UHGV virus genome: UHGV-1965195
Length of the DNA: 46,450 nucleotides
Strand: one strand, 5' to 3'
Source: a virus
Shown: positions 1 to 46,450 of the stretch, piece after piece
Layout of the letters: every line of letters begins with the position of its first letter
How positions within the stretch are numbered: position 1 is the first letter of the stretch
The notes under the pieces: generated by a model
What the model was told of the DNA's origin: nothing
What the model saw: only the letters and a program-made list of their open reading frames with translations
Database searches by the model: none
Position numbers and translations under genes: made by a program

Positions 1-327
1 GCTTTGCAGTTTTCCCGTCAATTCCGGCAGAGCACCTGATTTCGTGCACTCATCCAACCAATCCGCAAATTTCTCATAGAATTCCGATGTGTCCCTGTTT
101 TCTTCGTCTCCGTAAAGCACTCTGGAACATAACGAAAATACATACTGTCTGACAGTATCACCGTTTGCGTACCGCTTTAAGATTGGTTCTGCTGGCGTAC
201 TTTCGATACTGTATGCGGTCACATCTTCCTCCAACATATCTACATTCACAACAGGGAACATCTCCTGAAACTCCTGCAGAAATGGACATCCGGCAATAAA
301 CTCTGCCACTTGGTTTGTTATACTCAT
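1..327 (-). CDS. 5'-complete, 3'-truncated CDS at the window edge. Likely head-tail joining or tail completion protein of the structural module (109 codons visible, MSITNQVAEFIAGCPFLQEF...).
   Basis: ATG at 327-325 overlaps the TGA of the upstream gene (ATGA coupling). The frame stays open to position 1. Absent from the ORF track because no stop lies in the window. Protein-like composition. Position between the connector genes and, if circular, the major tail gene. Confidence 0.5.
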   Translation of the reverse strand, partial: MSITNQVAEFIAGCPFLQEFQEMFPVVNVDMLEEDVTAYSIESTPAEPILKRYANGDTVRQYVFSLCSRVLYGDEENRDTSEFYEKFADWLDECTKSGALPELTGKLQS

Positions 328-671
328 TTCGCCTTCCCTCCGCAATATTTCGCAACAGACTGCACGATCTCTTTCCCACGATCCGCCCACATACGCTCTG
401 TCCAGTGGCTACCGGCACGAGCATGTTCGGATCTGTTCTTTCCTTTATTCTCGTAGTACTGCCGCCTTGCATAAGGAGTGTCATAGATAATAGAGGATGC
501 TGTTTCTGTCACACTGTCCATTGACAGGTTTCCGCTTAATCTCGGCACATAAGGTGTGGACAGCTGTCTTACTTCATGGGTGAAGAACTTCTGCCCTGCT
601 CCGTTCTTATTGAGACTTCTCTTCAATAAAATTTTATCTACCGGATCTATATCAAGCCTGATCTTTGCCAT
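324..671 (-). CDS. Phage head-tail connector, minor capsid-type small structural protein
   Basis: 115-aa ORF inside the contiguous head-tail joining gene block, translationally coupled to its neighbours. Family assignment rests on position and size only. Confidence 0.4.
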   Translation of the reverse strand: MAKIRLDIDPVDKILLKRSLNKNGAGQKFFTHEVRQLSTPYVPRLSGNLSMDSVTETASSIIYDTPYARRQYYENKGKNRSEHARAGSHWTERMWADRGKEIVQSVAKYCGGKAK

Positions 672-1084
672 TAAGAACCACCACCTATCCTGATATGCTT
701 AGAAGAACCAAAAAAGTTCTCGGAATGACTAAGTACTTTCCCAATCGTTCCAGAGAACCTTTTCCTGATATCTTCTATTCCGGTGACATTTCCTCCATCC
801 CATTCTCCCAGGATAAAGAAATCACCATTCCGCACAGTCCATTTCCCATACACTGCTGTTAATCGGTTGAACGCATCCGGCGTGATCCAGTCAGCGCATT
901 CTGTATACGGAATCCGAATCTGATACTCATCCGCGCTTCTCAATCCATTTTCCCCTACGGTACTTTTCTGGTTTGTATGAAACCAGACCTTAGGGATGAC
1001 ATGAGGAATAAACACCATCTTCCTGCTCTCCCGGTCTGGCCACTGATTAAAAATCGTAATCTTAGCATTCGTAAGCATTGACAT
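671..1084 (-). CDS. Phage head closure / minor capsid protein (putative)
   Basis: 137-aa ORF in the connector block between the gp6-like adaptor and the tail-proximal genes. Overlapping start and stop codons with both neighbours. Confidence 0.4.
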   Translation of the reverse strand: MSMLTNAKITIFNQWPDRESRKMVFIPHVIPKVWFHTNQKSTVGENGLRSADEYQIRIPYTECADWITPDAFNRLTAVYGKWTVRNGDFFILGEWDGGNVTGIEDIRKRFSGTIGKVLSHSENFFGSSKHIRIGGGS

Positions 1085-1460
1085 TCACCCCCAGATAAAG
1101 CAGTCCTGTATGCGCTAGATAACGGCGGATGACCGCATAGATCTTTGTTTGCAGCGCGTCTACTGCAATCTTTCCCGCTTCTGCTTCTGTCGCGTAATTC
1201 ACAGAATATCCGTCTGTATTCTCCGACTGCACTTCTCTTCCTCCATGTTCCATTCGGTTCATATCATCCTGATAGATCATGTCAGCAAGTTCACACAGGC
1301 AAAGCTTCACTAACTCCATATCGTTCTCACTCGGCTGTAAATGCATCACTTGATTCAGATAGGTGTTAGCTTTCAAGATCGGCTGTTTCAATGACCGTTC
1401 GTCCTCGATTATAATTCCATTGTATTCTTCTACGTAAAACTGAAAATCTACACGTATCAA
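1062..1460 (-). CDS. Head-tail adaptor / DNA packaging protein (HK97 gp6, SPP1 gp15-like)
   Basis: 132-aa acidic protein immediately downstream of the capsid and decoration genes. Size and position are typical of the gp6-like adaptor family. Confidence 0.5.
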   Translation of the reverse strand: MIRVDFQFYVEEYNGIIIEDERSLKQPILKANTYLNQVMHLQPSENDMELVKLCLCELADMIYQDDMNRMEHGGREVQSENTDGYSVNYATEAEAGKIAVDALQTKIYAVIRRYLAHTGLLYLGVNVNAYEC

Positions 1461-1473
1461 CGCCTATTCCTCC

Positions 1474-1821
1474 TTACGAATTCGCCATAATCCCCTGTTT
1501 TTTCATCTCCGCAAGAATCGCATTGATTTTGTTTTTCAGATCAGTCGCTGTTTCTGTCGACAAATCTGCAATCAAAGCCATCTGTTTCACACCACCCAGC
1601 GTTGTTTTGTTCGCCGCTGGAAGAGTGTAACTTGTTCCAGCAGGTCCCTGCGCACCCGGATCGCCTTTTTCGCCTTTTTCGCCTTTTGCCCCTGCTGGTC
1701 CCGCCGGTCCTGCTGGTCCTGCTGGTCCAACCTGCTCGTTCTTCACGCCCTGCTCTAACTTATTCAGTTTCTCCGCTGTAATAACGTCATCATTATTCCA
1801 TGTAGTTGGTGTATATGCCAT
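1474..1821 (-). CDS. Collagen-like repeat protein, probable capsid decoration protein (SPP1 gp12-like)
   Basis: G-P-A-G-P-A-G-P-A-G-P-A-G-A-K-G-E-K-G-E-K-G-D-P-G-A-Q-G-P-A-G triple-helix repeats. N-terminal WNNDDVITAEKLNKLEQG motif. Located directly after the major capsid gene, as gp12 is in SPP1. Confidence 0.5.
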   Translation of the reverse strand: MAYTPTTWNNDDVITAEKLNKLEQGVKNEQVGPAGPAGPAGPAGAKGEKGEKGDPGAQGPAGTSYTLPAANKTTLGGVKQMALIADLSTETATDLKNKINAILAEMKKQGIMANS

Positions 1822-1898
1822 AACTTATACCTCCTATTTTACTTTTCCTACTTTTGCCTTGCCTACTTTCGCAGTTCCTACTTGTGCCAAATCGTCAT

Positions 1899-2765
1899 CT
1901 AGGCCTTTTTTTTTACAACTGCGTAGTTCTTATCTCCAAGACGGTATCCGGTACAGATTTCCACCTGTGCAAGAGTTCCGTTGAAGTTCTCAGAGTCTTT
2001 CAGTCTTGCCATAGATAACAGGTCAATGATATGCAGTCCTCTCCAGTCATACATGATATACTCTACCTTTGACAGATCTTCTGTCTGAAGCGTTTCTGTA
2101 TAATCGTAGTATTTTGCTGCCGATGTCAGATCAAGCATATTACATTCTACCCACAGCATTCCGAGGTAATATCCCATCTGTCCGGTACGGATGATCTCGT
2201 CATTCTTTACCGGAGTAAATTTGTCCCCTGCAACTTCCAGCATCGTACTGTATGTCTCTACAGATGCCATGACCACATTCGCGGACGCTTTCTGTTTACG
2301 GATTGTTTTTCTTCCTGCGATTATCTTACTGATAATGTTGGACGTTGTAATTGCTTCTGTGTCTTCCATTGCAGTTCCTTCGTGCACCAGACATGCAAGA
2401 CCAGACTGCTGCCACCCTTCTTTGCAAACCTGTGTAGACTGTGCGAGATGAGCATCCGCTGTATCGAATGGTACGGCACTCGCCTGTACATTGTAGATTT
2501 TTGTTGATTCCTGCTGTGAATTGTTCATCAATACTGAAATCAGTTCATTTCCTGCAGTTCCATGCTCAAAGTCAGATGCTGGCTTTTTCGGATCTTTTGC
2601 AGCCTTAGCAGCCAGACGGAATACTTTTACTGCTCCCGCTCCTTCCGCATCTCCCTGATACTGATCGTTAAATGTCATTCCCGGCTGAAAAATTGCATCA
2701 AAATAAAAATTTGGTGCAACGATTGAACTGTATTTTTCACTTACATTATATCCGCCATATTTCAT
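1899..2765 (-). CDS. Major capsid protein (putative)
   Basis: 288-aa ORF directly downstream of the scaffold gene and upstream of the decoration and connector genes. Size and position match a siphovirus major capsid protein (MCP). Confidence 0.6.
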   Translation of the reverse strand: MKYGGYNVSEKYSSIVAPNFYFDAIFQPGMTFNDQYQGDAEGAGAVKVFRLAAKAAKDPKKPASDFEHGTAGNELISVLMNNSQQESTKIYNVQASAVPFDTADAHLAQSTQVCKEGWQQSGLACLVHEGTAMEDTEAITTSNIISKIIAGRKTIRKQKASANVVMASVETYSTMLEVAGDKFTPVKNDEIIRTGQMGYYLGMLWVECNMLDLTSAAKYYDYTETLQTEDLSKVEYIMYDWRGLHIIDLLSMARLKDSENFNGTLAQVEICTGYRLGDKNYAVVKKKA

Positions 2766-2784
2766 ACTCTGTCATTCTCCTTTT

Positions 2785-3408
2785 CTATTTCGCATATTTG
2801 TTGTTTCCATATTTTCTTGAGAGGTAAGCTTCTTCTTCGGATTTTGTTTCGGGTCTGTAGGTTCCATGAGTACCTCTTACCCATGTCTTTTTTCCGCCAT
2901 CTGGTTCTTCCTGTTCGAACTCATCTGGATACTTCTCTTTGACACCTTTCATGTACTCATCTGCACCAACAAAAGCACCGTCTTTAAACTCCATCTTCTG
3001 ATCCAGAAACTCATGTAAGATTGTCTTTCTGGATAAAGGAGATTTAATCTTCTGCGTGTCCAAAAACCGCTCTGCTGCAAACATCTTGCGGTCTGATTCA
3101 ATCTGGTCATTCAGTGCTTTTGTGTCTTCGTTGTACTTTTTCTCCCAGTCATCGGCAGACTGCTTGATTCCATCAATGTCCATTTCCTTGTAAGACTTGA
3201 TCGTATCGTTTGCTTCTCCAAGCTGTGTCTCCAGTCCATTCGCTTTCGTCTCAAGGCTCTGATACTTTTCCTTGCTGATGTAGCCACCCTCTGACAAGTC
3301 TACAAACCGGACATGCTGTAATTTATCCTCGATCCCGTTGTTGTGTTCCTGAATCTTTGCGTCTACCTGTCCGAAAAGTTCTTCTCCTAATACGTCTCTT
3401 AACTGCAT
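2785..3408 (-). CDS. Phage scaffold protein (GP20-like minor structural protein)
   Basis: Start placed at the internal ATG (MQLRDVLGEELFGQVDAKIQ...) preceded by AAGGAAAGGAATAAAG. Coiled-coil, charged, about 207 aa. Lies between the minor head protein block and the MCP. Confidence 0.6.
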   Translation of the reverse strand: MQLRDVLGEELFGQVDAKIQEHNNGIEDKLQHVRFVDLSEGGYISKEKYQSLETKANGLETQLGEANDTIKSYKEMDIDGIKQSADDWEKKYNEDTKALNDQIESDRKMFAAERFLDTQKIKSPLSRKTILHEFLDQKMEFKDGAFVGADEYMKGVKEKYPDEFEQEEPDGGKKTWVRGTHGTYRPETKSEEEAYLSRKYGNNKYAK

Positions 3409-3619
3409 CTTTATTCCTTTCCTTGACCACTGTTTATTATCGCGGTGTCTCCGCTGGCCGTGGCAGTTATTCTCCCATGCCACAGGGGATATTTCCCGCA
3501 GTTTAAATGTCTTGAGGGTTGATCGGACAAATACTATCCCCAAAATTGAGGAAAGCGTATAAAAATAGCACCTACCACTCTGGATAGATGCTAAATTTAT
3601 TGTTTTTATTTTTGAAATT

Positions 3620-3662
3620 GGCATAAAAATACCACTCACTCAATTAAGAATAAGTGGTATCA
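3620..3662 (-). terminator. Rho-independent terminator after the zinc-ribbon ORF
   Basis: Minus-strand RNA AUACCACU-(16 nt)-AGUGGUAU followed by UUUUUAUGCC. The stem starts at the stop codon. A 250-bp non-coding gap precedes the scaffold gene. Confidence 0.55.
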
Positions 3663-3851
3663 TCTCTTTTCTGCCGGTTCCATATGAATCTTAAAATTAC
3701 AGGTTGTACAATTGAAATATGTACTTGTTTTTGGATTATAAGGTGTAATGATTTTACCTGTTTTACATTCCGGACAAATTACTTCTTTTCCATCCCGTAA
3801 CGCCTTTATCATCATTCCAATTTCTTTTGGTGTCATTACTTTAGCCTCCAT
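3660..3851 (-). CDS. Small zinc-ribbon protein (CPEC...CTTC). Candidate immunity or partner of the upstream MuF C-terminal domain.
   Basis: 63 aa with two CxxC pairs (CPECKTGK, CTTCNFK). Overlaps the stop of the MuF-like gene by 16 nt. Confidence 0.5.
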   Translation of the reverse strand: MEAKVMTPKEIGMMIKALRDGKEVICPECKTGKIITPYNPKTSTYFNCTTCNFKIHMEPAEKR

Positions 3852-5473
3852 TCACGATCTGAATATCTTCCTTTTACTGATTTTATTATATTCCTAATGT
3901 CTTGTCCCGTCAATTTACCTTTCGTATGTAATTCAGCAAAATAGTCACAAACAACTTCTGCGTGTTGATCTCCACCTATATCTAATCGGATATGCGTTGC
4001 TTCATGGATAATCGTTTCCGCCGTCTTCCGTATGTTTTGTGTTTCCACCCCATTGATATAGATATGATTTCCAATACATGATCCATACAGACCTTCCAGT
4101 CCCGTTTCTGAAATTGTATTGTTGCTATAATATACGTTAACGGAAATATGATTCGTTTTAATAAAATCAAGAACTGCCTTTCCAACATCTGACTTATTAA
4201 GATTTTTGTATAAGTTAGCTGCGAGTACTGTATCCATTTCTTTTGTAATCTCTACATCAAATATTTTTTCTGCTGTTTTCTTTTTTATATTAGAAATTCT
4301 TGACTCAAATATTCTTCCCGGCAACACTCTTCCGAGCCCATCCATATACACTCTCTGCATCTGTTCTGGAAGCTCCATCTTTTTAGAAAACCCCTGATAT
4401 TCCCGGAGTGTGTTCAGATACTTTGCTTGGGCTGCCTGTATGTCCAATTGACTGGCTTTTCCCTTTTTTAGAAGATCAATGTCACTTCTCTGCTTTCTCA
4501 TTCTGGTTTCAAGTGTTCTCTGCCGCTGCTGTGCTTCATAGGCGTTATATGATTTTCCCTGATAAGACCTTGCGACCTGTTCATTTGCTTCCATTTCCCG
4601 CAATTGTTCCGATGTGTACGTTCTGACAGACACACCGTCTACGAACGCGAAGTAACTATGCTTACAATTAGCTCCGCACAGACCATCTACCTCTCCCAAA
4701 CGACAGATCGAGATCAGTTCCTGCTTTGTATACACATTCCCTCCCCACCAGTGAGAAGGTCTATGCCCGGCATGCCACGTTACTTCATAAGTGTCTGTCC
4801 CCAAATCCTTTGCCACCTGCTCATTAATCTGTGCAGCAAGTTGATGTACACCAGTCATGACAGCTCGTCTGACCGCCACAGGGGCCCGATTTCCATATCC
4901 TGACGCATAATTTACTGTCCGTATCCCACTGGCTGTCATTTCCTTTACTACACGCCTGAGAACGGTATTGTAATCGAACGCTCCGGTTACAATGTCCATA
5001 CATGCACGATCAAGATACTTCTGATAGTACTCCGAAAATGGAGTGAATACTTTCTTTCCTCCGTAATCCAAAGCAAATCCCATTGATCGTGTGATATTCT
5101 GGATTTCATGTTTTGTCTGGCTTAGAATTGCTTTCGCCCATGTCTGCATCTGCTCATTATCTTCATAAGGTGTAAAATGGGCATTTACCTGTTCGTAGAT
5201 TTCTTTTGTTCTGGTGTAATCCTTTTCGATTACAGTATCATAAATCTCCCACAGCTCCGGATCAGTAAGCCCTGAAAGACGTTTGATTTCTGATTCAATG
5301 AACTCCGTAGAATTTCCAATGATCTGTATTCTGTTCAACTGATAATCCGCTGTAGATGTAATTCCACCTGTCTTTTTAATCCTCCTGACTACATCTCTCA
5401 TAATGCGGTTCTGTAATTCGAGAAACATTTTTTCAAGTTGCAGTGGCAGGTGCTCCATTTCCTTTGGCTGCAT
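3836..5473 (-). CDS. Minor head / head morphogenesis protein of the MuF (SPP1 gp7) family with a C-terminal HExxH metallopeptidase-like extension
   Basis: 545 aa directly downstream of the portal gene. Central region (ASGYGNRAPVAVRRAVMTGVHQ...WHAGHRPSHWWGGNVY...GANCKHS) matches the MuF/gp7 core. About 200 extra C-terminal residues end in IIHEATHIRLDIGGDQHAEVVCDYFAE (HExxH plus a downstream acidic residue). Confidence 0.65.
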   Translation of the reverse strand: MQPKEMEHLPLQLEKMFLELQNRIMRDVVRRIKKTGGITSTADYQLNRIQIIGNSTEFIESEIKRLSGLTDPELWEIYDTVIEKDYTRTKEIYEQVNAHFTPYEDNEQMQTWAKAILSQTKHEIQNITRSMGFALDYGGKKVFTPFSEYYQKYLDRACMDIVTGAFDYNTVLRRVVKEMTASGIRTVNYASGYGNRAPVAVRRAVMTGVHQLAAQINEQVAKDLGTDTYEVTWHAGHRPSHWWGGNVYTKQELISICRLGEVDGLCGANCKHSYFAFVDGVSVRTYTSEQLREMEANEQVARSYQGKSYNAYEAQQRQRTLETRMRKQRSDIDLLKKGKASQLDIQAAQAKYLNTLREYQGFSKKMELPEQMQRVYMDGLGRVLPGRIFESRISNIKKKTAEKIFDVEITKEMDTVLAANLYKNLNKSDVGKAVLDFIKTNHISVNVYYSNNTISETGLEGLYGSCIGNHIYINGVETQNIRKTAETIIHEATHIRLDIGGDQHAEVVCDYFAELHTKGKLTGQDIRNIIKSVKGRYSDREWRLK

Positions 5474-5484
5474 ATCCTCACACC

Positions 5485-6864
5485 CTATTCCATTGTATCT
5501 TCCTGGCTAAATTGTGATGCCTGTTTCAGCATCTTGATCGCCTGCTCTTCCGTTTCACCGAAACGCTTCATCCGATACTCTACAGGACCAACAACTCCCA
5601 TACTAAAATCAGCACGGAGCTGCTCTGTCTCATATTTCTTGTCTGTTACAAGGGAATCATCCCAACTGCAGGATACTTCTACCTTTCCGTCTGCAGAAAT
5701 GCTACCAAGCGACATCCATACTTCCACTGCTGCCACAAGATTCTCAAGTGCGTTCCCAAGGCTATTCTGAATAGATTTTACCGTTGCGTAAGAGCGTTGC
5801 TTACTGGCCTTAATTTCTTCTGCTGTCTTATCCACTACCTGTGGATCTGAAAGAGTTCCATAAGCCAGACCACAGTTAAACTCTACTTTCTGTATGATCC
5901 TGTTGTACCCGTTGAAGAAACTCTCATCCCGAATCTCCGGCGAATACGCATTAAAAAAAGGATTTCCATCCCTGCTCATCACATTCGGTCCCATTGCCCG
6001 GTAAAGCCGTTCTTTCCCTTTTGGCAGGATAACTTCTCCCTGCCGGTTCTTCCGGAAAAATTCATCCGCTGCCTGAATTGCCGTTTCCTTTGATTTGTAT
6101 TCCCACAGCACTGCTCCATACTGCTCATCAGCATCCCGAATCTGATTCACGGCTCTTGCATAGATCGATACACCAAGAGGAGAATGGATGTCTGTATTGT
6201 TTGCCAATGGAATTTTGAAGTAAGAAAACAGCATCCTGTCCGCATTCTGAAACTCGACATAAGGGGCAATATCTGACCATTCCGGTACTTCTTCCAGATT
6301 GATCTCCTGTCCGAGATTTACGATATCATCCGTTTTTACCATTGCTTTCTTACTGATAAAAGCTTTGTTCACAATGCTGTATCTATCGCCCTGTAATGCG
6401 TGATATTCAAGTCTTGTATAAAGATTCTTTCCAGCGCGCTTAAATTCTGGGAAGATAGCCGCTGTAATCTCTCCTGCGCTGTTAAACTCTACCGGATAAA
6501 AGTCACCGGCTCTCACTACATCTATCTCAATCCCTTTCTGGGATAAATACGGTTTAAAGACCACACCGCCTGTACTGCAGGCAAACTCTGTGTAGTTTGA
6601 AATCTCATTTAGAAACGGCTGCATCCCCTCTTTAATCATTTCAGCTTTGCTTCCGCCCGTAATATTGATGCTGGATTCCATTGTCACCAGTCTTGCCATT
6701 TCGGAGCAGATTGCTGCCGGGAGGTTCAGTCCCTTTACATCATCATTCAGCCAGGGAGATTCGTTGATATACATCTTTGACCACCGATAGATTGCCTGTG
6801 CCATTCTCTGGGATACCGCAACATCCACTCCCATTGCCTGTTTTATAGTTTCATACTGTATCAA
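5485..6864 (-). CDS. Portal protein (SPP1 gp6-like)
   Basis: 459 aa between TerL and the MuF-like gene. Canonical order TerS-TerL-portal-MuF. Confidence 0.7.
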   Translation of the reverse strand: MIQYETIKQAMGVDVAVSQRMAQAIYRWSKMYINESPWLNDDVKGLNLPAAICSEMARLVTMESSINITGGSKAEMIKEGMQPFLNEISNYTEFACSTGGVVFKPYLSQKGIEIDVVRAGDFYPVEFNSAGEITAAIFPEFKRAGKNLYTRLEYHALQGDRYSIVNKAFISKKAMVKTDDIVNLGQEINLEEVPEWSDIAPYVEFQNADRMLFSYFKIPLANNTDIHSPLGVSIYARAVNQIRDADEQYGAVLWEYKSKETAIQAADEFFRKNRQGEVILPKGKERLYRAMGPNVMSRDGNPFFNAYSPEIRDESFFNGYNRIIQKVEFNCGLAYGTLSDPQVVDKTAEEIKASKQRSYATVKSIQNSLGNALENLVAAVEVWMSLGSISADGKVEVSCSWDDSLVTDKKYETEQLRADFSMGVVGPVEYRMKRFGETEEQAIKMLKQASQFSQEDTME

Positions 6865-8219
6865 CGTTCCTCACCTCTTTCTGATATTGGCAACATAAAT
6901 TTAATCCGGTTCCACATTCCAACGCATAAATAGCGTGTTCCGTCAAGTGCATGATCGTTCTCTTTTACCGGTATCTCAACGCCTTTTTTAATTCCATCTG
7001 TATTGTACTGATAAAGTCCAAACTCCTTGATCAGCATCTTCTGTTTCTCGCTGACGATCATTCTTCCGAAAGACAACAACTTCTGCACACGGCTGATTCC
7101 TAATTTGACGTCATTCTGCGCCGGTATAACCGGTATATGGGGGATGACTCTCCGTATTTCCTCAATCAGACCTGCTGCCGATGGATCCACGAATATGTAG
7201 CTGACTACACGGTCATACTCCTGTTCTATCTTGTCGCAGAATGTTTTCATATTCTGTGCGTATTCTGATGGGGACTTCTGCGTTCCACTGTCTCGCCCGG
7301 AGTAGTAATACTCATCAATCCCTCGCAGAACCTGATTCTGATAGTCCAAACCAAATGCTTCATAGACTGTCGCATTCTGTTGACCGTAATCCACTCCGAT
7401 TCCGATCTCCCCGATACTTCTCTTTTCTTCCTCGATGTAATCTTCTGGCTGATAAATATGCTTCTCTGCAGAGAACATATAGTAGATCAGGTCATCCACT
7501 CCAGTAGGCTCGCCCAACCATGTCCATCGGTACATCTTGATATCCGCTCGCATCATAGCTTCTGCAGAATCAATCAGATCCTGTCCCAACCAATCAACCG
7601 GAACATCCTTATAGCTTGTGTGAATATGGATGCAGTCTTCCCGTTCTTCCATCTTCTTGCACCAGAGGTTGATCGGAGCATTCGGATTCTTCGGCGGATT
7701 GTAAAGATAGATCATCTGGAAACCAGCTTTGTTTCCACGGACGAACGTTGCTTCTATATTCGCCAGTTCATCTTCCCCTTCCCCGTCATCAAAGAACTCT
7801 GTCAGCTCATCCAATACTACAAGCTTTATCGGCTTGTCCTCATCGATGATACCTTTTGTATCGTCAATTCCATCAGAACCGGAGAAATACATCGTTGTAT
7901 TGTGTTTTTTATACGTGATCTCCATCGGTGATTTTCCGATCTTGAAATATGACTTGGGGATTTCTAGCCGGTTAATGCCCCGGAGCATTTCTTTGTACAC
8001 TGTTTTCCGCAGCTTATTGTGATGTTTGCGAAGAACTACTGCTGAACCATTCGCATCATCCACCAACTGGAAGATTCCTCTGACTCCTGCATAACTGGAT
8101 TTTGTACCGGCACGGCCAGAAGTCAGGATAATATGTTTATGCTGCTTATCGTTAAATAAAGGCAGATATTTCGGAATGATCAGATCTGATATTCTAACCT
8201 GTTTCTTTGTCTGCATCAT
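6861..8219 (-). CDS. terL: Terminase large subunit
   Basis: 452 aa. N-terminal ATPase with Walker A-like LTSGRAGTKSS. C-terminal nuclease region with acidic residues. Overlaps the TerS and portal genes by 4 nt each. Confidence 0.8.
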   Translation of the reverse strand: MMQTKKQVRISDLIIPKYLPLFNDKQHKHIILTSGRAGTKSSYAGVRGIFQLVDDANGSAVVLRKHHNKLRKTVYKEMLRGINRLEIPKSYFKIGKSPMEITYKKHNTTMYFSGSDGIDDTKGIIDEDKPIKLVVLDELTEFFDDGEGEDELANIEATFVRGNKAGFQMIYLYNPPKNPNAPINLWCKKMEEREDCIHIHTSYKDVPVDWLGQDLIDSAEAMMRADIKMYRWTWLGEPTGVDDLIYYMFSAEKHIYQPEDYIEEEKRSIGEIGIGVDYGQQNATVYEAFGLDYQNQVLRGIDEYYYSGRDSGTQKSPSEYAQNMKTFCDKIEQEYDRVVSYIFVDPSAAGLIEEIRRVIPHIPVIPAQNDVKLGISRVQKLLSFGRMIVSEKQKMLIKEFGLYQYNTDGIKKGVEIPVKENDHALDGTRYLCVGMWNRIKFMLPISERGEER

Positions 8220-8658
8220 TGATAATCTCTACTCCTTCCGTTTCATCCTCACTACTGCAATCTCTGTTCAGCTTATCTGCGTTTGCCCGTTTCAATTCTG
8301 TATCTGCTTCTCGGTTGCGTCTGTTCTCATCCGGTTCCTGTGATTGCCCCGCATACTTCGCTACGAATGTAGCTGCCTGCGTATTTCCGCTCAGCGCTTC
8401 TTTGATCTGTGCCATCAAAAGAGCCGATTCCAGAGTGCACTCAACACCAAGTGACTCCAGAACCGGCTTCCATTCAGGACTATCTATTTCAGCGGTAAGC
8501 AGCAAATTCAAAGTCTTTCTAAAATCAGCTTTCCTTCTTCTTGCTTCACCACTTGCTTTACCCGCTTTTATTGCTAACTCCCGCCGTTCCTCCGCGGTTT
8601 TCTTATCAAATCCATAATCTTTTATGTTATCATAACCTGCCACTTCACCACCTTCCAA
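8194..8658 (-). CDS. terS: Terminase small subunit (putative)
   Basis: 154-aa basic, helical protein immediately upstream of and overlapping terL. Non-ATG start (TTG or GTG). Assignment by position. Confidence 0.55.
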   Translation of the reverse strand: MEGGEVAGYDNIKDYGFDKKTAEERRELAIKAGKASGEARRRKADFRKTLNLLLTAEIDSPEWKPVLESLGVECTLESALLMAQIKEALSGNTQAATFVAKYAGQSQEPDENRRNREADTELKRANADKLNRDCSSEDETEGVEIINDADKETG

Positions 8659-8672
8659 TCTGTTAATTTTTA

Positions 8673-8701
8673 GCGCAAAAAAGAGACACCGAAGTGTCTC
8701 C
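8673..8701 (-). terminator. Rho-independent terminator immediately upstream of terS
   Basis: Minus-strand RNA GAGACAC-UUCG-GUGUCUC followed by UUUUUUGCGC: a perfect 7-bp stem, tetraloop and U6. Ends about 15 nt before the terS start. Confidence 0.65.
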
Positions 8702-8704
8702 TTG

Positions 8705-9439
8705 TTACAATATATTTTCTTCTTTCAGGATTTCATATAATTCTCTATATTCTTTGTATTCTTCTTTAAGTCCTTCGCTGAAGTAATTAAATCCTATCAC
8801 TGAAGTATAGTATGTAGGGTTCCACTCTGTTACTTCTAAAAACCTGTTCACTGTAAACTGCAGCCTATCCAAACTCCTAGTGCCATCCATGCCTTCAAGC
8901 AGTATATAATATGTCAAAGTAACATCTTCGAAGTGTTCATTTTCCTTATTTAATTTCAAAGTTAATACTCTTTCAGGATCTTCGTATTCTTCTGTTCTAA
9001 TTGTCGCTGCATTTACAGGATCTATGTCCTCAATTCTATTGTTACTAAATTCGATAATTGAAAATTTATACACCTCTCCTGTACGAACATCTATTTTTAT
9101 TGGAATTTGTAAATCAGCTCTTTCTAAATTATTTTGAATATTTCTTATTGCATCTTTAGACGGTTGCACATACGAGTAAGTCAATTTTTCTATTAAACGT
9201 GAATGAGCATCCTGATCCTTTTGATGATTGTAACTATTGAGACTCAACAAATTCGCAATTAATGCTATACTTATTGTTACCAGACAACCAATATTTTTCT
9301 CAAATAATACAAAGATATGGTCATCTCGTTTTTCTTTTTTTCTTATATACTTAAACATACAGCATATTGTATATAAAAAAATGATAACAAAAACAAAACC
9401 AAGAAGTGCAAGCATTCCCCACAACAAATATATACTCAT
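8705..9439 (-). CDS. AT-rich membrane protein (moron). Two N-terminal transmembrane (TM) helices.
   Basis: Start set at MSIYLLWGMLALLGFVFVIIFL with GAGGGA 7 nt upstream. Markedly lower GC than the flanking terminase and activator genes. Sits between the tRNA and terS and is followed by a terminator. Confidence 0.5.
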   Translation of the reverse strand: MSIYLLWGMLALLGFVFVIIFLYTICCMFKYIRKKEKRDDHIFVLFEKNIGCLVTISIALIANLLSLNSYNHQKDQDAHSRLIEKLTYSYVQPSKDAIRNIQNNLERADLQIPIKIDVRTGEVYKFSIIEFSNNRIEDIDPVNAATIRTEEYEDPERVLTLKLNKENEHFEDVTLTYYILLEGMDGTRSLDRLQFTVNRFLEVTEWNPTYYTSVIGFNYFSEGLKEEYKEYRELYEILKEENIL

Positions 9440-9597
9440 AGTTATTCCCTCTTTTCTCGAATTAATTTCCATGATACTCTATTCTATGAACTTTTTCAAC
9501 TTTTTTGATATTTAGAACTACCACAAAAATGAAATACGTAACTTGGCAACTTTACTGGATTCTATAACACAAGGAGGGAACTTGCAGTAGTCCACAA

Positions 9598-9670
9598 CGG
9601 GTATAGTAGGACTCGAACCTACGACACATCGGTTAACAGCCGATTGCTCTACCAACTGAGCTATACACCC
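9598..9670 (-). tRNA. tRNA-Asn (anticodon GTT), phage-encoded
   Basis: Reverse complement folds as a canonical 73-nt cloverleaf: GGGTGTA TA GCTC AGTTGGTA GAGC A ATCGG CTGTTAA CCGAT GTGTC GTAGG TTCGAGT CCTAC TATACCC G. Anticodon loop CU-GUU-AA. No encoded CCA. Confidence 0.8.
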
Positions 9671-9859
9671 ATAGGATGCCTTTTATTGACATCCTCTACC
9701 CTATCCGCACTCGGGTACGCTGATTACACTAAATATAGATTGCTGAATCTATTTTTTGTTTGTTGTTCTGGCAGATCTGCGGATATCTGCGTTTTGTGAT
9801 ATCACTCGTAGCACTTCCGCAACATTCCGGAATTAAAATTTACTGCGATATGCTACGAA

Positions 9860-9903
9860 GCCGTGTACAGGAGTCGAACCTGTCTGCCCTACATTTGCCA
9901 CGG
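9860..9903 (-). other. tRNA-like mini-element or degenerate tRNA fragment (acceptor-like stem plus T-arm only)
   Basis: Minus strand GCCGTGG-CAAATGTAGGGCAG-ACAGG TTCGACT CCTGT-ACACGGC-T. A 5-bp T stem with canonical TTCGACT loop and a 6/7-bp acceptor-like stem, but no D or anticodon arms. Confidence 0.3.
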
Positions 9904-10052
9904 CATAAAAACACCGCCAGACAAGAAAGGGGGAAAGTATGACGGTGCCTAAGATATTTGGTGGAGGAATTAGTACTTTGACTATTCAATGCCACATCTC
10001 TTAATTCCACAATACCATAATATCACGGATACTACTGACATGAACTGACATC

Positions 10053-10469
10053 TTAAATTTTTATGTGCTCTAGTGCCCTTCCATGCAGTCTATGTATATG
10101 TCTCTCACAGTATCCCATTTTCTGAGATATATCCCAAAACTCCAATCCTTTAATATACCTGTAGAATAAGACATCCCTCTCGTCCTCATCTTCGATTTGC
10201 TTAATCTTCCAGCTTATGTCTCTATATTCTCTAACTTGCTCAACCCCTTCTTCGTACAGTTCCCGTTCCAAGTCATCCAACTTTGCCACATAATCCGACA
10301 AATCCGTCTGATCCGTTCCGTGCGGCATTCCATCTGTTTTTATGGATGGGTTTGCTTTCATGTTTTTTATTTCTTCCAGTTCGGCGCTTATTCTTTCAAT
10401 CCGTCTTCCATGTTTTCTATATCCACGCAAATACTTCTTCTTTTCCTCATTTTCTCTATTTCGCTCCAT
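10053..10469 (-). CDS. Phage late-gene transcriptional activator (ArpU/RinA-like, sigma-70 region 4-like)
   Basis: 138 aa. C-terminus DVLFYRYIKGLEFWDISQKMGYCERHIHRLHGRALEHI resembles a sigma region-4 helix-turn-helix (HTH). Located just upstream of the tRNA and terS, where ArpU/RinA activators normally sit. Confidence 0.55.
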   Translation of the reverse strand: MERNRENEEKKKYLRGYRKHGRRIERISAELEEIKNMKANPSIKTDGMPHGTDQTDLSDYVAKLDDLERELYEEGVEQVREYRDISWKIKQIEDEDERDVLFYRYIKGLEFWDISQKMGYCERHIHRLHGRALEHIKI

Positions 10470-10665
10470 TGATCACACTCCCTTTCGTATCTACTCCCCA
10501 TTTTCTCAAGCAGTCTTCTACCGTGTGCGTTTTGTACGGTTGACTCTTCATCCACCTCTTCGCTCCTTCCGGTGGTTCATGTTCTGCCAGATCAGCAAAA
10601 TGATCTTCCTGATCTCGTTTCATTTCCTTTGCGCTGCGTCTATGCTTTAAGGTTGCTCCTCTCAT
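10456..10665 (-). CDS. Hypothetical protein
   Basis: 69-aa ORF, basic and charged, coupled to flanking genes. Confidence 0.3.
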   Translation of the reverse strand: MRGATLKHRRSAKEMKRDQEDHFADLAEHEPPEGAKRWMKSQPYKTHTVEDCLRKWGVDTKGSVINGAK

Positions 10666-11255
10666 GCCGTCACCTCAATTTCCTCTCCGGTCAGCTCTTC
10701 CAACTTCTGTCGCATTTCTTCCACTGTCATCTTCTTTGGTTCTTTGCGCTCCCAGATGAGTTCTAAATTATAGTCCGAAAGCATATCTGCAAAGTTGTTA
10801 TATTCTTGGATTGCGTAGACACCAACAATATCGAGATCTTTAAAATATCTGTGTGTCAAATCTTCTCGAAAGCAGTTTCGATCCGCATATCCATCTTCTC
10901 CGATTAATGCTTCGCTTATCACCATTCTCTTGTCACCATTTCGATGTTTCACTACCATCCCATCTTTCAGATCCGCCTTGGTAAATTCTTTGTTCATATA
11001 ATCACTCCATTCTAAGATTTTATATCCTTCGCTATTGTAGTACCAATACGATGAGAACATTCCGGATCCTACATAGCACGTTCCTTCTTTGTACTCTTCA
11101 TAATTCGTCTTTCCCATATAGCTTTTGCCTGTGCACCATTTCATCCCGTGCTCATGCATTCTTTTGCAAAAATCTTTCGCTTCTTCCTCGGTCTTACAAT
11201 GCACCGCAATCTTATTGTATTTATTTTTAAATTCATCCCAGTTAAATTTTTTCAT
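10662..11255 (-). CDS. Hypothetical phage protein
   Basis: 197-aa ORF in the minus-strand operon. No recognisable motif. Confidence 0.4.
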   Translation of the reverse strand: MKKFNWDEFKNKYNKIAVHCKTEEEAKDFCKRMHEHGMKWCTGKSYMGKTNYEEYKEGTCYVGSGMFSSYWYYNSEGYKILEWSDYMNKEFTKADLKDGMVVKHRNGDKRMVISEALIGEDGYADRNCFREDLTHRYFKDLDIVGVYAIQEYNNFADMLSDYNLELIWERKEPKKMTVEEMRQKLEELTGEEIEVTA

Positions 11256-11259
11256 CTTC

Positions 11260-11451
11260 CTACCTCACTATCTTCCGCACAATCCAATCCAAAAACACCA
11301 CAAATAGCAGTATCGGGAATCCCGCAGCCATCAGGTAATCCGCACCTTCTAGTTTTACATCCTCTTCCAATCCTGTCTTTAAAGTAATCACGGTTCCCAG
11401 TACCAATATGTAGTAAAGGGTCAAAAATGCGATTGTGATTAAAATGTCCAT
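11260..11451 (-). CDS. Small membrane protein (two TM helices)
   Basis: 63 aa with two hydrophobic segments (ILITIAFLTLYYILVLGTVI, GFPILLFVVFLDWIV). Confidence 0.35.
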   Translation of the reverse strand: MDILITIAFLTLYYILVLGTVITLKTGLEEDVKLEGADYLMAAGFPILLFVVFLDWIVRKIVR

Positions 11452-11452
11452 G

Positions 11453-11866
11453 TTATTCCTCCTTGTATGGTTTTGGAAGTGGCTGCCATGCGAATATTAC
11501 CCCATCATAAATCCCATAATCGTCATACCAAAGACCATATTCATCCTCTTTTTTAAATCTCATTCTCTTTACCGGATATTCTTTATCGTCACACGTTACA
11601 AGATATATACCTTCTTTCTTAGGCATATTTTGTTCTGTGTAAGGGATCCAGTCATTGTCTTTCTTGCTGTCTTCATATCCTTTCTGATACCATTTTCTTC
11701 GGCTGCATTCTCCGCACTTCGGAACATCGTCCATGTGCGAACGGATAATACTGCTAATTTCGGTTGCCATACCTGTAGCACCTAATGCATACAACACCTT
11801 ATGTCCAGTTACATACTCTTTTTCAACTTCGCTTATCTCCTCCAAAATCTTCTCTAGTACGTTCAC
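11453..11866 (-). CDS. DUF551-like phage protein
   Basis: 137 aa. The C-terminal WIPYTEQNMP...GIYLVTCDD...AWQPLPKPYKEE matches the DUF551 hallmark (W-I...P, AW-PLP-PY) as I recall it. Confidence 0.5.
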   Translation of the reverse strand: MNVLEKILEEISEVEKEYVTGHKVLYALGATGMATEISSIIRSHMDDVPKCGECSRRKWYQKGYEDSKKDNDWIPYTEQNMPKKEGIYLVTCDDKEYPVKRMRFKKEDEYGLWYDDYGIYDGVIFAWQPLPKPYKEE

Positions 11867-12069
11867 TCCGCATTCTCCTTATCTGCATATTTCTCTACGA
11901 CATCTATTGCACGGGTCATCCCATAAATATAGCTTTCCAGTTCTTCTGCTGTTTTACTGGCTCCGTGTCTTTTCCTTTCTTCCTTTAAGGTTTCGTAGGC
12001 GTCATTTTTCATGGATTCGATTTCTTCCACGATTTTCTCCGGTATATTCATTTTCCCTCTCCACTTCAT
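11863..12069 (-). CDS. Hypothetical protein. Start uncertain; overlaps the next ORF by 68 nt.
   Basis: 68-aa ORF. Alternative internal starts (MNIPEK..., MKNDAYE...) would reduce the overlap. Confidence 0.25.
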   Translation of the reverse strand: MKWRGKMNIPEKIVEEIESMKNDAYETLKEERKRHGASKTAEELESYIYGMTRAIDVVEKYADKENAE

Positions 12070-12217
12070 TGTCGTATTTCAGGCACTTTCCATCCTTGTA
12101 CGCTATGCATTTCTCTTTAATGCACGGATGTAACACTGGTCTGACAAAATCTCCATTCCCAATAAACATTGCTTTTACCTCTTCTTTTCCCGTTAAATCA
12201 GGGCAAAATAAAATCAT
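12002..12217 (-). CDS. Hypothetical protein
   Basis: ATG at 12217 overlaps the TGA of the upstream Cys-rich ORF (ATGA). Contains HPCIKEKCIAYKDGKC. Confidence 0.35.
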   Translation of the reverse strand: MILFCPDLTGKEEVKAMFIGNGDFVRPVLHPCIKEKCIAYKDGKCLKYDNEVERENEYTGENRGRNRIHEK

Positions 12218-12363
12218 CACTCCACCTCCTCATATTCCGGACACTCCGCACAATACTCATACCGGCCCATTCTTGCGCACTGCTCTTTGCACACTTCGTT
12301 TTCTGAGCATTCTATGCAACAATAATTGTGTCCGCATATACTTGTTAATTTGCATCTTCCCAT
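12217..12363 (-). CDS. Small Cys-rich protein (48 aa, MGRCKLTSICGHNYCCIECSENEVCKEQCARMGRYEYCAECPEYEEVE)
   Basis: Below the ORF-track size cutoff. Found by translating the 235-bp gap. Ten cysteines in 48 residues. Stop coupled (ATGA) to the downstream gene. Confidence 0.35.
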   Translation of the reverse strand: MGRCKLTSICGHNYCCIECSENEVCKEQCARMGRYEYCAECPEYEEVE

Positions 12364-12455
12364 CAGTCATTCCTCCTAATCGCCATCTCAATCCCGATTT
12401 CGTCCTTAATCATCTTTGTATACTCATCCCATGTTGCCATATCATCCACCAAGCA

Positions 12456-12749
12456 CTATGCTTTCAGATTCATCCGGTCAATAAATCTCTTGCACCGTTT
12501 CCCAGCAAAACCGAACTCATCATGCAGCGTTGCGACTGCGATCACCATCATTGTGTCCAGTGTCATGTTTTTTATCTTCTCGCAGGCAATGTTTAGTTCT
12601 TTTCTGGTTAATGCTGTATTTATTCCTGTGATATTCCGAAACTGGATTTCTTTTTCCAGTCCCTCGATACCGTCTTTTTTTACAATCTCCCTTGCCAGAA
12701 TCAATCCCTGTGATCTACCGGCTGTATAATCATCAACTTTTCCCATCAC
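12456..12749 (-). CDS. Hypothetical protein
   Basis: 97-aa ORF immediately downstream of the PAPS-reductase-like gene. Confidence 0.35.
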   Translation of the reverse strand: MMGKVDDYTAGRSQGLILAREIVKKDGIEGLEKEIQFRNITGINTALTRKELNIACEKIKNMTLDTMMVIAVATLHDEFGFAGKRCKRFIDRMNLKA

Positions 12750-13634
12750 CTATTCCTCCGCAATAAAGTCTTCTATGCTCATTTGCCCTGGTATGTTTTC
12801 GTCTTCCATCCACCAAAGAAATACCTCTTCCCCTGTCGTCCACTTACATTCTTTTCCTCTTCGTTCACGTTCTTTCAACATCCTGTCGAAAGCATTTATA
12901 TACAATTGCTTATACTTTGGAAAATCTGCAAACTCTTTGTAACGCTTTTTGCCTACCATCGGACATCCGATGCAACCAACACGGTCATATCCGCACTGGT
13001 ACAGCTCGCACGTCTCTATTTTCTCGGAATTTATATATCCCCAGATATCACTATGCGTCCAATCTATGATAGGATTTACAATCATTTTTTTCTGCTGCAT
13101 ACATAGCTCACTCATCCGTCTTCGTGCATCGTTATCCTCCATCAGCATTATCTTCGTAAATTTTTCTTTCTCCTTTTGGGTTTGTCCGAGCTTTTCAAAC
13201 TCTTCCCTTTTCATTCTGGAAACACTTTCGTCCCATCTTGCTCCGGTTGCGATATACCGGTTTGCACATCCAGTTTCTTTCAGTATAGAGCAACAGTATC
13301 TTACCAATCTTGTCGGCGGAATAAGTTTTTCGGGAATTAACTTCCACATGCTAATCGGTTTTCCTTTATAACGTGGTTTTTCTATCTCGCACTTAATCCC
13401 ATGCAGTTCCAGTTCTCGAAATACCTTCCGGATATGCCGAACTGTCTGCGGCGCATCTGCCGTTGTATGGCTGTTATGTACTTCAAATGGGATTCCGGAT
13501 CGCTTAAAAATCTCTAACATCACATCACTATCCTTTCCTCCGCTATACGTACAAACAAGCGGTCTACCATAGTGATGTAGACTCATTTCACTTGCCATTT
13601 TAATTCTTTCGATTGCTTTTTTCTCTTTATCCAT
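12750..13634 (-). CDS. Phosphoadenosine-phosphosulfate (PAPS) reductase-family PP-loop ATPase
   Basis: PP-loop motif CTYSGGKDSDV near the N-terminus. C-terminal cysteine cluster CGYDRVGCIGCP (Fe-S-like). 294 aa. Confidence 0.65.
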   Translation of the reverse strand: MDKEKKAIERIKMASEMSLHHYGRPLVCTYSGGKDSDVMLEIFKRSGIPFEVHNSHTTADAPQTVRHIRKVFRELELHGIKCEIEKPRYKGKPISMWKLIPEKLIPPTRLVRYCCSILKETGCANRYIATGARWDESVSRMKREEFEKLGQTQKEKEKFTKIMLMEDNDARRRMSELCMQQKKMIVNPIIDWTHSDIWGYINSEKIETCELYQCGYDRVGCIGCPMVGKKRYKEFADFPKYKQLYINAFDRMLKERERRGKECKWTTGEEVFLWWMEDENIPGQMSIEDFIAEE

Positions 13635-13684
13635 TTTCTCAGAAGCCCGGTATACCCTTGCCCCGGCCGGAGGCTGGCTCCTTT

Positions 13685-13951
13685 CTATTTTTCGTTTATT
13701 TTCTTCTTATTTCCTCGCAACTGCTTGCAAAGCTCTTCCCACTCAACCTCTTTGCTCCGCGTCCATCTTTTCGCTGCTCTTCTCTTCCGGATTCCAGTAT
13801 TATCCATGTACCGGATAAGATCATCTCTGGTAAATTCCGTTTTCTGCATGTCATGCAAGACTTTATGGATATGCTCATCCAAGCATCCGAGTTTTACCAT
13901 CTCTTCGATCTGGAACTTGTAGGGATCCAGAAAGTGTACTGGTCTACTCAT
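13685..13951 (-). CDS. Hypothetical protein
   Basis: Start placed at MSRPVHFLDPYK, 2 nt after the upstream stop. Basic C-terminus. Confidence 0.35.
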   Translation of the reverse strand: MSRPVHFLDPYKFQIEEMVKLGCLDEHIHKVLHDMQKTEFTRDDLIRYMDNTGIRKRRAAKRWTRSKEVEWEELCKQLRGNKKKINEK

Positions 13952-15092
13952 TTTCTGCCCTTTCGATTGTGCGAACCGGAATTCCATTCACTTCCAGACT
14001 GTCATCTACTGCTATTACTAAGCATTTCCTTCCATTCACAACCATTGTATCTACAAGATCTGTCCGCCCTGGATTCACTTTAATCACAATATCCGGTGTT
14101 TCAATCTGGAATTTTTTCGTCTCTGTAATGTTCGCTGCAAGCAGGGATGCCTTTTCTCCTACAGTCTCTTCATAATTCTGGTCAAAACTCTCCATCTTCT
14201 CCGAAGAGACACCACTTCGTTCAAATACCTTGCGCACATCTGTCTTATCAAGCTGCAGCGGTTCCGGTTCTTCCTTGTGCTCCTCGATCATGTCATTCAA
14301 CGTATCATGAATATTGCGAATCGTCTTATAATCTCCATCTTCTCCCAGAGTATCTTCAATCAGCATCTGAAATGTCTCCTTCTGCGTGTTGGCTGACATC
14401 GGCATCCTTGCTCCCAGCAGCTGTTCGATTAGCTCCTGCTGTAAATCCTCTGACTTCTTTGTATAATAGAGAGCCCCGTGGATATCTGTACTCCTGTCAT
14501 TAAACGAAGGGAACAAGAATCCTTTATCGGGCATACATACTACCCAGTCCCGGATACGATCATGAATGCAATTACTCTCTGCATGGTAGCTCAATCCTGC
14601 CTTTGACAACGAAACCGGGCAGATGCTGCATAGCAGATATTCATACACTTCTTCTGACGCATCGTACATCTCCATGTCATCAGAAGATTTTCCCGGTATA
14701 TCATACATTGCATGAATGAGGACGATGTAATAATTTTCACCGTAGTCATAAGATTCGATTATCCTATCGTAGAACTCTTCCAGAAGCTGGTCATCTTCCA
14801 ACTTGCTTTTTCTGAGCTTCATCAAGAATTCCTGTGTTCCTCCCGGCATCTCCTGTTTTGTCGGAAATTCCAGATTTAACAAATTCTTGCCGACACTTCC
14901 GGACAATGTTTTTCTTAAGATGTCAAAATACTTGAATGTGTCCTCTTCCGGTAAGGACAGGAATGCGCTTTTTGACTCCATCTTTTTGATTTTCTCATGA
15001 TCTACATAGCAACCGGCAATTCTTGTGATTGCACAATTTGCTGGCGTAAACTGTTTACGAATCTCCAATACTTCTTTTTTATTCATTTTCAA
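13944..15092 (-). CDS. DUF4317-like protein
   Basis: 382 aa. N-terminus MNKKEVLEIRKQFTPANCAITRIAGCYVD... matches my recollection of the Firmicutes DUF4317 family. Recalled, not searched. Confidence 0.4.
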   Translation of the reverse strand: MKMNKKEVLEIRKQFTPANCAITRIAGCYVDHEKIKKMESKSAFLSLPEEDTFKYFDILRKTLSGSVGKNLLNLEFPTKQEMPGGTQEFLMKLRKSKLEDDQLLEEFYDRIIESYDYGENYYIVLIHAMYDIPGKSSDDMEMYDASEEVYEYLLCSICPVSLSKAGLSYHAESNCIHDRIRDWVVCMPDKGFLFPSFNDRSTDIHGALYYTKKSEDLQQELIEQLLGARMPMSANTQKETFQMLIEDTLGEDGDYKTIRNIHDTLNDMIEEHKEEPEPLQLDKTDVRKVFERSGVSSEKMESFDQNYEETVGEKASLLAANITETKKFQIETPDIVIKVNPGRTDLVDTMVVNGRKCLVIAVDDSLEVNGIPVRTIERAENE

Positions 15093-15270
15093 CCTCTCTT
15101 TCCAGCCACTCTTTTTGGCTCTTGTACAAATTCAGGTATTTATCACGGTTTTCTTCGTACAGATCGTTTTCTAAATCCTCATCTATTCTTGTAAGTATCA
15201 TCTTCACTGCGGAGATTTCTGGTGTATCAATTTCTCCTGTTATGTTGTTCAAATGATCATTGTTCGTCAT
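15079..15270 (-). CDS. Hypothetical acidic protein
   Basis: 63-aa ORF overlapping the downstream gene start. Confidence 0.3.
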   Translation of the reverse strand: MTNNDHLNNITGEIDTPEISAVKMILTRIDEDLENDLYEENRDKYLNLYKSQKEWLEREVENE

Positions 15271-15404
15271 TTCCCTCTCACCCTGTTCTTTCTCTTCCGC
15301 TTTGTGCTGCCGTACATAAACGCTGCCATGTTGCCCGGTTTGAATCCGGCAGACTGTTTCTTATAGACTCTAAAACCGTATCTTTTTCTGTTCATGTTTG
15401 CCTC

Positions 15405-16136
15405 CTAACTAAAACTTGCTTCCGGCTCTTCCTGTGGACATATTTCTCCATCTGCTTCCATTTCGTTTATGATGATTTTCGTTCCCGCTCTTTGTAATCT
15501 CAGCAACAGCATGTCAAATTCCCCAAGGTATCTCAACGACTTAATGTCTACACATCCCAAACTGTCAAGTGTATACTCTTTCTCAAAATCCCATTTCGAT
15601 ATCGGAATTTCCATATTCAACTTTTCATCGTGTTCGTTTTCGAAAATGATTACCGCCCTATGCAGGGAGCTCCGAGTAGATCTTTCACACTCTTCTATTA
15701 GCATCTCGCAACTGACCGATTCGTAGTGTGGTCCATTGTCAAACTCCACTTCCAGACCAGTTGTACTGATCTTCTTTTCGCACATTGCAATCCATGCATC
15801 AAACAGATCAGTGACTTCCATTTCTTTTTCTTCCTGCTTGATTGATAATTCCTTAAAATTTTCCAGAATCTTTTTATTCTCGATACAAGCATCGGAATTT
15901 ACGATTTCTGTAAGCACCGTATCCAACTTTGGAAGGTATTCCGAAAAATCATACTTCTCTATGTACGGCACCATAACTTCGTCTATTTTTTTCTTCAGTG
16001 CACTTTCTGCTTTTCCCCATCTAAACGCTGATTCTATTGCCGATTCTATCGTTTCCTTGAATTTATTTCTGAGTATTTCCTTTACTTCTTCCTCAGAGAG
16101 ACACTCCTGTGCCATTTTTAATAATTCTTCTTCCAT
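15405..16136 (-). CDS. Hypothetical protein (replication region)
   Basis: 243-aa acidic ORF immediately downstream of the replisome organizer gene. Confidence 0.4.
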   Translation of the reverse strand: MEEELLKMAQECLSEEEVKEILRNKFKETIESAIESAFRWGKAESALKKKIDEVMVPYIEKYDFSEYLPKLDTVLTEIVNSDACIENKKILENFKELSIKQEEKEMEVTDLFDAWIAMCEKKISTTGLEVEFDNGPHYESVSCEMLIEECERSTRSSLHRAVIIFENEHDEKLNMEIPISKWDFEKEYTLDSLGCVDIKSLRYLGEFDMLLLRLQRAGTKIIINEMEADGEICPQEEPEASFS

Positions 16137-16147
16137 TTTCTTCCCCC

Positions 16148-17026
16148 TTAATTTGACTTCAATAACTGCTCTTCCAGATAGTCCATGTCGTATCCTCTGC
16201 GTTCGAAGTTATTTAAGTTTCTGCTTACTGGCGGTTTTGTTGGCTTTATATTTTTATTCTTGTAATTTCCATCCAGAATCTTTGCCATATTCGTGTCATT
16301 CATCATCCAGTCAAAGGTTGCTGACCAATTCCGGTTATTTTCGCCTTTTAGAAAGTCGCTTTCTTCTGCAATCTCAAATACTCTTTGAATGTCATCAATG
16401 GAATATTTTCTTAATCTTGCTTTAATTGCCCGTTTTCTTTTTTCAGACAATCGTGTTAAGCGAGGGAATGACACGCAAGTGGCATTATACATATCAGCTA
16501 TTTGCTGATAATCCACTCTATTACCTCTTATATCTCTTTCTTTATCTATATCTTTATCTTCTTCTTTATCTTTATCTGTAGCGTGACTTCCCAAATTTGT
16601 CACACTTGTGTCACGTGACATTTCCGTGACACACTCAATTTTTTGTTTTTCCCTCTGTTTTTGCTTCCTAATCCGGTTCTGCTCCCTTATTTTTTCAAGC
16701 GCTTCTGCGTTCTGGTGTTCCTCCCATCCGGGGATCGAGAAAAATCCATTGTCCATCACGATCATTTCAAGCTGCTCCAGTGATTGTAAGGCTAATTTCA
16801 CGGTATTTTCCTCAAAATCAAGTTCATCAGCCAACATCTTGGGCGTGTATGGGATGTTCTGTGTCAAAAACACCATCCCGTTACTATTACACCGACCAGC
16901 CATGGTAAGCAGCATCACCCAAATTAAGACAATGTTATTTCCGTCTGGAAGTTTCCGCAGATGTTTGATCTTGCGATTATCAAACATATCCGTTGTAATC
17001 TTGATCCACTTGACCTCTGCCATCAC
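16148..17026 (-). CDS. Phage replisome organizer (N-terminal replisome-organizer domain plus C-terminal DnaD-like region)
   Basis: N-terminus MMAEVKWIKITTDMFDNRKIKHLRKLPDGNNIVLIWVMLLTMAGRCNSNGMVF is the characteristic replisome-organizer N-terminal motif. A central low-complexity linker coincides with iteron-like DNA repeats. Confidence 0.7.
   Translation of the reverse strand: MMAEVKWIKITTDMFDNRKIKHLRKLPDGNNIVLIWVMLLTMAGRCNSNGMVFLTQNIPYTPKMLADELDFEENTVKLALQSLEQLEMIVMDNGFFSIPGWEEHQNAEALEKIREQNRIRKQKQREKQKIECVTEMSRDTSVTNLGSHATDKDKEEDKDIDKERDIRGNRVDYQQIADMYNATCVSFPRLTRLSEKRKRAIKARLRKYSIDDIQRVFEIAEESDFLKGENNRNWSATFDWMMNDTNMAKILDGNYKNKNIKPTKPPVSRNLNNFERRGYDMDYLEEQLLKSN
16530..16660. repeat. Putative origin of replication inside the replisome-organizer gene (AT-rich tracts plus GTGTCAC/GTGACAC iterons)
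   Basis: tctttctttatctatatctttatcttcttctttatctttatctg, followed by ttgtcacacttgtgtcacgtgacatttccgtgacacactc (four 7-mer copies in alternating orientation including the palindrome GTCACGTGAC), then a T-rich stretch. Confidence 0.5.
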
Positions 17027-17433
17027 TCATCCTCCGCAATATAGACCACCACACAAGGCTCATCCGAGTATGCTTTTTCGATTTCCAGACTGGTCACCTG
17101 CTTATCGTCCGTATATGCGACTCCATTCAGTCCATCCAAAATGATTTTTGCAATGTTGTCTAAGTCAGGCTTCTTATTCGGCTTTATTTCTCCTTTTAAA
17201 GCCCTATCCTTATTCTTCTTAGGCCAGCTCTCTGGAATCGGAAATTTCGCTAAAATTCGAACTCTCAGAGGGATGTCCGTGTAAAGCACGCCTATACTCT
17301 GCTTGTAAATCCTTGCAACTTCCTTTTCGTACTTTTTATTTTCTGGTGGCGTATATGTAATGACTTTAAATCCGGCTCTGCGGAATCTCGGTCTTGCTTT
17401 TCCAACCGGTTTGCCCGGAATTGTAATTACCAT
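17023..17433 (-). CDS. rusA: RusA-family Holliday junction resolvase
   Basis: N-terminal MVITIPGKPVGKARPRF... is the classic RusA signature. 136 aa. Confidence 0.75.
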   Translation of the reverse strand: MVITIPGKPVGKARPRFRRAGFKVITYTPPENKKYEKEVARIYKQSIGVLYTDIPLRVRILAKFPIPESWPKKNKDRALKGEIKPNKKPDLDNIAKIILDGLNGVAYTDDKQVTSLEIEKAYSDEPCVVVYIAEDE

Positions 17434-17546
17434 TTATTCTCCTTTCTGCTCCCGGAATTATCGGGAGACAATGAATCTGGCTTACTTAAGGTATTTGTGA
17501 CGTACTACACAGCAGCCATGAACGGGTTACAATTTATAGCAAAGGT

Positions 17547-17927
17547 TTAACCCTTACTAACATAGTGAAATTCTTGCCGGAACTGTTCTTCTGTTCCGTA
17601 GTGCTGCAAATAATATTCCTTGCAGCGTTTTCTTAAGTCTCTGTCAACTTTCGCTGCATTCTTCCCCGCTTTCGTTCCGTTTGGATGCAGGTCTGGTCTC
17701 AACGGGGAAATGAAGCCGTAGTCCTCCGAAAGTTCAATTTCTCTTGATGTGTGACTAAAAACATGATGCCTCTCCACTCCGTAAACTCCGGTGTACATGC
17801 AATGATCCATGTCCTCTGTAAATATGCTCCACAGCTTCTTTGGTCTGCCGGATGCTCTTTGATGACCTTTTTTCTTTTTCTTTCGCTTCGGCTTCGGGAA
17901 TGCCATGTCACTGTAATCAATACTCAC
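17547..17927 (-). CDS. Putative HNH-like nuclease (NinG/Rap-like position)
   Basis: 126 aa. Basic N-terminal KPKRKKKKKGHQR. HCMYTGVYGVERHHVFSH...LHPN resembles a ββα-Me HNH core. Sits between the NinB-like and RusA genes. Confidence 0.4.
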   Translation of the reverse strand: MSIDYSDMAFPKPKRKKKKKGHQRASGRPKKLWSIFTEDMDHCMYTGVYGVERHHVFSHTSREIELSEDYGFISPLRPDLHPNGTKAGKNAAKVDRDLRKRCKEYYLQHYGTEEQFRQEFHYVSKG

Positions 17928-18466
17928 AGTTCAATCCCCCATTTTTGTCTAAGCTCTTCTTTTTCATCTGGGGTCAAAAGGTCTGCATCTGGTATTCCAA
18001 CCTCTCTGCAATCTTCCAACACGCCTTTGATGAGTCTGCTCATTTCCTTGGTGTTATACTTGCTTGACCCTTTGTAGCATTGCAGAGTGTGTAATGTTTC
18101 CGTTCTCCCTTTTAGGTCTTTTACTTCCTGTGCTCCACGATCTATCACAATCCGGAACACTGACTGCGCCAAATAGATGTCTTTTTCCCGGAGCGGTATG
18201 TACTCGAAAGCGCCGTGGGATTTTAATTCGTTTAGGTACGCTTGCCATCTGGTAATATCCAGCTTGTCTGCTAATTTATCCAGCAACACCCACAAATAAG
18301 AGTTTGCATCAAGGCTTCTCTTTGCTCTGTACGGCTTTATTTCAAGTGTTAATTTTTTATAATCTTTCAGTTCATCATAGGCTTGTCGGAAGTCCTCTTC
18401 GGATTCGAATAGGATGGTGTGGCAATCTATCAAACGACCTTTTAATCTTCCTGTAAATTTCATCAA
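17924..18466 (-). CDS. ninB: NinB/Orf-family recombination mediator
   Basis: Motif RSLDANSYLWVLLDKL parallels the lambda NinB RSLDQNRKLWACL motif. 180 aa. Confidence 0.65.
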   Translation of the reverse strand: MMKFTGRLKGRLIDCHTILFESEEDFRQAYDELKDYKKLTLEIKPYRAKRSLDANSYLWVLLDKLADKLDITRWQAYLNELKSHGAFEYIPLREKDIYLAQSVFRIVIDRGAQEVKDLKGRTETLHTLQCYKGSSKYNTKEMSRLIKGVLEDCREVGIPDADLLTPDEKEELRQKWGIEL

Positions 18467-19083
18467 TCATCACCGTATTTATTTTTTATTGTGCTTAGCA
18501 TTGTTGCAGCTTCTATCTCGGTAAGTGTCTGCTCTGTCCTATTGTTTTCTCTCAACCATCGTTCAAGATTGATACCGTGAGATACGCATAAATTCTTAAG
18601 TGTCTTGATTTTCGCTTCAGACGCTCTGTTTTCTCCTGTTTCTGGTATTTGAGCATACATCTTGTTATATTCCTCTTTAAGCCACAAATCGAAACCTAAG
18701 CCGGTATGTATTGCCACGCACTTTACAAATGCCCTACACATGCTGTTCCAGACTCTTTGCTGGCTCATAGAGTTGTCTTTTACAGGGTTCGCCCCATTCA
18801 TCACAGGAGTTTGCATCTCGTACACCTGATCATCTATCACAACACGGATTCTGGTCTCGTAACATCTATTTTCAACTCCGTTTTTATCTTTAAACACCGC
18901 TTTTGTCATCCTCAGGCTACTTCCTGTTTCTGGGTCTGGAATCGGAGTAAAATAAACATTTTCAGCCCCATTTTTATGTAATAAATCAATGCACATTGCC
19001 CAGTTTAAATAGTCCATACCATCTCTTTTTTCGAGGTATGGTTTTACATCTACTTTCCTCATTTCTTCATAGCTTTTAAGCAT
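18463..19083 (-). CDS. DUF1071-like phage protein, putative single-strand annealing / recombination protein
   Basis: N-terminus KVDVKPYLEKRDGMDYLNWAMCIDLL resembles the DUF1071 N-terminal signature (vdv..y.ek..gl.YLsWa) as I recall it. Heads the NinB-HNH-RusA block. Confidence 0.45.
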   Translation of the reverse strand: MLKSYEEMRKVDVKPYLEKRDGMDYLNWAMCIDLLHKNGAENVYFTPIPDPETGSSLRMTKAVFKDKNGVENRCYETRIRVVIDDQVYEMQTPVMNGANPVKDNSMSQQRVWNSMCRAFVKCVAIHTGLGFDLWLKEEYNKMYAQIPETGENRASEAKIKTLKNLCVSHGINLERWLRENNRTEQTLTEIEAATMLSTIKNKYGDD

Positions 19084-19261
19084 AGGTTTCCTCGCTTTCT
19101 TCCTTTACCCAATTCCCGGAGTAAAACCATTCCACCAGCATTTCTTTAAACTCTTCCTGGTCATCCGGTGTTCCATGCAAGCATCTTTCCAGTGCGTAAT
19201 CAAATGCTTGGTCATCCGTTACAACCATGTCTTTTTCCGGTCCGATACCTACATACATCAT
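19076..19261 (-). CDS. Hypothetical acidic protein
   Basis: 61-aa ORF coupled to its neighbours. Confidence 0.3.
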   Translation of the reverse strand: MMYVGIGPEKDMVVTDDQAFDYALERCLHGTPDDQEEFKEMLVEWFYSGNWVKEESEETYA

Positions 19262-19521
19262 TCGTCCTCCGTCTTGTCCACTGCCATTTCCAGCAATACC
19301 CCAACTAAAATGATTGCATTATCCAGCTCCGCATCTGTTTCGATACGCTCATGCAAATCAAAATCACCAGACGAGAATCCGTTCTCACATGCATACAAAG
19401 TTATTCTATGTCCATAATTCGAAAAGTCGATTCCTACGTACGGGAATCCGTCTACACCCTTTCCGCGTTCATGAATCTCAAGCATTAAGTCTAAAAGTTC
19501 ATGTATTTTCTTTCTATTCAT
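19258..19521 (-). CDS. Hypothetical protein
   Basis: 87-aa acidic ORF. Confidence 0.35.
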   Translation of the reverse strand: MNRKKIHELLDLMLEIHERGKGVDGFPYVGIDFSNYGHRITLYACENGFSSGDFDLHERIETDAELDNAIILVGVLLEMAVDKTEDE

Positions 19522-19532
19522 TGCTTATCCTC

Positions 19533-20099
19533 CTACTCATCCTTGGACAATCTAAACTCCATCAAATCTGCCAGCATCAAATATTCCTTTGCCAGTCGGC
19601 TGTCTCCGTGTCGTTCTTTCACCTTTTCTCTAAATTCATTAAGTGTTCCATAAAAACATCCACATCTCACGCTGATTCCGCCGTCTTTCGTGCGGAAAAA
19701 TGTTGTCGTCCTATTTTCCGATCCGAAGCAGCTTGTAGCAGAATAATCGCGGCAGTTTTGAACCCAAGCGTCACCGGATACCCAAGCGTCACCGGATACC
19801 TGAGCGTCACCGGATACCCAAGCGTCACCGGATACCTGAGCGTCACCGGATACCCAAGCGTTACCGGATACCCAAGCGTCACCGGATACCTGAGCGTCAC
19901 CGGATACCCAAGCGTTACCGGATACCCAAGCGTTACCGGATACCCAAGCGTCACCGTACTGGTCAAGATTATTCTCCCTTTCTATAAATCCACCCAATTC
20001 TCCCTCTGCTACATCACCAAACGACACAAGAGCCTTGATTCTAAAGAGCTTCTTCCCTAAAAAAGTTACAAATTCACTGGTTAATTCAAATTTTTTCAT
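19533..20099 (-). CDS. Hexapeptide-repeat (left-handed beta-helix-like) protein with about 11 tandem [D/N]-A-[W/Q]-V-S-G units
   Basis: 188 aa. Residues about 48 to 112 are DAWVSG NAWVSG NAWVSG DAQVSG DAWVSG ... Flanked by non-repetitive N- and C-terminal regions, the latter with a CGC motif. Confidence 0.6.
   Translation of the reverse strand: MKKFELTSEFVTFLGKKLFRIKALVSFGDVAEGELGGFIERENNLDQYGDAWVSGNAWVSGNAWVSGDAQVSGDAWVSGNAWVSGDAQVSGDAWVSGDAQVSGDAWVSGDAWVQNCRDYSATSCFGSENRTTTFFRTKDGGISVRCGCFYGTLNEFREKVKERHGDSRLAKEYLMLADLMEFRLSKDE
19763..19957. repeat. Near-perfect 18-bp tandem repeat array (about 10.8 units) inside the hexapeptide-repeat CDS
   Basis: Plus-strand unit cccaagcgtcaccggata with only single-base variants (cctgagcgtcaccggata, cccaagcgttaccggata). 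Confidence 0.9.
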
Positions 20100-20184
20100 T
20101 TACATTTCTCTCCTTTTCGTCTACAATTTAACTGATTTAATTTCTTGAGTGCTCGAGGGTTGCCGCCCTGTGACAGCACTCTTT

Positions 20185-20373
20185 TTAATACCCAAACACC
20201 AGATACCACCCAAGCATTGTCAGTCCGAACCCGACCACCGCCACACCGACTCTGATCCAGTAAGGCTTGTCCTCTTCTTCCGGCAGATCTACCGATACGG
20301 AGCGGATGTCCCAGCTGTTTAAAGTGTTTGGTTGCTGAGTGGTCTGGCAGTGGTAGGTTCCTTTAATGGTCAC
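20185..20373 (-). CDS. Small membrane protein
   Basis: 62 aa. C-terminal hydrophobic helix VGVAVVGFGLTMLGWYLVFGY. GTG start overlapping the upstream TGA. Confidence 0.35.
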   Translation of the reverse strand: MTIKGTYHCQTTQQPNTLNSWDIRSVSVDLPEEEDKPYWIRVGVAVVGFGLTMLGWYLVFGY

Positions 20374-20549
20374 GGCTCCACCTCCTTTAATTTCACAGAT
20401 TTCTTCCCACGCTCTTCCAATCTGACACGGTAGTTTGTAAGATATGAGATCGCGCCTTGTTTCTGGGTTTCGGTATCACCGTCTATCCTCTCTGTGGATT
20501 CCAGAGTTTGAATAAATCTCTCGATCTGCTTAACTGTCAACCTCTTCAT
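20370..20549 (-). CDS. Small hypothetical protein (59 aa, MKRLTVKQIERFIQTLESTERIDGDTETQKQGAISYLTNYRVRLEERGKKSVKLKEVEP)
   Basis: Below the ORF-track cutoff. ATGA coupling to the upstream ORF and GTGA coupling to the downstream ORF. Confidence 0.35.
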   Translation of the reverse strand: MKRLTVKQIERFIQTLESTERIDGDTETQKQGAISYLTNYRVRLEERGKKSVKLKEVEP

Positions 20550-20779
20550 CAGATCACCCCTGTCTGCAACTTCATTGCCCGCTCCGCGGCTCTCATTTCT
20601 TTCTGGATAAATTTCTCCAGTTCAGATGTCCGGTACATTATGGCACTGTGCTTGTTGGCTGGATTTAATAAAAACGCTACCTGCTGCCCCGGTGTATTCC
20701 AGACTCTTCTTAAAAATTCTGGTGGGTATCCTTGCTTGATAAGTTCCTTTCTGCTCATAATTTCTTTTGGATACGTCAA
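20549..20779 (-). CDS. Hypothetical protein
   Basis: 76-aa ORF. Possible TTG start preceded by AAGGAGGAG. Preferred over the overlapping arginine-rich alternative frame 20622..20843. Confidence 0.35.
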   Translation of the reverse strand: MTYPKEIMSRKELIKQGYPPEFLRRVWNTPGQQVAFLLNPANKHSAIMYRTSELEKFIQKEMRAAERAMKLQTGVI

Positions 20780-20931
20780 TTGTCTTTCTCCTCCTTTTCT
20801 TCTTCCTTTTTCTGGTTCTTCTGCGAAGCCATAGCCTCCGCAAAGCCGAGAAAATATCCTTTATTCATATCGGACATATCTGGCAGTGCTTGCGCCACTT
20901 TTCTGATGATTTCTTTCTCTTTCTCGCTCAT
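20776..20931 (-). CDS. Small acidic protein (51 aa, MSEKEKEIIRKVAQALPDMSDMNKGYFLGFAEAMASQKNQKKEEEKEEKDN)
   Basis: GGAGGGTACAC precedes the ATG. First gene downstream of the antirepressor. Confidence 0.35.
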   Translation of the reverse strand: MSEKEKEIIRKVAQALPDMSDMNKGYFLGFAEAMASQKNQKKEEEKEEKDN

Positions 20932-20942
20932 GTGTACCCTCC

Positions 20943-21695
20943 TTATGCTACGTTCTGCTCAATTACTGGATAGATGCCGTTTTTCTTAAGCTCCTCGTAT
21001 AAAAACAAGCGCCCTTTCTGTGTCCACTGCGTCTGCATTGTTACATCCGGATCTCCGTTGCTCCTTGTAATATCGATTGTTTTACTATGTACATAGCCGC
21101 AATTCTGATACTTGGAGTAGAGCACCCACTGTTTGTTGACTTTGTATTGGATTTTCATATCATTCAAAATCCGGTTAAATCGCACCGCAGACATTCCGTA
21201 GTCCTTGGCAATCTGCGTAGTCGCTACCAACGATTTTGACTCCAGAATATGGTCAACATAGTTCGCTTTTGGCGTCATTTCCTCGATTAGCTTCTGTTGC
21301 TCTACCACCTGTCCACCGAGGAATTTGCACCTGTCTTTTAAGCTGTCGATGGTCTTGCCTGCCATCTTTAAGGCTCTGGCCATTACCTGTTCCGGGGTAT
21401 TCCATGCTTTCTCGAGGTCAAGAAAATACTGGCGAATCTGTTTTCCTTCCGGCGTTCTTTGAATCATACAAATCTGCTTCGCCATATCAACGGAAAGGTT
21501 GTATTCGGTTGATGGACGTCCCCCAGTACTTTTAGACATTTTTGTCCAAAAGTCTTTTGACTCTTCAAAGCCGTAATCACACATACGGTCAATCCATTTC
21601 TTAAATGGTGTTTCAATGTTTAATTGTTCGTGTAAATCTTTTGCCGATACTGTCGGTTGTTCTGTTTCATAATTGATTTTGATTAACTCGTTCAA
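20943..21695 (-). CDS. Phage antirepressor (AntA-like N-terminal domain plus KilA-C-like C-terminal domain)
   Basis: N-terminus LIKINYETEQPTVSAKDLHEQLNIETPFKKWIDRMCDYGF is AntA/AntB-type. The C-terminal ATTQIAKDYGMSAVRFNRIL region is KilAC-like. 250 aa. Confidence 0.6.
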   Translation of the reverse strand: MNELIKINYETEQPTVSAKDLHEQLNIETPFKKWIDRMCDYGFEESKDFWTKMSKSTGGRPSTEYNLSVDMAKQICMIQRTPEGKQIRQYFLDLEKAWNTPEQVMARALKMAGKTIDSLKDRCKFLGGQVVEQQKLIEEMTPKANYVDHILESKSLVATTQIAKDYGMSAVRFNRILNDMKIQYKVNKQWVLYSKYQNCGYVHSKTIDITRSNGDPDVTMQTQWTQKGRLFLYEELKKNGIYPVIEQNVA

Positions 21696-21743
21696 TACCT
21701 TTTACCTCCTATTTTTATTGCCGTCGTAACCTCCGTGGCGGGA

Positions 21744-21772
21744 TTGCTTTCTTTTCGTTTATCTCCTATACT
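21744..21772 (+). promoter_or_regulatory. Sigma-A type promoter (TTGCTT, 17-bp spacer, TATACT) driving the plus-strand small Cys-rich gene
   Basis: Near-consensus -35 and -10 boxes with a 17-bp spacer, about 40 nt upstream of GAAAGGAG and the ATG at 21822. Confidence 0.5.
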
Positions 21773-21821
21773 GTAAATACAGGGCACTGCCATGCCTGAG
21801 TATCACGAAAGGAGCGATTTT

Positions 21822-22049
21822 ATGAGACGTTGTAATTCGCCATTTAACGGCAATCGCTATGTGCTTAATAAAAACACTGGTGAAATCCATGATTTAGACC
21901 GCGAAACCTCGTGCTGCCGCATAAATGATATAAAGTCCGAACATATCTTTAATTGCAGTTCCTATGAGGAAGCTGTTGTTTTTTCTTCCATGCTTGACAT
22001 CAGAAGAAACGGATGCGCTCACTGCATGCCAGAGAAAAACAACGGATAA
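21822..22049 (+). CDS. Small Cys-rich orphan protein (75 aa), oriented opposite to the surrounding operon
   Basis: MRRCNSPFNGNRYVLNKNTGEIHDLDRETSCCRINDIKSEHIFNCSSYEEAVVFSSMLDIRRNGCAHCMPEKNNG. AAAGGAG 7 nt upstream of the ATG. Own promoter. Convergent with, and its 3' end overlapping, the neighbouring minus-strand gene. Confidence 0.5.
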   Translation: MRRCNSPFNGNRYVLNKNTGEIHDLDRETSCCRINDIKSEHIFNCSSYEEAVVFSSMLDIRRNGCAHCMPEKNNG

Positions 22050-22450
22050 CCATTAAGAGCTGCTTCTTTTAAATGAGGTAGCTCTTTTTCAGGCATCTCC
22101 TCTTCAAGAAGTTCTGCAAATGCTTCAGGAGTTTTTTTGACTTCGATCAAGCCAAATACCATATTAGAAAACTCTTTCTCTCTAGTAATGGATTTCAATA
22201 CATCGAATTTTTTTATCTTTCTATCCTTATTTTCTTCGTCAAGGCCTATAAACTCATCGATATATTTTTCGATACGTTCAACCCCCTGAATTTCTTCGCG
22301 CAACTCTTCTGGTTGTTCAAGAATTTTTTTTGCAGTATTCCTGATTAAATTCTCCGTATTTTCCTTCTGAATTTTGATGTCATCTTCACACTTTTTGATG
22401 CGATACAGCAAGCAATCCCATTTTCGTCTTGAAACCCACATCTTTCTCAC
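22019..22450 (-). CDS. Hypothetical protein
   Basis: 143-aa charged, helical ORF. Confidence 0.4.
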   Translation of the reverse strand: MRKMWVSRRKWDCLLYRIKKCEDDIKIQKENTENLIRNTAKKILEQPEELREEIQGVERIEKYIDEFIGLDEENKDRKIKKFDVLKSITREKEFSNMVFGLIEVKKTPEAFAELLEEEMPEKELPHLKEAALNGYPLFFSGMQ

Positions 22451-22471
22451 CTCGCTTTCTTTTTTCCCCCG

Positions 22472-23245
22472 TCATGCCGATAGGTCAGCAGTCATCACCA
22501 TTTCAAACAGTTCATTAAATGTATCACTGTAATACAACGGCTGCACTTCTTTCTGATTATGAGGACTGACTGCATTTTCACCGTATTTCAAACCTTTCTC
22601 TGTCAGTGATTTGAACTTTTTTACTCTTCCCTTACTTGACTGGCGTTCCTTTTCTTCCAAGATTCCAGCTGATAAAAGTTTCTTATTGAACTGTACCGCA
22701 CTGATTCCGAGATTGTTTTCTTTCAACAGTGCTGTGAGTGACTTCATTTCCCTATTGCCGTTAAACTCATAATTCGGTAAGAATCCTGTCGGAATATGGT
22801 AAGAATCATAGAACCCTTTCAGCATCAGCAACTTGCTTGCATCGTTCATTCTTAACATGCTTGCTACCACTTCCAGTGATTCCACCTGTTCTTTTAATGG
22901 AATGCCTACGTACTGCGTTCCTTTTTCAATGAAATCTTTCATCTTCTCAAATGCTTCGATATATGTAGCTGTGAAAATGACACCTTTCTTTCCGGTCATT
23001 TTGTTGGCGATCATGTCGCATCCTTTCTTTGTGCAGAGGTAACATGGTCTTACTTCTCCTTTTGAATCCGTGTAAGTTGATTCGATAAAGAAATCAACCA
23101 ATCCAAAATTGGATTCGTTCAAATGTTTGCAATACTCTCTTATATCTCTTAAGAGTTTTGCATGGTCTTTTCCTACCATCATTGCCACTTCTCTACTGTC
23201 GGTGAGTAGCTGACCGTTTTGCTCAAATACTGTTAAATTATTCAC
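22472..23245 (-). CDS. Rha-family phage regulatory protein / antirepressor
   Basis: N-terminus LTVFEQNGQLLTDSREVAMMVGKDHAKLLRDIREY is the Rha signature. 257 aa. Confidence 0.7.
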   Translation of the reverse strand: MNNLTVFEQNGQLLTDSREVAMMVGKDHAKLLRDIREYCKHLNESNFGLVDFFIESTYTDSKGEVRPCYLCTKKGCDMIANKMTGKKGVIFTATYIEAFEKMKDFIEKGTQYVGIPLKEQVESLEVVASMLRMNDASKLLMLKGFYDSYHIPTGFLPNYEFNGNREMKSLTALLKENNLGISAVQFNKKLLSAGILEEKERQSSKGRVKKFKSLTEKGLKYGENAVSPHNQKEVQPLYYSDTFNELFEMVMTADLSA

Positions 23246-23255
23246 TGTTTCTCTC

Positions 23256-23456
23256 CTACTTTAATAATTCATCAATGGTACATCCTAGCGCCTTTGCTAC
23301 TTTGGATAAGCTTCTTACTGTAGGACTAACTGTATTCCACTTATAAATGCTTCCGGTAGAAACGCCAGCCTGACTTTCTAATAAATTGATGGAAATTCCT
23401 TTTTCTGCCGCTCTCTTAGATACCTTGTCGAAAATATTATTTTCCGTATCAATCAC
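23256..23456 (-). CDS. Cro-like XRE-family HTH regulator
   Basis: 66 aa. HTH SINLLESQAGVSTGSIYKW. Divergent from the cI-like gene across the operator-rich region. GTG start. Confidence 0.65.
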   Translation of the reverse strand: MIDTENNIFDKVSKRAAEKGISINLLESQAGVSTGSIYKWNTVSPTVRSLSKVAKALGCTIDELLK

Positions 23457-23685
23457 TCCTTTCTTTTTGATTGAGTTCTGAAAATATCACAATTTTATAT
23501 TGACTAAGTTCTGAAAATATTCTATAATCAAGTTGTCAAGCAAAATTACAAAATAAATTCCAGCATTCTTATTATCGCAATTTTTTGCGATTTTTTCAGA
23601 ACCCTATAATCACATTATACGCGATAATTTCAGAATGTCAAGGACTATTTTGCGATTTTTTCAGAATTTTGAAAGGAGTCTACAT
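23457..23685. promoter_or_regulatory. Lysogeny genetic switch: divergent promoter region with operator repeat arrays
   Basis: Five copies of the TTCTGAAAAT/ATTTTCAGAA half-site at 23475-23487, 23508-23520, 23590-23602, 23626-23636 and 23655-23667. Palindrome ATCGCAA-tttt-TTGCGAT at 23574-23591 with further TGCGAT copies. Consensus promoter TTGACT-17-TATAAT at 23500-23528 overlapping an operator. Confidence 0.65.
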
Positions 23686-24108
23686 ATGACACTGAGAGAA
23701 CGCGTAAAACATCTGTGCAAAGAACATGGAATTTCAATGAATAAATTGGAAAACGAGCTTAATTTTGGAAAAGGGTACATAAGCAAATTAGGTTCAAGTC
23801 AACCAAATGTTAACAAGCTCCAGCAAATCGCTGATTACTTCAGCGTATCGTTGGATTATTTAATGTCTGGAGCATCTAATGGTGATAATCCGTCATCACT
23901 CACGGCGAAAGATGAGCGCGACATTGCAAAAGATATGGAAAACATCAGAAATAAGTTGAAAAACAATGAAGAAGGTCCTGCTTCTTATGATGGTCAAGCT
24001 ATTCCAGAAGAAGATATTGACTTGCTTCTTGGGCAAATCGAGCTGATGATGAGAAGGTTGAAACCGATTAACAAAGAAAAGTACAACCCTAACAAAAATA
24101 AAAAGTAG
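23686..24108 (+). CDS. cI-like XRE-family repressor
   Basis: Start at MTLRERVKHLCKEHGISMNKLENELNFGKGYISKL with GAAAGGAG upstream. N-terminal HTH. C-terminal region is a plausible ImmA target. Confidence 0.65.
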   Translation: MTLRERVKHLCKEHGISMNKLENELNFGKGYISKLGSSQPNVNKLQQIADYFSVSLDYLMSGASNGDNPSSLTAKDERDIAKDMENIRNKLKNNEEGPASYDGQAIPEEDIDLLLGQIELMMRRLKPINKEKYNPNKNKK

Positions 24109-24552
24109 GTGTATAAATTGAGAACAAACGATATTAAGCGTTTAGTTGAATACTACATAAAGAAATTTAATACAAGAAATCCTTTTAAACTTGCAAACTG
24201 TTTAAATGTCGAAGTTCAATTAGGACCTTTGGGAAGTCGAGCTGGATGTTATATGTTTCTTAAAAATCACAAGTGCATTTTTCTGAATGAAGATTTGGAA
24301 GAACATGAACTAAACCTTGTAATGGCTCATGAATTGGCACACTCTGTTCTACACAGAAAGGAAAATTGTTACTTTATCAGAAATAAGACTCTTCTATTAT
24401 CTTCTACCAATGAAATAGAAGCGAATATTTTTGCAGCAGAACTTCTAATACCAGATTCTTTAATTTATGAGAATCCGGGCATGACAAAAAGCCAAATTGC
24501 AAGACTAGCTGGATATGATGAAAAGATTATGGATTTTAAAAGTTTTAAATGA
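24109..24552 (+). CDS. immA: ImmA/IrrE-family metallopeptidase (repressor-cleaving anti-repressor protease)
   Basis: HEXXH motif MAHELAHSVLH. Immediately downstream of, and abutting, the repressor gene, which is the classic ImmR-ImmA arrangement. Confidence 0.7.
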   Translation: MYKLRTNDIKRLVEYYIKKFNTRNPFKLANCLNVEVQLGPLGSRAGCYMFLKNHKCIFLNEDLEEHELNLVMAHELAHSVLHRKENCYFIRNKTLLLSSTNEIEANIFAAELLIPDSLIYENPGMTKSQIARLAGYDEKIMDFKSFK

Positions 24553-24627
24553 TATAATCGCTTCGGCGTTTATATATAAATTGTGGGAAAAGTACAGGAG
24601 AGAAAAAGAAGGTGAATTAAGAAAGGA

Positions 24628-25659
24628 ATGGGATTTCGTTTCAGAAAAAGTTTTAAAATTGCTCCCGGTATAAAGTTTAATCTTAACAAGAATAGCCATA
24701 GCTTCACGTTTGGTGGAAAAGGAATTCACTACACTGTTAATTCTGATGGAAAACGGACAAAAAGCTTTGGAATTCCAGGGAGCGGACTGTATTACACAGA
24801 AACCAAAAACGGAAAAACTAAAGAAAACAAGGGGAAAACAATGAGTAAAACATCGAATAAAAGTGGTGGAGGATGTCTTAGCATTATTGCCTTGCTGATA
24901 ATGCTCTCTATTGCACTTGTAGTGTATTCTTTTTTATGGATACCAGCCATACCGGTATTGATATACTGTGTTGTATCCAAAAAATTCCGGCCATACAGGA
25001 TCAGGAATACTGCGATATGCTCGGTTGTGTTTGTAACATCTCTAATTATCTTCATATGGCTTGGATCTCCGTCTGAATTGAACTCTATATCTGCAGAGTG
25101 GGGGAAAAAAGAATTTAATATCGGAGATGTAACGGAGGTGAAAATTACTCCAAGCCCGTCGGACGCAAAAATCGAAAGTTTGGAATTATCCGAAAATAAT
25201 ATCGCAGATCTCGAATATAAGGACGGAAAAGCCGTCATTACATTTACGGGCTCTGGGAATGCATCACTATTTTTTACGGCGAATGGAGAAGTTAAAAGCA
25301 GTGCGAAAACTATTACCGTTATAGATCCGGAAGAAGAAGCGAGAATAAAAGCCGAGGAAGAAGAACGGATTAGGTTGGAACAGGAAGCTCAAGCAGCTGA
25401 ACAGGCGCGTATTGAGCAAGAACAGGCTGCGGCAGCGGCTGCTGAACAGGAAAGGATTGCACAAGAGCAAGCTGCAGCGCAAGCAGCACAAGAGCAGGCT
25501 GCACAGCAAAGCCAAGATGATCCCATCGTGTATATAACAAACACTGGGGCAAAGTATCATAGCGCTGGATGCAGAACTTTGAAATCTAAGATAGAAAAAC
25601 ATCTGTCTGAGGTACGCGGAGTTTATGAACCGTGCGGCATTTGCCATCCACCACAATAA
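24628..25659 (+). CDS. DUF4236-domain membrane protein with Ig-like domain, E/A/Q-rich coiled-coil linker and C-terminal Cys motif. Candidate superinfection-exclusion or moron protein.
   Basis: N-terminus MGFRFRKSFKIAPGIKFNLNKNSHSFTFGGKG is DUF4236-type. Three TM helices. EAQ-rich repeat region. C-terminus YITNTGAKYHSAGCRTLK...EPCGICHP. Sits between immA and int. Confidence 0.55.
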   Translation: MGFRFRKSFKIAPGIKFNLNKNSHSFTFGGKGIHYTVNSDGKRTKSFGIPGSGLYYTETKNGKTKENKGKTMSKTSNKSGGGCLSIIALLIMLSIALVVYSFLWIPAIPVLIYCVVSKKFRPYRIRNTAICSVVFVTSLIIFIWLGSPSELNSISAEWGKKEFNIGDVTEVKITPSPSDAKIESLELSENNIADLEYKDGKAVITFTGSGNASLFFTANGEVKSSAKTITVIDPEEEARIKAEEEERIRLEQEAQAAEQARIEQEQAAAAAAEQERIAQEQAAAQAAQEQAAQQSQDDPIVYITNTGAKYHSAGCRTLKSKIEKHLSEVRGVYEPCGICHPPQ

Positions 25660-25819
25660 AATAAAAACCGCCCCTGCGCCAACAGAGACGGTATACATAT
25701 CCGAAGATATGCGATTGAAATCCACGAATATTGTATCATCTTCGGAAACAGCTTGCAAGCGGAACGTTTGTTTTGCGCTGGCTGTTATTTTTATACTAAA
25801 ATTTAAGGAGATGATAAAA

Positions 25820-26938
25820 ATGGGAACTAAATACAAGCGCGGAAAAGACGGATATTTCCGCACAAAAGCATGGGATGGAACTTATAATACAGATGGAACG
25901 AAACACCGCCAAAATCTACAGACAACAAGGTCCAGTAAAGAGCTGGAGCGAATTGTACAGGAATTTAAAGCAAAGGTCGAGAGCCGGCAGAACATCCGGA
26001 AGACGGACATTACATTCCGGGAATACGCAAAGAAATGGAAGGAAGTATACAAGCACTCCAAAGAGGGTAATACAAAGGCAATGTACAGCAATATAATAGA
26101 CAAGCACTTTATCCTACTTGATGGAGTTAAAGTATCCGATATTGGCAGAATCCACCTACAGCTCTTACTAAACAATGCAAACGGAAAGCCAAGGACACAA
26201 GAGCAGATCTACATGGCATTTAAACAGGTTTTGGGAAGTGCTATGGCGGACAAAATCTATCCGCCGGTACTATACGAGGAAATCTTTGCAAGCATCCAAA
26301 AACCTAAATATAAGGCGCCGGATAAACGCCCTCTGACGGAATCTGAGAAAAAAGCTGTCTTTGCCGCAGAGTACAAATACGACAGGGATCAGGTCTACAC
26401 ATATCTGATCTATGGCTGCGGAATGCGCAGAGAAGAGACACTGGCTCTTACGGTGTTTGACTTTAACTTTAAAAACAACACCATTACAGTCAACAAGGCT
26501 TTTGAATTTGCAACCGGTAACGGGCAGCCTACTCTAAAAGGTACTAAGAGCGATAATGGAGACCGTACTCTCCCGATACCAACAAAGATATTGCACATTG
26601 TGAAAAACTTTGTAGAATCCGCAAGAGCGCGTGGAAAAACTTATATTTTTACCATGCAAGGCGGAGAGCCGATGTCTAAGAGCAGCTACGATAAAATGTG
26701 GGTGAGAATCCGCAAGGCGTTGCAAGAGCAATCGGAAGAACAGATCACCGGTCTTACATCACACGTATTCCGGCACAACTACTGCACCAACCTGTGTTAC
26801 CAGATTCCGAAGATCTCGATCAAGAGGATTGCGCAGCTACTGGGGGATTCTGAAAAGATGGTAATAGAGGTTTACAATCACATCATAATGGAAAAAGAGG
26901 ATGCTGATGGGGCAGTCAATGATGCCATGAATTTTTAG
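25820..26938 (+). CDS. int: Tyrosine-type site-specific integrase
   Basis: C-terminal catalytic region with HVFRHNY...Y. Start chosen at MGTKYKRGKDG with AAGGAG 9 nt upstream. 372 aa. Confidence 0.8.
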   Translation: MGTKYKRGKDGYFRTKAWDGTYNTDGTKHRQNLQTTRSSKELERIVQEFKAKVESRQNIRKTDITFREYAKKWKEVYKHSKEGNTKAMYSNIIDKHFILLDGVKVSDIGRIHLQLLLNNANGKPRTQEQIYMAFKQVLGSAMADKIYPPVLYEEIFASIQKPKYKAPDKRPLTESEKKAVFAAEYKYDRDQVYTYLIYGCGMRREETLALTVFDFNFKNNTITVNKAFEFATGNGQPTLKGTKSDNGDRTLPIPTKILHIVKNFVESARARGKTYIFTMQGGEPMSKSSYDKMWVRIRKALQEQSEEQITGLTSHVFRHNYCTNLCYQIPKISIKRIAQLLGDSEKMVIEVYNHIIMEKEDADGAVNDAMNF

Positions 26939-27081
26939 GACAAACATGGGACAAAAATGAGACATTAGACAGAAATGAGACATTTAGAATCGTTTAAAAT
27001 CGTTTGAAATCGATTATAGAATTAAGACATAAAAAGAGCGGAAACCCTTGTAAATACTGGATTTCCGCCACTTTAAAGCAA

Positions 27082-27130
27082 TGAGCGTGCGGGGATTCGA
27101 ACCCCGGACAACTTGATTAAAAGTCAAAGA
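27082..27130 (-). other. 3' portion of tRNA-Lys(TTT): anticodon arm, variable loop, T-arm and acceptor 3' strand. Probable attP core.
   Basis: Minus strand TTTGA CTTTTAA TCAAG TTGTC CGGGG TTCGAAT CCCCG CACGCTC A closely parallels Firmicutes tRNA-Lys from position 27 onward. The 5' half (acceptor 5' strand and D-arm) does not fold. Lies between int and the lysis cassette. Confidence 0.55.
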
Positions 27131-27248
27131 TTCGAAATGCCACCAACGCCTGTAAACAAGGGATTTCTTGTTCTTTCTCTTAGTCATTTTTTAGACATTT
27201 TAAATTTTATAATATTTTTAGACTTATGTCAATACGATGATACAATAT

Positions 27249-27428
27249 TCAGGACGGTAACTCCATCCGTCCAACACTCATATATGCCGCCCGTAAAAAG
27301 GTGTGCATCATTTCGGTTGTCAGGATCATCCCTTCTGGCAGCCGGAATTTAAAAGTATTTCCGGGTATCTCTATAAACTCTTGGTATAGTAAAAATGTAT
27401 CGTAAGATTCGTAGATTTGATATTCCAT
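27249..27428 (-). CDS. Small hypothetical protein (59 aa, MEYQIYESYDTFLLYQEFIEIPGNTFKFRLPEGMILTTEMMHTFLRAAYMSVGRMELPS)
   Basis: GAGGGGGAG precedes the ATG. Lies between the lysin terminator and the att core in an AT-rich segment. Below the ORF-track cutoff. Confidence 0.35.
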   Translation of the reverse strand: MEYQIYESYDTFLLYQEFIEIPGNTFKFRLPEGMILTTEMMHTFLRAAYMSVGRMELPS

Positions 27429-27517
27429 ACTTGCTCCCCCTCACATTGACTACATATATTATAGCACAGAGGGGTTTGAATTGAATTTATTAAAAATACA
27501 TTTTGATGGAAAATAAT

Positions 27518-27552
27518 ATTCACCCCTCAGAGAGCTAATCTCCGAGGGGGTT
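27518..27552. terminator. Intrinsic terminator hairpin downstream of the endolysin gene, possibly bidirectional
   Basis: CCCCTCAGAGA-gctaa-TCTCCGAGGGG. Followed by GUUUUAUU on the plus strand and by UGAAUAUUAUUUU on the minus strand. Confidence 0.5.
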
Positions 27553-27555
27553 TTA

Positions 27556-28521
27556 TTAGAACAACTGGAACCGATCGATTGCCTGTCCGAACGCTCCAGC
27601 ATATCCGTCCTGTCCGTTTCCAGTCTCGTTATCATACTGCCATGACCAGTAAGCTCCATTTACAGGGCTGACACGGTACTGTGCTTTCTGATAGCCGTAT
27701 TTTGCCGCATAATCCGCTGGAGTATTGTAGTACACCTCGATTGCGTCAATCGGCTGTCCGGTACCTGCATAACCATTGTTGTGATCATTCCAGTTGCATC
27801 CGGTCACATAAGGCAGCCACCCTCTGCCAATCACGTGGACTCTGTATTTTACGGAGCCTTTGTCTACCTTAATAGCTACATCCGTGATGCGCTTGCCCTG
27901 AATCCCGGCAAAATCCGTGAGATTCCGTACAAACGGCAAGATGCGTCCGTCCTCCAGCTTGACAGCGTAGGTAAATACTACTTCCGGCTGCTGTGACGCC
28001 GATACCTGTCCACCAGATACGTAAGTTGGTGGCATGACATTTCCGGCCATATACTCCTTAATCCGCTTGATAAAGTAGGATTTCGTAGCTTCTCTGCCGC
28101 CGTGAATCTCTACAGATCTGTGAGGGCATGATGTGGCATACACTTCCTGATGGAGTCTGATTGTGCTTGTGCTTGGTGTGATTCCATACTCCTTGCACTT
28201 CTGCGCCGCCAACTGCAATGCTTTTTCCTCGTTTGCTTTAAATACATCCAGTTCACCCATACTCTGGCATGTTTCGATGCCGAGATAGTTTAAGTTTCCA
28301 TTTGTGTCCCCGCAATGCCATGCACAATTCATATCATCCTCTGCCTGTAAGATGCCATCCTGTGCTACATAATAGTGCGCAAATCCATTTTCAAGCGGAT
28401 GTGTCTGTAACCAATTTCTGTAAAATGCTGCATTGGCGTTCTTACTTCCAGCGTCATTGTGAAAAAAGATACCTACCGGATTTCTCCCTCTGTTTCCTGC
28501 TACTCCACGACAAATACTCAT
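27556..28521 (-). CDS. Endolysin: N-acetylmuramoyl-L-alanine amidase (Amidase_2/PGRP-type) with a C-terminal cell-wall-binding region
   Basis: Start at MSICRGVAGNRGRNPVGIFFHNDAG with AAAGGAGAAAAT upstream. Contains CAWHCGDTNGNLNYLGIE and HQEVYATSCP, which are Amidase_2-like zinc-ligand contexts. Confidence 0.7.
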   Translation of the reverse strand: MSICRGVAGNRGRNPVGIFFHNDAGSKNANAAFYRNWLQTHPLENGFAHYYVAQDGILQAEDDMNCAWHCGDTNGNLNYLGIETCQSMGELDVFKANEEKALQLAAQKCKEYGITPSTSTIRLHQEVYATSCPHRSVEIHGGREATKSYFIKRIKEYMAGNVMPPTYVSGGQVSASQQPEVVFTYAVKLEDGRILPFVRNLTDFAGIQGKRITDVAIKVDKGSVKYRVHVIGRGWLPYVTGCNWNDHNNGYAGTGQPIDAIEVYYNTPADYAAKYGYQKAQYRVSPVNGAYWSWQYDNETGNGQDGYAGAFGQAIDRFQLF

Positions 28522-28564
28522 ATTTTCTCCTTTCCGTGCGATGTCGCACAATAAAAGAGGACGA

Positions 28565-29017
28565 TTACTCGCCCTCCTGCTCCTGTGATTTATTTGTTAA
28601 AACATCCAGTGCTTTTTTTAACGCTTCCGGATATTTCACACCCATAATTCCAACATTTTCTAAAATCGAGATCCCCTCATTTGCTATAAATGCCAGTACT
28701 ACCGCTGTACGGATGTAGTCTACGCCGAGAGTAACATCCAATCGGTATGCAATAAGTACGATCAGGAGAGATACTCCTTTTCTGCACAAGCCTTTCCATG
28801 CAGAGTAGCTACTCAGTGCCCCGTTTTCCGACTTGTTGCTCTTTTTCCAAAAGGCGGCAATCAGAAGTCCGAGAACAAAGTCTACTCCCATAAAAATAAG
28901 TAATGTAGTCAAATCCTCGGACCATCCTCCAATCAGATTTACAAATCCTCCAACAATAGCTCCAAACACCATGCATAAAAACGCTTTTACATTTGCCAAC
29001 TGTTCCATTTTCTTCAT
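28565..29017 (-). CDS. Holin (phage_holin_4_1 / toxin-secretion holin family)
   Basis: 150 aa. Several TM helices (FLCMVFGAIVGGFVNLIGGW, LLIFMGVDFVLGLLIAAFW, LLIVLIAYRL). Charged C-terminus. Immediately upstream of the endolysin. Confidence 0.7.
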   Translation of the reverse strand: MKKMEQLANVKAFLCMVFGAIVGGFVNLIGGWSEDLTTLLIFMGVDFVLGLLIAAFWKKSNKSENGALSSYSAWKGLCRKGVSLLIVLIAYRLDVTLGVDYIRTAVVLAFIANEGISILENVGIMGVKYPEALKKALDVLTNKSQEQEGE

Positions 29018-29098
29018 ATCCTCACTTTCCTTTCTGGTTTTAAGTATAAAAATAAGACCATTACGGTCTTGCTCTAATCTCCATATTCGCTCCTTTAA

Positions 29099-32000
29099 TC
29101 AATCATCTGTAATCCACGTGAACGTTGCGTGACGTTCTGTCCATGCGGCATTCTCCACATAAATCTTGATCCCCCCATCTTTTCCTATGCCGTATCTTCC
29201 CGTTCCAAATATGTTAGGTCCTGAAACTTCACTATAGGGGGCAAAGAAATCCATAACCGGTCGATATCCTACTGGAATTTTCACCTCGTTGAATGGCCCG
29301 TATTCGCCACTTCCCGGAAATTGTGCAATCATTGTGATCTTGCATGTTACCATACATCCTCTTCTTTTCAGCTCCACGCGAATGTTATTAGCGGAGTTTG
29401 TACTTGTATATGGACCTTTCACGGTACCGGAATCGTAAGAGATAGATTTTGTAAGCTGCTTAATTGTCCTAATAAGCCATATGCTATCTCCATTTATGTT
29501 TGTCACCGAAAAGTCACGCATCTCCTCATCTCCGCGAATAGAGCATACCATAGATCCATTCGCGATATCATCTGCCATGCTACTGCCGCCGGAATAAAAT
29601 TCTAATCCAGAGTAGTTTAATCGACTCCCCCAGTACCTAGACGGTGTAAACGATCTTACCATGTCAATATTCTCTTTTTTTACAAAAACGGAAATTGTAC
29701 CGTCACTGCTTTTAGACACGATCTCTCCGGTGTCTACATTTATGTAAAAGTGTCCACCCTTACTCTTAATAAGTCCGGCTGTTACAGTTCCAAGGTTGGC
29801 AACGATCGCACTGAGCGTTTGCACGTCCAGATTCTCGACTGCGATATAATGGATCACCCACCTACTTCCATCCCACCGCTTGATCGGCTGACCGGATGCT
29901 GTCTGCCATAACTGGCCAACTTTAGGATTTGACGGAGCCGTAGAAGATACAATTATGCCACTTGGTCCTGTTGCTCCTGTAGCACCGGTCGCTCCCTTAT
30001 CACCATATGCTCCGATGATACATGGTGCTGATTGATACGTGCTACCATTTGTATAGGTAACAACTTCATAATTCCACAGATATTTTTTTGACGCCGTTAT
30101 TGCTTGTACAGTTGTAGTCCATCCTGATGTGGACGCCGACACACCGCTTCCGCTTGCCGTTGCAAGATAATAATTCGTGATAGATTTTATTCCGTTTCCA
30201 GTTACCCCTTGTGGTCCCGTTGCACCAGTTGCCCCCTGCGGTCCTTTCGGGCCAGTCGCTCCTTGTGGCCCCTGGGGACCTGTTGCACCTGCATTCCCTT
30301 GAGGTCCTTGTGGACCGGTAGCTCCTGTTGCTCCTTTGTCTCCGTATATCCCGATTATTTTTGGTGTAGTGGTCGCTGTCGTATTATCTGTAAACGTAAA
30401 TTTTTCATAGTTCCACAAGTATTTATTTGTTGCTGTCATCGTCGGAACTGATGTACTCCAACCGCTTGACGCTGTTGTAATTCCTGTTTTTGCGGAAGAA
30501 ATCAAATAATATTCTGTAATAGTTTTTATCCCTCTTCCAGATGACCCCGCAGGCCCTTGTGGTCCTGTCGCACCTTGTTCTCCTTTAATCTTCGCCCACT
30601 TATAAGATCCAACACTTGCAGGATCGGACTGATTGTAATCCACGCAAGTACCAATATACGTTCCTACATCTTCTCCGCTGTTTCCGGTAAATGTTTTCCC
30701 TCCATCGTTGGAATATTTAATGTGCAGATAGCTTGTCTTGCCGTTTGTACCGTTCGTCCCCGGAATCCCCTGTGTTCCCTGTGGTCCTTGCACTCCCTGG
30801 AAGCGTGACCAGGCATATTTCTTTGGATCTTCGCTATCTGCTTGCGTAAAATCTACGTAAGTACCAATGTATGTAGACGGCGTTTCCGTCATCTGGCTAC
30901 TTGATGTAGGATTCGCAACTGAGGAATACTTAATATGAAAATAGGTGGACTGTCCGGCTGGTCCCTGCGGTCCAGTAGCACCTGTATTTCCTTGAGGTCC
31001 CTGTATTCCCTGTTCACCTTTAGGACCTTGTACCCCTTGCAGACCGGGAACTCCCTGTGGACCACGTTCCCCCTGTTCGCCTTTGATCTTTGTCCATGTA
31101 TATTTCGTAGCATCTGTACTATCTGCCTGTGTATAATCTGTATACTGCCCGATATAGAGCTTATTTGTACCATCCGTGGTGGAAAATCCCGTCTTGCCAT
31201 CTGCACTGTTTGCATAGGCGATATGTAGATACGGGGTCTTTCCATCGGCTCCCGGCTTTCCTGGTGTTCCGATCGCCCCGTCTGCGCCTTTGATCTTACT
31301 CCATGCATATTTTGTCGGGTCTGCGCTGTCATTTTGCGTAAAATCAACATACATTCCGATATATTCCCGATTACTGTCGGATACAGAAAAATCTTTAGAC
31401 CCATCTGCGCTGTTTGCATAAGCAATGTGGGTGTACTGTGTTTTTCCGTCCTTCCCATCTTTTCCCGGGATTCCCTGATCCCCTTTTGGACCCTGTATAC
31501 CATCCAATCCCGGAGCGCCTTGTGGACCCGGAGGTCCCTGTTCGCCTTGCTCTCCTTTCTCACCTTGCGGACCCTGTTCTCCGTCTTTTCCTTCCTCTCC
31601 ATCCATTACAACTGTAATCGTAACCTCGTAATATCCACGTTTTATCCCATTTTCCATAGCCTCAAACGAGTACACCGCCTTTGTATCCACGTCCGTAGCA
31701 TTTACCGTAACGCTCTTACCAACATAAAACTCATGTCCATCCTTGCTCCATCGGAATTGTAGCTTGTCTGCCACATCCACGCCGTTATCGTAAGCGTAAG
31801 CGGTCAGAGTAGTGCTACCAATGCCATTTTTAAAGATAATGCCGTTGTTTGTTGAGATAGAGCAAGTATAAACCTTATTTTTATTAATAAGGTCTTGCAT
31901 CCTCTGTAATAAGCTGTCCGAAATTTCGGATGTAAGCTCTTTGTAGTTTGTAAATACCGTCTTTGCTGTCTTTGGATTGGTAAGACTGCGCACCTGTTCG

Positions 32001-33031
32001 GACACTCTTGCCTGTAGATAAAGGACTGGTGTCCACTCCTGATCCTGCATCCTTACCGTATCCCCGATGTTGGTGTCAAAATATCCGTCCACCTCGTAAG
32101 TCACCACCGGTTCAGATGCTGTTTTAAGATCAGACAGAGCCATGCTATAGAGCTTGTCCTTGCTGTCTGTATCGTACTCTTTACGCATCAGGATATAAGC
32201 ATCAGCCTTATTTACGATGTTGGATGGGAACCGGTCCCTTGCCTGCGGTGCGCGGATGATCGCACCGTCTGTAAAGTACTCGATATTGCCGTTTTCATCG
32301 TATTCTTTCTTGTCAAGACCATTGATTGTCAGACCGTCCTTTCCGGTCGGCTGGATGCAGGTGTAAAGCTTCTCGGCATCTGTGGTTTTTCGAATTCCGG
32401 TAATTCCTTTCCCGTACCGCAGTACAATGTCATTCCGGTATTCTCCGACTCCGCTGTCTGTATCGGAGTGTTTCCGATATACATTTAGGACAATCTCTTT
32501 TAAAGAGTAGTCTCTGTTCAGTACTGTCTCAAATTCGATCTCCGCAGAAAAGACATTAGCCAGGGAGAATAATCTCTTTAATACGGACGTTGTACCTGTC
32601 CATTCGTTGGTGATCCGTTTGTCCGACACCTCATTGAGTCCCAATTTAAGCGTTCTCTCAGCATCAAAGACGGCGAGGTACTCTTCAAAACTCATGGCTT
32701 TTCCAGCTTTGTATTCTCCAGCATCCTCGTTAATAAGCTCAAACGACAGTGACCATGCCGTAGCAGTAATCGTCTGTTCCGTTTTATCGGTATTTACAAT
32801 GTTTAAGTAGTATGATTTCCCCTTGTAAGTAAATGCCACCTTATTCCCAGCTTTGATATGCTGTGCGTCTGGATGCTTTGCATTTACCGTAAAAGTGTAA
32901 GCATTCGCCGTACCCTGTAAGTATTCGTGTAGATCATCATTCCAGTAGTGCATGGACTTTTTATGCCCGTTGTCCATGTACGCTACTGGCGTGTTATTTG
33001 TGCTTAGAATCGCAATTCTGATGTTATCCAT
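29099..33031 (-). CDS. Tail-associated lysin (Tal)/tail fibre protein with four collagen-like segments and repeated beta-modules
   Basis: 1310 aa. N-terminal region resembles the prophage-tail/Tal N-terminal domain. G-X-Y runs ([31 protein letters not shown]...) alternate with modules containing KTxY[TL]HI[AK]Y...KY[AT]W[ST][KR]IKG four times. Two [10 protein letters not shown]...KYLWNYE repeats. Directly follows Dit. Confidence 0.7.
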
Positions 33032-34503
33032 TACAAATATACCTCCCGTATTTTTGCTTTAATATGCGGCGGTGGAGATGAAAAGGAAGAATAGCAGAAC
33101 TGGACTTCCGTTGTCCCCGGTGGAACTTTTGGATAATTGGATCCATTAATCTCATCTCCTTTTGCCGGCATCCCGTTTACATAGACCTTTGTACTCTCTC
33201 CGTCTATAGACACCACGTCACCGGCACGATACCGGTTCGGCACATCTCTGTATTTTTCCACGTTATCTTTGCGGAACCAGATACTTTTTAAATAATTGTG
33301 TGTGACCAGCTGATTTCCAAGATCTCTACTTCCCCACTGCCCGATCCAGACCTGTATCTTCTCACACACCATGTCTTTAATCTCCGGGATAGTAAAGTAA
33401 TAATACTGACCGTACCAAAAGATCCGTAGCCTGTCACCCTCTTTTAAAAAATCATTATGCCCGCCACCCATCTTTAAATTAAACGGGTTTCCCTCATAAG
33501 CTGTCGGCTGGAAATCCAGTGTCTTGATCTTCTTGTTTTGTGGTGCGAACCAGTCCACATGTGCCGTATTGCCAACCGTATCACTCTTGTTAATAGACAT
33601 GGCGCATATCACCTTGTTATCTCCAGTCAGGAATGCAATGGTCTGTGCTCCTGTCTGCCCCATCAAGCCGGTTTCGAACCAGTGCTGGGTGTAACAGTAA
33701 AAGTTCTTCGCTCCACGTCTGCCCTCGCTGTCCACCGGGATAGTAAGGGTTTTCATTCCACCGTTCCAGTATCCGGATGTTGCTTGTCCACCTTTTAATG
33801 CCATCACATTGTATCCAGCAACATTCTTGACTTCAAGTGTTCCCTGTGTGGTGTTTTCCGGATTCTGATAAGAGGTCCCATGATCGTCTTGAAACAGACT
33901 GTAACCGTTAAACAGTTCTTCAGATGCTTCGTAATTCTCTCCGTCCGCCTCTTCTTGCTTGCCTAGCTGGATCACTCCATACTGGCTTACCAGTCCGATA
34001 AAGCCGTTTTCGTGCTGATGTGCGATCTCGTAGTCCACGTCTGCCCATTCGGTTCCGTTGTTTTGGATGGTGATTGTCTGGTAGCCGTCTTTTTGTACTC
34101 CGTCAAAGGAGAATTCTGCGGTAGAGTATGCTACTCCGTCCGGGATGAGCCATGTGATTGTTCCCTCTCCCAGAAATTCCGTTTCTTCACTGAATTCTAA
34201 AGTACCACTTGGAATCGCATAAAAACATTTGTTCGGAACATTTCCAAACACTAACTTTTTTGGTTCATCTACTTTTAATGCTTTCTGTAAAGCATCGTAC
34301 TTCTCTTCCAGATTACCCTCAATCGTAAACGGCATCACAATTTGTTTGTTCTCGTATGACGTGTAAGCAAAATCACTTCCATTCTGTTTTTCTGCCTTCA
34401 CAAACGATGGATTCCAGTCAGCACCGACAAACGGTGTAAATCCCTGTAGTACTTCGATGTACTTTCCTAATTCGATGTCATTGAACTTCACAGAAAGTGT
34501 CAT
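33031..34503 (-). CDS. Distal tail protein (Dit) with an extended C-terminal domain
   Basis: 490 aa between the tape measure and Tal genes. Coupled to both (overlapping start and stop codons). Confidence 0.6.
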   Translation of the reverse strand: MTLSVKFNDIELGKYIEVLQGFTPFVGADWNPSFVKAEKQNGSDFAYTSYENKQIVMPFTIEGNLEEKYDALQKALKVDEPKKLVFGNVPNKCFYAIPSGTLEFSEETEFLGEGTITWLIPDGVAYSTAEFSFDGVQKDGYQTITIQNNGTEWADVDYEIAHQHENGFIGLVSQYGVIQLGKQEEADGENYEASEELFNGYSLFQDDHGTSYQNPENTTQGTLEVKNVAGYNVMALKGGQATSGYWNGGMKTLTIPVDSEGRRGAKNFYCYTQHWFETGLMGQTGAQTIAFLTGDNKVICAMSINKSDTVGNTAHVDWFAPQNKKIKTLDFQPTAYEGNPFNLKMGGGHNDFLKEGDRLRIFWYGQYYYFTIPEIKDMVCEKIQVWIGQWGSRDLGNQLVTHNYLKSIWFRKDNVEKYRDVPNRYRAGDVVSIDGESTKVYVNGMPAKGDEINGSNYPKVPPGTTEVQFCYSSFSSPPPHIKAKIREVYL

Positions 34504-37500
34504 GTACGTTCTCCTTTCAGTAATTTCTTAAAATCTGTAATTCTTTGCTGTTCTGTCAGCATTGGAGCTGCTGTTTCTTTAATTAATTCTCTTCCATTCA
34601 GTGTTGTGCTTACTTCGATCGGACGTTTTGCCAGATCAGAAAGTCCTGCCACTGCACTCATAATCGCCTGATTCTGCTGCTGAAGCTTTCTGATTTCTGC
34701 GTTATCCATCTTGTACTGCATAACAGATGTTGCTGGACGATTTGCCACTCTGGATGCATTAAAAGCCATGACCTCTCGCATCCGTGCTGAAACAGCGGAC
34801 AGATCAATAGATTCCAGTGCTGCGTTTGAAATATTTCGGGAAGATTTTACAACTGACTTTTCTTCATCCTTAATACCCAACGCCAGACCTTTACTGAAGA
34901 ATTGACCAAATTCCCTTGTCTTTTTGGATGGGGAACGCTCATCAAGTTCCCTTTTCGCTGCTGCCAGTGCAGAAGAAGCAACTGCGATAGCTGCGGAAAT
35001 AGCCGCGGAGCTTCCAGCCGAAATACCATTGGCAAGACCATAGGAAAAATTCAATCCCTGATCGTATGCCTCGCTTTTCATTCCAACGCCCTTTAAACCA
35101 GATACCGCTCCGTCTCCCAGGCTTTTACTGGATGACTCCGCGTTTTTCTTTCCGGAATCAATCCCACTCTTTAAACCATCACCAAGTTTCTTTCCTTCCT
35201 GTTTTCCTTTTTCGGAAAGCTTGACATTTGACAATGCCACCGCTGCATTGCCGCCTAATGTAGATGCCGCCGCATTTACTGATCCAGAACCACCAACAAT
35301 TCCATTTGCAAGCGCGTTTGCAATCTGACTTCCCATTGCCTGCGCTTGTCCCGAAACATTTGCAGATGAAAGTCCTGATAAAGCCGCATTTTCCAATCCT
35401 GATGCAGCCGCCTGCACAACTGGGGCTTGACCGCTCAAAGAGGATGACAGTCCAAAACCTACGTTGTTTCCAAATCCTGCCGTAGCTGACAACATATCCA
35501 TGCCATTCAGTCCTTGTGGAATCTGACCGCCTAAGGAAGCCGCTGCCGTCAATACGGCATTGGAATTCGCATGCAACGCATCAATTAGAGACTGTGTTGC
35601 CTCACTTCCTTTGCTGGAAGGAACCGTTGTCGTATCTGTAGTACTTGCACCTGTATTGATCTCATTCACAGCGCTTTTTGCTGCTTCATTGATCGCAGTT
35701 TTTCCACTGTTTACAGAATTCGCAGTACTATCTGCCGCCTCTCTTCCTTTTTGAGCAGGAACTGTAGAAGTATCTGCCTCTGCTGCCCCTTCGCTAACAC
35801 CACCCTCGATAGCGTCTTTCGTGGCTTGCTTAACTGGTTCTTTTCCCTCTTGCACTGCATTCGCTGCTGCTTCAGTAGTTTCTTTTGCTTCTTGGGCTGC
35901 TGCTTCTGGATTGCCTGAGTTTCCGAGTAATTGATTGATTTCATTTTGCCAAGCTTCAATCTGAGCTGTGTTATTGGTAGTCCCCTTTTCGTACTCGATT
36001 TGAGCCATGAGCCACATTGCTCGACTGCCGTCTACCATCGTCTGAGTGATACCTGAATTACCATCCTCTGCTGCAAGGCGCATTTCTTCATATTTTTGTT
36101 GCCAAGTCTGCACCTGTTTAGAAAGTTCTGCTTCATTTTCTCCAGTAGATCGTATCAAACCGTCTGTCAGTGCTTTGATTGCAGCTTCCATATTGGCCGT
36201 TCCAGCTTCTGCTGCTCCCATTGCAGCTTCATAATTTGCAATAACAGCCGTGTATTCGTCATAAGCAATCTTAGCATCATCAAACGCTTTCTTAGCTTTT
36301 TCTAATTCTTCATTCGCTTCCATCTGCGCCTGTTGGAGTCGCATAATTTCAAAAGATCCTGCGGCTTGTTCCGCAGTCATAGAAGATTCCGCTTCTCTAA
36401 GTTCATCTGTTGCTTGCTTAGCCCTTTTCCTAACTTCGATATAATCATTGTATGCTCTGGCTAATTCATCCTCTGCTTCTGCCTGTTTTTTAACCGCTTC
36501 ATTAAAGTCATCTTCGTAAGCCAATAATATTGCTTCTGCTTTTTTCTTCCGGATGACCTCATCAATGGATTGCGTTAACTCACCATACTTCTGTATCACA
36601 CCATCTGTCGTTTCAATCTCTACGCCAAGTGCTTCGGATAATGTGGATGTAATAAAGGCTGCACGTTCCTCATATCTTTCCTTTATCTTTCCATTTTGGT
36701 CAACAATTCCCTGCAACTCATCCCATAGTTGCTGATAATAACCAAACTGCGTCTGAATTCCGGCAACTTCATCTTGTCTTGCAGCCTGAGTTTCTCTGAT
36801 TGCTTCTGCCTGCTCTGCCAGTTTTTTATTGGCTTTATCTGTAGCAGACTCCGCTTCTTTCTGCGTCAAAGCATAAACACCAAGACCTGCTGCCAGAGCT
36901 GCTACCGCAGAAATCACAAGACCAATCGGATTCGCTTTCATAGCAACGTTCCAAAGAGTTTGTGCTTTTGTGGCTAAATTCACCTTTCCTGTAAACATGC
37001 CAACAACTGCTTGCCCGGCTGTAAGTGTAGCGTTTGTTGCAACACCACTTTCCATAGCCAGAAGCTGTGCAGCATAGTAAGCATCCACTGCTGCAGAAGC
37101 GGTCTTCCATGTTTTCACACCTTTTTTTAATATAGATGTTGTTTCATTGACAACTTTGTACCCCTTAAATGCAGTAAAAGCCGCCGTTGCTGATGCTGCG
37201 ATCAAGTCCAGATTCTCTCCTGCAAAGTCCAGTGCCTTTGTCAGTGGAGGGAGCGCTTTATCAGCCAGATTTCCAACAGCATCTACTACATTACTTAAAG
37301 TATCAACCACTGTTTCTCCAGCTTCCCTCAAGCCACCGTCACTCAATGACTCTGCCACTGCATCAATCGCATCCTCAACCGGCTCTTGCAGTTTGGATGG
37401 TAACAGCTCTGCCAAACCGGATGCCATAGACTCCGCCACCTCTCCGGCCGCACCGAGAATTCTTCCTTTGTTCGAAGCAATTCCAGAAGCAAATGCTTCT

Positions 37501-38717
37501 ATAAAATCAACTGCTGTGTCTACCATTTCTGGGGCATGGGATGCTGCTTCTACTGCAAGATTTGCAAATTCATCACCTGCTGTCTGTATTGCTTCATTCA
37601 GACCACCGTTGTTGAAAGAATCTGTAATATTGTTGATGCTTTCTGTTGCTGTATTTGCTGCATTTTTCAGATTGTCTGCAACACTGTTATAAAACGCCAG
37701 ACCCAATGTTTCTGCTGATCCACTGAGCTGCTCCAACGCACCAGGTAGATTGTCCTGCATTGTTTCTGCTGCCTCTTGGGCTGCCCCATCACAGTTCTTA
37801 TAAGCATTTGTCAGCTCTCCAAGAGATCCCTCTCCCTCGTTAATCAATGCAAGCATACCGGACAATGCTTCTTGTCCATACAGGGTGACCAGATAATTGT
37901 TTTTCTGCTCGTCCGTCATCCCTTCTGTTGCCTGTCTGAGCATTCCAACCTGTTCCGTCAGGGATTTCATTTTCCCGTTGGAATCGTAGAAGGAAATTCC
38001 AAGTTCATCCATAGCCTCAGACATGTCTTTCGTTGGCTTTGAAAGCCGTGATAACGCTCCTCTTAAAGAAGTACCAGCCTGACTGCCATTCACTCCGGCA
38101 TTCGCCATGATTCCGATTGCCGCTGCTGTCTCTTCCAAACTAAGTCCTGCTGCCCTTGCAAGAGGAGCTATATACTTCATTGCCTCTCCGGTATCTGCTA
38201 CAGAGGAATTCGTACGGTTTGCATTCGCCGCCAGAACATCCGCAACGTGTGCTGCATCGGATGCCGCCAGTCCAAATCCTCTTAACGTTGATGCTGCAAT
38301 ATCCGAACTGCTCGCCAGATCTTCACCGGATGCCGCTGCCAGATTTAAAAGTCCCGGCATTGCATTCATGATCTCGGATGTGGTAAAACCAGCTGCTGCC
38401 AGATTCTCCATTCCCTCTGCTGCCTGACTAGCAGAAAATGAGGTATCAGCACCTAACTGCATTGCCTGTGCCTTTAATTGCTCGAATTCTTCTCCTGTTG
38501 CTCCGGAGATAGCCTTAACTCTAGACATCTGAGATTCAAAATCAGAACCCACCTTGATTGCCGCTGCTGCGACTCCACCAAGTGCTGCTGCCGTTCCCGT
38601 GATCGCTACCGTTGCCGCTTTCATCCCTTTTGCTGCTATACTCCCAAGTTTGGAAAGTCCTTTTTCTATCCCGGAAGAATCCAGATCTGTTTCAATTACA
38701 ACTTTTCCATCTGCCAT
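34500..38717 (-). CDS. Tail tape measure protein (TP901-family)
   Basis: 1405 aa. Ala/Gly-rich and helical. N-terminal region (GADTSFSASQAAEGMENLAAAGF...) typical of TP901-family tape measure proteins. GAGGTGGTGAG precedes the start. Confidence 0.85.
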   Translation of the reverse strand: MADGKVVIETDLDSSGIEKGLSKLGSIAAKGMKAATVAITGTAAALGGVAAAAIKVGSDFESQMSRVKAISGATGEEFEQLKAQAMQLGADTSFSASQAAEGMENLAAAGFTTSEIMNAMPGLLNLAAASGEDLASSSDIAASTLRGFGLAASDAAHVADVLAANANRTNSSVADTGEAMKYIAPLARAAGLSLEETAAAIGIMANAGVNGSQAGTSLRGALSRLSKPTKDMSEAMDELGISFYDSNGKMKSLTEQVGMLRQATEGMTDEQKNNYLVTLYGQEALSGMLALINEGEGSLGELTNAYKNCDGAAQEAAETMQDNLPGALEQLSGSAETLGLAFYNSVADNLKNAANTATESINNITDSFNNGGLNEAIQTAGDEFANLAVEAASHAPEMVDTAVDFIEAFASGIASNKGRILGAAGEVAESMASGLAELLPSKLQEPVEDAIDAVAESLSDGGLREAGETVVDTLSNVVDAVGNLADKALPPLTKALDFAGENLDLIAASATAAFTAFKGYKVVNETTSILKKGVKTWKTASAAVDAYYAAQLLAMESGVATNATLTAGQAVVGMFTGKVNLATKAQTLWNVAMKANPIGLVISAVAALAAGLGVYALTQKEAESATDKANKKLAEQAEAIRETQAARQDEVAGIQTQFGYYQQLWDELQGIVDQNGKIKERYEERAAFITSTLSEALGVEIETTDGVIQKYGELTQSIDEVIRKKKAEAILLAYEDDFNEAVKKQAEAEDELARAYNDYIEVRKRAKQATDELREAESSMTAEQAAGSFEIMRLQQAQMEANEELEKAKKAFDDAKIAYDEYTAVIANYEAAMGAAEAGTANMEAAIKALTDGLIRSTGENEAELSKQVQTWQQKYEEMRLAAEDGNSGITQTMVDGSRAMWLMAQIEYEKGTTNNTAQIEAWQNEINQLLGNSGNPEAAAQEAKETTEAAANAVQEGKEPVKQATKDAIEGGVSEGAAEADTSTVPAQKGREAADSTANSVNSGKTAINEAAKSAVNEINTGASTTDTTTVPSSKGSEATQSLIDALHANSNAVLTAAASLGGQIPQGLNGMDMLSATAGFGNNVGFGLSSSLSGQAPVVQAAASGLENAALSGLSSANVSGQAQAMGSQIANALANGIVGGSGSVNAAASTLGGNAAVALSNVKLSEKGKQEGKKLGDGLKSGIDSGKKNAESSSKSLGDGAVSGLKGVGMKSEAYDQGLNFSYGLANGISAGSSAAISAAIAVASSALAAAKRELDERSPSKKTREFGQFFSKGLALGIKDEEKSVVKSSRNISNAALESIDLSAVSARMREVMAFNASRVANRPATSVMQYKMDNAEIRKLQQQNQAIMSAVAGLSDLAKRPIEVSTTLNGRELIKETAAPMLTEQQRITDFKKLLKGERT

Positions 38718-38797
38718 TTACTCACCACCTCATGTTAAAAATTTGTATAAAAAGAGCACCTACCATTTCTGATAGATGCTCTGATTACTGTATTTAA

Positions 38798-38995
38798 TTA
38801 TGCACACTTTTCTTCTTGCAAGCACTGTTCTATTAAGAGTATTACACGCTCTGTAAAACCTCTGGTTTTCTCTGTTGCACTGTTCAGAACAGAACTCCTC
38901 CAGTCCTCATACTCTTGCTGTGTTAATTTCCTTGTTTCTCCCACGATCTCAGCAAGTTCCGGGATGTGATCTTCAATCAACTGTCTCTCTGTCAT
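38798..38995 (-). CDS. Hypothetical small protein immediately upstream of the tape measure gene
   Basis: Start at MTERQLIEDH... (65 aa). Acidic. Confidence 0.35.
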   Translation of the reverse strand: MTERQLIEDHIPELAEIVGETRKLTQQEYEDWRSSVLNSATEKTRGFTERVILLIEQCLQEEKCA

Positions 38996-38996
38996 G

Positions 38997-39419
38997 CTAC
39001 GCCACCTCACTACTTGCCAACTTCTTAGCAAACCGTTCTACAAGTTCCAAATGCTCTTCGTTTTCCATATTCCCTACAATCTTCACAATGGATTTCTTAC
39101 GATCACACTGCTCTGTATCTGGAAGTCTGTCACGTTTATCCAAATACCTGTATAAGATTGCTGTGATCTGACGTTTTGTGGCATAATCGCTAGAATTCAA
39201 CTGCGATAATAATTGAAGTAACTGATCGTTTCGTAATTCCTTATCCCTACTTACTTTTAATGCTCTCTGTCCTTGTATATATCCAAACTTGGACGCTGAA
39301 CAAATCTTATCGTACTTATCCGGTGCATTATTCTGCAAATCAAATAACTGCATTACTGTCAAATCGAATGACTGTGGAATTGATAAGTTTTCTCTCTTAA
39401 TTTTTTCATATAAATTCAT
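38997..39419 (-). CDS. Hypothetical protein
   Basis: Start at MNLYEKIKR... with AGGAGGTG upstream. 141 aa. Confidence 0.4.
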   Translation of the reverse strand: MNLYEKIKRENLSIPQSFDLTVMQLFDLQNNAPDKYDKICSASKFGYIQGQRALKVSRDKELRNDQLLQLLSQLNSSDYATKRQITAILYRYLDKRDRLPDTEQCDRKKSIVKIVGNMENEEHLELVERFAKKLASSEVA

Positions 39420-39420
39420 C

Positions 39421-40239
39421 TTACGCCACCTCCTGATATACAACTTTGCATTTATTTGTATTACCATTTGATAACCGATGCTCAATGAGTGTGGGATACC
39501 CATTTTCCTCCAGCCATTCTTTTACTTTCTGGAAAACAGAATCTTTATATTGAACAGTAACGCCGTCATGTCCATTCCTGCTATAAGCTGTCTTTACAAT
39601 TTCGTCCTCTGAAACATCCAACTTCTGAATGATAGCACTTACTGCCTTATCGTGTGGTCTGCCACTTTCCGATAAAATACCAAACTCTTTCGCCATCGTA
39701 GTACAATCCCACAAGACCGGAACTTCTGAAATCAGCGGCACTTTCACTGGATACCCGTTGTCTGAATAAATACGGATAATTTCAGCAGCTATGTACTTAG
39801 AGTCTACTCCTGCATCATTGAGAGCACCTTTGATGTTCTTTACCATCTGATTGACGGATGGGAGTTTTTCTTTGTGAGTAGGTTTCTTCTTTGGCATTTC
39901 GTAAGAACCTGTCTTGCGGAGTGTTGGAAGAACTTCATCTGTGACCCAATCTGTAAACTTTTCAGCATCTGGTTTACGACTCTTAAATACTAACTTGTAC
40001 ACTCCACTTTCTGTAAGGAAATTCTCACCTGCGTTATTCAATTTTCGGAAGTCGGTTAAACCGACATCTGAATTTTTCACCTTAATAACTTGCTTTTTAT
40101 TCATTTTACTCATGTGGTCTTTGACTGTGCTCATTGCCATATCTAAGCACGCTCCAACATGATAAGGATTGAATAAAATTTCTCCATTCAATTCAAATAC
40201 TTCTACTTCGTGTCCTTCAAAAATCATCAACTCATTCAT
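39421..40239 (-). CDS. Bro-N domain protein (phage antirepressor-like)
   Basis: N-terminus MNELMIFEGHEVEVFELNGEILFNPYHVGACLDM...SGVYKLVFKSRKPDAEKFTDWVTDEVLPTLRKTG is a textbook Bro-N domain. Confidence 0.7.
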   Translation of the reverse strand: MNELMIFEGHEVEVFELNGEILFNPYHVGACLDMAMSTVKDHMSKMNKKQVIKVKNSDVGLTDFRKLNNAGENFLTESGVYKLVFKSRKPDAEKFTDWVTDEVLPTLRKTGSYEMPKKKPTHKEKLPSVNQMVKNIKGALNDAGVDSKYIAAEIIRIYSDNGYPVKVPLISEVPVLWDCTTMAKEFGILSESGRPHDKAVSAIIQKLDVSEDEIVKTAYSRNGHDGVTVQYKDSVFQKVKEWLEENGYPTLIEHRLSNGNTNKCKVVYQEVA

Positions 40240-40356
40240 ACTATCATTCTCCTTTTAAATTTTCTTTGCAAGGAGCTTCCATCTATGATAGAATATTTCA
40301 TAGAGGAAGTTCCTCGTGTGATATAGAAGTTGCAATCTATGGTAGGGGCGCAACTT

Positions 40357-40539
40357 CTATTTTTTTAGTTCTTCGTCGATTTTTTCATTAAGCCATTCTG
40401 ATTTTGTCTTTTGCTGCTCAGATAATTTTTGCTCAAATTTCAACATTTTTTTCTTATCTACAGCTACACTAAATGTCTTCTGTGTTTCCCTTCTGGCTTT
40501 CATGTAATCGGCTCTGCTTTTCTCCGCGATTGTTCTCAC
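40357..40539 (-). CDS. Small basic protein, possible autoregulated DNA-binding protein. Start uncertain (GTG, or internal ATG at MKARRE).
   Basis: 60-aa ORF. Its upstream region carries two copies of the TTACGCGTAA-type palindrome flanking an AT-rich -10-like sequence (40549-40600). Confidence 0.3.
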   Translation of the reverse strand: MRTIAEKSRADYMKARRETQKTFSVAVDKKKMLKFEQKLSEQQKTKSEWLNEKIDEELKK

Positions 40540-40812
40540 CTCTTTTCGTTACGCGTTACATATAATATATTACTGTTACGCGTAATTGTCAAGAGGTTTC
40601 TCAAAATTTTTCCACCCTACCTTATGGAATTAAAATAAGACACAGCATTTCGCCATGTCTTTCTGTTCTTTCCAGGGAGATCAGGAGCATACCCTGAAAG
40701 GACTTCTCCCCGATATTCAATTAACTTCATTTATGTTCTCCTTAAAATTGGGTATAAGAAAACCACCTACTTATGCAGGTGGCACCGTTCGTATTTTGTA
40801 TTTCATAAACTA

Positions 40813-41364
40813 CTATGATGTTTTTGGAGTTATACTAAATAACGGACTCGGAAAAGATACTTGCTTAATTTTGTAATCACCTATTTCTAACTCCGTAATT
40901 TCATTTGACACCATACTGGCTATCTGCTCTATTTCATCATCAGAAAACTTAAATTCTGACAGATATACAATTCCTGTAAGCAATTCTGCATATTCATCAA
41001 GTTCCCCTTCTCCTACCGATAAGTATAACCTCTTCAATTTTTCTTTATCCAGATCATATGTAAAGGCTAATTCCACTCCAGTAGCACTGTTGTACGATAC
41101 AGTGAAAATATTTTCATCCACTTTCGCATCCTTAAGTTGAAGTTCCGGACTCTCGACAACACCTGCTCTCAGCATATTTTCTGGCAACTGCGTAGTTACA
41201 ATCTCCGCAATATTGCTTGTAATCTCTGCTTGATTATCGAGTCTTTCTTTTTCCAATCCATTTGTTTGCTTAATATTTTCAGTGCCTTCTTTCTTATTGC
41301 TACATCCAACTGCTAAACTGCAAGACATACAAATAAGCAATAGAGCACAAAGTATTCTATTCAT
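40813..41364 (-). CDS. Lipoprotein
   Basis: Signal peptide with lipobox MNRILCALLLICMSCSLAVGC-S. 183 aa. Confidence 0.55.
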   Translation of the reverse strand: MNRILCALLLICMSCSLAVGCSNKKEGTENIKQTNGLEKERLDNQAEITSNIAEIVTTQLPENMLRAGVVESPELQLKDAKVDENIFTVSYNSATGVELAFTYDLDKEKLKRLYLSVGEGELDEYAELLTGIVYLSEFKFSDDEIEQIASMVSNEITELEIGDYKIKQVSFPSPLFSITPKTS

Positions 41365-41524
41365 AATTTTTCTCCTGTATTTTATATTGCATCATTATGT
41401 GTAAAGGCGGATAATTCGTATCTTACTTCTGCGAAAAAATCTGACTGGGGAATTTTCCCCAGTGAAAGTTGTTTGCAATATCTACGAATATCTTTTATCA
41501 AGTCATTGTGTGCTTTTTCTATAC

Positions 41525-42943
41525 TTACTGTGCAACGATCTGCGCTCTGCTTAATTTTAAATACTGTCCATCCTGTACTGTCAAATACACTTCTCCTTCG
41601 AAGTTGTCATTTGCAATTATCGTTCCTAAATCTCCTGTTGAGTTAGCGGTAACTTCATAATAGCCGCCATTCGCAGCTGATACTTTATACTCTCCTGCCG
41701 GAATATCTTTTCCTACAAGATACATTCCATCTGGATATGTACCATTAACCGGAGTGAATGCAGCCGCCTCACTGACGGGAACTGCCGTTCCGTCAAACTG
41801 GAAATACTGTCCGTCTTGTACTGTAACATAGGCTCTATTCCTATAATTGTCATTGCTGATGATTGATTCCAAACTTCCGCTGGAATCGGCTGTCACTGCA
41901 TAATAGCCGCCAGAAGATGTGATAAGATATTCTCCCGCCGGCATGTCTGTACCTATTTTGTACATTCCGGTTTGATATCCTGTCTGAATAGCTGATGGAT
42001 TTTCCAACTCTTCTGTTAAATCTTCATAATCACTTTTTGCTTTGCTTCGGATCTCTCCATTCAAGATATCTGCAAATTCTTGTATTTCCTCTTCTGAATA
42101 TTTGTCATTCAAACGGAGCAAAACATTTTCAGATACAATCCGGTATGCGAAACTATCAAGAGAAAGAATGTCCAATGATTCTAAATAATCAACTCTTGCC
42201 ACAGCAGCATCCCTACTATCGAAAATTTCTATTGTTCCGCTTAATGGTTCTTCTTTTGAGTATTCCTCTTCTATTCTTGAATCAGCAAAATTTCCTTTTT
42301 CTATATATTCGTGATTTGAACCATTCGGATCGGTTTCATCCGTATAAATAATATCATATTCTATCGGTATTCCTGCATCCTTCAATTCTTCTAATATACT
42401 CTTTACGTTAACAATTTTCGCTGATTGCAAAATTAGTTCCATGTCACGTTCGTAGTTTTTTTCGCTTTTTTCATCAATTCCAAATATGAAATCGCCAAGT
42501 TCTAATGTAAATACATGTCCAACATAATGGCGCTCATTTTCATAAAAAGAAATATCCGCAACTTTAGCTTTTATATCACCATAACTTTCATCATATATGC
42601 GCTTTATCGCAAACGGATAGAGTGAACCAGTTATTTCTGTTATATGACTCTTGTATGCATCATCATCCAATTTATCTATATCATTTTTGTTATATAATAC
42701 TTTTAAATAGACATCGTCCGACTTAAAACATCGAACCTGTTCCTCTTCCCCAAAACTTTCTATTGTAGACTCATTCCAATTTGATGGAACTTGAAACTTC
42801 ATATCTTTAATTTGTACAGAAATATTTGAAGATTCATCAAAATCAACGCTCTCCACCTCACCAGCATCTTTCTTCTCCCCGCATCCTGTCAGCATCCCCA
42901 CACAAAGAACTGCTGCCAGCAAGACACTTAGTACTCTCTTCAT
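41525..42943 (-). CDS. Lipoprotein with a duplicated about 65-aa C-terminal domain. Candidate superinfection-exclusion protein.
   Basis: Signal peptide with lipobox MKRVLSVLLAAVLCVGMLTGC-G. C-terminal tandem repeat G[MY]Y.[IV]G.D[MI]PAGEY......GGYY.VTA.S.G.L..II.NDN.....Y.TVQDGQY. 472 aa. Confidence 0.55.
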   Translation of the reverse strand: MKRVLSVLLAAVLCVGMLTGCGEKKDAGEVESVDFDESSNISVQIKDMKFQVPSNWNESTIESFGEEEQVRCFKSDDVYLKVLYNKNDIDKLDDDAYKSHITEITGSLYPFAIKRIYDESYGDIKAKVADISFYENERHYVGHVFTLELGDFIFGIDEKSEKNYERDMELILQSAKIVNVKSILEELKDAGIPIEYDIIYTDETDPNGSNHEYIEKGNFADSRIEEEYSKEEPLSGTIEIFDSRDAAVARVDYLESLDILSLDSFAYRIVSENVLLRLNDKYSEEEIQEFADILNGEIRSKAKSDYEDLTEELENPSAIQTGYQTGMYKIGTDMPAGEYLITSSGGYYAVTADSSGSLESIISNDNYRNRAYVTVQDGQYFQFDGTAVPVSEAAAFTPVNGTYPDGMYLVGKDIPAGEYKVSAANGGYYEVTANSTGDLGTIIANDNFEGEVYLTVQDGQYLKLSRAQIVAQ

Positions 42944-43086
42944 AACCTTCCTCCTACCCTATATGCTTTACCACATACTCATTATACCGTGAGGACTGTG
43001 GAATCGCAAGGATGGAATATGGTGGAGAGATCGCCACCTCATGCTTTATTTCATGATAACGTGGTAATCTCATCACTACGTTTAAA

Positions 43087-43120
43087 ATAAAATACCGCCG
43101 GACATCCAGCGGTTAAATCA
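43087..43120 (-). terminator. Rho-independent terminator downstream of the repeat-containing segment
   Basis: Minus-strand RNA ACCGC-UGGAUGUCCG-GCGGU followed by AUUUUAUUUU. Confidence 0.5.
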
Positions 43121-43363
43121 TTCATATTCAAGGATAAGAAGATATTCGGTGGGTGTGCCCCTTCCCACATTTCTTTTGACCACTTGGGTGCGTAGCAGCA
43201 CAATCTCTACTTCAAATATCTTGTCATATTTCTTTACAAAGCAAGAAGTTATCCGGCAGGCGTCGCCTCTCCTGCATCTCTTTTGACCACTTGGGTGCGT
43301 GGTTGCAACGAATTTTACCACCTCGAATAACTTCCTGCTTATTGTATTCAAATTATACAACAT
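43118..43363 (-). CDS. 81-aa ORF of doubtful coding status. Contains two 22-bp direct repeats whose conservation is at the nucleotide level.
   Basis: ATG immediately follows the upstream stop. The repeat tcttttgaccacttgggtgcgt occurs at 43172-43193 and 43279-43300 (107 bp apart, hence in different frames). Followed by a terminator. Confidence 0.3.
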   Translation of the reverse strand: MLYNLNTISRKLFEVVKFVATTHPSGQKRCRRGDACRITSCFVKKYDKIFEVEIVLLRTQVVKRNVGRGTPTEYLLILEYE

Positions 43364-43774
43364 CTATTCCTTTTTGTAAAGAATTGTTTTGTTCCTCAAA
43401 TAGTTTTGCAGTCTTTTTTCACTAATCTCCCAACATGAAATTACTGAATTTTTATAATTCGGATCATCATTTGAAGTACATATTCTCAATACCATTTGAG
43501 CATATTCATTTCCTGTTTTGATCTTCTTTACAACTAACCCCGTATTTTTATGCTTATCCTTTATAATAAGATCCGGTTCCTGTATAATATCTGACAAATA
43601 ATCAATCACTTCTTTATAGGCCTCAGGGTGCCTATCCAATATATGTTGCATTTGATTCTCTGTAATAATGACATCATCTGTAACAATATCTTCTGTGATA
43701 CACCTATAAATATTACGATTTATTTTTCCTACTAAATGCACTTCAACAGCCTCTTTCGTCTTGAATACATTCAT
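43364..43774 (-). CDS. Hypothetical protein (136 aa) with a conserved-looking QMQHILDRHPEAY motif. Candidate toxin or nuclease-like accessory protein.
   Basis: No family recognised. Sits in the accessory island between the Bro-N gene and the repeat element. Confidence 0.4.
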   Translation of the reverse strand: MNVFKTKEAVEVHLVGKINRNIYRCITEDIVTDDVIITENQMQHILDRHPEAYKEVIDYLSDIIQEPDLIIKDKHKNTGLVVKKIKTGNEYAQMVLRICTSNDDPNYKNSVISCWEISEKRLQNYLRNKTILYKKE

Positions 43775-43854
43775 TATATCAGAATTTAGGGTTTACGCAA
43801 TATTCTTTTCTACGGCAGGTAATAATCTGAGTAGCGCCGAATTTTCGGCTCTAT

Positions 43855-44574
43855 TCAAAACTCTTCCGCCATCTTCCTTACTTCCCGATAAATCTCTTTA
43901 TACGGAATTTTCTTATCCATCAGTTTCCGAATTTTCATCTTAACCAATGTTTCTAGCGATTTTAACTCTAAAAGTGTTTCTTGTGAGATATCATCACGTT
44001 GACCGCCATGCAATCCAACTTTGCTATTTATCAATTTTGTAAAGATCATGTAGTATAGATCTGCATTCTTACTTCCCTGCTCTTTTGCATACTCCACAAA
44101 GAGTTTAATCTGGTCTGTTTCATATCGTCTTGCTTGCTTAGATTCATTGCGAACTCCAAGCCACTTGTTATCTTTTTCAGAAGCTATGTAATAGCCATTC
44201 TTTTTAATTGATTGAATAATGTCGTACACCCAATCAAAGTATTGGTCAGCTACCTCTGTTGTTGACCACCTTATTACATCTAAAATGCCTCTTTCGTCAT
44301 ACATAAAAATACTTGTCTTCTTTCCTAAATCTCTTGGCCTCGGGGACAAATTGTCACCCACCACTTCTACATAGCGTTGCTGTAATTTTTCGTAATGTCT
44401 TAAATGAATTTTCTTTATCGCATCTTGTGGATTTTTATACTGTAGCGCATATCCAATCTGTGTTCTGCTCATATAGATGTTGTTTTCCTCATCTACATAA
44501 AAATCACATCTAGTCCCTAAAAATTCTCCATGTTTCACAAGTTTTAGTTTCATACTATTTCGTATCCTTTCCAC
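43855..44574 (-). CDS. Bro-N / KilA-N-like domain protein (antirepressor-like)
   Basis: N-terminus KLKLVKHGEFLGTRCDFYVDEENNIYMSRTQIGYALQYKNPQDAIKKIH...ERGILDVIRWSTTEVADQYFDWVYDIIQSIKKNGYY fits the Bro-N pattern. 239 aa. Confidence 0.5.
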   Translation of the reverse strand: MERIRNSMKLKLVKHGEFLGTRCDFYVDEENNIYMSRTQIGYALQYKNPQDAIKKIHLRHYEKLQQRYVEVVGDNLSPRPRDLGKKTSIFMYDERGILDVIRWSTTEVADQYFDWVYDIIQSIKKNGYYIASEKDNKWLGVRNESKQARRYETDQIKLFVEYAKEQGSKNADLYYMIFTKLINSKVGLHGGQRDDISQETLLELKSLETLVKMKIRKLMDKKIPYKEIYREVRKMAEEF

Positions 44575-44714
44575 TTAAATTTTTACATTGATGATAAATC
44601 CAAGCAAAAATAGAGCGGAATTTTCCGCTGCACTTATTATGGACTCTATATATGTGGACTCCTCAAAATTTAGGAGTCGAAATTCAATACTCTCTGCTGA
44701 CTAGCAATTTCAAG

Positions 44715-44748
44715 TATCAAAATAAGGTGCGGCACTTCGCCACACCTT
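44715..44748 (-). terminator. Rho-independent terminator after the tail-chaperone genes
   Basis: Minus-strand RNA AAGGUG-UGGCGAAGUGCCG-CACCUU followed by AUUUUGAUACUU. A second palindrome AGCGGAAttTTCCGCT at 44609-44624 is followed by CUAUUUUUGC on the minus strand. Confidence 0.45.
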
Positions 44749-44760
44749 TACACACACTCT

Positions 44761-45387
44761 CTACGTTCGTACGTTTTTCGTACGAAGCAATTCACTCACA
44801 TCGCCGCCATTGAGAAGCGCATCTTCAATCTGTCTTGTCCGATCATCCATAGCGGGTGCCTGTTCCAGACCGTAATACTTCTGCATTGCCCGGTAGAACT
44901 CCCTCTCCTCTTTTGAGAGGTTCTTATTCGACACGTCCATTGTACGGTACTCAATGACCTTTGACAGCCTGGTATCTTCTCCCAGATTCTCCAGAAGCAG
45001 CATAAACTTCCACCAGTGCATCTCTTCTGCCTGCAAGTCAATTCCGTACTGCTGGATGAAACCGGCATAGATCAGTCCCGCATCCTCTTGAAAGTCAAAC
45101 GGTTGCTTATCATTGACCCCTGCGATCTTCCGCGGGAATTTCTTCTTTGACTGCTCCTTGCCACAGGAAAAGAACCAAAACATCTGATCCACATGTTCTT
45201 CCGTGAAATAATCACAATCCCTGTAAAACAACAGCAGCACTTTCAGTAAAGAATCTCCCGTCAATTCTTCTACGCTTTCTATGATTTCATTGCATTTTAA
45301 AACGGTGCGGAAGTCCCAATTTACAGACCACTCCGCACCATTCACGATCAAAAACTCTGGAAATTTTTCTATTAAGAGATTCATCAT
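44761..45387 (-). CDS. Tail assembly chaperone (phage Gp15-family)
   Basis: 208 aa. Motifs WDFRTVLKCNEII, LIYAGFIQQYGIDLQAEEMHWWKFMLLLENLGEDTRLSKVIEYR match my recollection of the Gp15 family. Second gene after the major tail protein. ATGA-coupled to the upstream chaperone gene. Confidence 0.55.
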   Translation of the reverse strand: MMNLLIEKFPEFLIVNGAEWSVNWDFRTVLKCNEIIESVEELTGDSLLKVLLLFYRDCDYFTEEHVDQMFWFFSCGKEQSKKKFPRKIAGVNDKQPFDFQEDAGLIYAGFIQQYGIDLQAEEMHWWKFMLLLENLGEDTRLSKVIEYRTMDVSNKNLSKEEREFYRAMQKYYGLEQAPAMDDRTRQIEDALLNGGDVSELLRTKNVRT

Positions 45388-45737
45388 TTTTCTACAGGAT
45401 CATTTTCCATTGATAACATTTTCAATCTTCCCATGATCTCGTTGTACTGATTATCCTGTCTGATCTGCTCTGTGACCAACTGCTCATAAACTGCCATGCA
45501 AGTAAGCAGGTCATTTCCTTTTCCGCATACACAATCACCCGTACCCTCTCCAAATACAACATCAAACATCTGCTTCACTCTGCCACACAGAAATCTATTC
45601 TGCTCCAGTTCTGTTCCTTCTGGCAGCTCTTCTGCAACATGCTTCATCTTCTCTAACTCAGCTCTATATCGTTCTTTCAACTCTGGATTCTCCAGATCAT
45701 ACAGGTTGAATTCCAATTCTACTCCATTGATAATCAT
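45384..45737 (-). CDS. Tail assembly chaperone (gpG-like)
   Basis: 117-aa acidic protein directly downstream of the major tail protein gene. Confidence 0.5.
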   Translation of the reverse strand: MIINGVELEFNLYDLENPELKERYRAELEKMKHVAEELPEGTELEQNRFLCGRVKQMFDVVFGEGTGDCVCGKGNDLLTCMAVYEQLVTEQIRQDNQYNEIMGRLKMLSMENDPVEK

Positions 45738-45813
45738 GTTCTTGCGCTCCTTCCTTTTCTAATTCTTGCCTTACCTACTACTCCCACGCCAACCAAGGCA
45801 TTATCGGCGGGGA

Positions 45814-46341
45814 TTATACTTCCCCCACCATAAATTTCTTTGTAGATGTATCAAACTGTCCATCTTCCCAGTCAGATACACCAAGTAAATTTCCAGAGCC
45901 CTGAATCTCACCATCGTTGTCCGAGAAATCTGACACCTCGATGGCTACTTTTCTTCTCTTCGCATAAAACTTATTCTGCTGTTCTGCCACAGGTTTTTCC
46001 ATGAACACCTTCACATAATAAGTTTCTGCATCCGTCCCTGTCTTTTCATTTTCTCCGATATCTGCAATAAATTCGATTGCTTTTTCGGAGCGGATCAGGT
46101 CAAACTCCAATGGTGCGGTCCATTCATAAGAACCGATTCTCTGTGTTGCTGACTTCTGATTGACATATCTTTTGGAAGTTGGCTGCGCAGATGGAGAATC
46201 ATCCAACTGAGTCACTCCAAATCCCAGAAGCTCATAAGTCCCGCTCAGATCTTTAGAAACATCCAGATATCCCGGATGCTGCCACCTTCCTACGACACCA
46301 GTTTCACCTGTTTCCGCAAAAAACTGAATATTCATTTTCAT
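45814..46341 (-). CDS. Major tail protein
   Basis: Start at MKMNIQFFAETGETG with GGAGGT 9 nt upstream. 175 aa. First gene of the tail block. N-terminus typical of siphovirus major tail proteins. Confidence 0.65.
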   Translation of the reverse strand: MKMNIQFFAETGETGVVGRWQHPGYLDVSKDLSGTYELLGFGVTQLDDSPSAQPTSKRYVNQKSATQRIGSYEWTAPLEFDLIRSEKAIEFIADIGENEKTGTDAETYYVKVFMEKPVAEQQNKFYAKRRKVAIEVSDFSDNDGEIQGSGNLLGVSDWEDGQFDTSTKKFMVGEV

Positions 46342-46348
46342 ACTTTCA

Positions 46349-46450
46349 CTACCTCCGTTTATAATAAATAAATTGACATTGTATCCTGTACTGGCACTTC
46401 GTCTCCTGTGCGTCATACAGATATCCGTCTGTTGTTGCCCGAATAGATTT
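46349..46450 (-). CDS. Possible 3' end of the gene that begins at 327..1, if the sequence is circular (33 codons ending in TAG at 46351-46349)
   Basis: The reading frame entering from position 1 continues in frame across the 46450/1 junction as KSIRATTDGYLYDAQETKCQYRIQCQFIYYKRR*. The TAG overlaps the GGAGGT ribosome-binding site of the major tail gene. Confidence 0.35.
   Translation of the reverse strand, partial: KSIRATTDGYLYDAQETKCQYRIQCQFIYYKRR

Follow-up and report, generated by a model that had tools for sequence, protein, structure and literature searches.

MuF polymorphic toxins, described by Jamet et al. 2017 (PMC5576092) and Zhang et al. 2012 (PMC3482391), are the systems closest to the locus discussed here. 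In the scheme of Jamet 2017 (PMC5576092), PF04233 corresponds to MuF1 and PF06152 to MuF2, and metallopeptidase domains occur in 20% of 191 MuF toxins, a class that may or may not include the family treated below. The experimentally characterized MuF toxins are only Apk2, with its immunity proteins, and now Bxa (PMC12226406, PMC11699363), neither of which is of the metallopeptidase type (PMC11699363). The ejection of MuF fusions into cells, and their action there, is still a hypothesis (PMC5576092, PMC11699363). The metallopeptidase toxin domains Tox-MPTase1-5 are catalogued for RHS, T6SS or T7SS carriers rather than for MuF proteins, and without known immunity proteins (Zhang 2012, PMC3482391).

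The window, i.e. the whole 46,450-nt stretch of DNA analysed, comes from the virus genome UHGV-1965195, which carries genes for an integrase, a repressor, an ImmA-like protease and an antirepressor, so that the phage can be regarded as temperate. One of its loci is interpreted here, with fairly good confidence and on the basis of sequence comparison, as a polymorphic toxin of the MuF family together with the matching immunity gene, carried by a temperate siphophage of Mediterraneibacter gnavus. An earlier note, made from the bare sequence, had proposed such a pair, and comparative genomics (tail swaps, cassette exchange and gene linkage) lends strong support to the proposal. As in MuF polymorphic toxins, a core of the MuF superfamily (MuF1 to MuF4) is encoded next to the portal gene in a temperate phage and continues into a variable enzymatic tail with a small ORF (<150 residues) downstream; tails of this type are swapped between cores and are common to other delivery systems. 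Unlike the known MuF toxins, the tail belongs to a zincin-like family without a Pfam, NCBIfam or PADLOC model, and the partner is a zinc ribbon of about 55 residues.

Locus and MuF Core

The MuF gene (3836–5473, minus strand) encodes a MuF2-type minor head protein of 545 residues plus stop, with a C-terminal zincin-like domain. PF06152 (Phage_min_cap2) covers residues 1–362 (E 2e-93; 313.7 bits, cut-off 26.3) and phrog_581, 'minor head protein', matches with E 4e-100; this, together with the portal gene at 5485–6864, confirmed the view of the earlier note that a MuF/gp7-type protein follows the portal. The predicted portal gene (minus strand; phrog_533, E 1e-113; PF05133 weak) adjoins the MuF gene on its 5' side, a genomic context typical for MuF, and TerL (6861–8219) and TerS (8194–8658) belong to the same packaging and head module. 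Matches by tblastn to phage MuF proteins stop at about residue 385, and this limit, the PF06152 match and a recombination breakpoint described below delineate the MuF2 core, residues 1–385 (4319–5473, minus strand), which is predicted to be the capsid-targeting, portal-associated part. An annotated toxin family matching the 545-residue protein was found in none of Pfam, NCBIfam and PADLOC, which is a point against the toxin reading. In relatives the MuF genes may be split, and an Rfam search returned no group I or group II intron in these. Relatives also encode a Prp-like protease nearby, which is absent from the window phage.

The C-Terminal Zincin-Like Domain

As judged from sequence and predicted structure, the last ~160 residues of the MuF protein are a mobile, cassette-borne domain of zincin fold with an invariant HExxH...E signature. 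The variable extension of toxin type comprises residues 386–545 (3839–4318, minus strand), as delimited by its wholesale replacement in a sister phage and by the homologous family; the ~200 extra residues assumed at first thus shrink to ~160. A confident structural model places the zincin-like fold at residues ~413–536 (3866–4237, minus strand), with the HExxH motif on the active-site helix inside the alpha/beta fold. The motif itself, HEATH, residues 490–494 (3992–4006, minus strand), provides the putative catalytic and metal-binding residues H490, E491 and H494, and lies 51 residues from the C-terminus, not at the very end of the tail as first described. E506 (3956–3958, minus strand), 12 residues past H494, opens the next helix after the HExxH helix in the model and is the putative third metal ligand, in a gluzincin-like arrangement. 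H504, within a DQH sequence, was rejected for this role, the position being Trp in most relatives.

Among 77 full-length relatives H490, E491, H494 and E506 do not vary, nor does E506 in a set of 21 sequences, and a fortuitous HExxH match can be dismissed; C509 and H516 are almost unchanged among the full-length relatives, and the signature of the tail can be written as HExxH-x11-E-xx-C...H. The zincin-like motif with a downstream acidic residue recognized in the earlier note was thus borne out, and tails devoid of conserved metal ligands, which that note had named as evidence against its reading, are not what the family shows.

Searches of the tail against Pfam (E ≤ 10), NCBIfam, PADLOC and a PDB sequence profile gave no significant family match. 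The domain resembles Tox-MPTase1-5 (Zhang 2012) in being a small (~130 residues), Wss1-like zincin that bears HExxH and forms the end of a delivered protein, and some relatives align weakly with DUF6782 (PF20573) at model positions ~24–101 (15 of 77 relatives; best E-value 1.9e-6; scores, where given, of 17–19 bits and thus below the gathering threshold of 27). The window protein itself, however, matches neither model: DUF6782 was not hit even at E 10, nor were the Tox-MPTase Pfam models (e.g. PF15640).

The Zinc-Ribbon Gene and Its Expression Signals

The MuF gene is followed by a gene (3660–3836, minus strand) for a protein of 58 residues plus stop with the motifs CPEC and CTTC, a predicted cognate immunity protein or inhibitor. 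The longer reading of this ORF, 63 residues (3660–3851), carries both motifs as well. Its second ATG, at 3836–3834, overlaps the MuF stop codon as TAATG; the homologs all begin at the equivalent MTPKE/MSYKE, and the NCBI annotation has the 58-residue form. The start is therefore probably this ATG. The double-CxxC ORF overlapping the MuF stop was correctly identified before, and only its length of 63 residues has to be revised. In the AF2 model (pLDDT 85) a helix, residues 3–14, is accompanied by three strands, and motifs and predicted structure agree with a zinc ribbon, in which a pair of CxxC knuckles is carried by three beta strands. The exact sequence is present on at least 1000 public contigs.

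The expression signals of this gene are predicted to lie inside the toxin gene. A sigma-A-type promoter matching the consensus at 11 of 12 positions (3885–3913, minus strand; −35 TTGACG at 3913–3908, 17-nt spacer, −10 TATAAT at 3890–3885) falls within MuF codons 521–530, 48 nt 5' of the zinc-ribbon ATG. The putative Shine-Dalgarno sequence GGAGG (3845–3849, minus strand), 8 nt 5' of the same ATG, arises from the last two MuF codons, a conserved Trp-Arg (TGG AGG). Promoter sites of this quality number six in the whole 46-kb window, against a mean of 1.5 after shuffling. The hexamers fall on conserved Leu-Thr and x-Ile-Ile codons; in 16 distinct sequences they do not change, either at synonymous or at non-synonymous positions, and the spacer varies. 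The Leu codon in the −35 element is TTG in 16/16 (background 19%), the Ile codon in the −10 element is ATA in 16/16 (background 27%), and the codon before ATA always has T in its third position (background 29%), although the residue may be A, D, G, N or S; the joint probability of the three constraints is 0.015 per lineage. As far as can be read from the DNA, the expression signals of the zinc-ribbon gene are under selection at the nucleotide level, and the conservation of promoter and GGAGG at synonymous sites points to an autonomous transcription unit.

A predicted intrinsic terminator (3628–3661, minus strand; 14-bp stem, U5, −19 kcal/mol, z −6.6) begins at the zinc-ribbon stop codon, and in 17/19 MuF-linked loci a hairpin with T-run occupies the same position, with changes in the interior of the stem. 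A second one follows (3566–3593, minus strand; 11-bp stem, U5, −17.3 kcal/mol, z −5.1). The strong terminator reported behind the ORF is accordingly present, in fact as two, at 3661–3628 and 3593–3566. With two strong terminators amid the late operon, late transcription would need read-through, a point that counts against the reading given here. The zinc-ribbon gene is, by these predicted signals, a self-contained unit, with promoter and ribosome-binding site inside the very end of the toxin coding sequence and a terminator starting from its own stop codon; it has the features of a moron-type unit, with its own promoter and its own terminator between late genes. Such an embedded immunity promoter was not seen behind the glutamine-deamidase, HEKQH and other MuF tails examined; the window partner differs from these cassettes in its conserved toxin-embedded promoter and own terminator, which are not mentioned in the MuF literature consulted either. 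A similar layout is known from another toxin class.

In nuclease colicin operons, the immunity gene is transcribed from a separate, constitutive promoter located within the structural gene of the colicin. Likewise, the zinc-ribbon promoter is located toward the 3' end of the toxin ORF and the immunity ORF adjoins the stop codon of the toxin, and in both cases a promoter inside the toxin ORF would allow immunity to be made while the toxin gene is silent. Differences are equally apparent: the present unit resides in a phage late operon and its toxin would be packaged in the virion, conserved Leu-Thr, x-Ile-Ile and Trp-Arg codons double as promoter and ribosome-binding site, and a terminator closes the unit, which results in a moron-like architecture.

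Distribution and Linkage of Domain and Zinc Ribbon

An exhaustive profile search defined a family of 268 clusters for the HExxH domain; a word-indexed search had yielded 8 clusters, and the view that the domain is very rare was rejected on this ground. It is C-terminal in 148/149 matches. The carriers among 77 long relatives comprise the PF06152 core (35), PF04233 (24), VG15 (9) and, in one case, a VgrG/Pvc8 contractile-injection spike from Paenibacillus (1079–1095 residues), whose terminal domain is homologous with E 2e-13 and whose gene is followed by a 72-residue zinc-ribbon-like ORF. This homolog ends in YR, with a separate AAGGAGG past the stop codon and without an embedded promoter. The Paenibacillus protein thereby recalls the evolved VgrG/Pvc8 spikes with metallopeptidase effectors, such as P. 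aeruginosa VgrG2b (PDB 6h56), whose effector domain is a weak, non-significant Foldseek match to the window domain (E 0.9). Unlike VgrG2b and Pvc8, the protein of the window belongs to the phage head and not to a spike.

Behind the domain there is a zinc-ribbon homolog in all 17 of the close loci, in 8/8 distant loci and in the VgrG/Pvc8 locus. When the search was seeded with the zinc ribbon instead, the HExxH domain was found upstream in 69 of 80 loci. The five distinct zinc-ribbon types that were read cover ten of the eleven remaining loci, and in these the gene is a displaced second one, located behind a MuF that bears another tail together with the small ORF of that tail. A zinc ribbon beside an extension-less MuF, which had been put forward as evidence against an immunity function, does not occur among the loci read from these 80. 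The divergence of the zinc ribbon tracks that of the C-terminal domain (r 0.90, partial 0.87) and not that of the MuF core (r 0.55, partial 0.29).

Tail Swaps, Cassette Exchange and Orphan Genes

Both computational checks put forward in the earlier note turned out in its favour, and the one that compared MuF C-termini among related phages led to conserved cores with swapped tails. The MuF of RG-TP1 (51% core identity) has no tail, and that of Fontainebleau (46% core identity) carries a PF15644 Gln_amidase (glutamine-deamidase) toxin tail. In L055, a sister phage of the same lineage with 95–96% nucleotide identity to the window on both sides, the segment 4311–3830 is replaced by an unrelated HEKQH tail and a different CxxC ORF. 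The breakpoint lies exactly at residue 386/387, with the HEKQH tail (weak Tox-MPTase4 match, E 0.013) starting at 387, and the old zinc ribbon is kept downstream as a displaced gene. L031, with a MuF1 core, and L035, with a MuF2 core, have in common only the last 150 residues (83% identity), the zinc ribbon and the terminator, a stretch of 640 nt at 81% identity. By these alignments, a ~640-bp cassette of domain, zinc ribbon and terminator has been transferred between unrelated MuF cores.

Zinc-ribbon genes have been retained without the enzyme in L007, L055, L061, L071 and L077. The chromosomal locus L007 preserves the promoter-bearing last 32 domain codons with an intact zinc ribbon, and downstream of this orphan unit lies a displaced fragment of a MuF tail that has an ART-like domain; L071 retains a remnant of the DYPDYKWR codons. 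With their orphan and displaced immunity genes, the zinc-ribbon loci resemble Rhs, CDI and Maf loci.

Proposed Mechanism and Alternatives

In the toxin–immunity reading, the capsid would contain a few copies of the MuF fusion, which would pass into the target cell together with the DNA, in the way described for SPP1 gp7 and suggested for MuF toxins. There the domain would act as a Zn-dependent hydrolase, most probably a peptidase, and cleave a cytoplasmic target, and the zinc-ribbon protein would bind to the zincin domain and block its active site. The zinc-ribbon promoter, of host sigma-A type, would be independent of late transcription, and the inhibitor would thus be made in lysogens, shielding them from the toxin of sibling virions. 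It would also be made right after DNA entry, confining the action of the toxin to a short period, and again before or during late MuF synthesis. One should bear in mind that a phage which injects a lethal toxin along with its own genome would defeat itself, so that 'toxin' may here mean a transient effector.

Among the alternatives the likeliest, although we regard it as rather improbable, is the following: the domain would be a non-lethal, virion-delivered host-takeover or anti-defence enzyme, in the manner of 'polyvalent proteins' or T4 Alt, cleaving a host defence or regulatory protein to the benefit of the phage, with the zinc ribbon as an immediate-early timing inhibitor and not as inter-bacterial immunity. 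Zincin-like metallopeptidases occur more often than any other domain in the polyvalent proteins that phages and plasmids deliver (Iyer 2017, PMC5512222), a low-toxicity scenario for peptidase tails has also been proposed by Jamet 2017 (PMC5576092), and a host-type promoter would fire right upon DNA entry. The enzyme-less zinc ribbons fit better with protection against an incoming toxin than with a purely cis-acting timer, however, and the occurrence of the pair on a VgrG/Pvc8 spike is a weapon context. This alternative shares part of its mechanism with toxin and immunity, and the main difference is one of biological purpose.

Somewhat less probable still is a metal-dependent nuclease (YbeY-like RNase) or other non-peptidase hydrolase, for which the logic of toxin and immunity would remain the same. 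Over half of the known MuF toxins are nucleases (Jamet 2017, PMC5576092). The YbeY motif HxxxHxxxxxH, however, is without the general-base Glu, whereas the HExxH found here, with its invariant Glu and a further invariant Glu downstream, is a peptidase-type gluzincin signature; the other matches of the domain are mostly peptidases (Wss1, lugdulysin, deuterolysin, selecase, LF, BoNT), and DUF6782, weakly matched by relatives, is a putative metallopeptidase family.

That the domain is a head-maturation or self-processing protease, with the zinc ribbon as assembly cofactor or unrelated small gene (moron), is very improbable: both genes do lie within the head module, some polymorphic-toxin metallopeptidase domains act as releasing peptidases (Zhang 2012, PMC3482391), and the Prp-like protease near the relatives' genes is missing from this phage, but the closest phages build heads without a tail (RG-TP1), with a glutamine-deamidase tail (Fontainebleau) or with the HEKQH tail on a 95%-identical backbone (L055), which makes the domain dispensable for morphogenesis, and the domain also occurs on a contractile-injection spike, is terminal with no other cargo after it, and has a partner whose own promoter and terminator, and whose orphans outside phages, do not suit an assembly cofactor.

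Returning to toxin and inhibitor, a more far-reaching proposal, to which we would give somewhat less than an even chance, is that zincin tail and zinc ribbon constitute an undescribed, widespread family of toxin–inhibitor pairs on at least three head-protein families and a contractile injection system, with the antidote signals placed in conserved codons of the toxin, the zinc ribbon occupying the catalytic-zinc cleft, and zinc ribbons being recurrent inhibitors of metallopeptidase toxins. If so, any recombination that moves the toxin would carry a ready antidote along, and loss of the toxin would silence the antidote. The HEKQH zincin tail of L055, which is also paired with a CxxC...CxxC mini-protein, would likewise speak for zinc ribbons as a recurrent class of inhibitors.

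Significance

The earlier note considered a metallopeptidase cargo on MuF unusual, and this was overstated in view of the 20% of 191 MuF toxins with such domains (Jamet 2017); MuF proteins with metallopeptidase tails have been reported before, and the locus adds a new, well-supported example. The predicted antidote promoter and ribosome-binding site embedded in toxin codons are the new finding. Two unannotated protein families, the zincin tail and the zinc ribbon, are now defined and become candidates for toxin and immunity catalogues. MuF toxins are abundant in human-gut prophages, and experiments exist on only two tail types, Apk2 and Bxa; the locus offers a compact and very common M. gnavus system, with a catalytic motif that can be mutated and a candidate inhibitor of 58 residues. 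If confirmed, the embedded immunity promoter would show when immunity is expressed, be it in the lysogen, upon entry or in late infection.

The head-gene locus

From TerS (8194-8658) through TerL (6861-8219), portal (5485-6864), the 545-aa MuF ORF (3836-5473), a small ORF with CPEC and CTTC motifs (3660-3851), and scaffold (about 2785-3410) to the major capsid gene (1899-2765), every gene lies on the minus strand. The MuF-type head protein that the earlier note had placed after the portal gene is borne out, with residues 1-362 matching PF06152 Phage_min_cap2 (E 2e-93), the 'MuF2' of Jamet et al. 2017 (PMC5576092); phrog_581 'minor head protein' was matched as well. Just after the major capsid gene, a 115-aa protein (1474-1821, minus strand) carries a collagen-like (GPA/GEK) repeat; since relatives have Collagen and Phage_head_fibr domains in this position, a role as head fibre or decoration protein is probable.

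The genome is that of a circularly permuted, temperate siphophage with an integrase (25625-26938), a repressor and ImmA-like protease (23635-24552), an antirepressor, endolysin, holin, and tape-measure protein; at the DNA level it is related to temperate phages of [Ruminococcus] gnavus. Divergent near-consensus promoters at 23500 (plus strand, 11/12) and 23641 (minus strand, 12/12), which separate the repressor gene from the early leftward genes, likely form the lysogeny switch. The 'skipping-rope' RNA motif (Rfam RF02924) occurs twice in tandem at 43141-43220 and 43248-43331 (minus strand; 55 and 59 bits, gathering score 36.7), both copies preceded by a near-consensus promoter, TTTACA-17-TATAAT, at 43380 (minus strand). 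A phage tRNA is encoded at 9598-9670 (minus strand; Rfam RF00005, 72.6 bits); related R. gnavus phages have the matching region annotated as tRNA-Asn, beside a RinA-family activator. Between this tRNA and the small terminase gene, a low-GC stretch (0.36) holds a 255-aa ORF (8705-9472, minus strand) with an N-terminal hydrophobic segment and no match in a PHROG search, which may be an accessory or moron gene.

The C-terminal zincin-like domain

The C-terminal extension of the MuF protein measures about 160 residues, not the roughly 200 claimed earlier; the HExxH motif reported there is present as HEATH, residues 490-494. Searched exhaustively with a profile, 1.84 billion representatives yielded a family of 268 clusters at E<=1e-3 (145 at E<=1e-10), the domain being C-terminal in 148 of 149 among the matches listed. 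H490, E491, H494, and E506 do not vary across 77 full-length relatives, and C509 and H516 are nearly invariant. Trp replaces H504 of the window protein in most relatives, and the signature is therefore read as HExxH-x11-E, that is, gluzincin-like. Residues ~374-545 matched nothing in curated sequence families, and no solved structure was detectable by sequence; PF20573 DUF6782 'putative metallopeptidase' gave weak, sub-threshold scores for some relatives and none for the window protein. The hits listed for the tail comprise lugdulysin, a 'zincin-like metalloprotease' (3e11), deuterolysin, CapP, selecase and other minigluzincins, Spartan, ArdC, lethal factor, and botulinum light chains. The tail is modelled as a zincin fold and carries the invariant HExxH...E. 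In P0141, a 722-aa protein from the profile search, the first element may be a releasing peptidase.

Carriers and mobility of the cassette

Among the 77 long relatives the cores are PF06152 (35), PF04233 (MuF1; 24), and PF25310 (VG15; 9), and one carrier is a 1079-aa Paenibacillus VgrG/Pvc8 contractile-injection spike. The expectation of conserved MuF cores with swapped tails held in the phages compared. The MuF protein of RG-TP1 (51% core identity) has no tail, while that of Acutalibacter phage Fontainebleau (46%) ends in a PF15644 glutamine-deamidase (Tox-PL1) tail (E 5e-14) accompanied by its own small ORF. In L055 (IMG/VR contig IMGVR_UViG_3300029842_000077), which belongs to the phage lineage of the window with 95-96% nucleotide identity on both sides, 653 unrelated nucleotides (1855-2507) take the place of window 4311-3830, the junctions falling at MuF residue 386/387 and at the third codon of the Zn-ribbon gene. 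Encoded in the replacement are another HExxH tail (HEKQH, in the context LFHEKQHVNQF; its Tox-MPTase4 match is weak, E 0.013) and a 58-aa CxxC...CxxC ORF unlike that of the window, with weak Lar/PaaD Zn-ribbon matches. This makes a second zincin tail, unrelated to the first, with a Zn-ribbon mini-protein as its partner; the window-type Zn-ribbon gene persists downstream of both. Two further loci, L031 with a MuF1 core and L035 with a MuF2 core, have in common solely the last 150 aa (83% identity), the Zn-ribbon gene, and the terminator, a segment of 640 nt at 81% identity. These comparisons indicate that the domain travels as a mobile cassette.

Several relatives have the MuF gene interrupted at about residue 253-275, near a CGxNC(K/R)H motif, by 1.55-1.9 kb (L003 1641-4843; L004; L005 1383-4846; L006 48-1890), unlike the uninterrupted gene of the window. 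Encoding an HNH plus AP2-like endonuclease (219-284 aa) together with small NikA-like and ORF6N ORFs, the insert looks like an intron or mobile homing cassette; Rfam at the gathering threshold detected no group I/II intron in the split genes.

The Zn-ribbon partner

The earlier note described a 63-aa double-CxxC protein overlapping the MuF stop codon. Motifs and overlap stand, but the gene likely starts at the second ATG (3836-3834), which forms TAATG with the MuF stop, lies 8 nt past a GGAGG, and gives 58 aa; every homolog starts at this position, and in Mediterraneibacter gnavus the NCBI annotation is likewise the 58-aa form. In the model (pLDDT 85) a helix at the N-terminus precedes a three-stranded ribbon, and structural comparison gave no informative neighbour.

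A homolog lies directly 3' of the domain in 17/17 close-subfamily loci, in all eight loci from three distant branches, in the split-gene relatives, and in the VgrG/Pvc8 locus, there as a 72-aa ORF starting LNGEKVPCPNCG. A Zn-ribbon-seeded search returned 80 viral loci, 69 of which have the HExxH domain <=700 nt upstream. In the five distinct Zn-ribbon types read, which cover 10 of the remaining 11, MuF bears another tail with a small ORF of its own, and the Zn-ribbon comes after these as a displaced second gene. No extension-less MuF neighbour was seen among these loci. The divergence of the Zn-ribbon follows that of the C-terminal domain (r 0.90, partial 0.87), not that of the MuF core (r 0.55, partial 0.29). 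Together, these data show strict linkage and co-variation of the Zn-ribbon and the domain.

An intact non-phage copy occurs on a 162-kb chromosomal contig (L007 4903-6205; ENA ERZ27309421 k141_2256) and likewise in L008. Of the HExxH domain only the final 32 codons stand before it; after it comes a disrupted tail fragment of a MuF core, joined to an ADP-ribosyltransferase-like domain (PF03496, E 0.002). The array ends with a 104-aa ORF, adjoins an IS256-like transposase fragment, and resembles the orphan-cassette arrays of Rhs, CDI, and Maf loci.

Predicted regulatory signals inside the candidate toxin ORF

A consensus scan located a promoter-like TTGACG-17-TATAAT (11/12) at 3913-3885; it falls within MuF codons 521-530, 48 nt before the Zn-ribbon ATG. 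The 46-kb window has just six sites this good (shuffle mean 1.5), two being the divergent promoters of the likely lysogeny switch. The element recurs at the same distance in 18/19 of the MuF-linked loci compared, distant branches included. In 16 distinct sequences the Leu codon is always TTG (background 19%), the Ile codon always ATA (27%), and the codon before the -10, encoding A, D, G, N or S, always ends in T (29%), while the Thr third base and the neighbouring Val, Lys, and Arg codons are free to change, and the five spacer codons differ in both amino acid and nucleotides; per lineage, this gives a joint probability of 0.015. MuF supplies the GGAGG ribosome-binding site through its conserved last two codons, for Trp and Arg. 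No promoter is present in the VgrG/Pvc8-linked homolog, which ends in Tyr-Arg and carries its AAGGAGG separately, past the stop. The promoter is gone from the displaced copies (L055, L061, L071, L077), persists in the orphan L007 (10/12), and was not seen in the other MuF cassettes examined.

Where the earlier note saw one strong terminator after the small ORF there are two intrinsic ones, both strong, on the minus strand, and followed by U5: 3661-3628 (-19 kcal/mol, z -6.6) and 3593-3566 (-17.3 kcal/mol, z -5.1). A hairpin with T-run extends from the Zn-ribbon stop codon in 17/19 of the MuF-linked loci checked, its stem interior changed. Promoter, ribosome-binding site, and terminator are conserved at the DNA level, and the Zn-ribbon gene therefore reads as a promoter-gene-terminator unit with its 5' signals inside the candidate toxin ORF. 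The two terminators (3566-3661) sit mid-operon, between MuF/Zn-ribbon and scaffold, and the scaffold gene showed no good promoter ahead of it; by this layout, late transcription must read through or restart.

Proposed mechanism and significance

The MuF core would target the fusion to the capsid, from which it would enter the cell with the DNA, by analogy with SPP1 gp7 (Jamet 2017). The zincin domain would then cleave a cytoplasmic target, protein or RNA, and may be lethal or a transient host-modifying effector. The Zn-ribbon would bind and block it, being made from the embedded host-type promoter in lysogens and immediately after infection.

Calling a metallopeptidase MuF cargo with a Zn-ribbon partner unusual overstated the case, because MuF polymorphic toxins are a known class, defined by Zhang 2012 (PMC3482391) and Jamet 2017 (PMC5576092), and Jamet 2017 counted metallopeptidase domains in 20% of 191 such toxins. 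Experimental characterisation is limited to Apk2 and Bxa (PMC11699363), and the Tox-MPTase families of Zhang 2012 have neither a MuF link nor a known immunity protein. As far as the available literature and family libraries show, the tail family, the Zn-ribbon partner, and the embedded promoter are new, and the MuF/Zn-ribbon locus offers an interesting regulatory twist with good experimental tractability.

What the first reader, a model, noticed from the sequence alone, without database searches (positions are those of the whole stretch)
38798..44760. About 6-kb terminator-insulated accessory island splitting the tail-assembly chaperone genes from the tape measure gene
In siphoviruses the chaperone genes are normally immediately followed by the tape measure gene. 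Here the two chaperone genes are followed by two terminator-like hairpins (44609-44624 and 44724-44748) and then nine ORFs before the tape measure gene: a Bro-N protein, an unknown 136-aa protein, a repeat-containing segment, two lipoproteins, a small basic protein with palindromic operators, a second Bro-N protein and two small proteins. Lipoproteins plus Bro-N/antirepressor-like genes are typical moron cargo: superinfection exclusion, anti-defence or defence. Their insertion inside the tail operon is unusual and suggests a hot spot with its own transcription units.
Basis: partly seen in the sequence, partly recalled or inferred. Interest (0 to 1): 0.7.

Follow-up and report, generated by a model that had tools for sequence, protein, structure and literature searches.

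The report
Accessory gene island inside tail operon
A temperate phage of the gut bacterium Mediterraneibacter gnavus carries a 6-kb swappable block of non-essential genes at the same junction where the first phage 'moron' was described. The island is ordinary in kind, but one cassette always pairs a toxin-like RNase with a structured RNA of unknown function, which gives a testable idea of what that RNA does.

Summary
Between the Gp15-family gene (44761-45387) and the tape measure gene (34500-38717) lie 6,043 bases. They have the lowest G+C of the genome (36.8% against 42.6%) and are bounded by two conserved terminator hairpins.

Comparison with 50 related contigs shows a recombination hot spot:
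- 26 of 34 moderately related phages have the two genes 12-33 nt apart.
- All 16 close relatives carry a mosaic insert of 2.1-6.5 kb.

In kind this is a compound moron at the locus where the term was coined (HK97 gene 15), so it is a new member of a known kind.

- The 'unknown 136-aa protein' is a solo PBECR2 RNase of the BECR fold.
- The 'repeat segment' is two tandem skipping-rope RNAs (Rfam RF02924) with their own promoter and terminator.
- The small basic protein plus the second Bro-N gene form a regulator-antirepressor cassette.
- The lipoproteins share one signal peptide, with interchangeable mature domains.

Every intact PBECR2 relative with downstream sequence (49/49 viral loci, 67/73 genomic loci, 1/1 GenBank record) is followed 22-33 nt later by skipping-rope RNA. 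About 0.94 Mb of related phage DNA without PBECR2 has none. This suggests, without proving, that the RNA is the RNase's antidote or partner.

The parts
45384..45737 (-). Left flank, not part of the island: DUF6673 protein of 117 aa, the first of two genes between the major tail protein and the tape measure gene (putative tail assembly chaperone).
   Evidence: PF20378, E 1.2e-25. Present in every relative, directly upstream of Gp15. Its stop codon overlaps the Gp15 start (ATGA).
44761..45387 (-). Left flank: Phage_Gp15 family protein of 208 aa (putative second tail assembly chaperone).
   Evidence: PF06854, E 9.5e-42. It is 12-33 nt from the tape measure gene in 26 of 34 moderately related contigs.
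44724..44748 (-). T_left, the intrinsic terminator-like hairpin that marks the left edge of the island.
   Evidence: Stem of 10-11 bp followed by a T-run; -17.5 kcal/mol, z -4.9. Conserved in all 16 close relatives; sequences diverge right after ...ATTTTRATACTT.
44614..44629 (-). Second, weak terminator-like hairpin upstream of the first Bro-N gene.
   Evidence: -8.6 kcal/mol, z -2.3. Found only in relatives that carry the Bro-N variant of slot 1.
43855..44574 (-). Bro-N protein 1 (the likely start is the ATG at 44553, giving 232 aa), an antirepressor-like regulator. In other relatives this slot holds a Rha-family gene instead.
   Evidence: PF02498, E 1.3e-6; PHROG anti-repressor families. The alternative occupant is Phage_pRha, E 4e-28. 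Called as 232 aa in public records.
43364..43774 (-). Solo PBECR2 protein, a predicted BECR-fold RNase. The ORF is 136 aa; a 125-aa product from GTG 43741, preceded by AAGAGG, is equally plausible.
43352..43380 (-). Promoter of the skipping-rope RNAs. The -35 element TTTACA lies in the last codons (L-Y-K) of PBECR2, and TATAAT follows 17 nt later.
   Evidence: 11 of 12 consensus matches. The same arrangement is conserved upstream of the RNA in about 35 diverse PBECR2 loci.
43248..43331 (-). Skipping-rope RNA, copy 1.
   Evidence: RF02924, 59.4 bits (gathering score 36.7), E 7.6e-12. The structure is supported by covariation across 42 distinct sequences.
43141..43220 (-). Skipping-rope RNA, copy 2.
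   Evidence: RF02924, 55.4 bits, E 1.2e-10. It shows compensatory changes relative to copy 1.
43094..43113 (-). Terminator of the skipping-rope transcription unit.
   Evidence: 8-bp stem (6 G-C) followed by a T-run; -14.5 kcal/mol, z -4.1.
42981..43009 (-). Promoter-like site upstream of the 472-aa lipoprotein gene.
   Evidence: TTGCGA-17-TATAAT, 10 of 12 matches, in an intergenic position.
41525..42943 (-). Lipoprotein of 472 aa: signal peptide with lipobox LTGC, then two C-terminal repeats of about 80 aa. This is the variable cargo slot.
   Evidence: Sequence. Rv1352/Rv1906c domain, two copies, E 3e-19. PHROGs of unknown function. In relatives the same signal peptide, MKRVLSVLLAAVLCVGMLTGCG, precedes mature parts of 121, 270, 368 or 472 aa in total length.
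41444..41463 (-). Terminator after the 472-aa lipoprotein gene.
   Evidence: -13.7 kcal/mol, z -3.5.
40813..41364 (-). Lipoprotein of 183 aa (lipobox AVGC); matches no known family.
   Evidence: Sequence. No credible match in Pfam (one weak sub-threshold hit only), and none in PHROGs, NCBIfam, PADLOC or PDB. Present in 8 of 16 close relatives.
40762..40783 (-). Terminator after the 183-aa lipoprotein gene. Its 3' half resembles T_right.
   Evidence: -14.9 kcal/mol. Matches the T_right motif with 3 mismatches.
40617..40730 (-). 37-aa ORF with a good ribosome-binding site. It contains a hairpin (40637-40661) that resembles T_left. Function unknown; possibly a gene remnant.
   Evidence: Read from the sequence. 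Hairpin -12.6 kcal/mol. No Pfam match.
40545..40592 (-). Promoter TTGACA-17-TATATT with two ACGCGT-centred palindromic sites (40576-40585 and 40549-40558) that overlap and follow it.
   Evidence: 11 of 12 consensus matches. TTACGCGTAA and TAACGCGTAA lie 27 bp apart.
40357..40539 (-). Small basic protein, 60 aa as an ORF or 48 aa from the internal ATG. Probably a ribbon-helix-helix regulator of the operon that follows.
39421..40239 (-). Bro-N protein 2 of 272 aa, antirepressor (Ant)-like.
   Evidence: PF02498, E 2.4e-14; phrog_2011 'anti-repressor Ant', E 3e-45.
38997..39419 (-). 140-aa protein of unknown function; its start is 1 nt after the Bro-N 2 stop codon.
   Evidence: no family match. 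About 68% identical in most relatives, and replaced by an unrelated 95-aa ORF in others.
38798..38995 (-). 65-aa protein of unknown function, the last gene of the island.
   Evidence: Present in 5 of 16 close relatives, the others carrying a 47-aa alternative or no gene in this slot.
38753..38782 (-). T_right, the strongest terminator-like hairpin. It marks the right edge of the island and ends 36 nt before the tape measure start codon.
   Evidence: 13-bp stem, -19.1 kcal/mol, z -6.5. Conserved in all 16 close relatives, and with compensatory changes in the 1.2-kb inserts of more distant relatives. A 58-nt copy lies at 3557-3614.
34500..38717 (-). Right flank: tape measure protein of 1405 aa.
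   Evidence: PF10145 on the same product in public records. N-terminal 400 aa are 93-98% identical in close relatives.

Best explanation
The segment 38718-44760 is a compound moron. It is an array of horizontally exchanged, self-contained cassettes that has built up at one recombination hot spot, the junction between the Gp15-family (putative chaperone) gene and the tape measure gene. The host genome is a complete 46.45-kb temperate siphovirus of Mediterraneibacter gnavus.

Shown here:
- The junction is empty in most related phages and holds a different mosaic in every close relative.
- The island is bounded by two conserved terminator hairpins and has the lowest G+C of the genome.
- It holds at least five units, each with a consensus promoter, a terminator, or both:
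  1. a Bro-N gene
  2. a solo PBECR2 BECR-fold RNase gene
  3. two skipping-rope RNAs, with a promoter embedded in the last codons of PBECR2 and their own terminator
  4. two lipoprotein genes, each followed by its own terminator
  5. an operon made of a small, probably ribbon-helix-helix, protein, a Bro-N antirepressor-like protein and two small proteins; its promoter overlaps palindromic sites.

Inferred, not shown:
- In the lysogen the late operon is silent. The cassettes are transcribed from their own sigma-70-type promoters, and the terminators stop read-through into the tail genes.
- The lipoproteins sit on the outer face of the membrane and most likely block DNA entry by related phages. 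This is by analogy with HK97 gp15, at the same locus, and with lipoprotein Ltp of phage TP-J34.
- The small protein represses its own promoter and so gates the antirepressor, as Arc gates Ant in P22.
- The skipping-rope RNAs are the obligate partner of PBECR2, most likely an antidote that holds the RNase in check.
- During lytic growth, late transcription has to pass six or seven terminators to reach the tape measure gene. That needs either antitermination or a low read-through that also sets the dose of the distal tail proteins.
For: Hot spot:
- 60 contigs encode a Gp15 relative. The distance from Gp15 to the tape measure gene is 12-33 nt in 26 of 34 contigs at 58-67% identity. It is about 200 nt (a 51-aa zinc-ribbon ORF) in 2, 1,174 nt (one lipoprotein) in 5, and 4,649 nt in 1. 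It is 2,109-6,504 nt in all 16 contigs at 93-100% identity.
- The cargo maps differ from contig to contig and fall into slots.
- Named phages agree. The genes are adjacent in Acutalibacter phage Fontainebleau and 206 nt apart in Ruminococcus phage RG-TP1. Clostridium phage phiCD111 has one inserted DUF4236 gene.

Boundaries: the T_left and T_right sequences are conserved while the DNA between them changes.

Composition. Terminators.

Temperate and complete:
- integrase, CI-like repressor and Rha genes are present
- a 142-aa gene closes across the ends of the window
- the PBECR2 protein is identical to one on a 4.13-Mb M. gnavus contig, and the same island occurs in many samples.

Cargo identities.

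Linkage of PBECR2 and the RNA.

Pairing of the small protein with an antirepressor-type gene.

Precedent for the site: PMC3594210.
Against: - There are no expression data, so prophage expression is inferred only.
- Promoter-like sites as a class are no more frequent than in shuffled sequence. Only the skipping-rope promoter is backed by conservation.
- No island protein matches a known defence or exclusion family (PADLOC), and the two lipoproteins have no characterised relatives.
- All island genes point the same way as the late operon, so they may also, or mainly, be expressed late.
- The strongest terminator lies 36 nt upstream of an essential gene, and I found no antiterminator. The only late regulator seen is a sigma-70 region 4 / DUF1492 protein. 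How the tape measure gene is transcribed is therefore unexplained.
Confidence: 0.8

Rival explanations
1. The island genes are conserved parts of the tail module. One version holds that 38798-39419 encode the true tape measure chaperones and that the Gp15 and DUF6673 genes do something else.
For: They lie inside the tail operon, on the same strand. The last two ORFs are small and sit directly upstream of the tape measure gene.
Against: Twenty-six of 34 related contigs have no gene at all between Gp15 and the tape measure gene. DUF6673 and Gp15 are present in all of them. The 140-aa and 65-aa ORFs are replaced by unrelated ORFs in several relatives at 97% identity, and L014 and L016 lack them altogether.
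Confidence: 0.02
2. The island is an assembly chimera, or an independent mobile element (transposon, satellite or integrative element) that inserted into the tail operon.
For: A sharp drop in G+C and sharp boundaries.
Against: The same arrangement recurs in 16 independent IMG/VR contigs, in Logan and ENA assemblies, and in an NCBI M. gnavus chromosome-sized contig. The island has no transposase, integrase or recombinase gene. No flanking direct or inverted repeats were found. The variation is cassette by cassette, not presence or absence of one unit.
Confidence: 0.03
3. The cassettes are late-expressed accessory genes that act during lytic infection (host takeover, anti-defence, competition with co-infecting phages). 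On this view they are not prophage-expressed conversion genes, and the hairpins mainly tune mRNA stability or the dose of the distal tail proteins.
For: - All genes are co-oriented with the late operon.
- In 65 of 122 relatives PBECR2 is the C-terminal domain of a MuF-type head protein, which is a virion-delivered effector according to PMC5512222 and PMC5576092.
- Essential genes lie downstream of the terminators, so late RNA polymerase must read through the island in any case.
- A copy of T_right also precedes the scaffold and capsid genes.
Against: Strong consensus promoters sit in intergenic positions, each cassette has its own terminator, G+C is low, and lipoproteins are present. All of these are classic moron features (PMC3594210). 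The two readings do not exclude each other.
Confidence: 0.2
4. The linkage between PBECR2 and the skipping-rope RNA is structural rather than functional. The RNA is an independent phage small RNA or 3' element that merely uses the end of the PBECR2 ORF as its promoter, and it has its own unrelated role.
For: - In a pattern-based sample of 80 skipping-rope loci, only 14-17 have PBECR2 upstream. The others lie upstream of a 91-aa gene plus terminase, inside tail modules, and elsewhere.
- The -35 element of the RNA promoter lies inside the last PBECR2 codons, which ties the two together physically.
Against: - The RNA is kept at a fixed distance of 22-33 nt in every intact PBECR2 locus with downstream sequence. 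This holds down to 28-31% protein identity and across both solo and MuF-fused architectures.
- There is no convincing hit in 0.94 Mb of related phage DNA without PBECR2.
- PBECR2 fragments with the RNA persist behind a different toxin domain. This looks like the displaced toxin-immunity modules of polymorphic toxin loci.
Confidence: 0.35

Closest known systems
HK97 gene 15 moron (Juhala et al. 2000; Cumby et al. 2012; reviewed in PMC3594210)
   Same: The insertion site is the same, between the tail assembly chaperone gene(s) and the tape measure gene. Both have deviating base composition and their own promoter and terminator, and both are absent from related phages. HK97 gp15 is a membrane protein that blocks DNA entry, which is the role I infer for the lipoproteins here.
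   Different: HK97 carries one small gene. This island carries nine ORFs plus two RNA genes in at least five units, amounting to 13% of the genome, in a Gram-positive host. There is no sequence relationship, and no function has been tested here.
Salmonella phage P22 sieA / immI region (mnt, arc, ant), embedded in the late operon. This comparison is from my own knowledge and was not checked with a tool.
   Same: An accessory block inside a late structural operon that combines an exclusion function with a small ribbon-helix-helix repressor controlling an antirepressor. Late transcription must read through it.
   Different: The antirepressor-like proteins here belong to the Bro-N family, not the P22 Ant family. 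The RHH fold of the small protein is only weakly supported. No Q-like antiterminator was identified.
MuF polymorphic toxins of temperate phages (Jamet et al. 2017, PMC5576092) and PBECR domains of polyvalent proteins (Iyer et al. 2017, PMC5512222)
   Same: The PBECR2 domain here is 78% identical to the C-terminal domain of MuF-type head proteins in related gut phages. It has a BECR RNase toxin fold. The partner locus lies immediately downstream, where immunity genes sit.
   Different: The window copy is a solo 125-136-aa gene in a tail-operon moron, not a MuF fusion in the head module. The downstream slot holds a structured RNA, not a conserved small ORF. Gene callers place a spurious 67-81-aa ORF over the RNA.
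Type III toxin-antitoxin systems (ToxIN, CptIN, TenpIN). From my own knowledge.
   Same: A small endoribonuclease-type toxin is genetically locked to tandem copies of a non-coding RNA that ends in a terminator. The RNA is expected to be made in excess.
   Different: The toxin fold is BECR, not ToxN. The RNA units are 80-97-nt multi-stem structures in 1-4 copies rather than 34-36-nt repeats. The order is toxin then RNA, and the RNA has its own promoter. Processing and inhibition have not been tested.
Skipping-rope RNA motif, Rfam RF02924 (Weinberg et al. 2017, PMC5737381)
   Same: Both window copies score well above the gathering threshold and are followed by an intrinsic terminator, as the family description states.
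   Different: The paper reports an association with a nearby protein domain, but names it only in a supplement that I could not read. The strict downstream position, the shared promoter and the tandem arrays next to PBECR2 are what I measured here.
Lipoprotein Ltp of Streptococcus phage TP-J34, a superinfection exclusion protein that targets the tape measure protein. From my own knowledge.
   Same: A prophage-encoded lipoprotein of a Gram-positive siphovirus, proposed here as the working model for the two island lipoproteins.
   Different: No homology was detected or directly tested. Ltp is encoded in the lysogeny module, not the tail operon.

Membership tests
Moron (in the sense of Juhala/Hendrix) | Lies between two genes that are adjacent in related phages | tested here: met
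   Gp15 and the tape measure gene are 12-33 nt apart in 26 of 34 related contigs, and close together in two named phages (overlapping in Fontainebleau, 206 nt apart in RG-TP1).
Moron (in the sense of Juhala/Hendrix) | Own promoter and terminator | tested here: met
   Prediction only. Intergenic sites with 10-11 of 12 consensus matches lie at 43380-43352, 43009-42981 and 40592-40564. Six stable hairpins are each followed by a T-run. The RNA promoter is conserved in about 35 diverse loci. Promoter-like sites as a class are not enriched over shuffles.
Moron (in the sense of Juhala/Hendrix) | Base composition differs from the flanking genes | tested here: met
   G+C 0.368 against 0.461 (tape measure gene) and 0.434 (upstream tail genes). 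It is the lowest 6-kb window of the genome.
Moron (in the sense of Juhala/Hendrix) | Expressed from the repressed prophage | not testable with these tools
   Needs RNA-seq or reporter fusions in a lysogen.
Tail assembly chaperone pair (gpG/gpGT-like) | Two genes between the major tail protein and tape measure genes | tested here: met
   DUF6673 and Phage_Gp15 hold this position in the window and in all relatives.
Tail assembly chaperone pair (gpG/gpGT-like) | Programmed -1 frameshift joining the two ORFs | tested here: inconclusive
   The Gp15 frame is -1 relative to DUF6673, and the ORFs overlap by ATGA. I saw no canonical slippery heptamer near the end of the first ORF, and Gp15 has its own ATG.
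Skipping-rope RNA (Rfam RF02924) | Score at or above the curated gathering threshold | tested here: met
   59.4 and 55.4 bits against 36.7.
Skipping-rope RNA (Rfam RF02924) | Multi-stem consensus structure supported by covariation | tested here: met
   Across 42 distinct sequences, 95.7% of cells are paired, against 27-45% when partners are slid. Fifteen of 23 pairs show double changes, and no shuffle of 500 reaches the observed values. The alignment was fitted to the model, which favours the structure.
Skipping-rope RNA (Rfam RF02924) | Followed by a Rho-independent terminator | tested here: met
   43113-43094, -14.5 kcal/mol.
PBECR2 (Pfam PF18810), BECR-fold RNase | Profile score above the curated cut-off | tested here: met
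   43 bits against 27.1, E 6.3e-11.
PBECR2 (Pfam PF18810), BECR-fold RNase | [quoted passage not shown] | tested here: met
PBECR2 (Pfam PF18810), BECR-fold RNase | [quoted passage not shown] | tested here: met
   H44, H49 and S110 are invariant in alignments of 7 and 33 sequences; K108 is invariant in the first and nearly so (at least 90%) in the second. Their catalytic roles are inferred.
PBECR2 (Pfam PF18810), BECR-fold RNase | Ribonuclease activity | not testable with these tools
   Needs biochemistry.
MuF polymorphic toxin-immunity module | N-terminal MuF / minor head domain | tested here: not met
   The window gene is solo. Sixty-five of 122 relatives are fusions of at least 300 aa.
MuF polymorphic toxin-immunity module | Small immunity ORF directly downstream of the toxin domain | tested here: not met
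   No conserved ORF lies downstream; scaffold, capsid or variable genes follow. The slot holds skipping-rope RNA.
Type III toxin-antitoxin system | ToxN-type toxin preceded by short tandem RNA repeats and a terminator | tested here: not met
   The fold is BECR. The RNA lies downstream with its own promoter, and the units are 80-97 nt and structured.
Type III toxin-antitoxin system | The RNA binds and inhibits the toxin and is processed by it | not testable with these tools
   Needs co-expression and biochemistry.
RHH repressor-antirepressor cassette (P22 arc-ant type) | Small ribbon-helix-helix DNA-binding protein | tested here: inconclusive
RHH repressor-antirepressor cassette (P22 arc-ant type) | Palindromic operators overlapping the promoter of the cassette | tested here: met
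   TTACGCGTAA lies between the -35 and -10 elements, and TAACGCGTAA follows the -10. The site count alone is not significant: 8 of 100 shuffles give as many matches.
RHH repressor-antirepressor cassette (P22 arc-ant type) | Antirepressor-type gene immediately downstream | tested here: met
   Bro-N / PHROG 'Ant' gene in the window. A Bro-N, Rha or ORF6N-type gene follows the small protein in at least 51 of 78 loci. The activity itself is untested.
Known anti-phage defence systems (PADLOC-DB) | Profile match of any island protein | tested here: not met
   No credible match for the eight proteins.

The most novel reading that the evidence does not exclude
The skipping-rope RNA may be the RNA antidote, or obligate RNA partner, of PBECR2-family BECR RNase toxins. 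It is a structured RNA of about 84 nt with four helices. It is transcribed from a constitutive-looking promoter buried in the last codons of the toxin gene, and it occupies the slot where MuF polymorphic toxins keep their protein immunity gene. The many skipping-rope copies elsewhere in phage genomes would then be orphan immunity elements against RNases delivered by competing phages. That would give a function to an orphan RNA class flagged in 2017 as likely to do something 'biochemically challenging', and it would add an RNA-based immunity mode to polymorphic toxin systems.
Probability: 0.3. Interest if true: 0.8.

Novelty: new member of a known kind. Interest (0 to 1): 0.5.

Why it matters
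As an island, this is a clear and unusually large example of a known phenomenon. It shows that the chaperone / tape measure junction, the type locality of the moron concept in a lambdoid coliphage, is also a hot spot in siphoviruses of human-gut Lachnospiraceae. It carries cassette-swapped lipoproteins and antirepressor modules that probably shape phage-phage competition in M. gnavus, a species linked to inflammatory bowel disease.

The part that could matter more is the strict linkage of PBECR2 and the skipping-rope RNA.
- It turns an RNA family of unknown function into a direct experiment: is the RNase toxic, and does the RNA rescue growth?
- It warns that the 'small immunity ORFs' annotated downstream of this toxin type are probably mis-called RNA genes.

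A strong terminator directly upstream of essential late genes, present twice in the genome, also points to an uncharacterised read-through mechanism in these phages.

Tried and rejected
1. Defence or exclusion homology. PADLOC, NCBIfam, Pfam, PHROGs and PDB sequence searches gave nothing informative for the lipoproteins or for the 140-aa and 65-aa proteins.
2. The 37-aa ORF at 40617-40730 as a HicB remnant. This was a resemblance from memory. There is no Pfam match, so I dropped it.
3. Programmed frameshift between DUF6673 and Gp15. I saw no canonical slippery site.
4. Skipping-rope RNA as a cis-acting antitermination element that lets late transcription cross the island. I rejected this as the main role, because 11 of 16 close relatives carry the island and its terminators without any skipping-rope RNA.
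5. T_right as a late promoter motif. The motif GGTAGGTGCTNTTTTTATAC occurs only at 38745-38764 and 3557-3576, with a degenerate copy at 40752-40771. It is absent upstream of the terminase genes, so nothing supports a shared late promoter.
6. Skipping-rope RNA as a tRNA. ARAGORN and the Rfam tRNA model find only tRNA-Asn at 9597-9671. The cloverleaf-like connectivity (linkers of 2, 1, 4 and 0 nt) is a resemblance of topology only.
7. Membership in type III toxin-antitoxin systems. Fold and gene order do not fit.
8. Other weak Rfam matches in the island (ctRNA_pT181, GibS). All fall far below their gathering scores.
I repeated it with the closer alignment A5.
10. The supplement of Weinberg et al. 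2017, which names the protein associated with skipping-rope RNA, is not held. Priority for the PBECR2 link could not be settled.

Full report
**1. What is there**

All genes of the region lie on the minus strand. In the direction of transcription the order is:
- major tail protein (45814-46416; phrog_3099)
- a DUF6673 protein (45384-45737)
- a Phage_Gp15 protein (44761-45387)
- 6,043 bases of island
- a 1405-aa tape measure protein (34500-38717; PF10145 on the identical-length product in public records)
- Dit (33031-34503) and a 1310-aa collagen-repeat tail fibre.

The window is a complete, circularly closed genome of 46,450 bp. A 142-aa gene runs across the window ends and matches the gene at that position in an independent contig. 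The phage is temperate, with an integrase, a CI-like HTH protein and Rha. It belongs to Mediterraneibacter (Ruminococcus) gnavus. The Dit and fibre DNA is 84-92% identical to R. gnavus phages, and the PBECR2 protein is identical to one on a 4.13-Mb M. gnavus contig.

**2. The observation**

The nine ORFs, the repeat segment and the hairpins are all present. There are seven terminator-like hairpins on the coding strand between the Gp15 stop codon and the tape measure start codon. Six are stable (-12.6 to -19.1 kcal/mol, z -3.5 to -6.5). The 12.4-kb region scanned has 19 terminator-like sites against 7.5 +/- 2.9 in shuffles. Promoter-like sites are not enriched as a class. Island G+C is 0.368 against 0.426 for the rest of the genome, and it is the lowest 6-kb window of the genome.

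**3. Is it an insertion?**

I fetched 60 IMG/VR contigs that encode a Gp15 relative and mapped all window proteins onto them.

Among the 34 contigs whose Gp15 is 58-67% identical and which contain both genes:

| Gp15 to tape measure gap | Contigs | Content |
|---|---|---|
| 12-33 nt | 26 | none |
| about 200 nt | 2 | a 51-aa zinc-ribbon ORF |
| 1,174 nt | 5 | one lipoprotein gene |
| 4,649 nt | 1 | Bro-N, lipoprotein, HTH, Bro-N |

For L025 and L026 the apparent 252-nt gap is an insertion inside the tape measure gene; its start codon is at +13.

All 16 contigs at 93-100% identity carry an insert of 2,109-6,504 nt, and the maps differ from contig to contig. Named phages agree. The genes are adjacent in Acutalibacter phage Fontainebleau and 206 nt apart in Ruminococcus phage RG-TP1, and Clostridium phage phiCD111 has one DUF4236 gene between them.

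The boundaries are sharp:
- On the left, the Gp15 stop codon and the hairpin 44748-44724 are conserved, and sequences diverge after ...ATTTTRATACTT.
- On the right, TAAATACAGTAATCAG, the hairpin 38782-38753 and the ribosome-binding site of the tape measure gene are conserved, whatever gene precedes them.
- The 1.2-kb inserts of the more distant phages end with the same hairpin, carrying compensatory changes.

The genes are not conserved tail components, and 38798-39419 are not the chaperones.

**4. Architecture of the island**

Across relatives the cargo falls into slots:
1. A Bro-N gene or a Rha-family gene.
2. Optionally, PBECR2 plus skipping-rope RNA. This is present in 5 of 16 relatives and in the window.
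3. One or two lipoproteins. They share the signal peptide MKRVLSVLLAAVLCVGMLTGCG, but their total lengths are 121, 270, 368 or 472 aa. HTH, SHOCT or other small genes are sometimes added.
4. A small regulator, either the 60-aa protein here or a different 63-aa protein plus a 232-aa protein.
5. A Bro-N/Ant-like gene.
6. Two small ORFs in alternative versions.

The minimal island (L014, 2.1 kb) is a Rha-family gene, a small ORF and a lipoprotein. Cassettes also occur elsewhere. The small regulator with Bro-N 2 lies 8 kb downstream in L053, and Bro-N 1 with PBECR2 and the RNA lies in an unrelated context in L072.

**5. The 136-aa protein**

It matches PBECR2 (PF18810) above the curated cut-off, with weaker PBECR3 and MuF_C matches. 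An AlphaFold2 model (pLDDT 88.3) finds BECR-fold RNase toxins as its best structural neighbours: CdiA-CT NC101, BrnT, colicin D and RelE. H44, H49 and S110 are invariant and K108 nearly so. This fits the His plus Ser/Thr pattern described for PBECR domains (PMC5512222).

It is 78% identical to the C-terminal domain of 464-593-aa MuF-type head proteins in other gut phages. Of 122 relatives, 65 are such fusions and about 44 are solo. Many database homologues are 125 aa. That matches a GTG start at 43741 preceded by AAGAGG, with a TTGCGT-16-TATAAT site just upstream (read).

**6. The repeat segment**

It consists of two tandem skipping-rope RNAs (RF02924; 59.4 and 55.4 bits, gathering score 36.7) followed by a terminator. 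The family was described in 2017 as one of four motifs with features suggesting a 'sophisticated biochemical function'. The paper reports no self-cleavage, a 3' terminator, and an association with a nearby protein domain that is named only in a supplement (PMC5737381). I could not read that supplement. No later functional paper turned up. On 42 distinct sequences collected here, the structure shows strong covariation.

**7. Linkage of the RNase and the RNA**

- Within the Gp15 contigs, a covariance model built from the window copies hit only the five contigs that carry PBECR2.
- I then searched for PBECR2 relatives independently of the RNA. All 49 viral loci, at 100% down to 28% identity to the window protein, have one to three skipping-rope RNAs on the same strand. 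The RNA starts 22-33 nt after the stop codon where this can be measured. In one locus it is cut by the contig end.
- In one genome per species, 67 of 73 loci have the RNA, in one to four copies. These come from Lachnospiraceae and other Clostridia. The six misses are contigs that end at the gene, or truncated gene fragments.
- The single match in the GenBank phage collection also has it.
- As a control, 58 related phage loci without PBECR2 (0.94 Mb) give no convincing hit; the best is 19.9 bits at E 0.044.
- The promoter of the RNA is conserved. TTTACA lies within the final L-Y-K codons of PBECR2, and TATAAT follows 17 nt later.
- No conserved protein ORF follows the RNA. Gene callers place a 67-81-aa ORF over it.

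The reverse does not hold. Of 80 loci found with a skipping-rope sequence pattern, only 14-17 have PBECR2 upstream. The rest lie upstream of a 91-aa gene and the terminase, inside tail modules, or elsewhere. Some loci keep only a PBECR2 C-terminal fragment plus the RNA, once behind a glutamine-deamidase toxin domain.

This asymmetry is the pattern of toxin-immunity pairs: the toxin always comes with the RNA, the RNA is often alone, and divergent tandem copies and displaced fragments occur. In MuF polymorphic toxins the immunity gene is expected directly downstream (PMC5576092). I therefore favour an antidote or partner role for the RNA, at about 0.3 for the antidote role specifically. The alternative is that the RNA is an independent small RNA whose promoter happens to overlap the gene end. 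The system is not a type III toxin-antitoxin system by fold or gene order.

**8. The small basic protein and Bro-N 2**

**9. How it most likely works, and what stays open**

The best reading is a stack of morons. In the lysogen they are expressed from their own promoters and insulated by terminators. They provide envelope lipoproteins (probably exclusion of related phages), gated antirepressors, and an RNase-RNA pair.

The open problem is late expression. The strongest terminator of the region ends 36 nt before the essential tape measure gene. A 58-nt copy of it (3557-3614, 78% identical) follows a second small moron and precedes the scaffold and capsid genes. I found a sigma-70 region 4 / DUF1492 late regulator but no antiterminator. 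Read-through is therefore inferred, not explained.

**10. Novelty**

The site and the kind are classical: HK97 gene 15 is at the same junction (PMC3594210). The island is a new, large and composite member of that kind. The strict PBECR2 / skipping-rope pairing is the element worth following up.

Noticed in passing
window 3557-3913 (minus strand): A second small moron lies in the head module, directly after the minor capsid gene. It has a strong promoter-like site (3913-3885), a 63-aa zinc-ribbon ORF (3660-3851), G+C of 0.32 and two hairpins. The second hairpin (3593-3566) and its flanks are a 58-nt copy, 78% identical, of the island's right-edge terminator. A 51-aa zinc-ribbon ORF also fills the Gp15 / tape measure junction in L030 and L054.
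   Followed up: partly
window 8670-9500 (minus strand): A third moron-like unit lies between the tRNA / late regulator region and the terminase genes. It is a 255-aa protein with a hydrophobic N-terminus (8705-9472) in the lowest-G+C kilobase of the genome (0.32). It has its own promoter-like site (9499-9471) and a hairpin plus T-run just after the stop codon. No family match.
   Followed up: partly
window 38745-38764, 3557-3576, 40752-40771: Three moron-terminating hairpins share the motif GGTAGGTGCTNTTTTTATAC (0, 0 and 3 mismatches; none expected by chance). The hairpin at 40661-40637 likewise resembles the left-edge terminator at 44748-44724. Related terminators may travel with the cassettes, or may serve as recombination joints.
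   Followed up: partly
window 43118-43363; L300 8538-8741: ORF finders and public gene calls place a 67-81-aa 'protein' across the skipping-rope RNAs. Small 'immunity ORFs' annotated downstream of PBECR2-type MuF toxins may be such artefacts.
   Followed up: partly
L130 196-881; L088 (oriented coordinates: PBECR2 fragment 4553-4720, RNA from about 4743): A skipping-rope RNA is preceded only by a C-terminal fragment of PBECR2. In L130 this lies downstream of an ORF with a glutamine-deamidase toxin domain (PF15644). It looks like toxin-domain replacement that left an orphan fragment plus RNA.
   Followed up: partly
L074-L133 (about 38 loci), L101-L142 (10 loci): Skipping-rope RNAs without PBECR2 recur at two other fixed places: about 110 nt upstream of a 91-aa gene followed by the large terminase, and in tail modules about 1.1 kb upstream of a Gp15-family gene.
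   Followed up: partly
window 24628-25659 (plus strand); L001 6683-7324: A DUF4236 protein is encoded in the lysogeny module of this phage. In Clostridium phage phiCD111 a gene of the same family is the single gene inserted between Gp15 and the tape measure gene.
   Followed up: no
window 19726-19995 (ORF 19533-20099, minus strand): About twelve tandem 18-nt repeats encode the hexapeptide SG(D/N)A(W/Q)V inside a 188-aa early-region protein.
   Followed up: partly
window 3836-5473 (minus strand): The 545-aa minor capsid protein has a Phage_min_cap2 domain (residues 1-362) followed by about 180 residues that contain an HEATH (HExxH) motif. This could be a metallopeptidase domain of the polyvalent-protein type. 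It has no PBECR domain and no skipping-rope RNA after it.
   Followed up: no
window 9597-9671 (minus strand): A tRNA-Asn (GTT) gene lies between the late regulator and the packaging genes.
   Followed up: yes
window 29099-33031 (minus strand): The 1310-aa tail fibre carries several collagen-like Gly-X-Y stretches and four repeats of a module of about 70 aa. Together with Dit, it is the only part of this region with DNA-level similarity (84-92%) to cultured R. gnavus phages.
   Followed up: no
window 40617-40730 (minus strand): A 37-aa ORF with a good ribosome-binding site lies between the second lipoprotein gene and the small-regulator promoter. It has no family match. Its resemblance to the HicB N-terminus comes from memory only and is unsupported.
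   Followed up: yes
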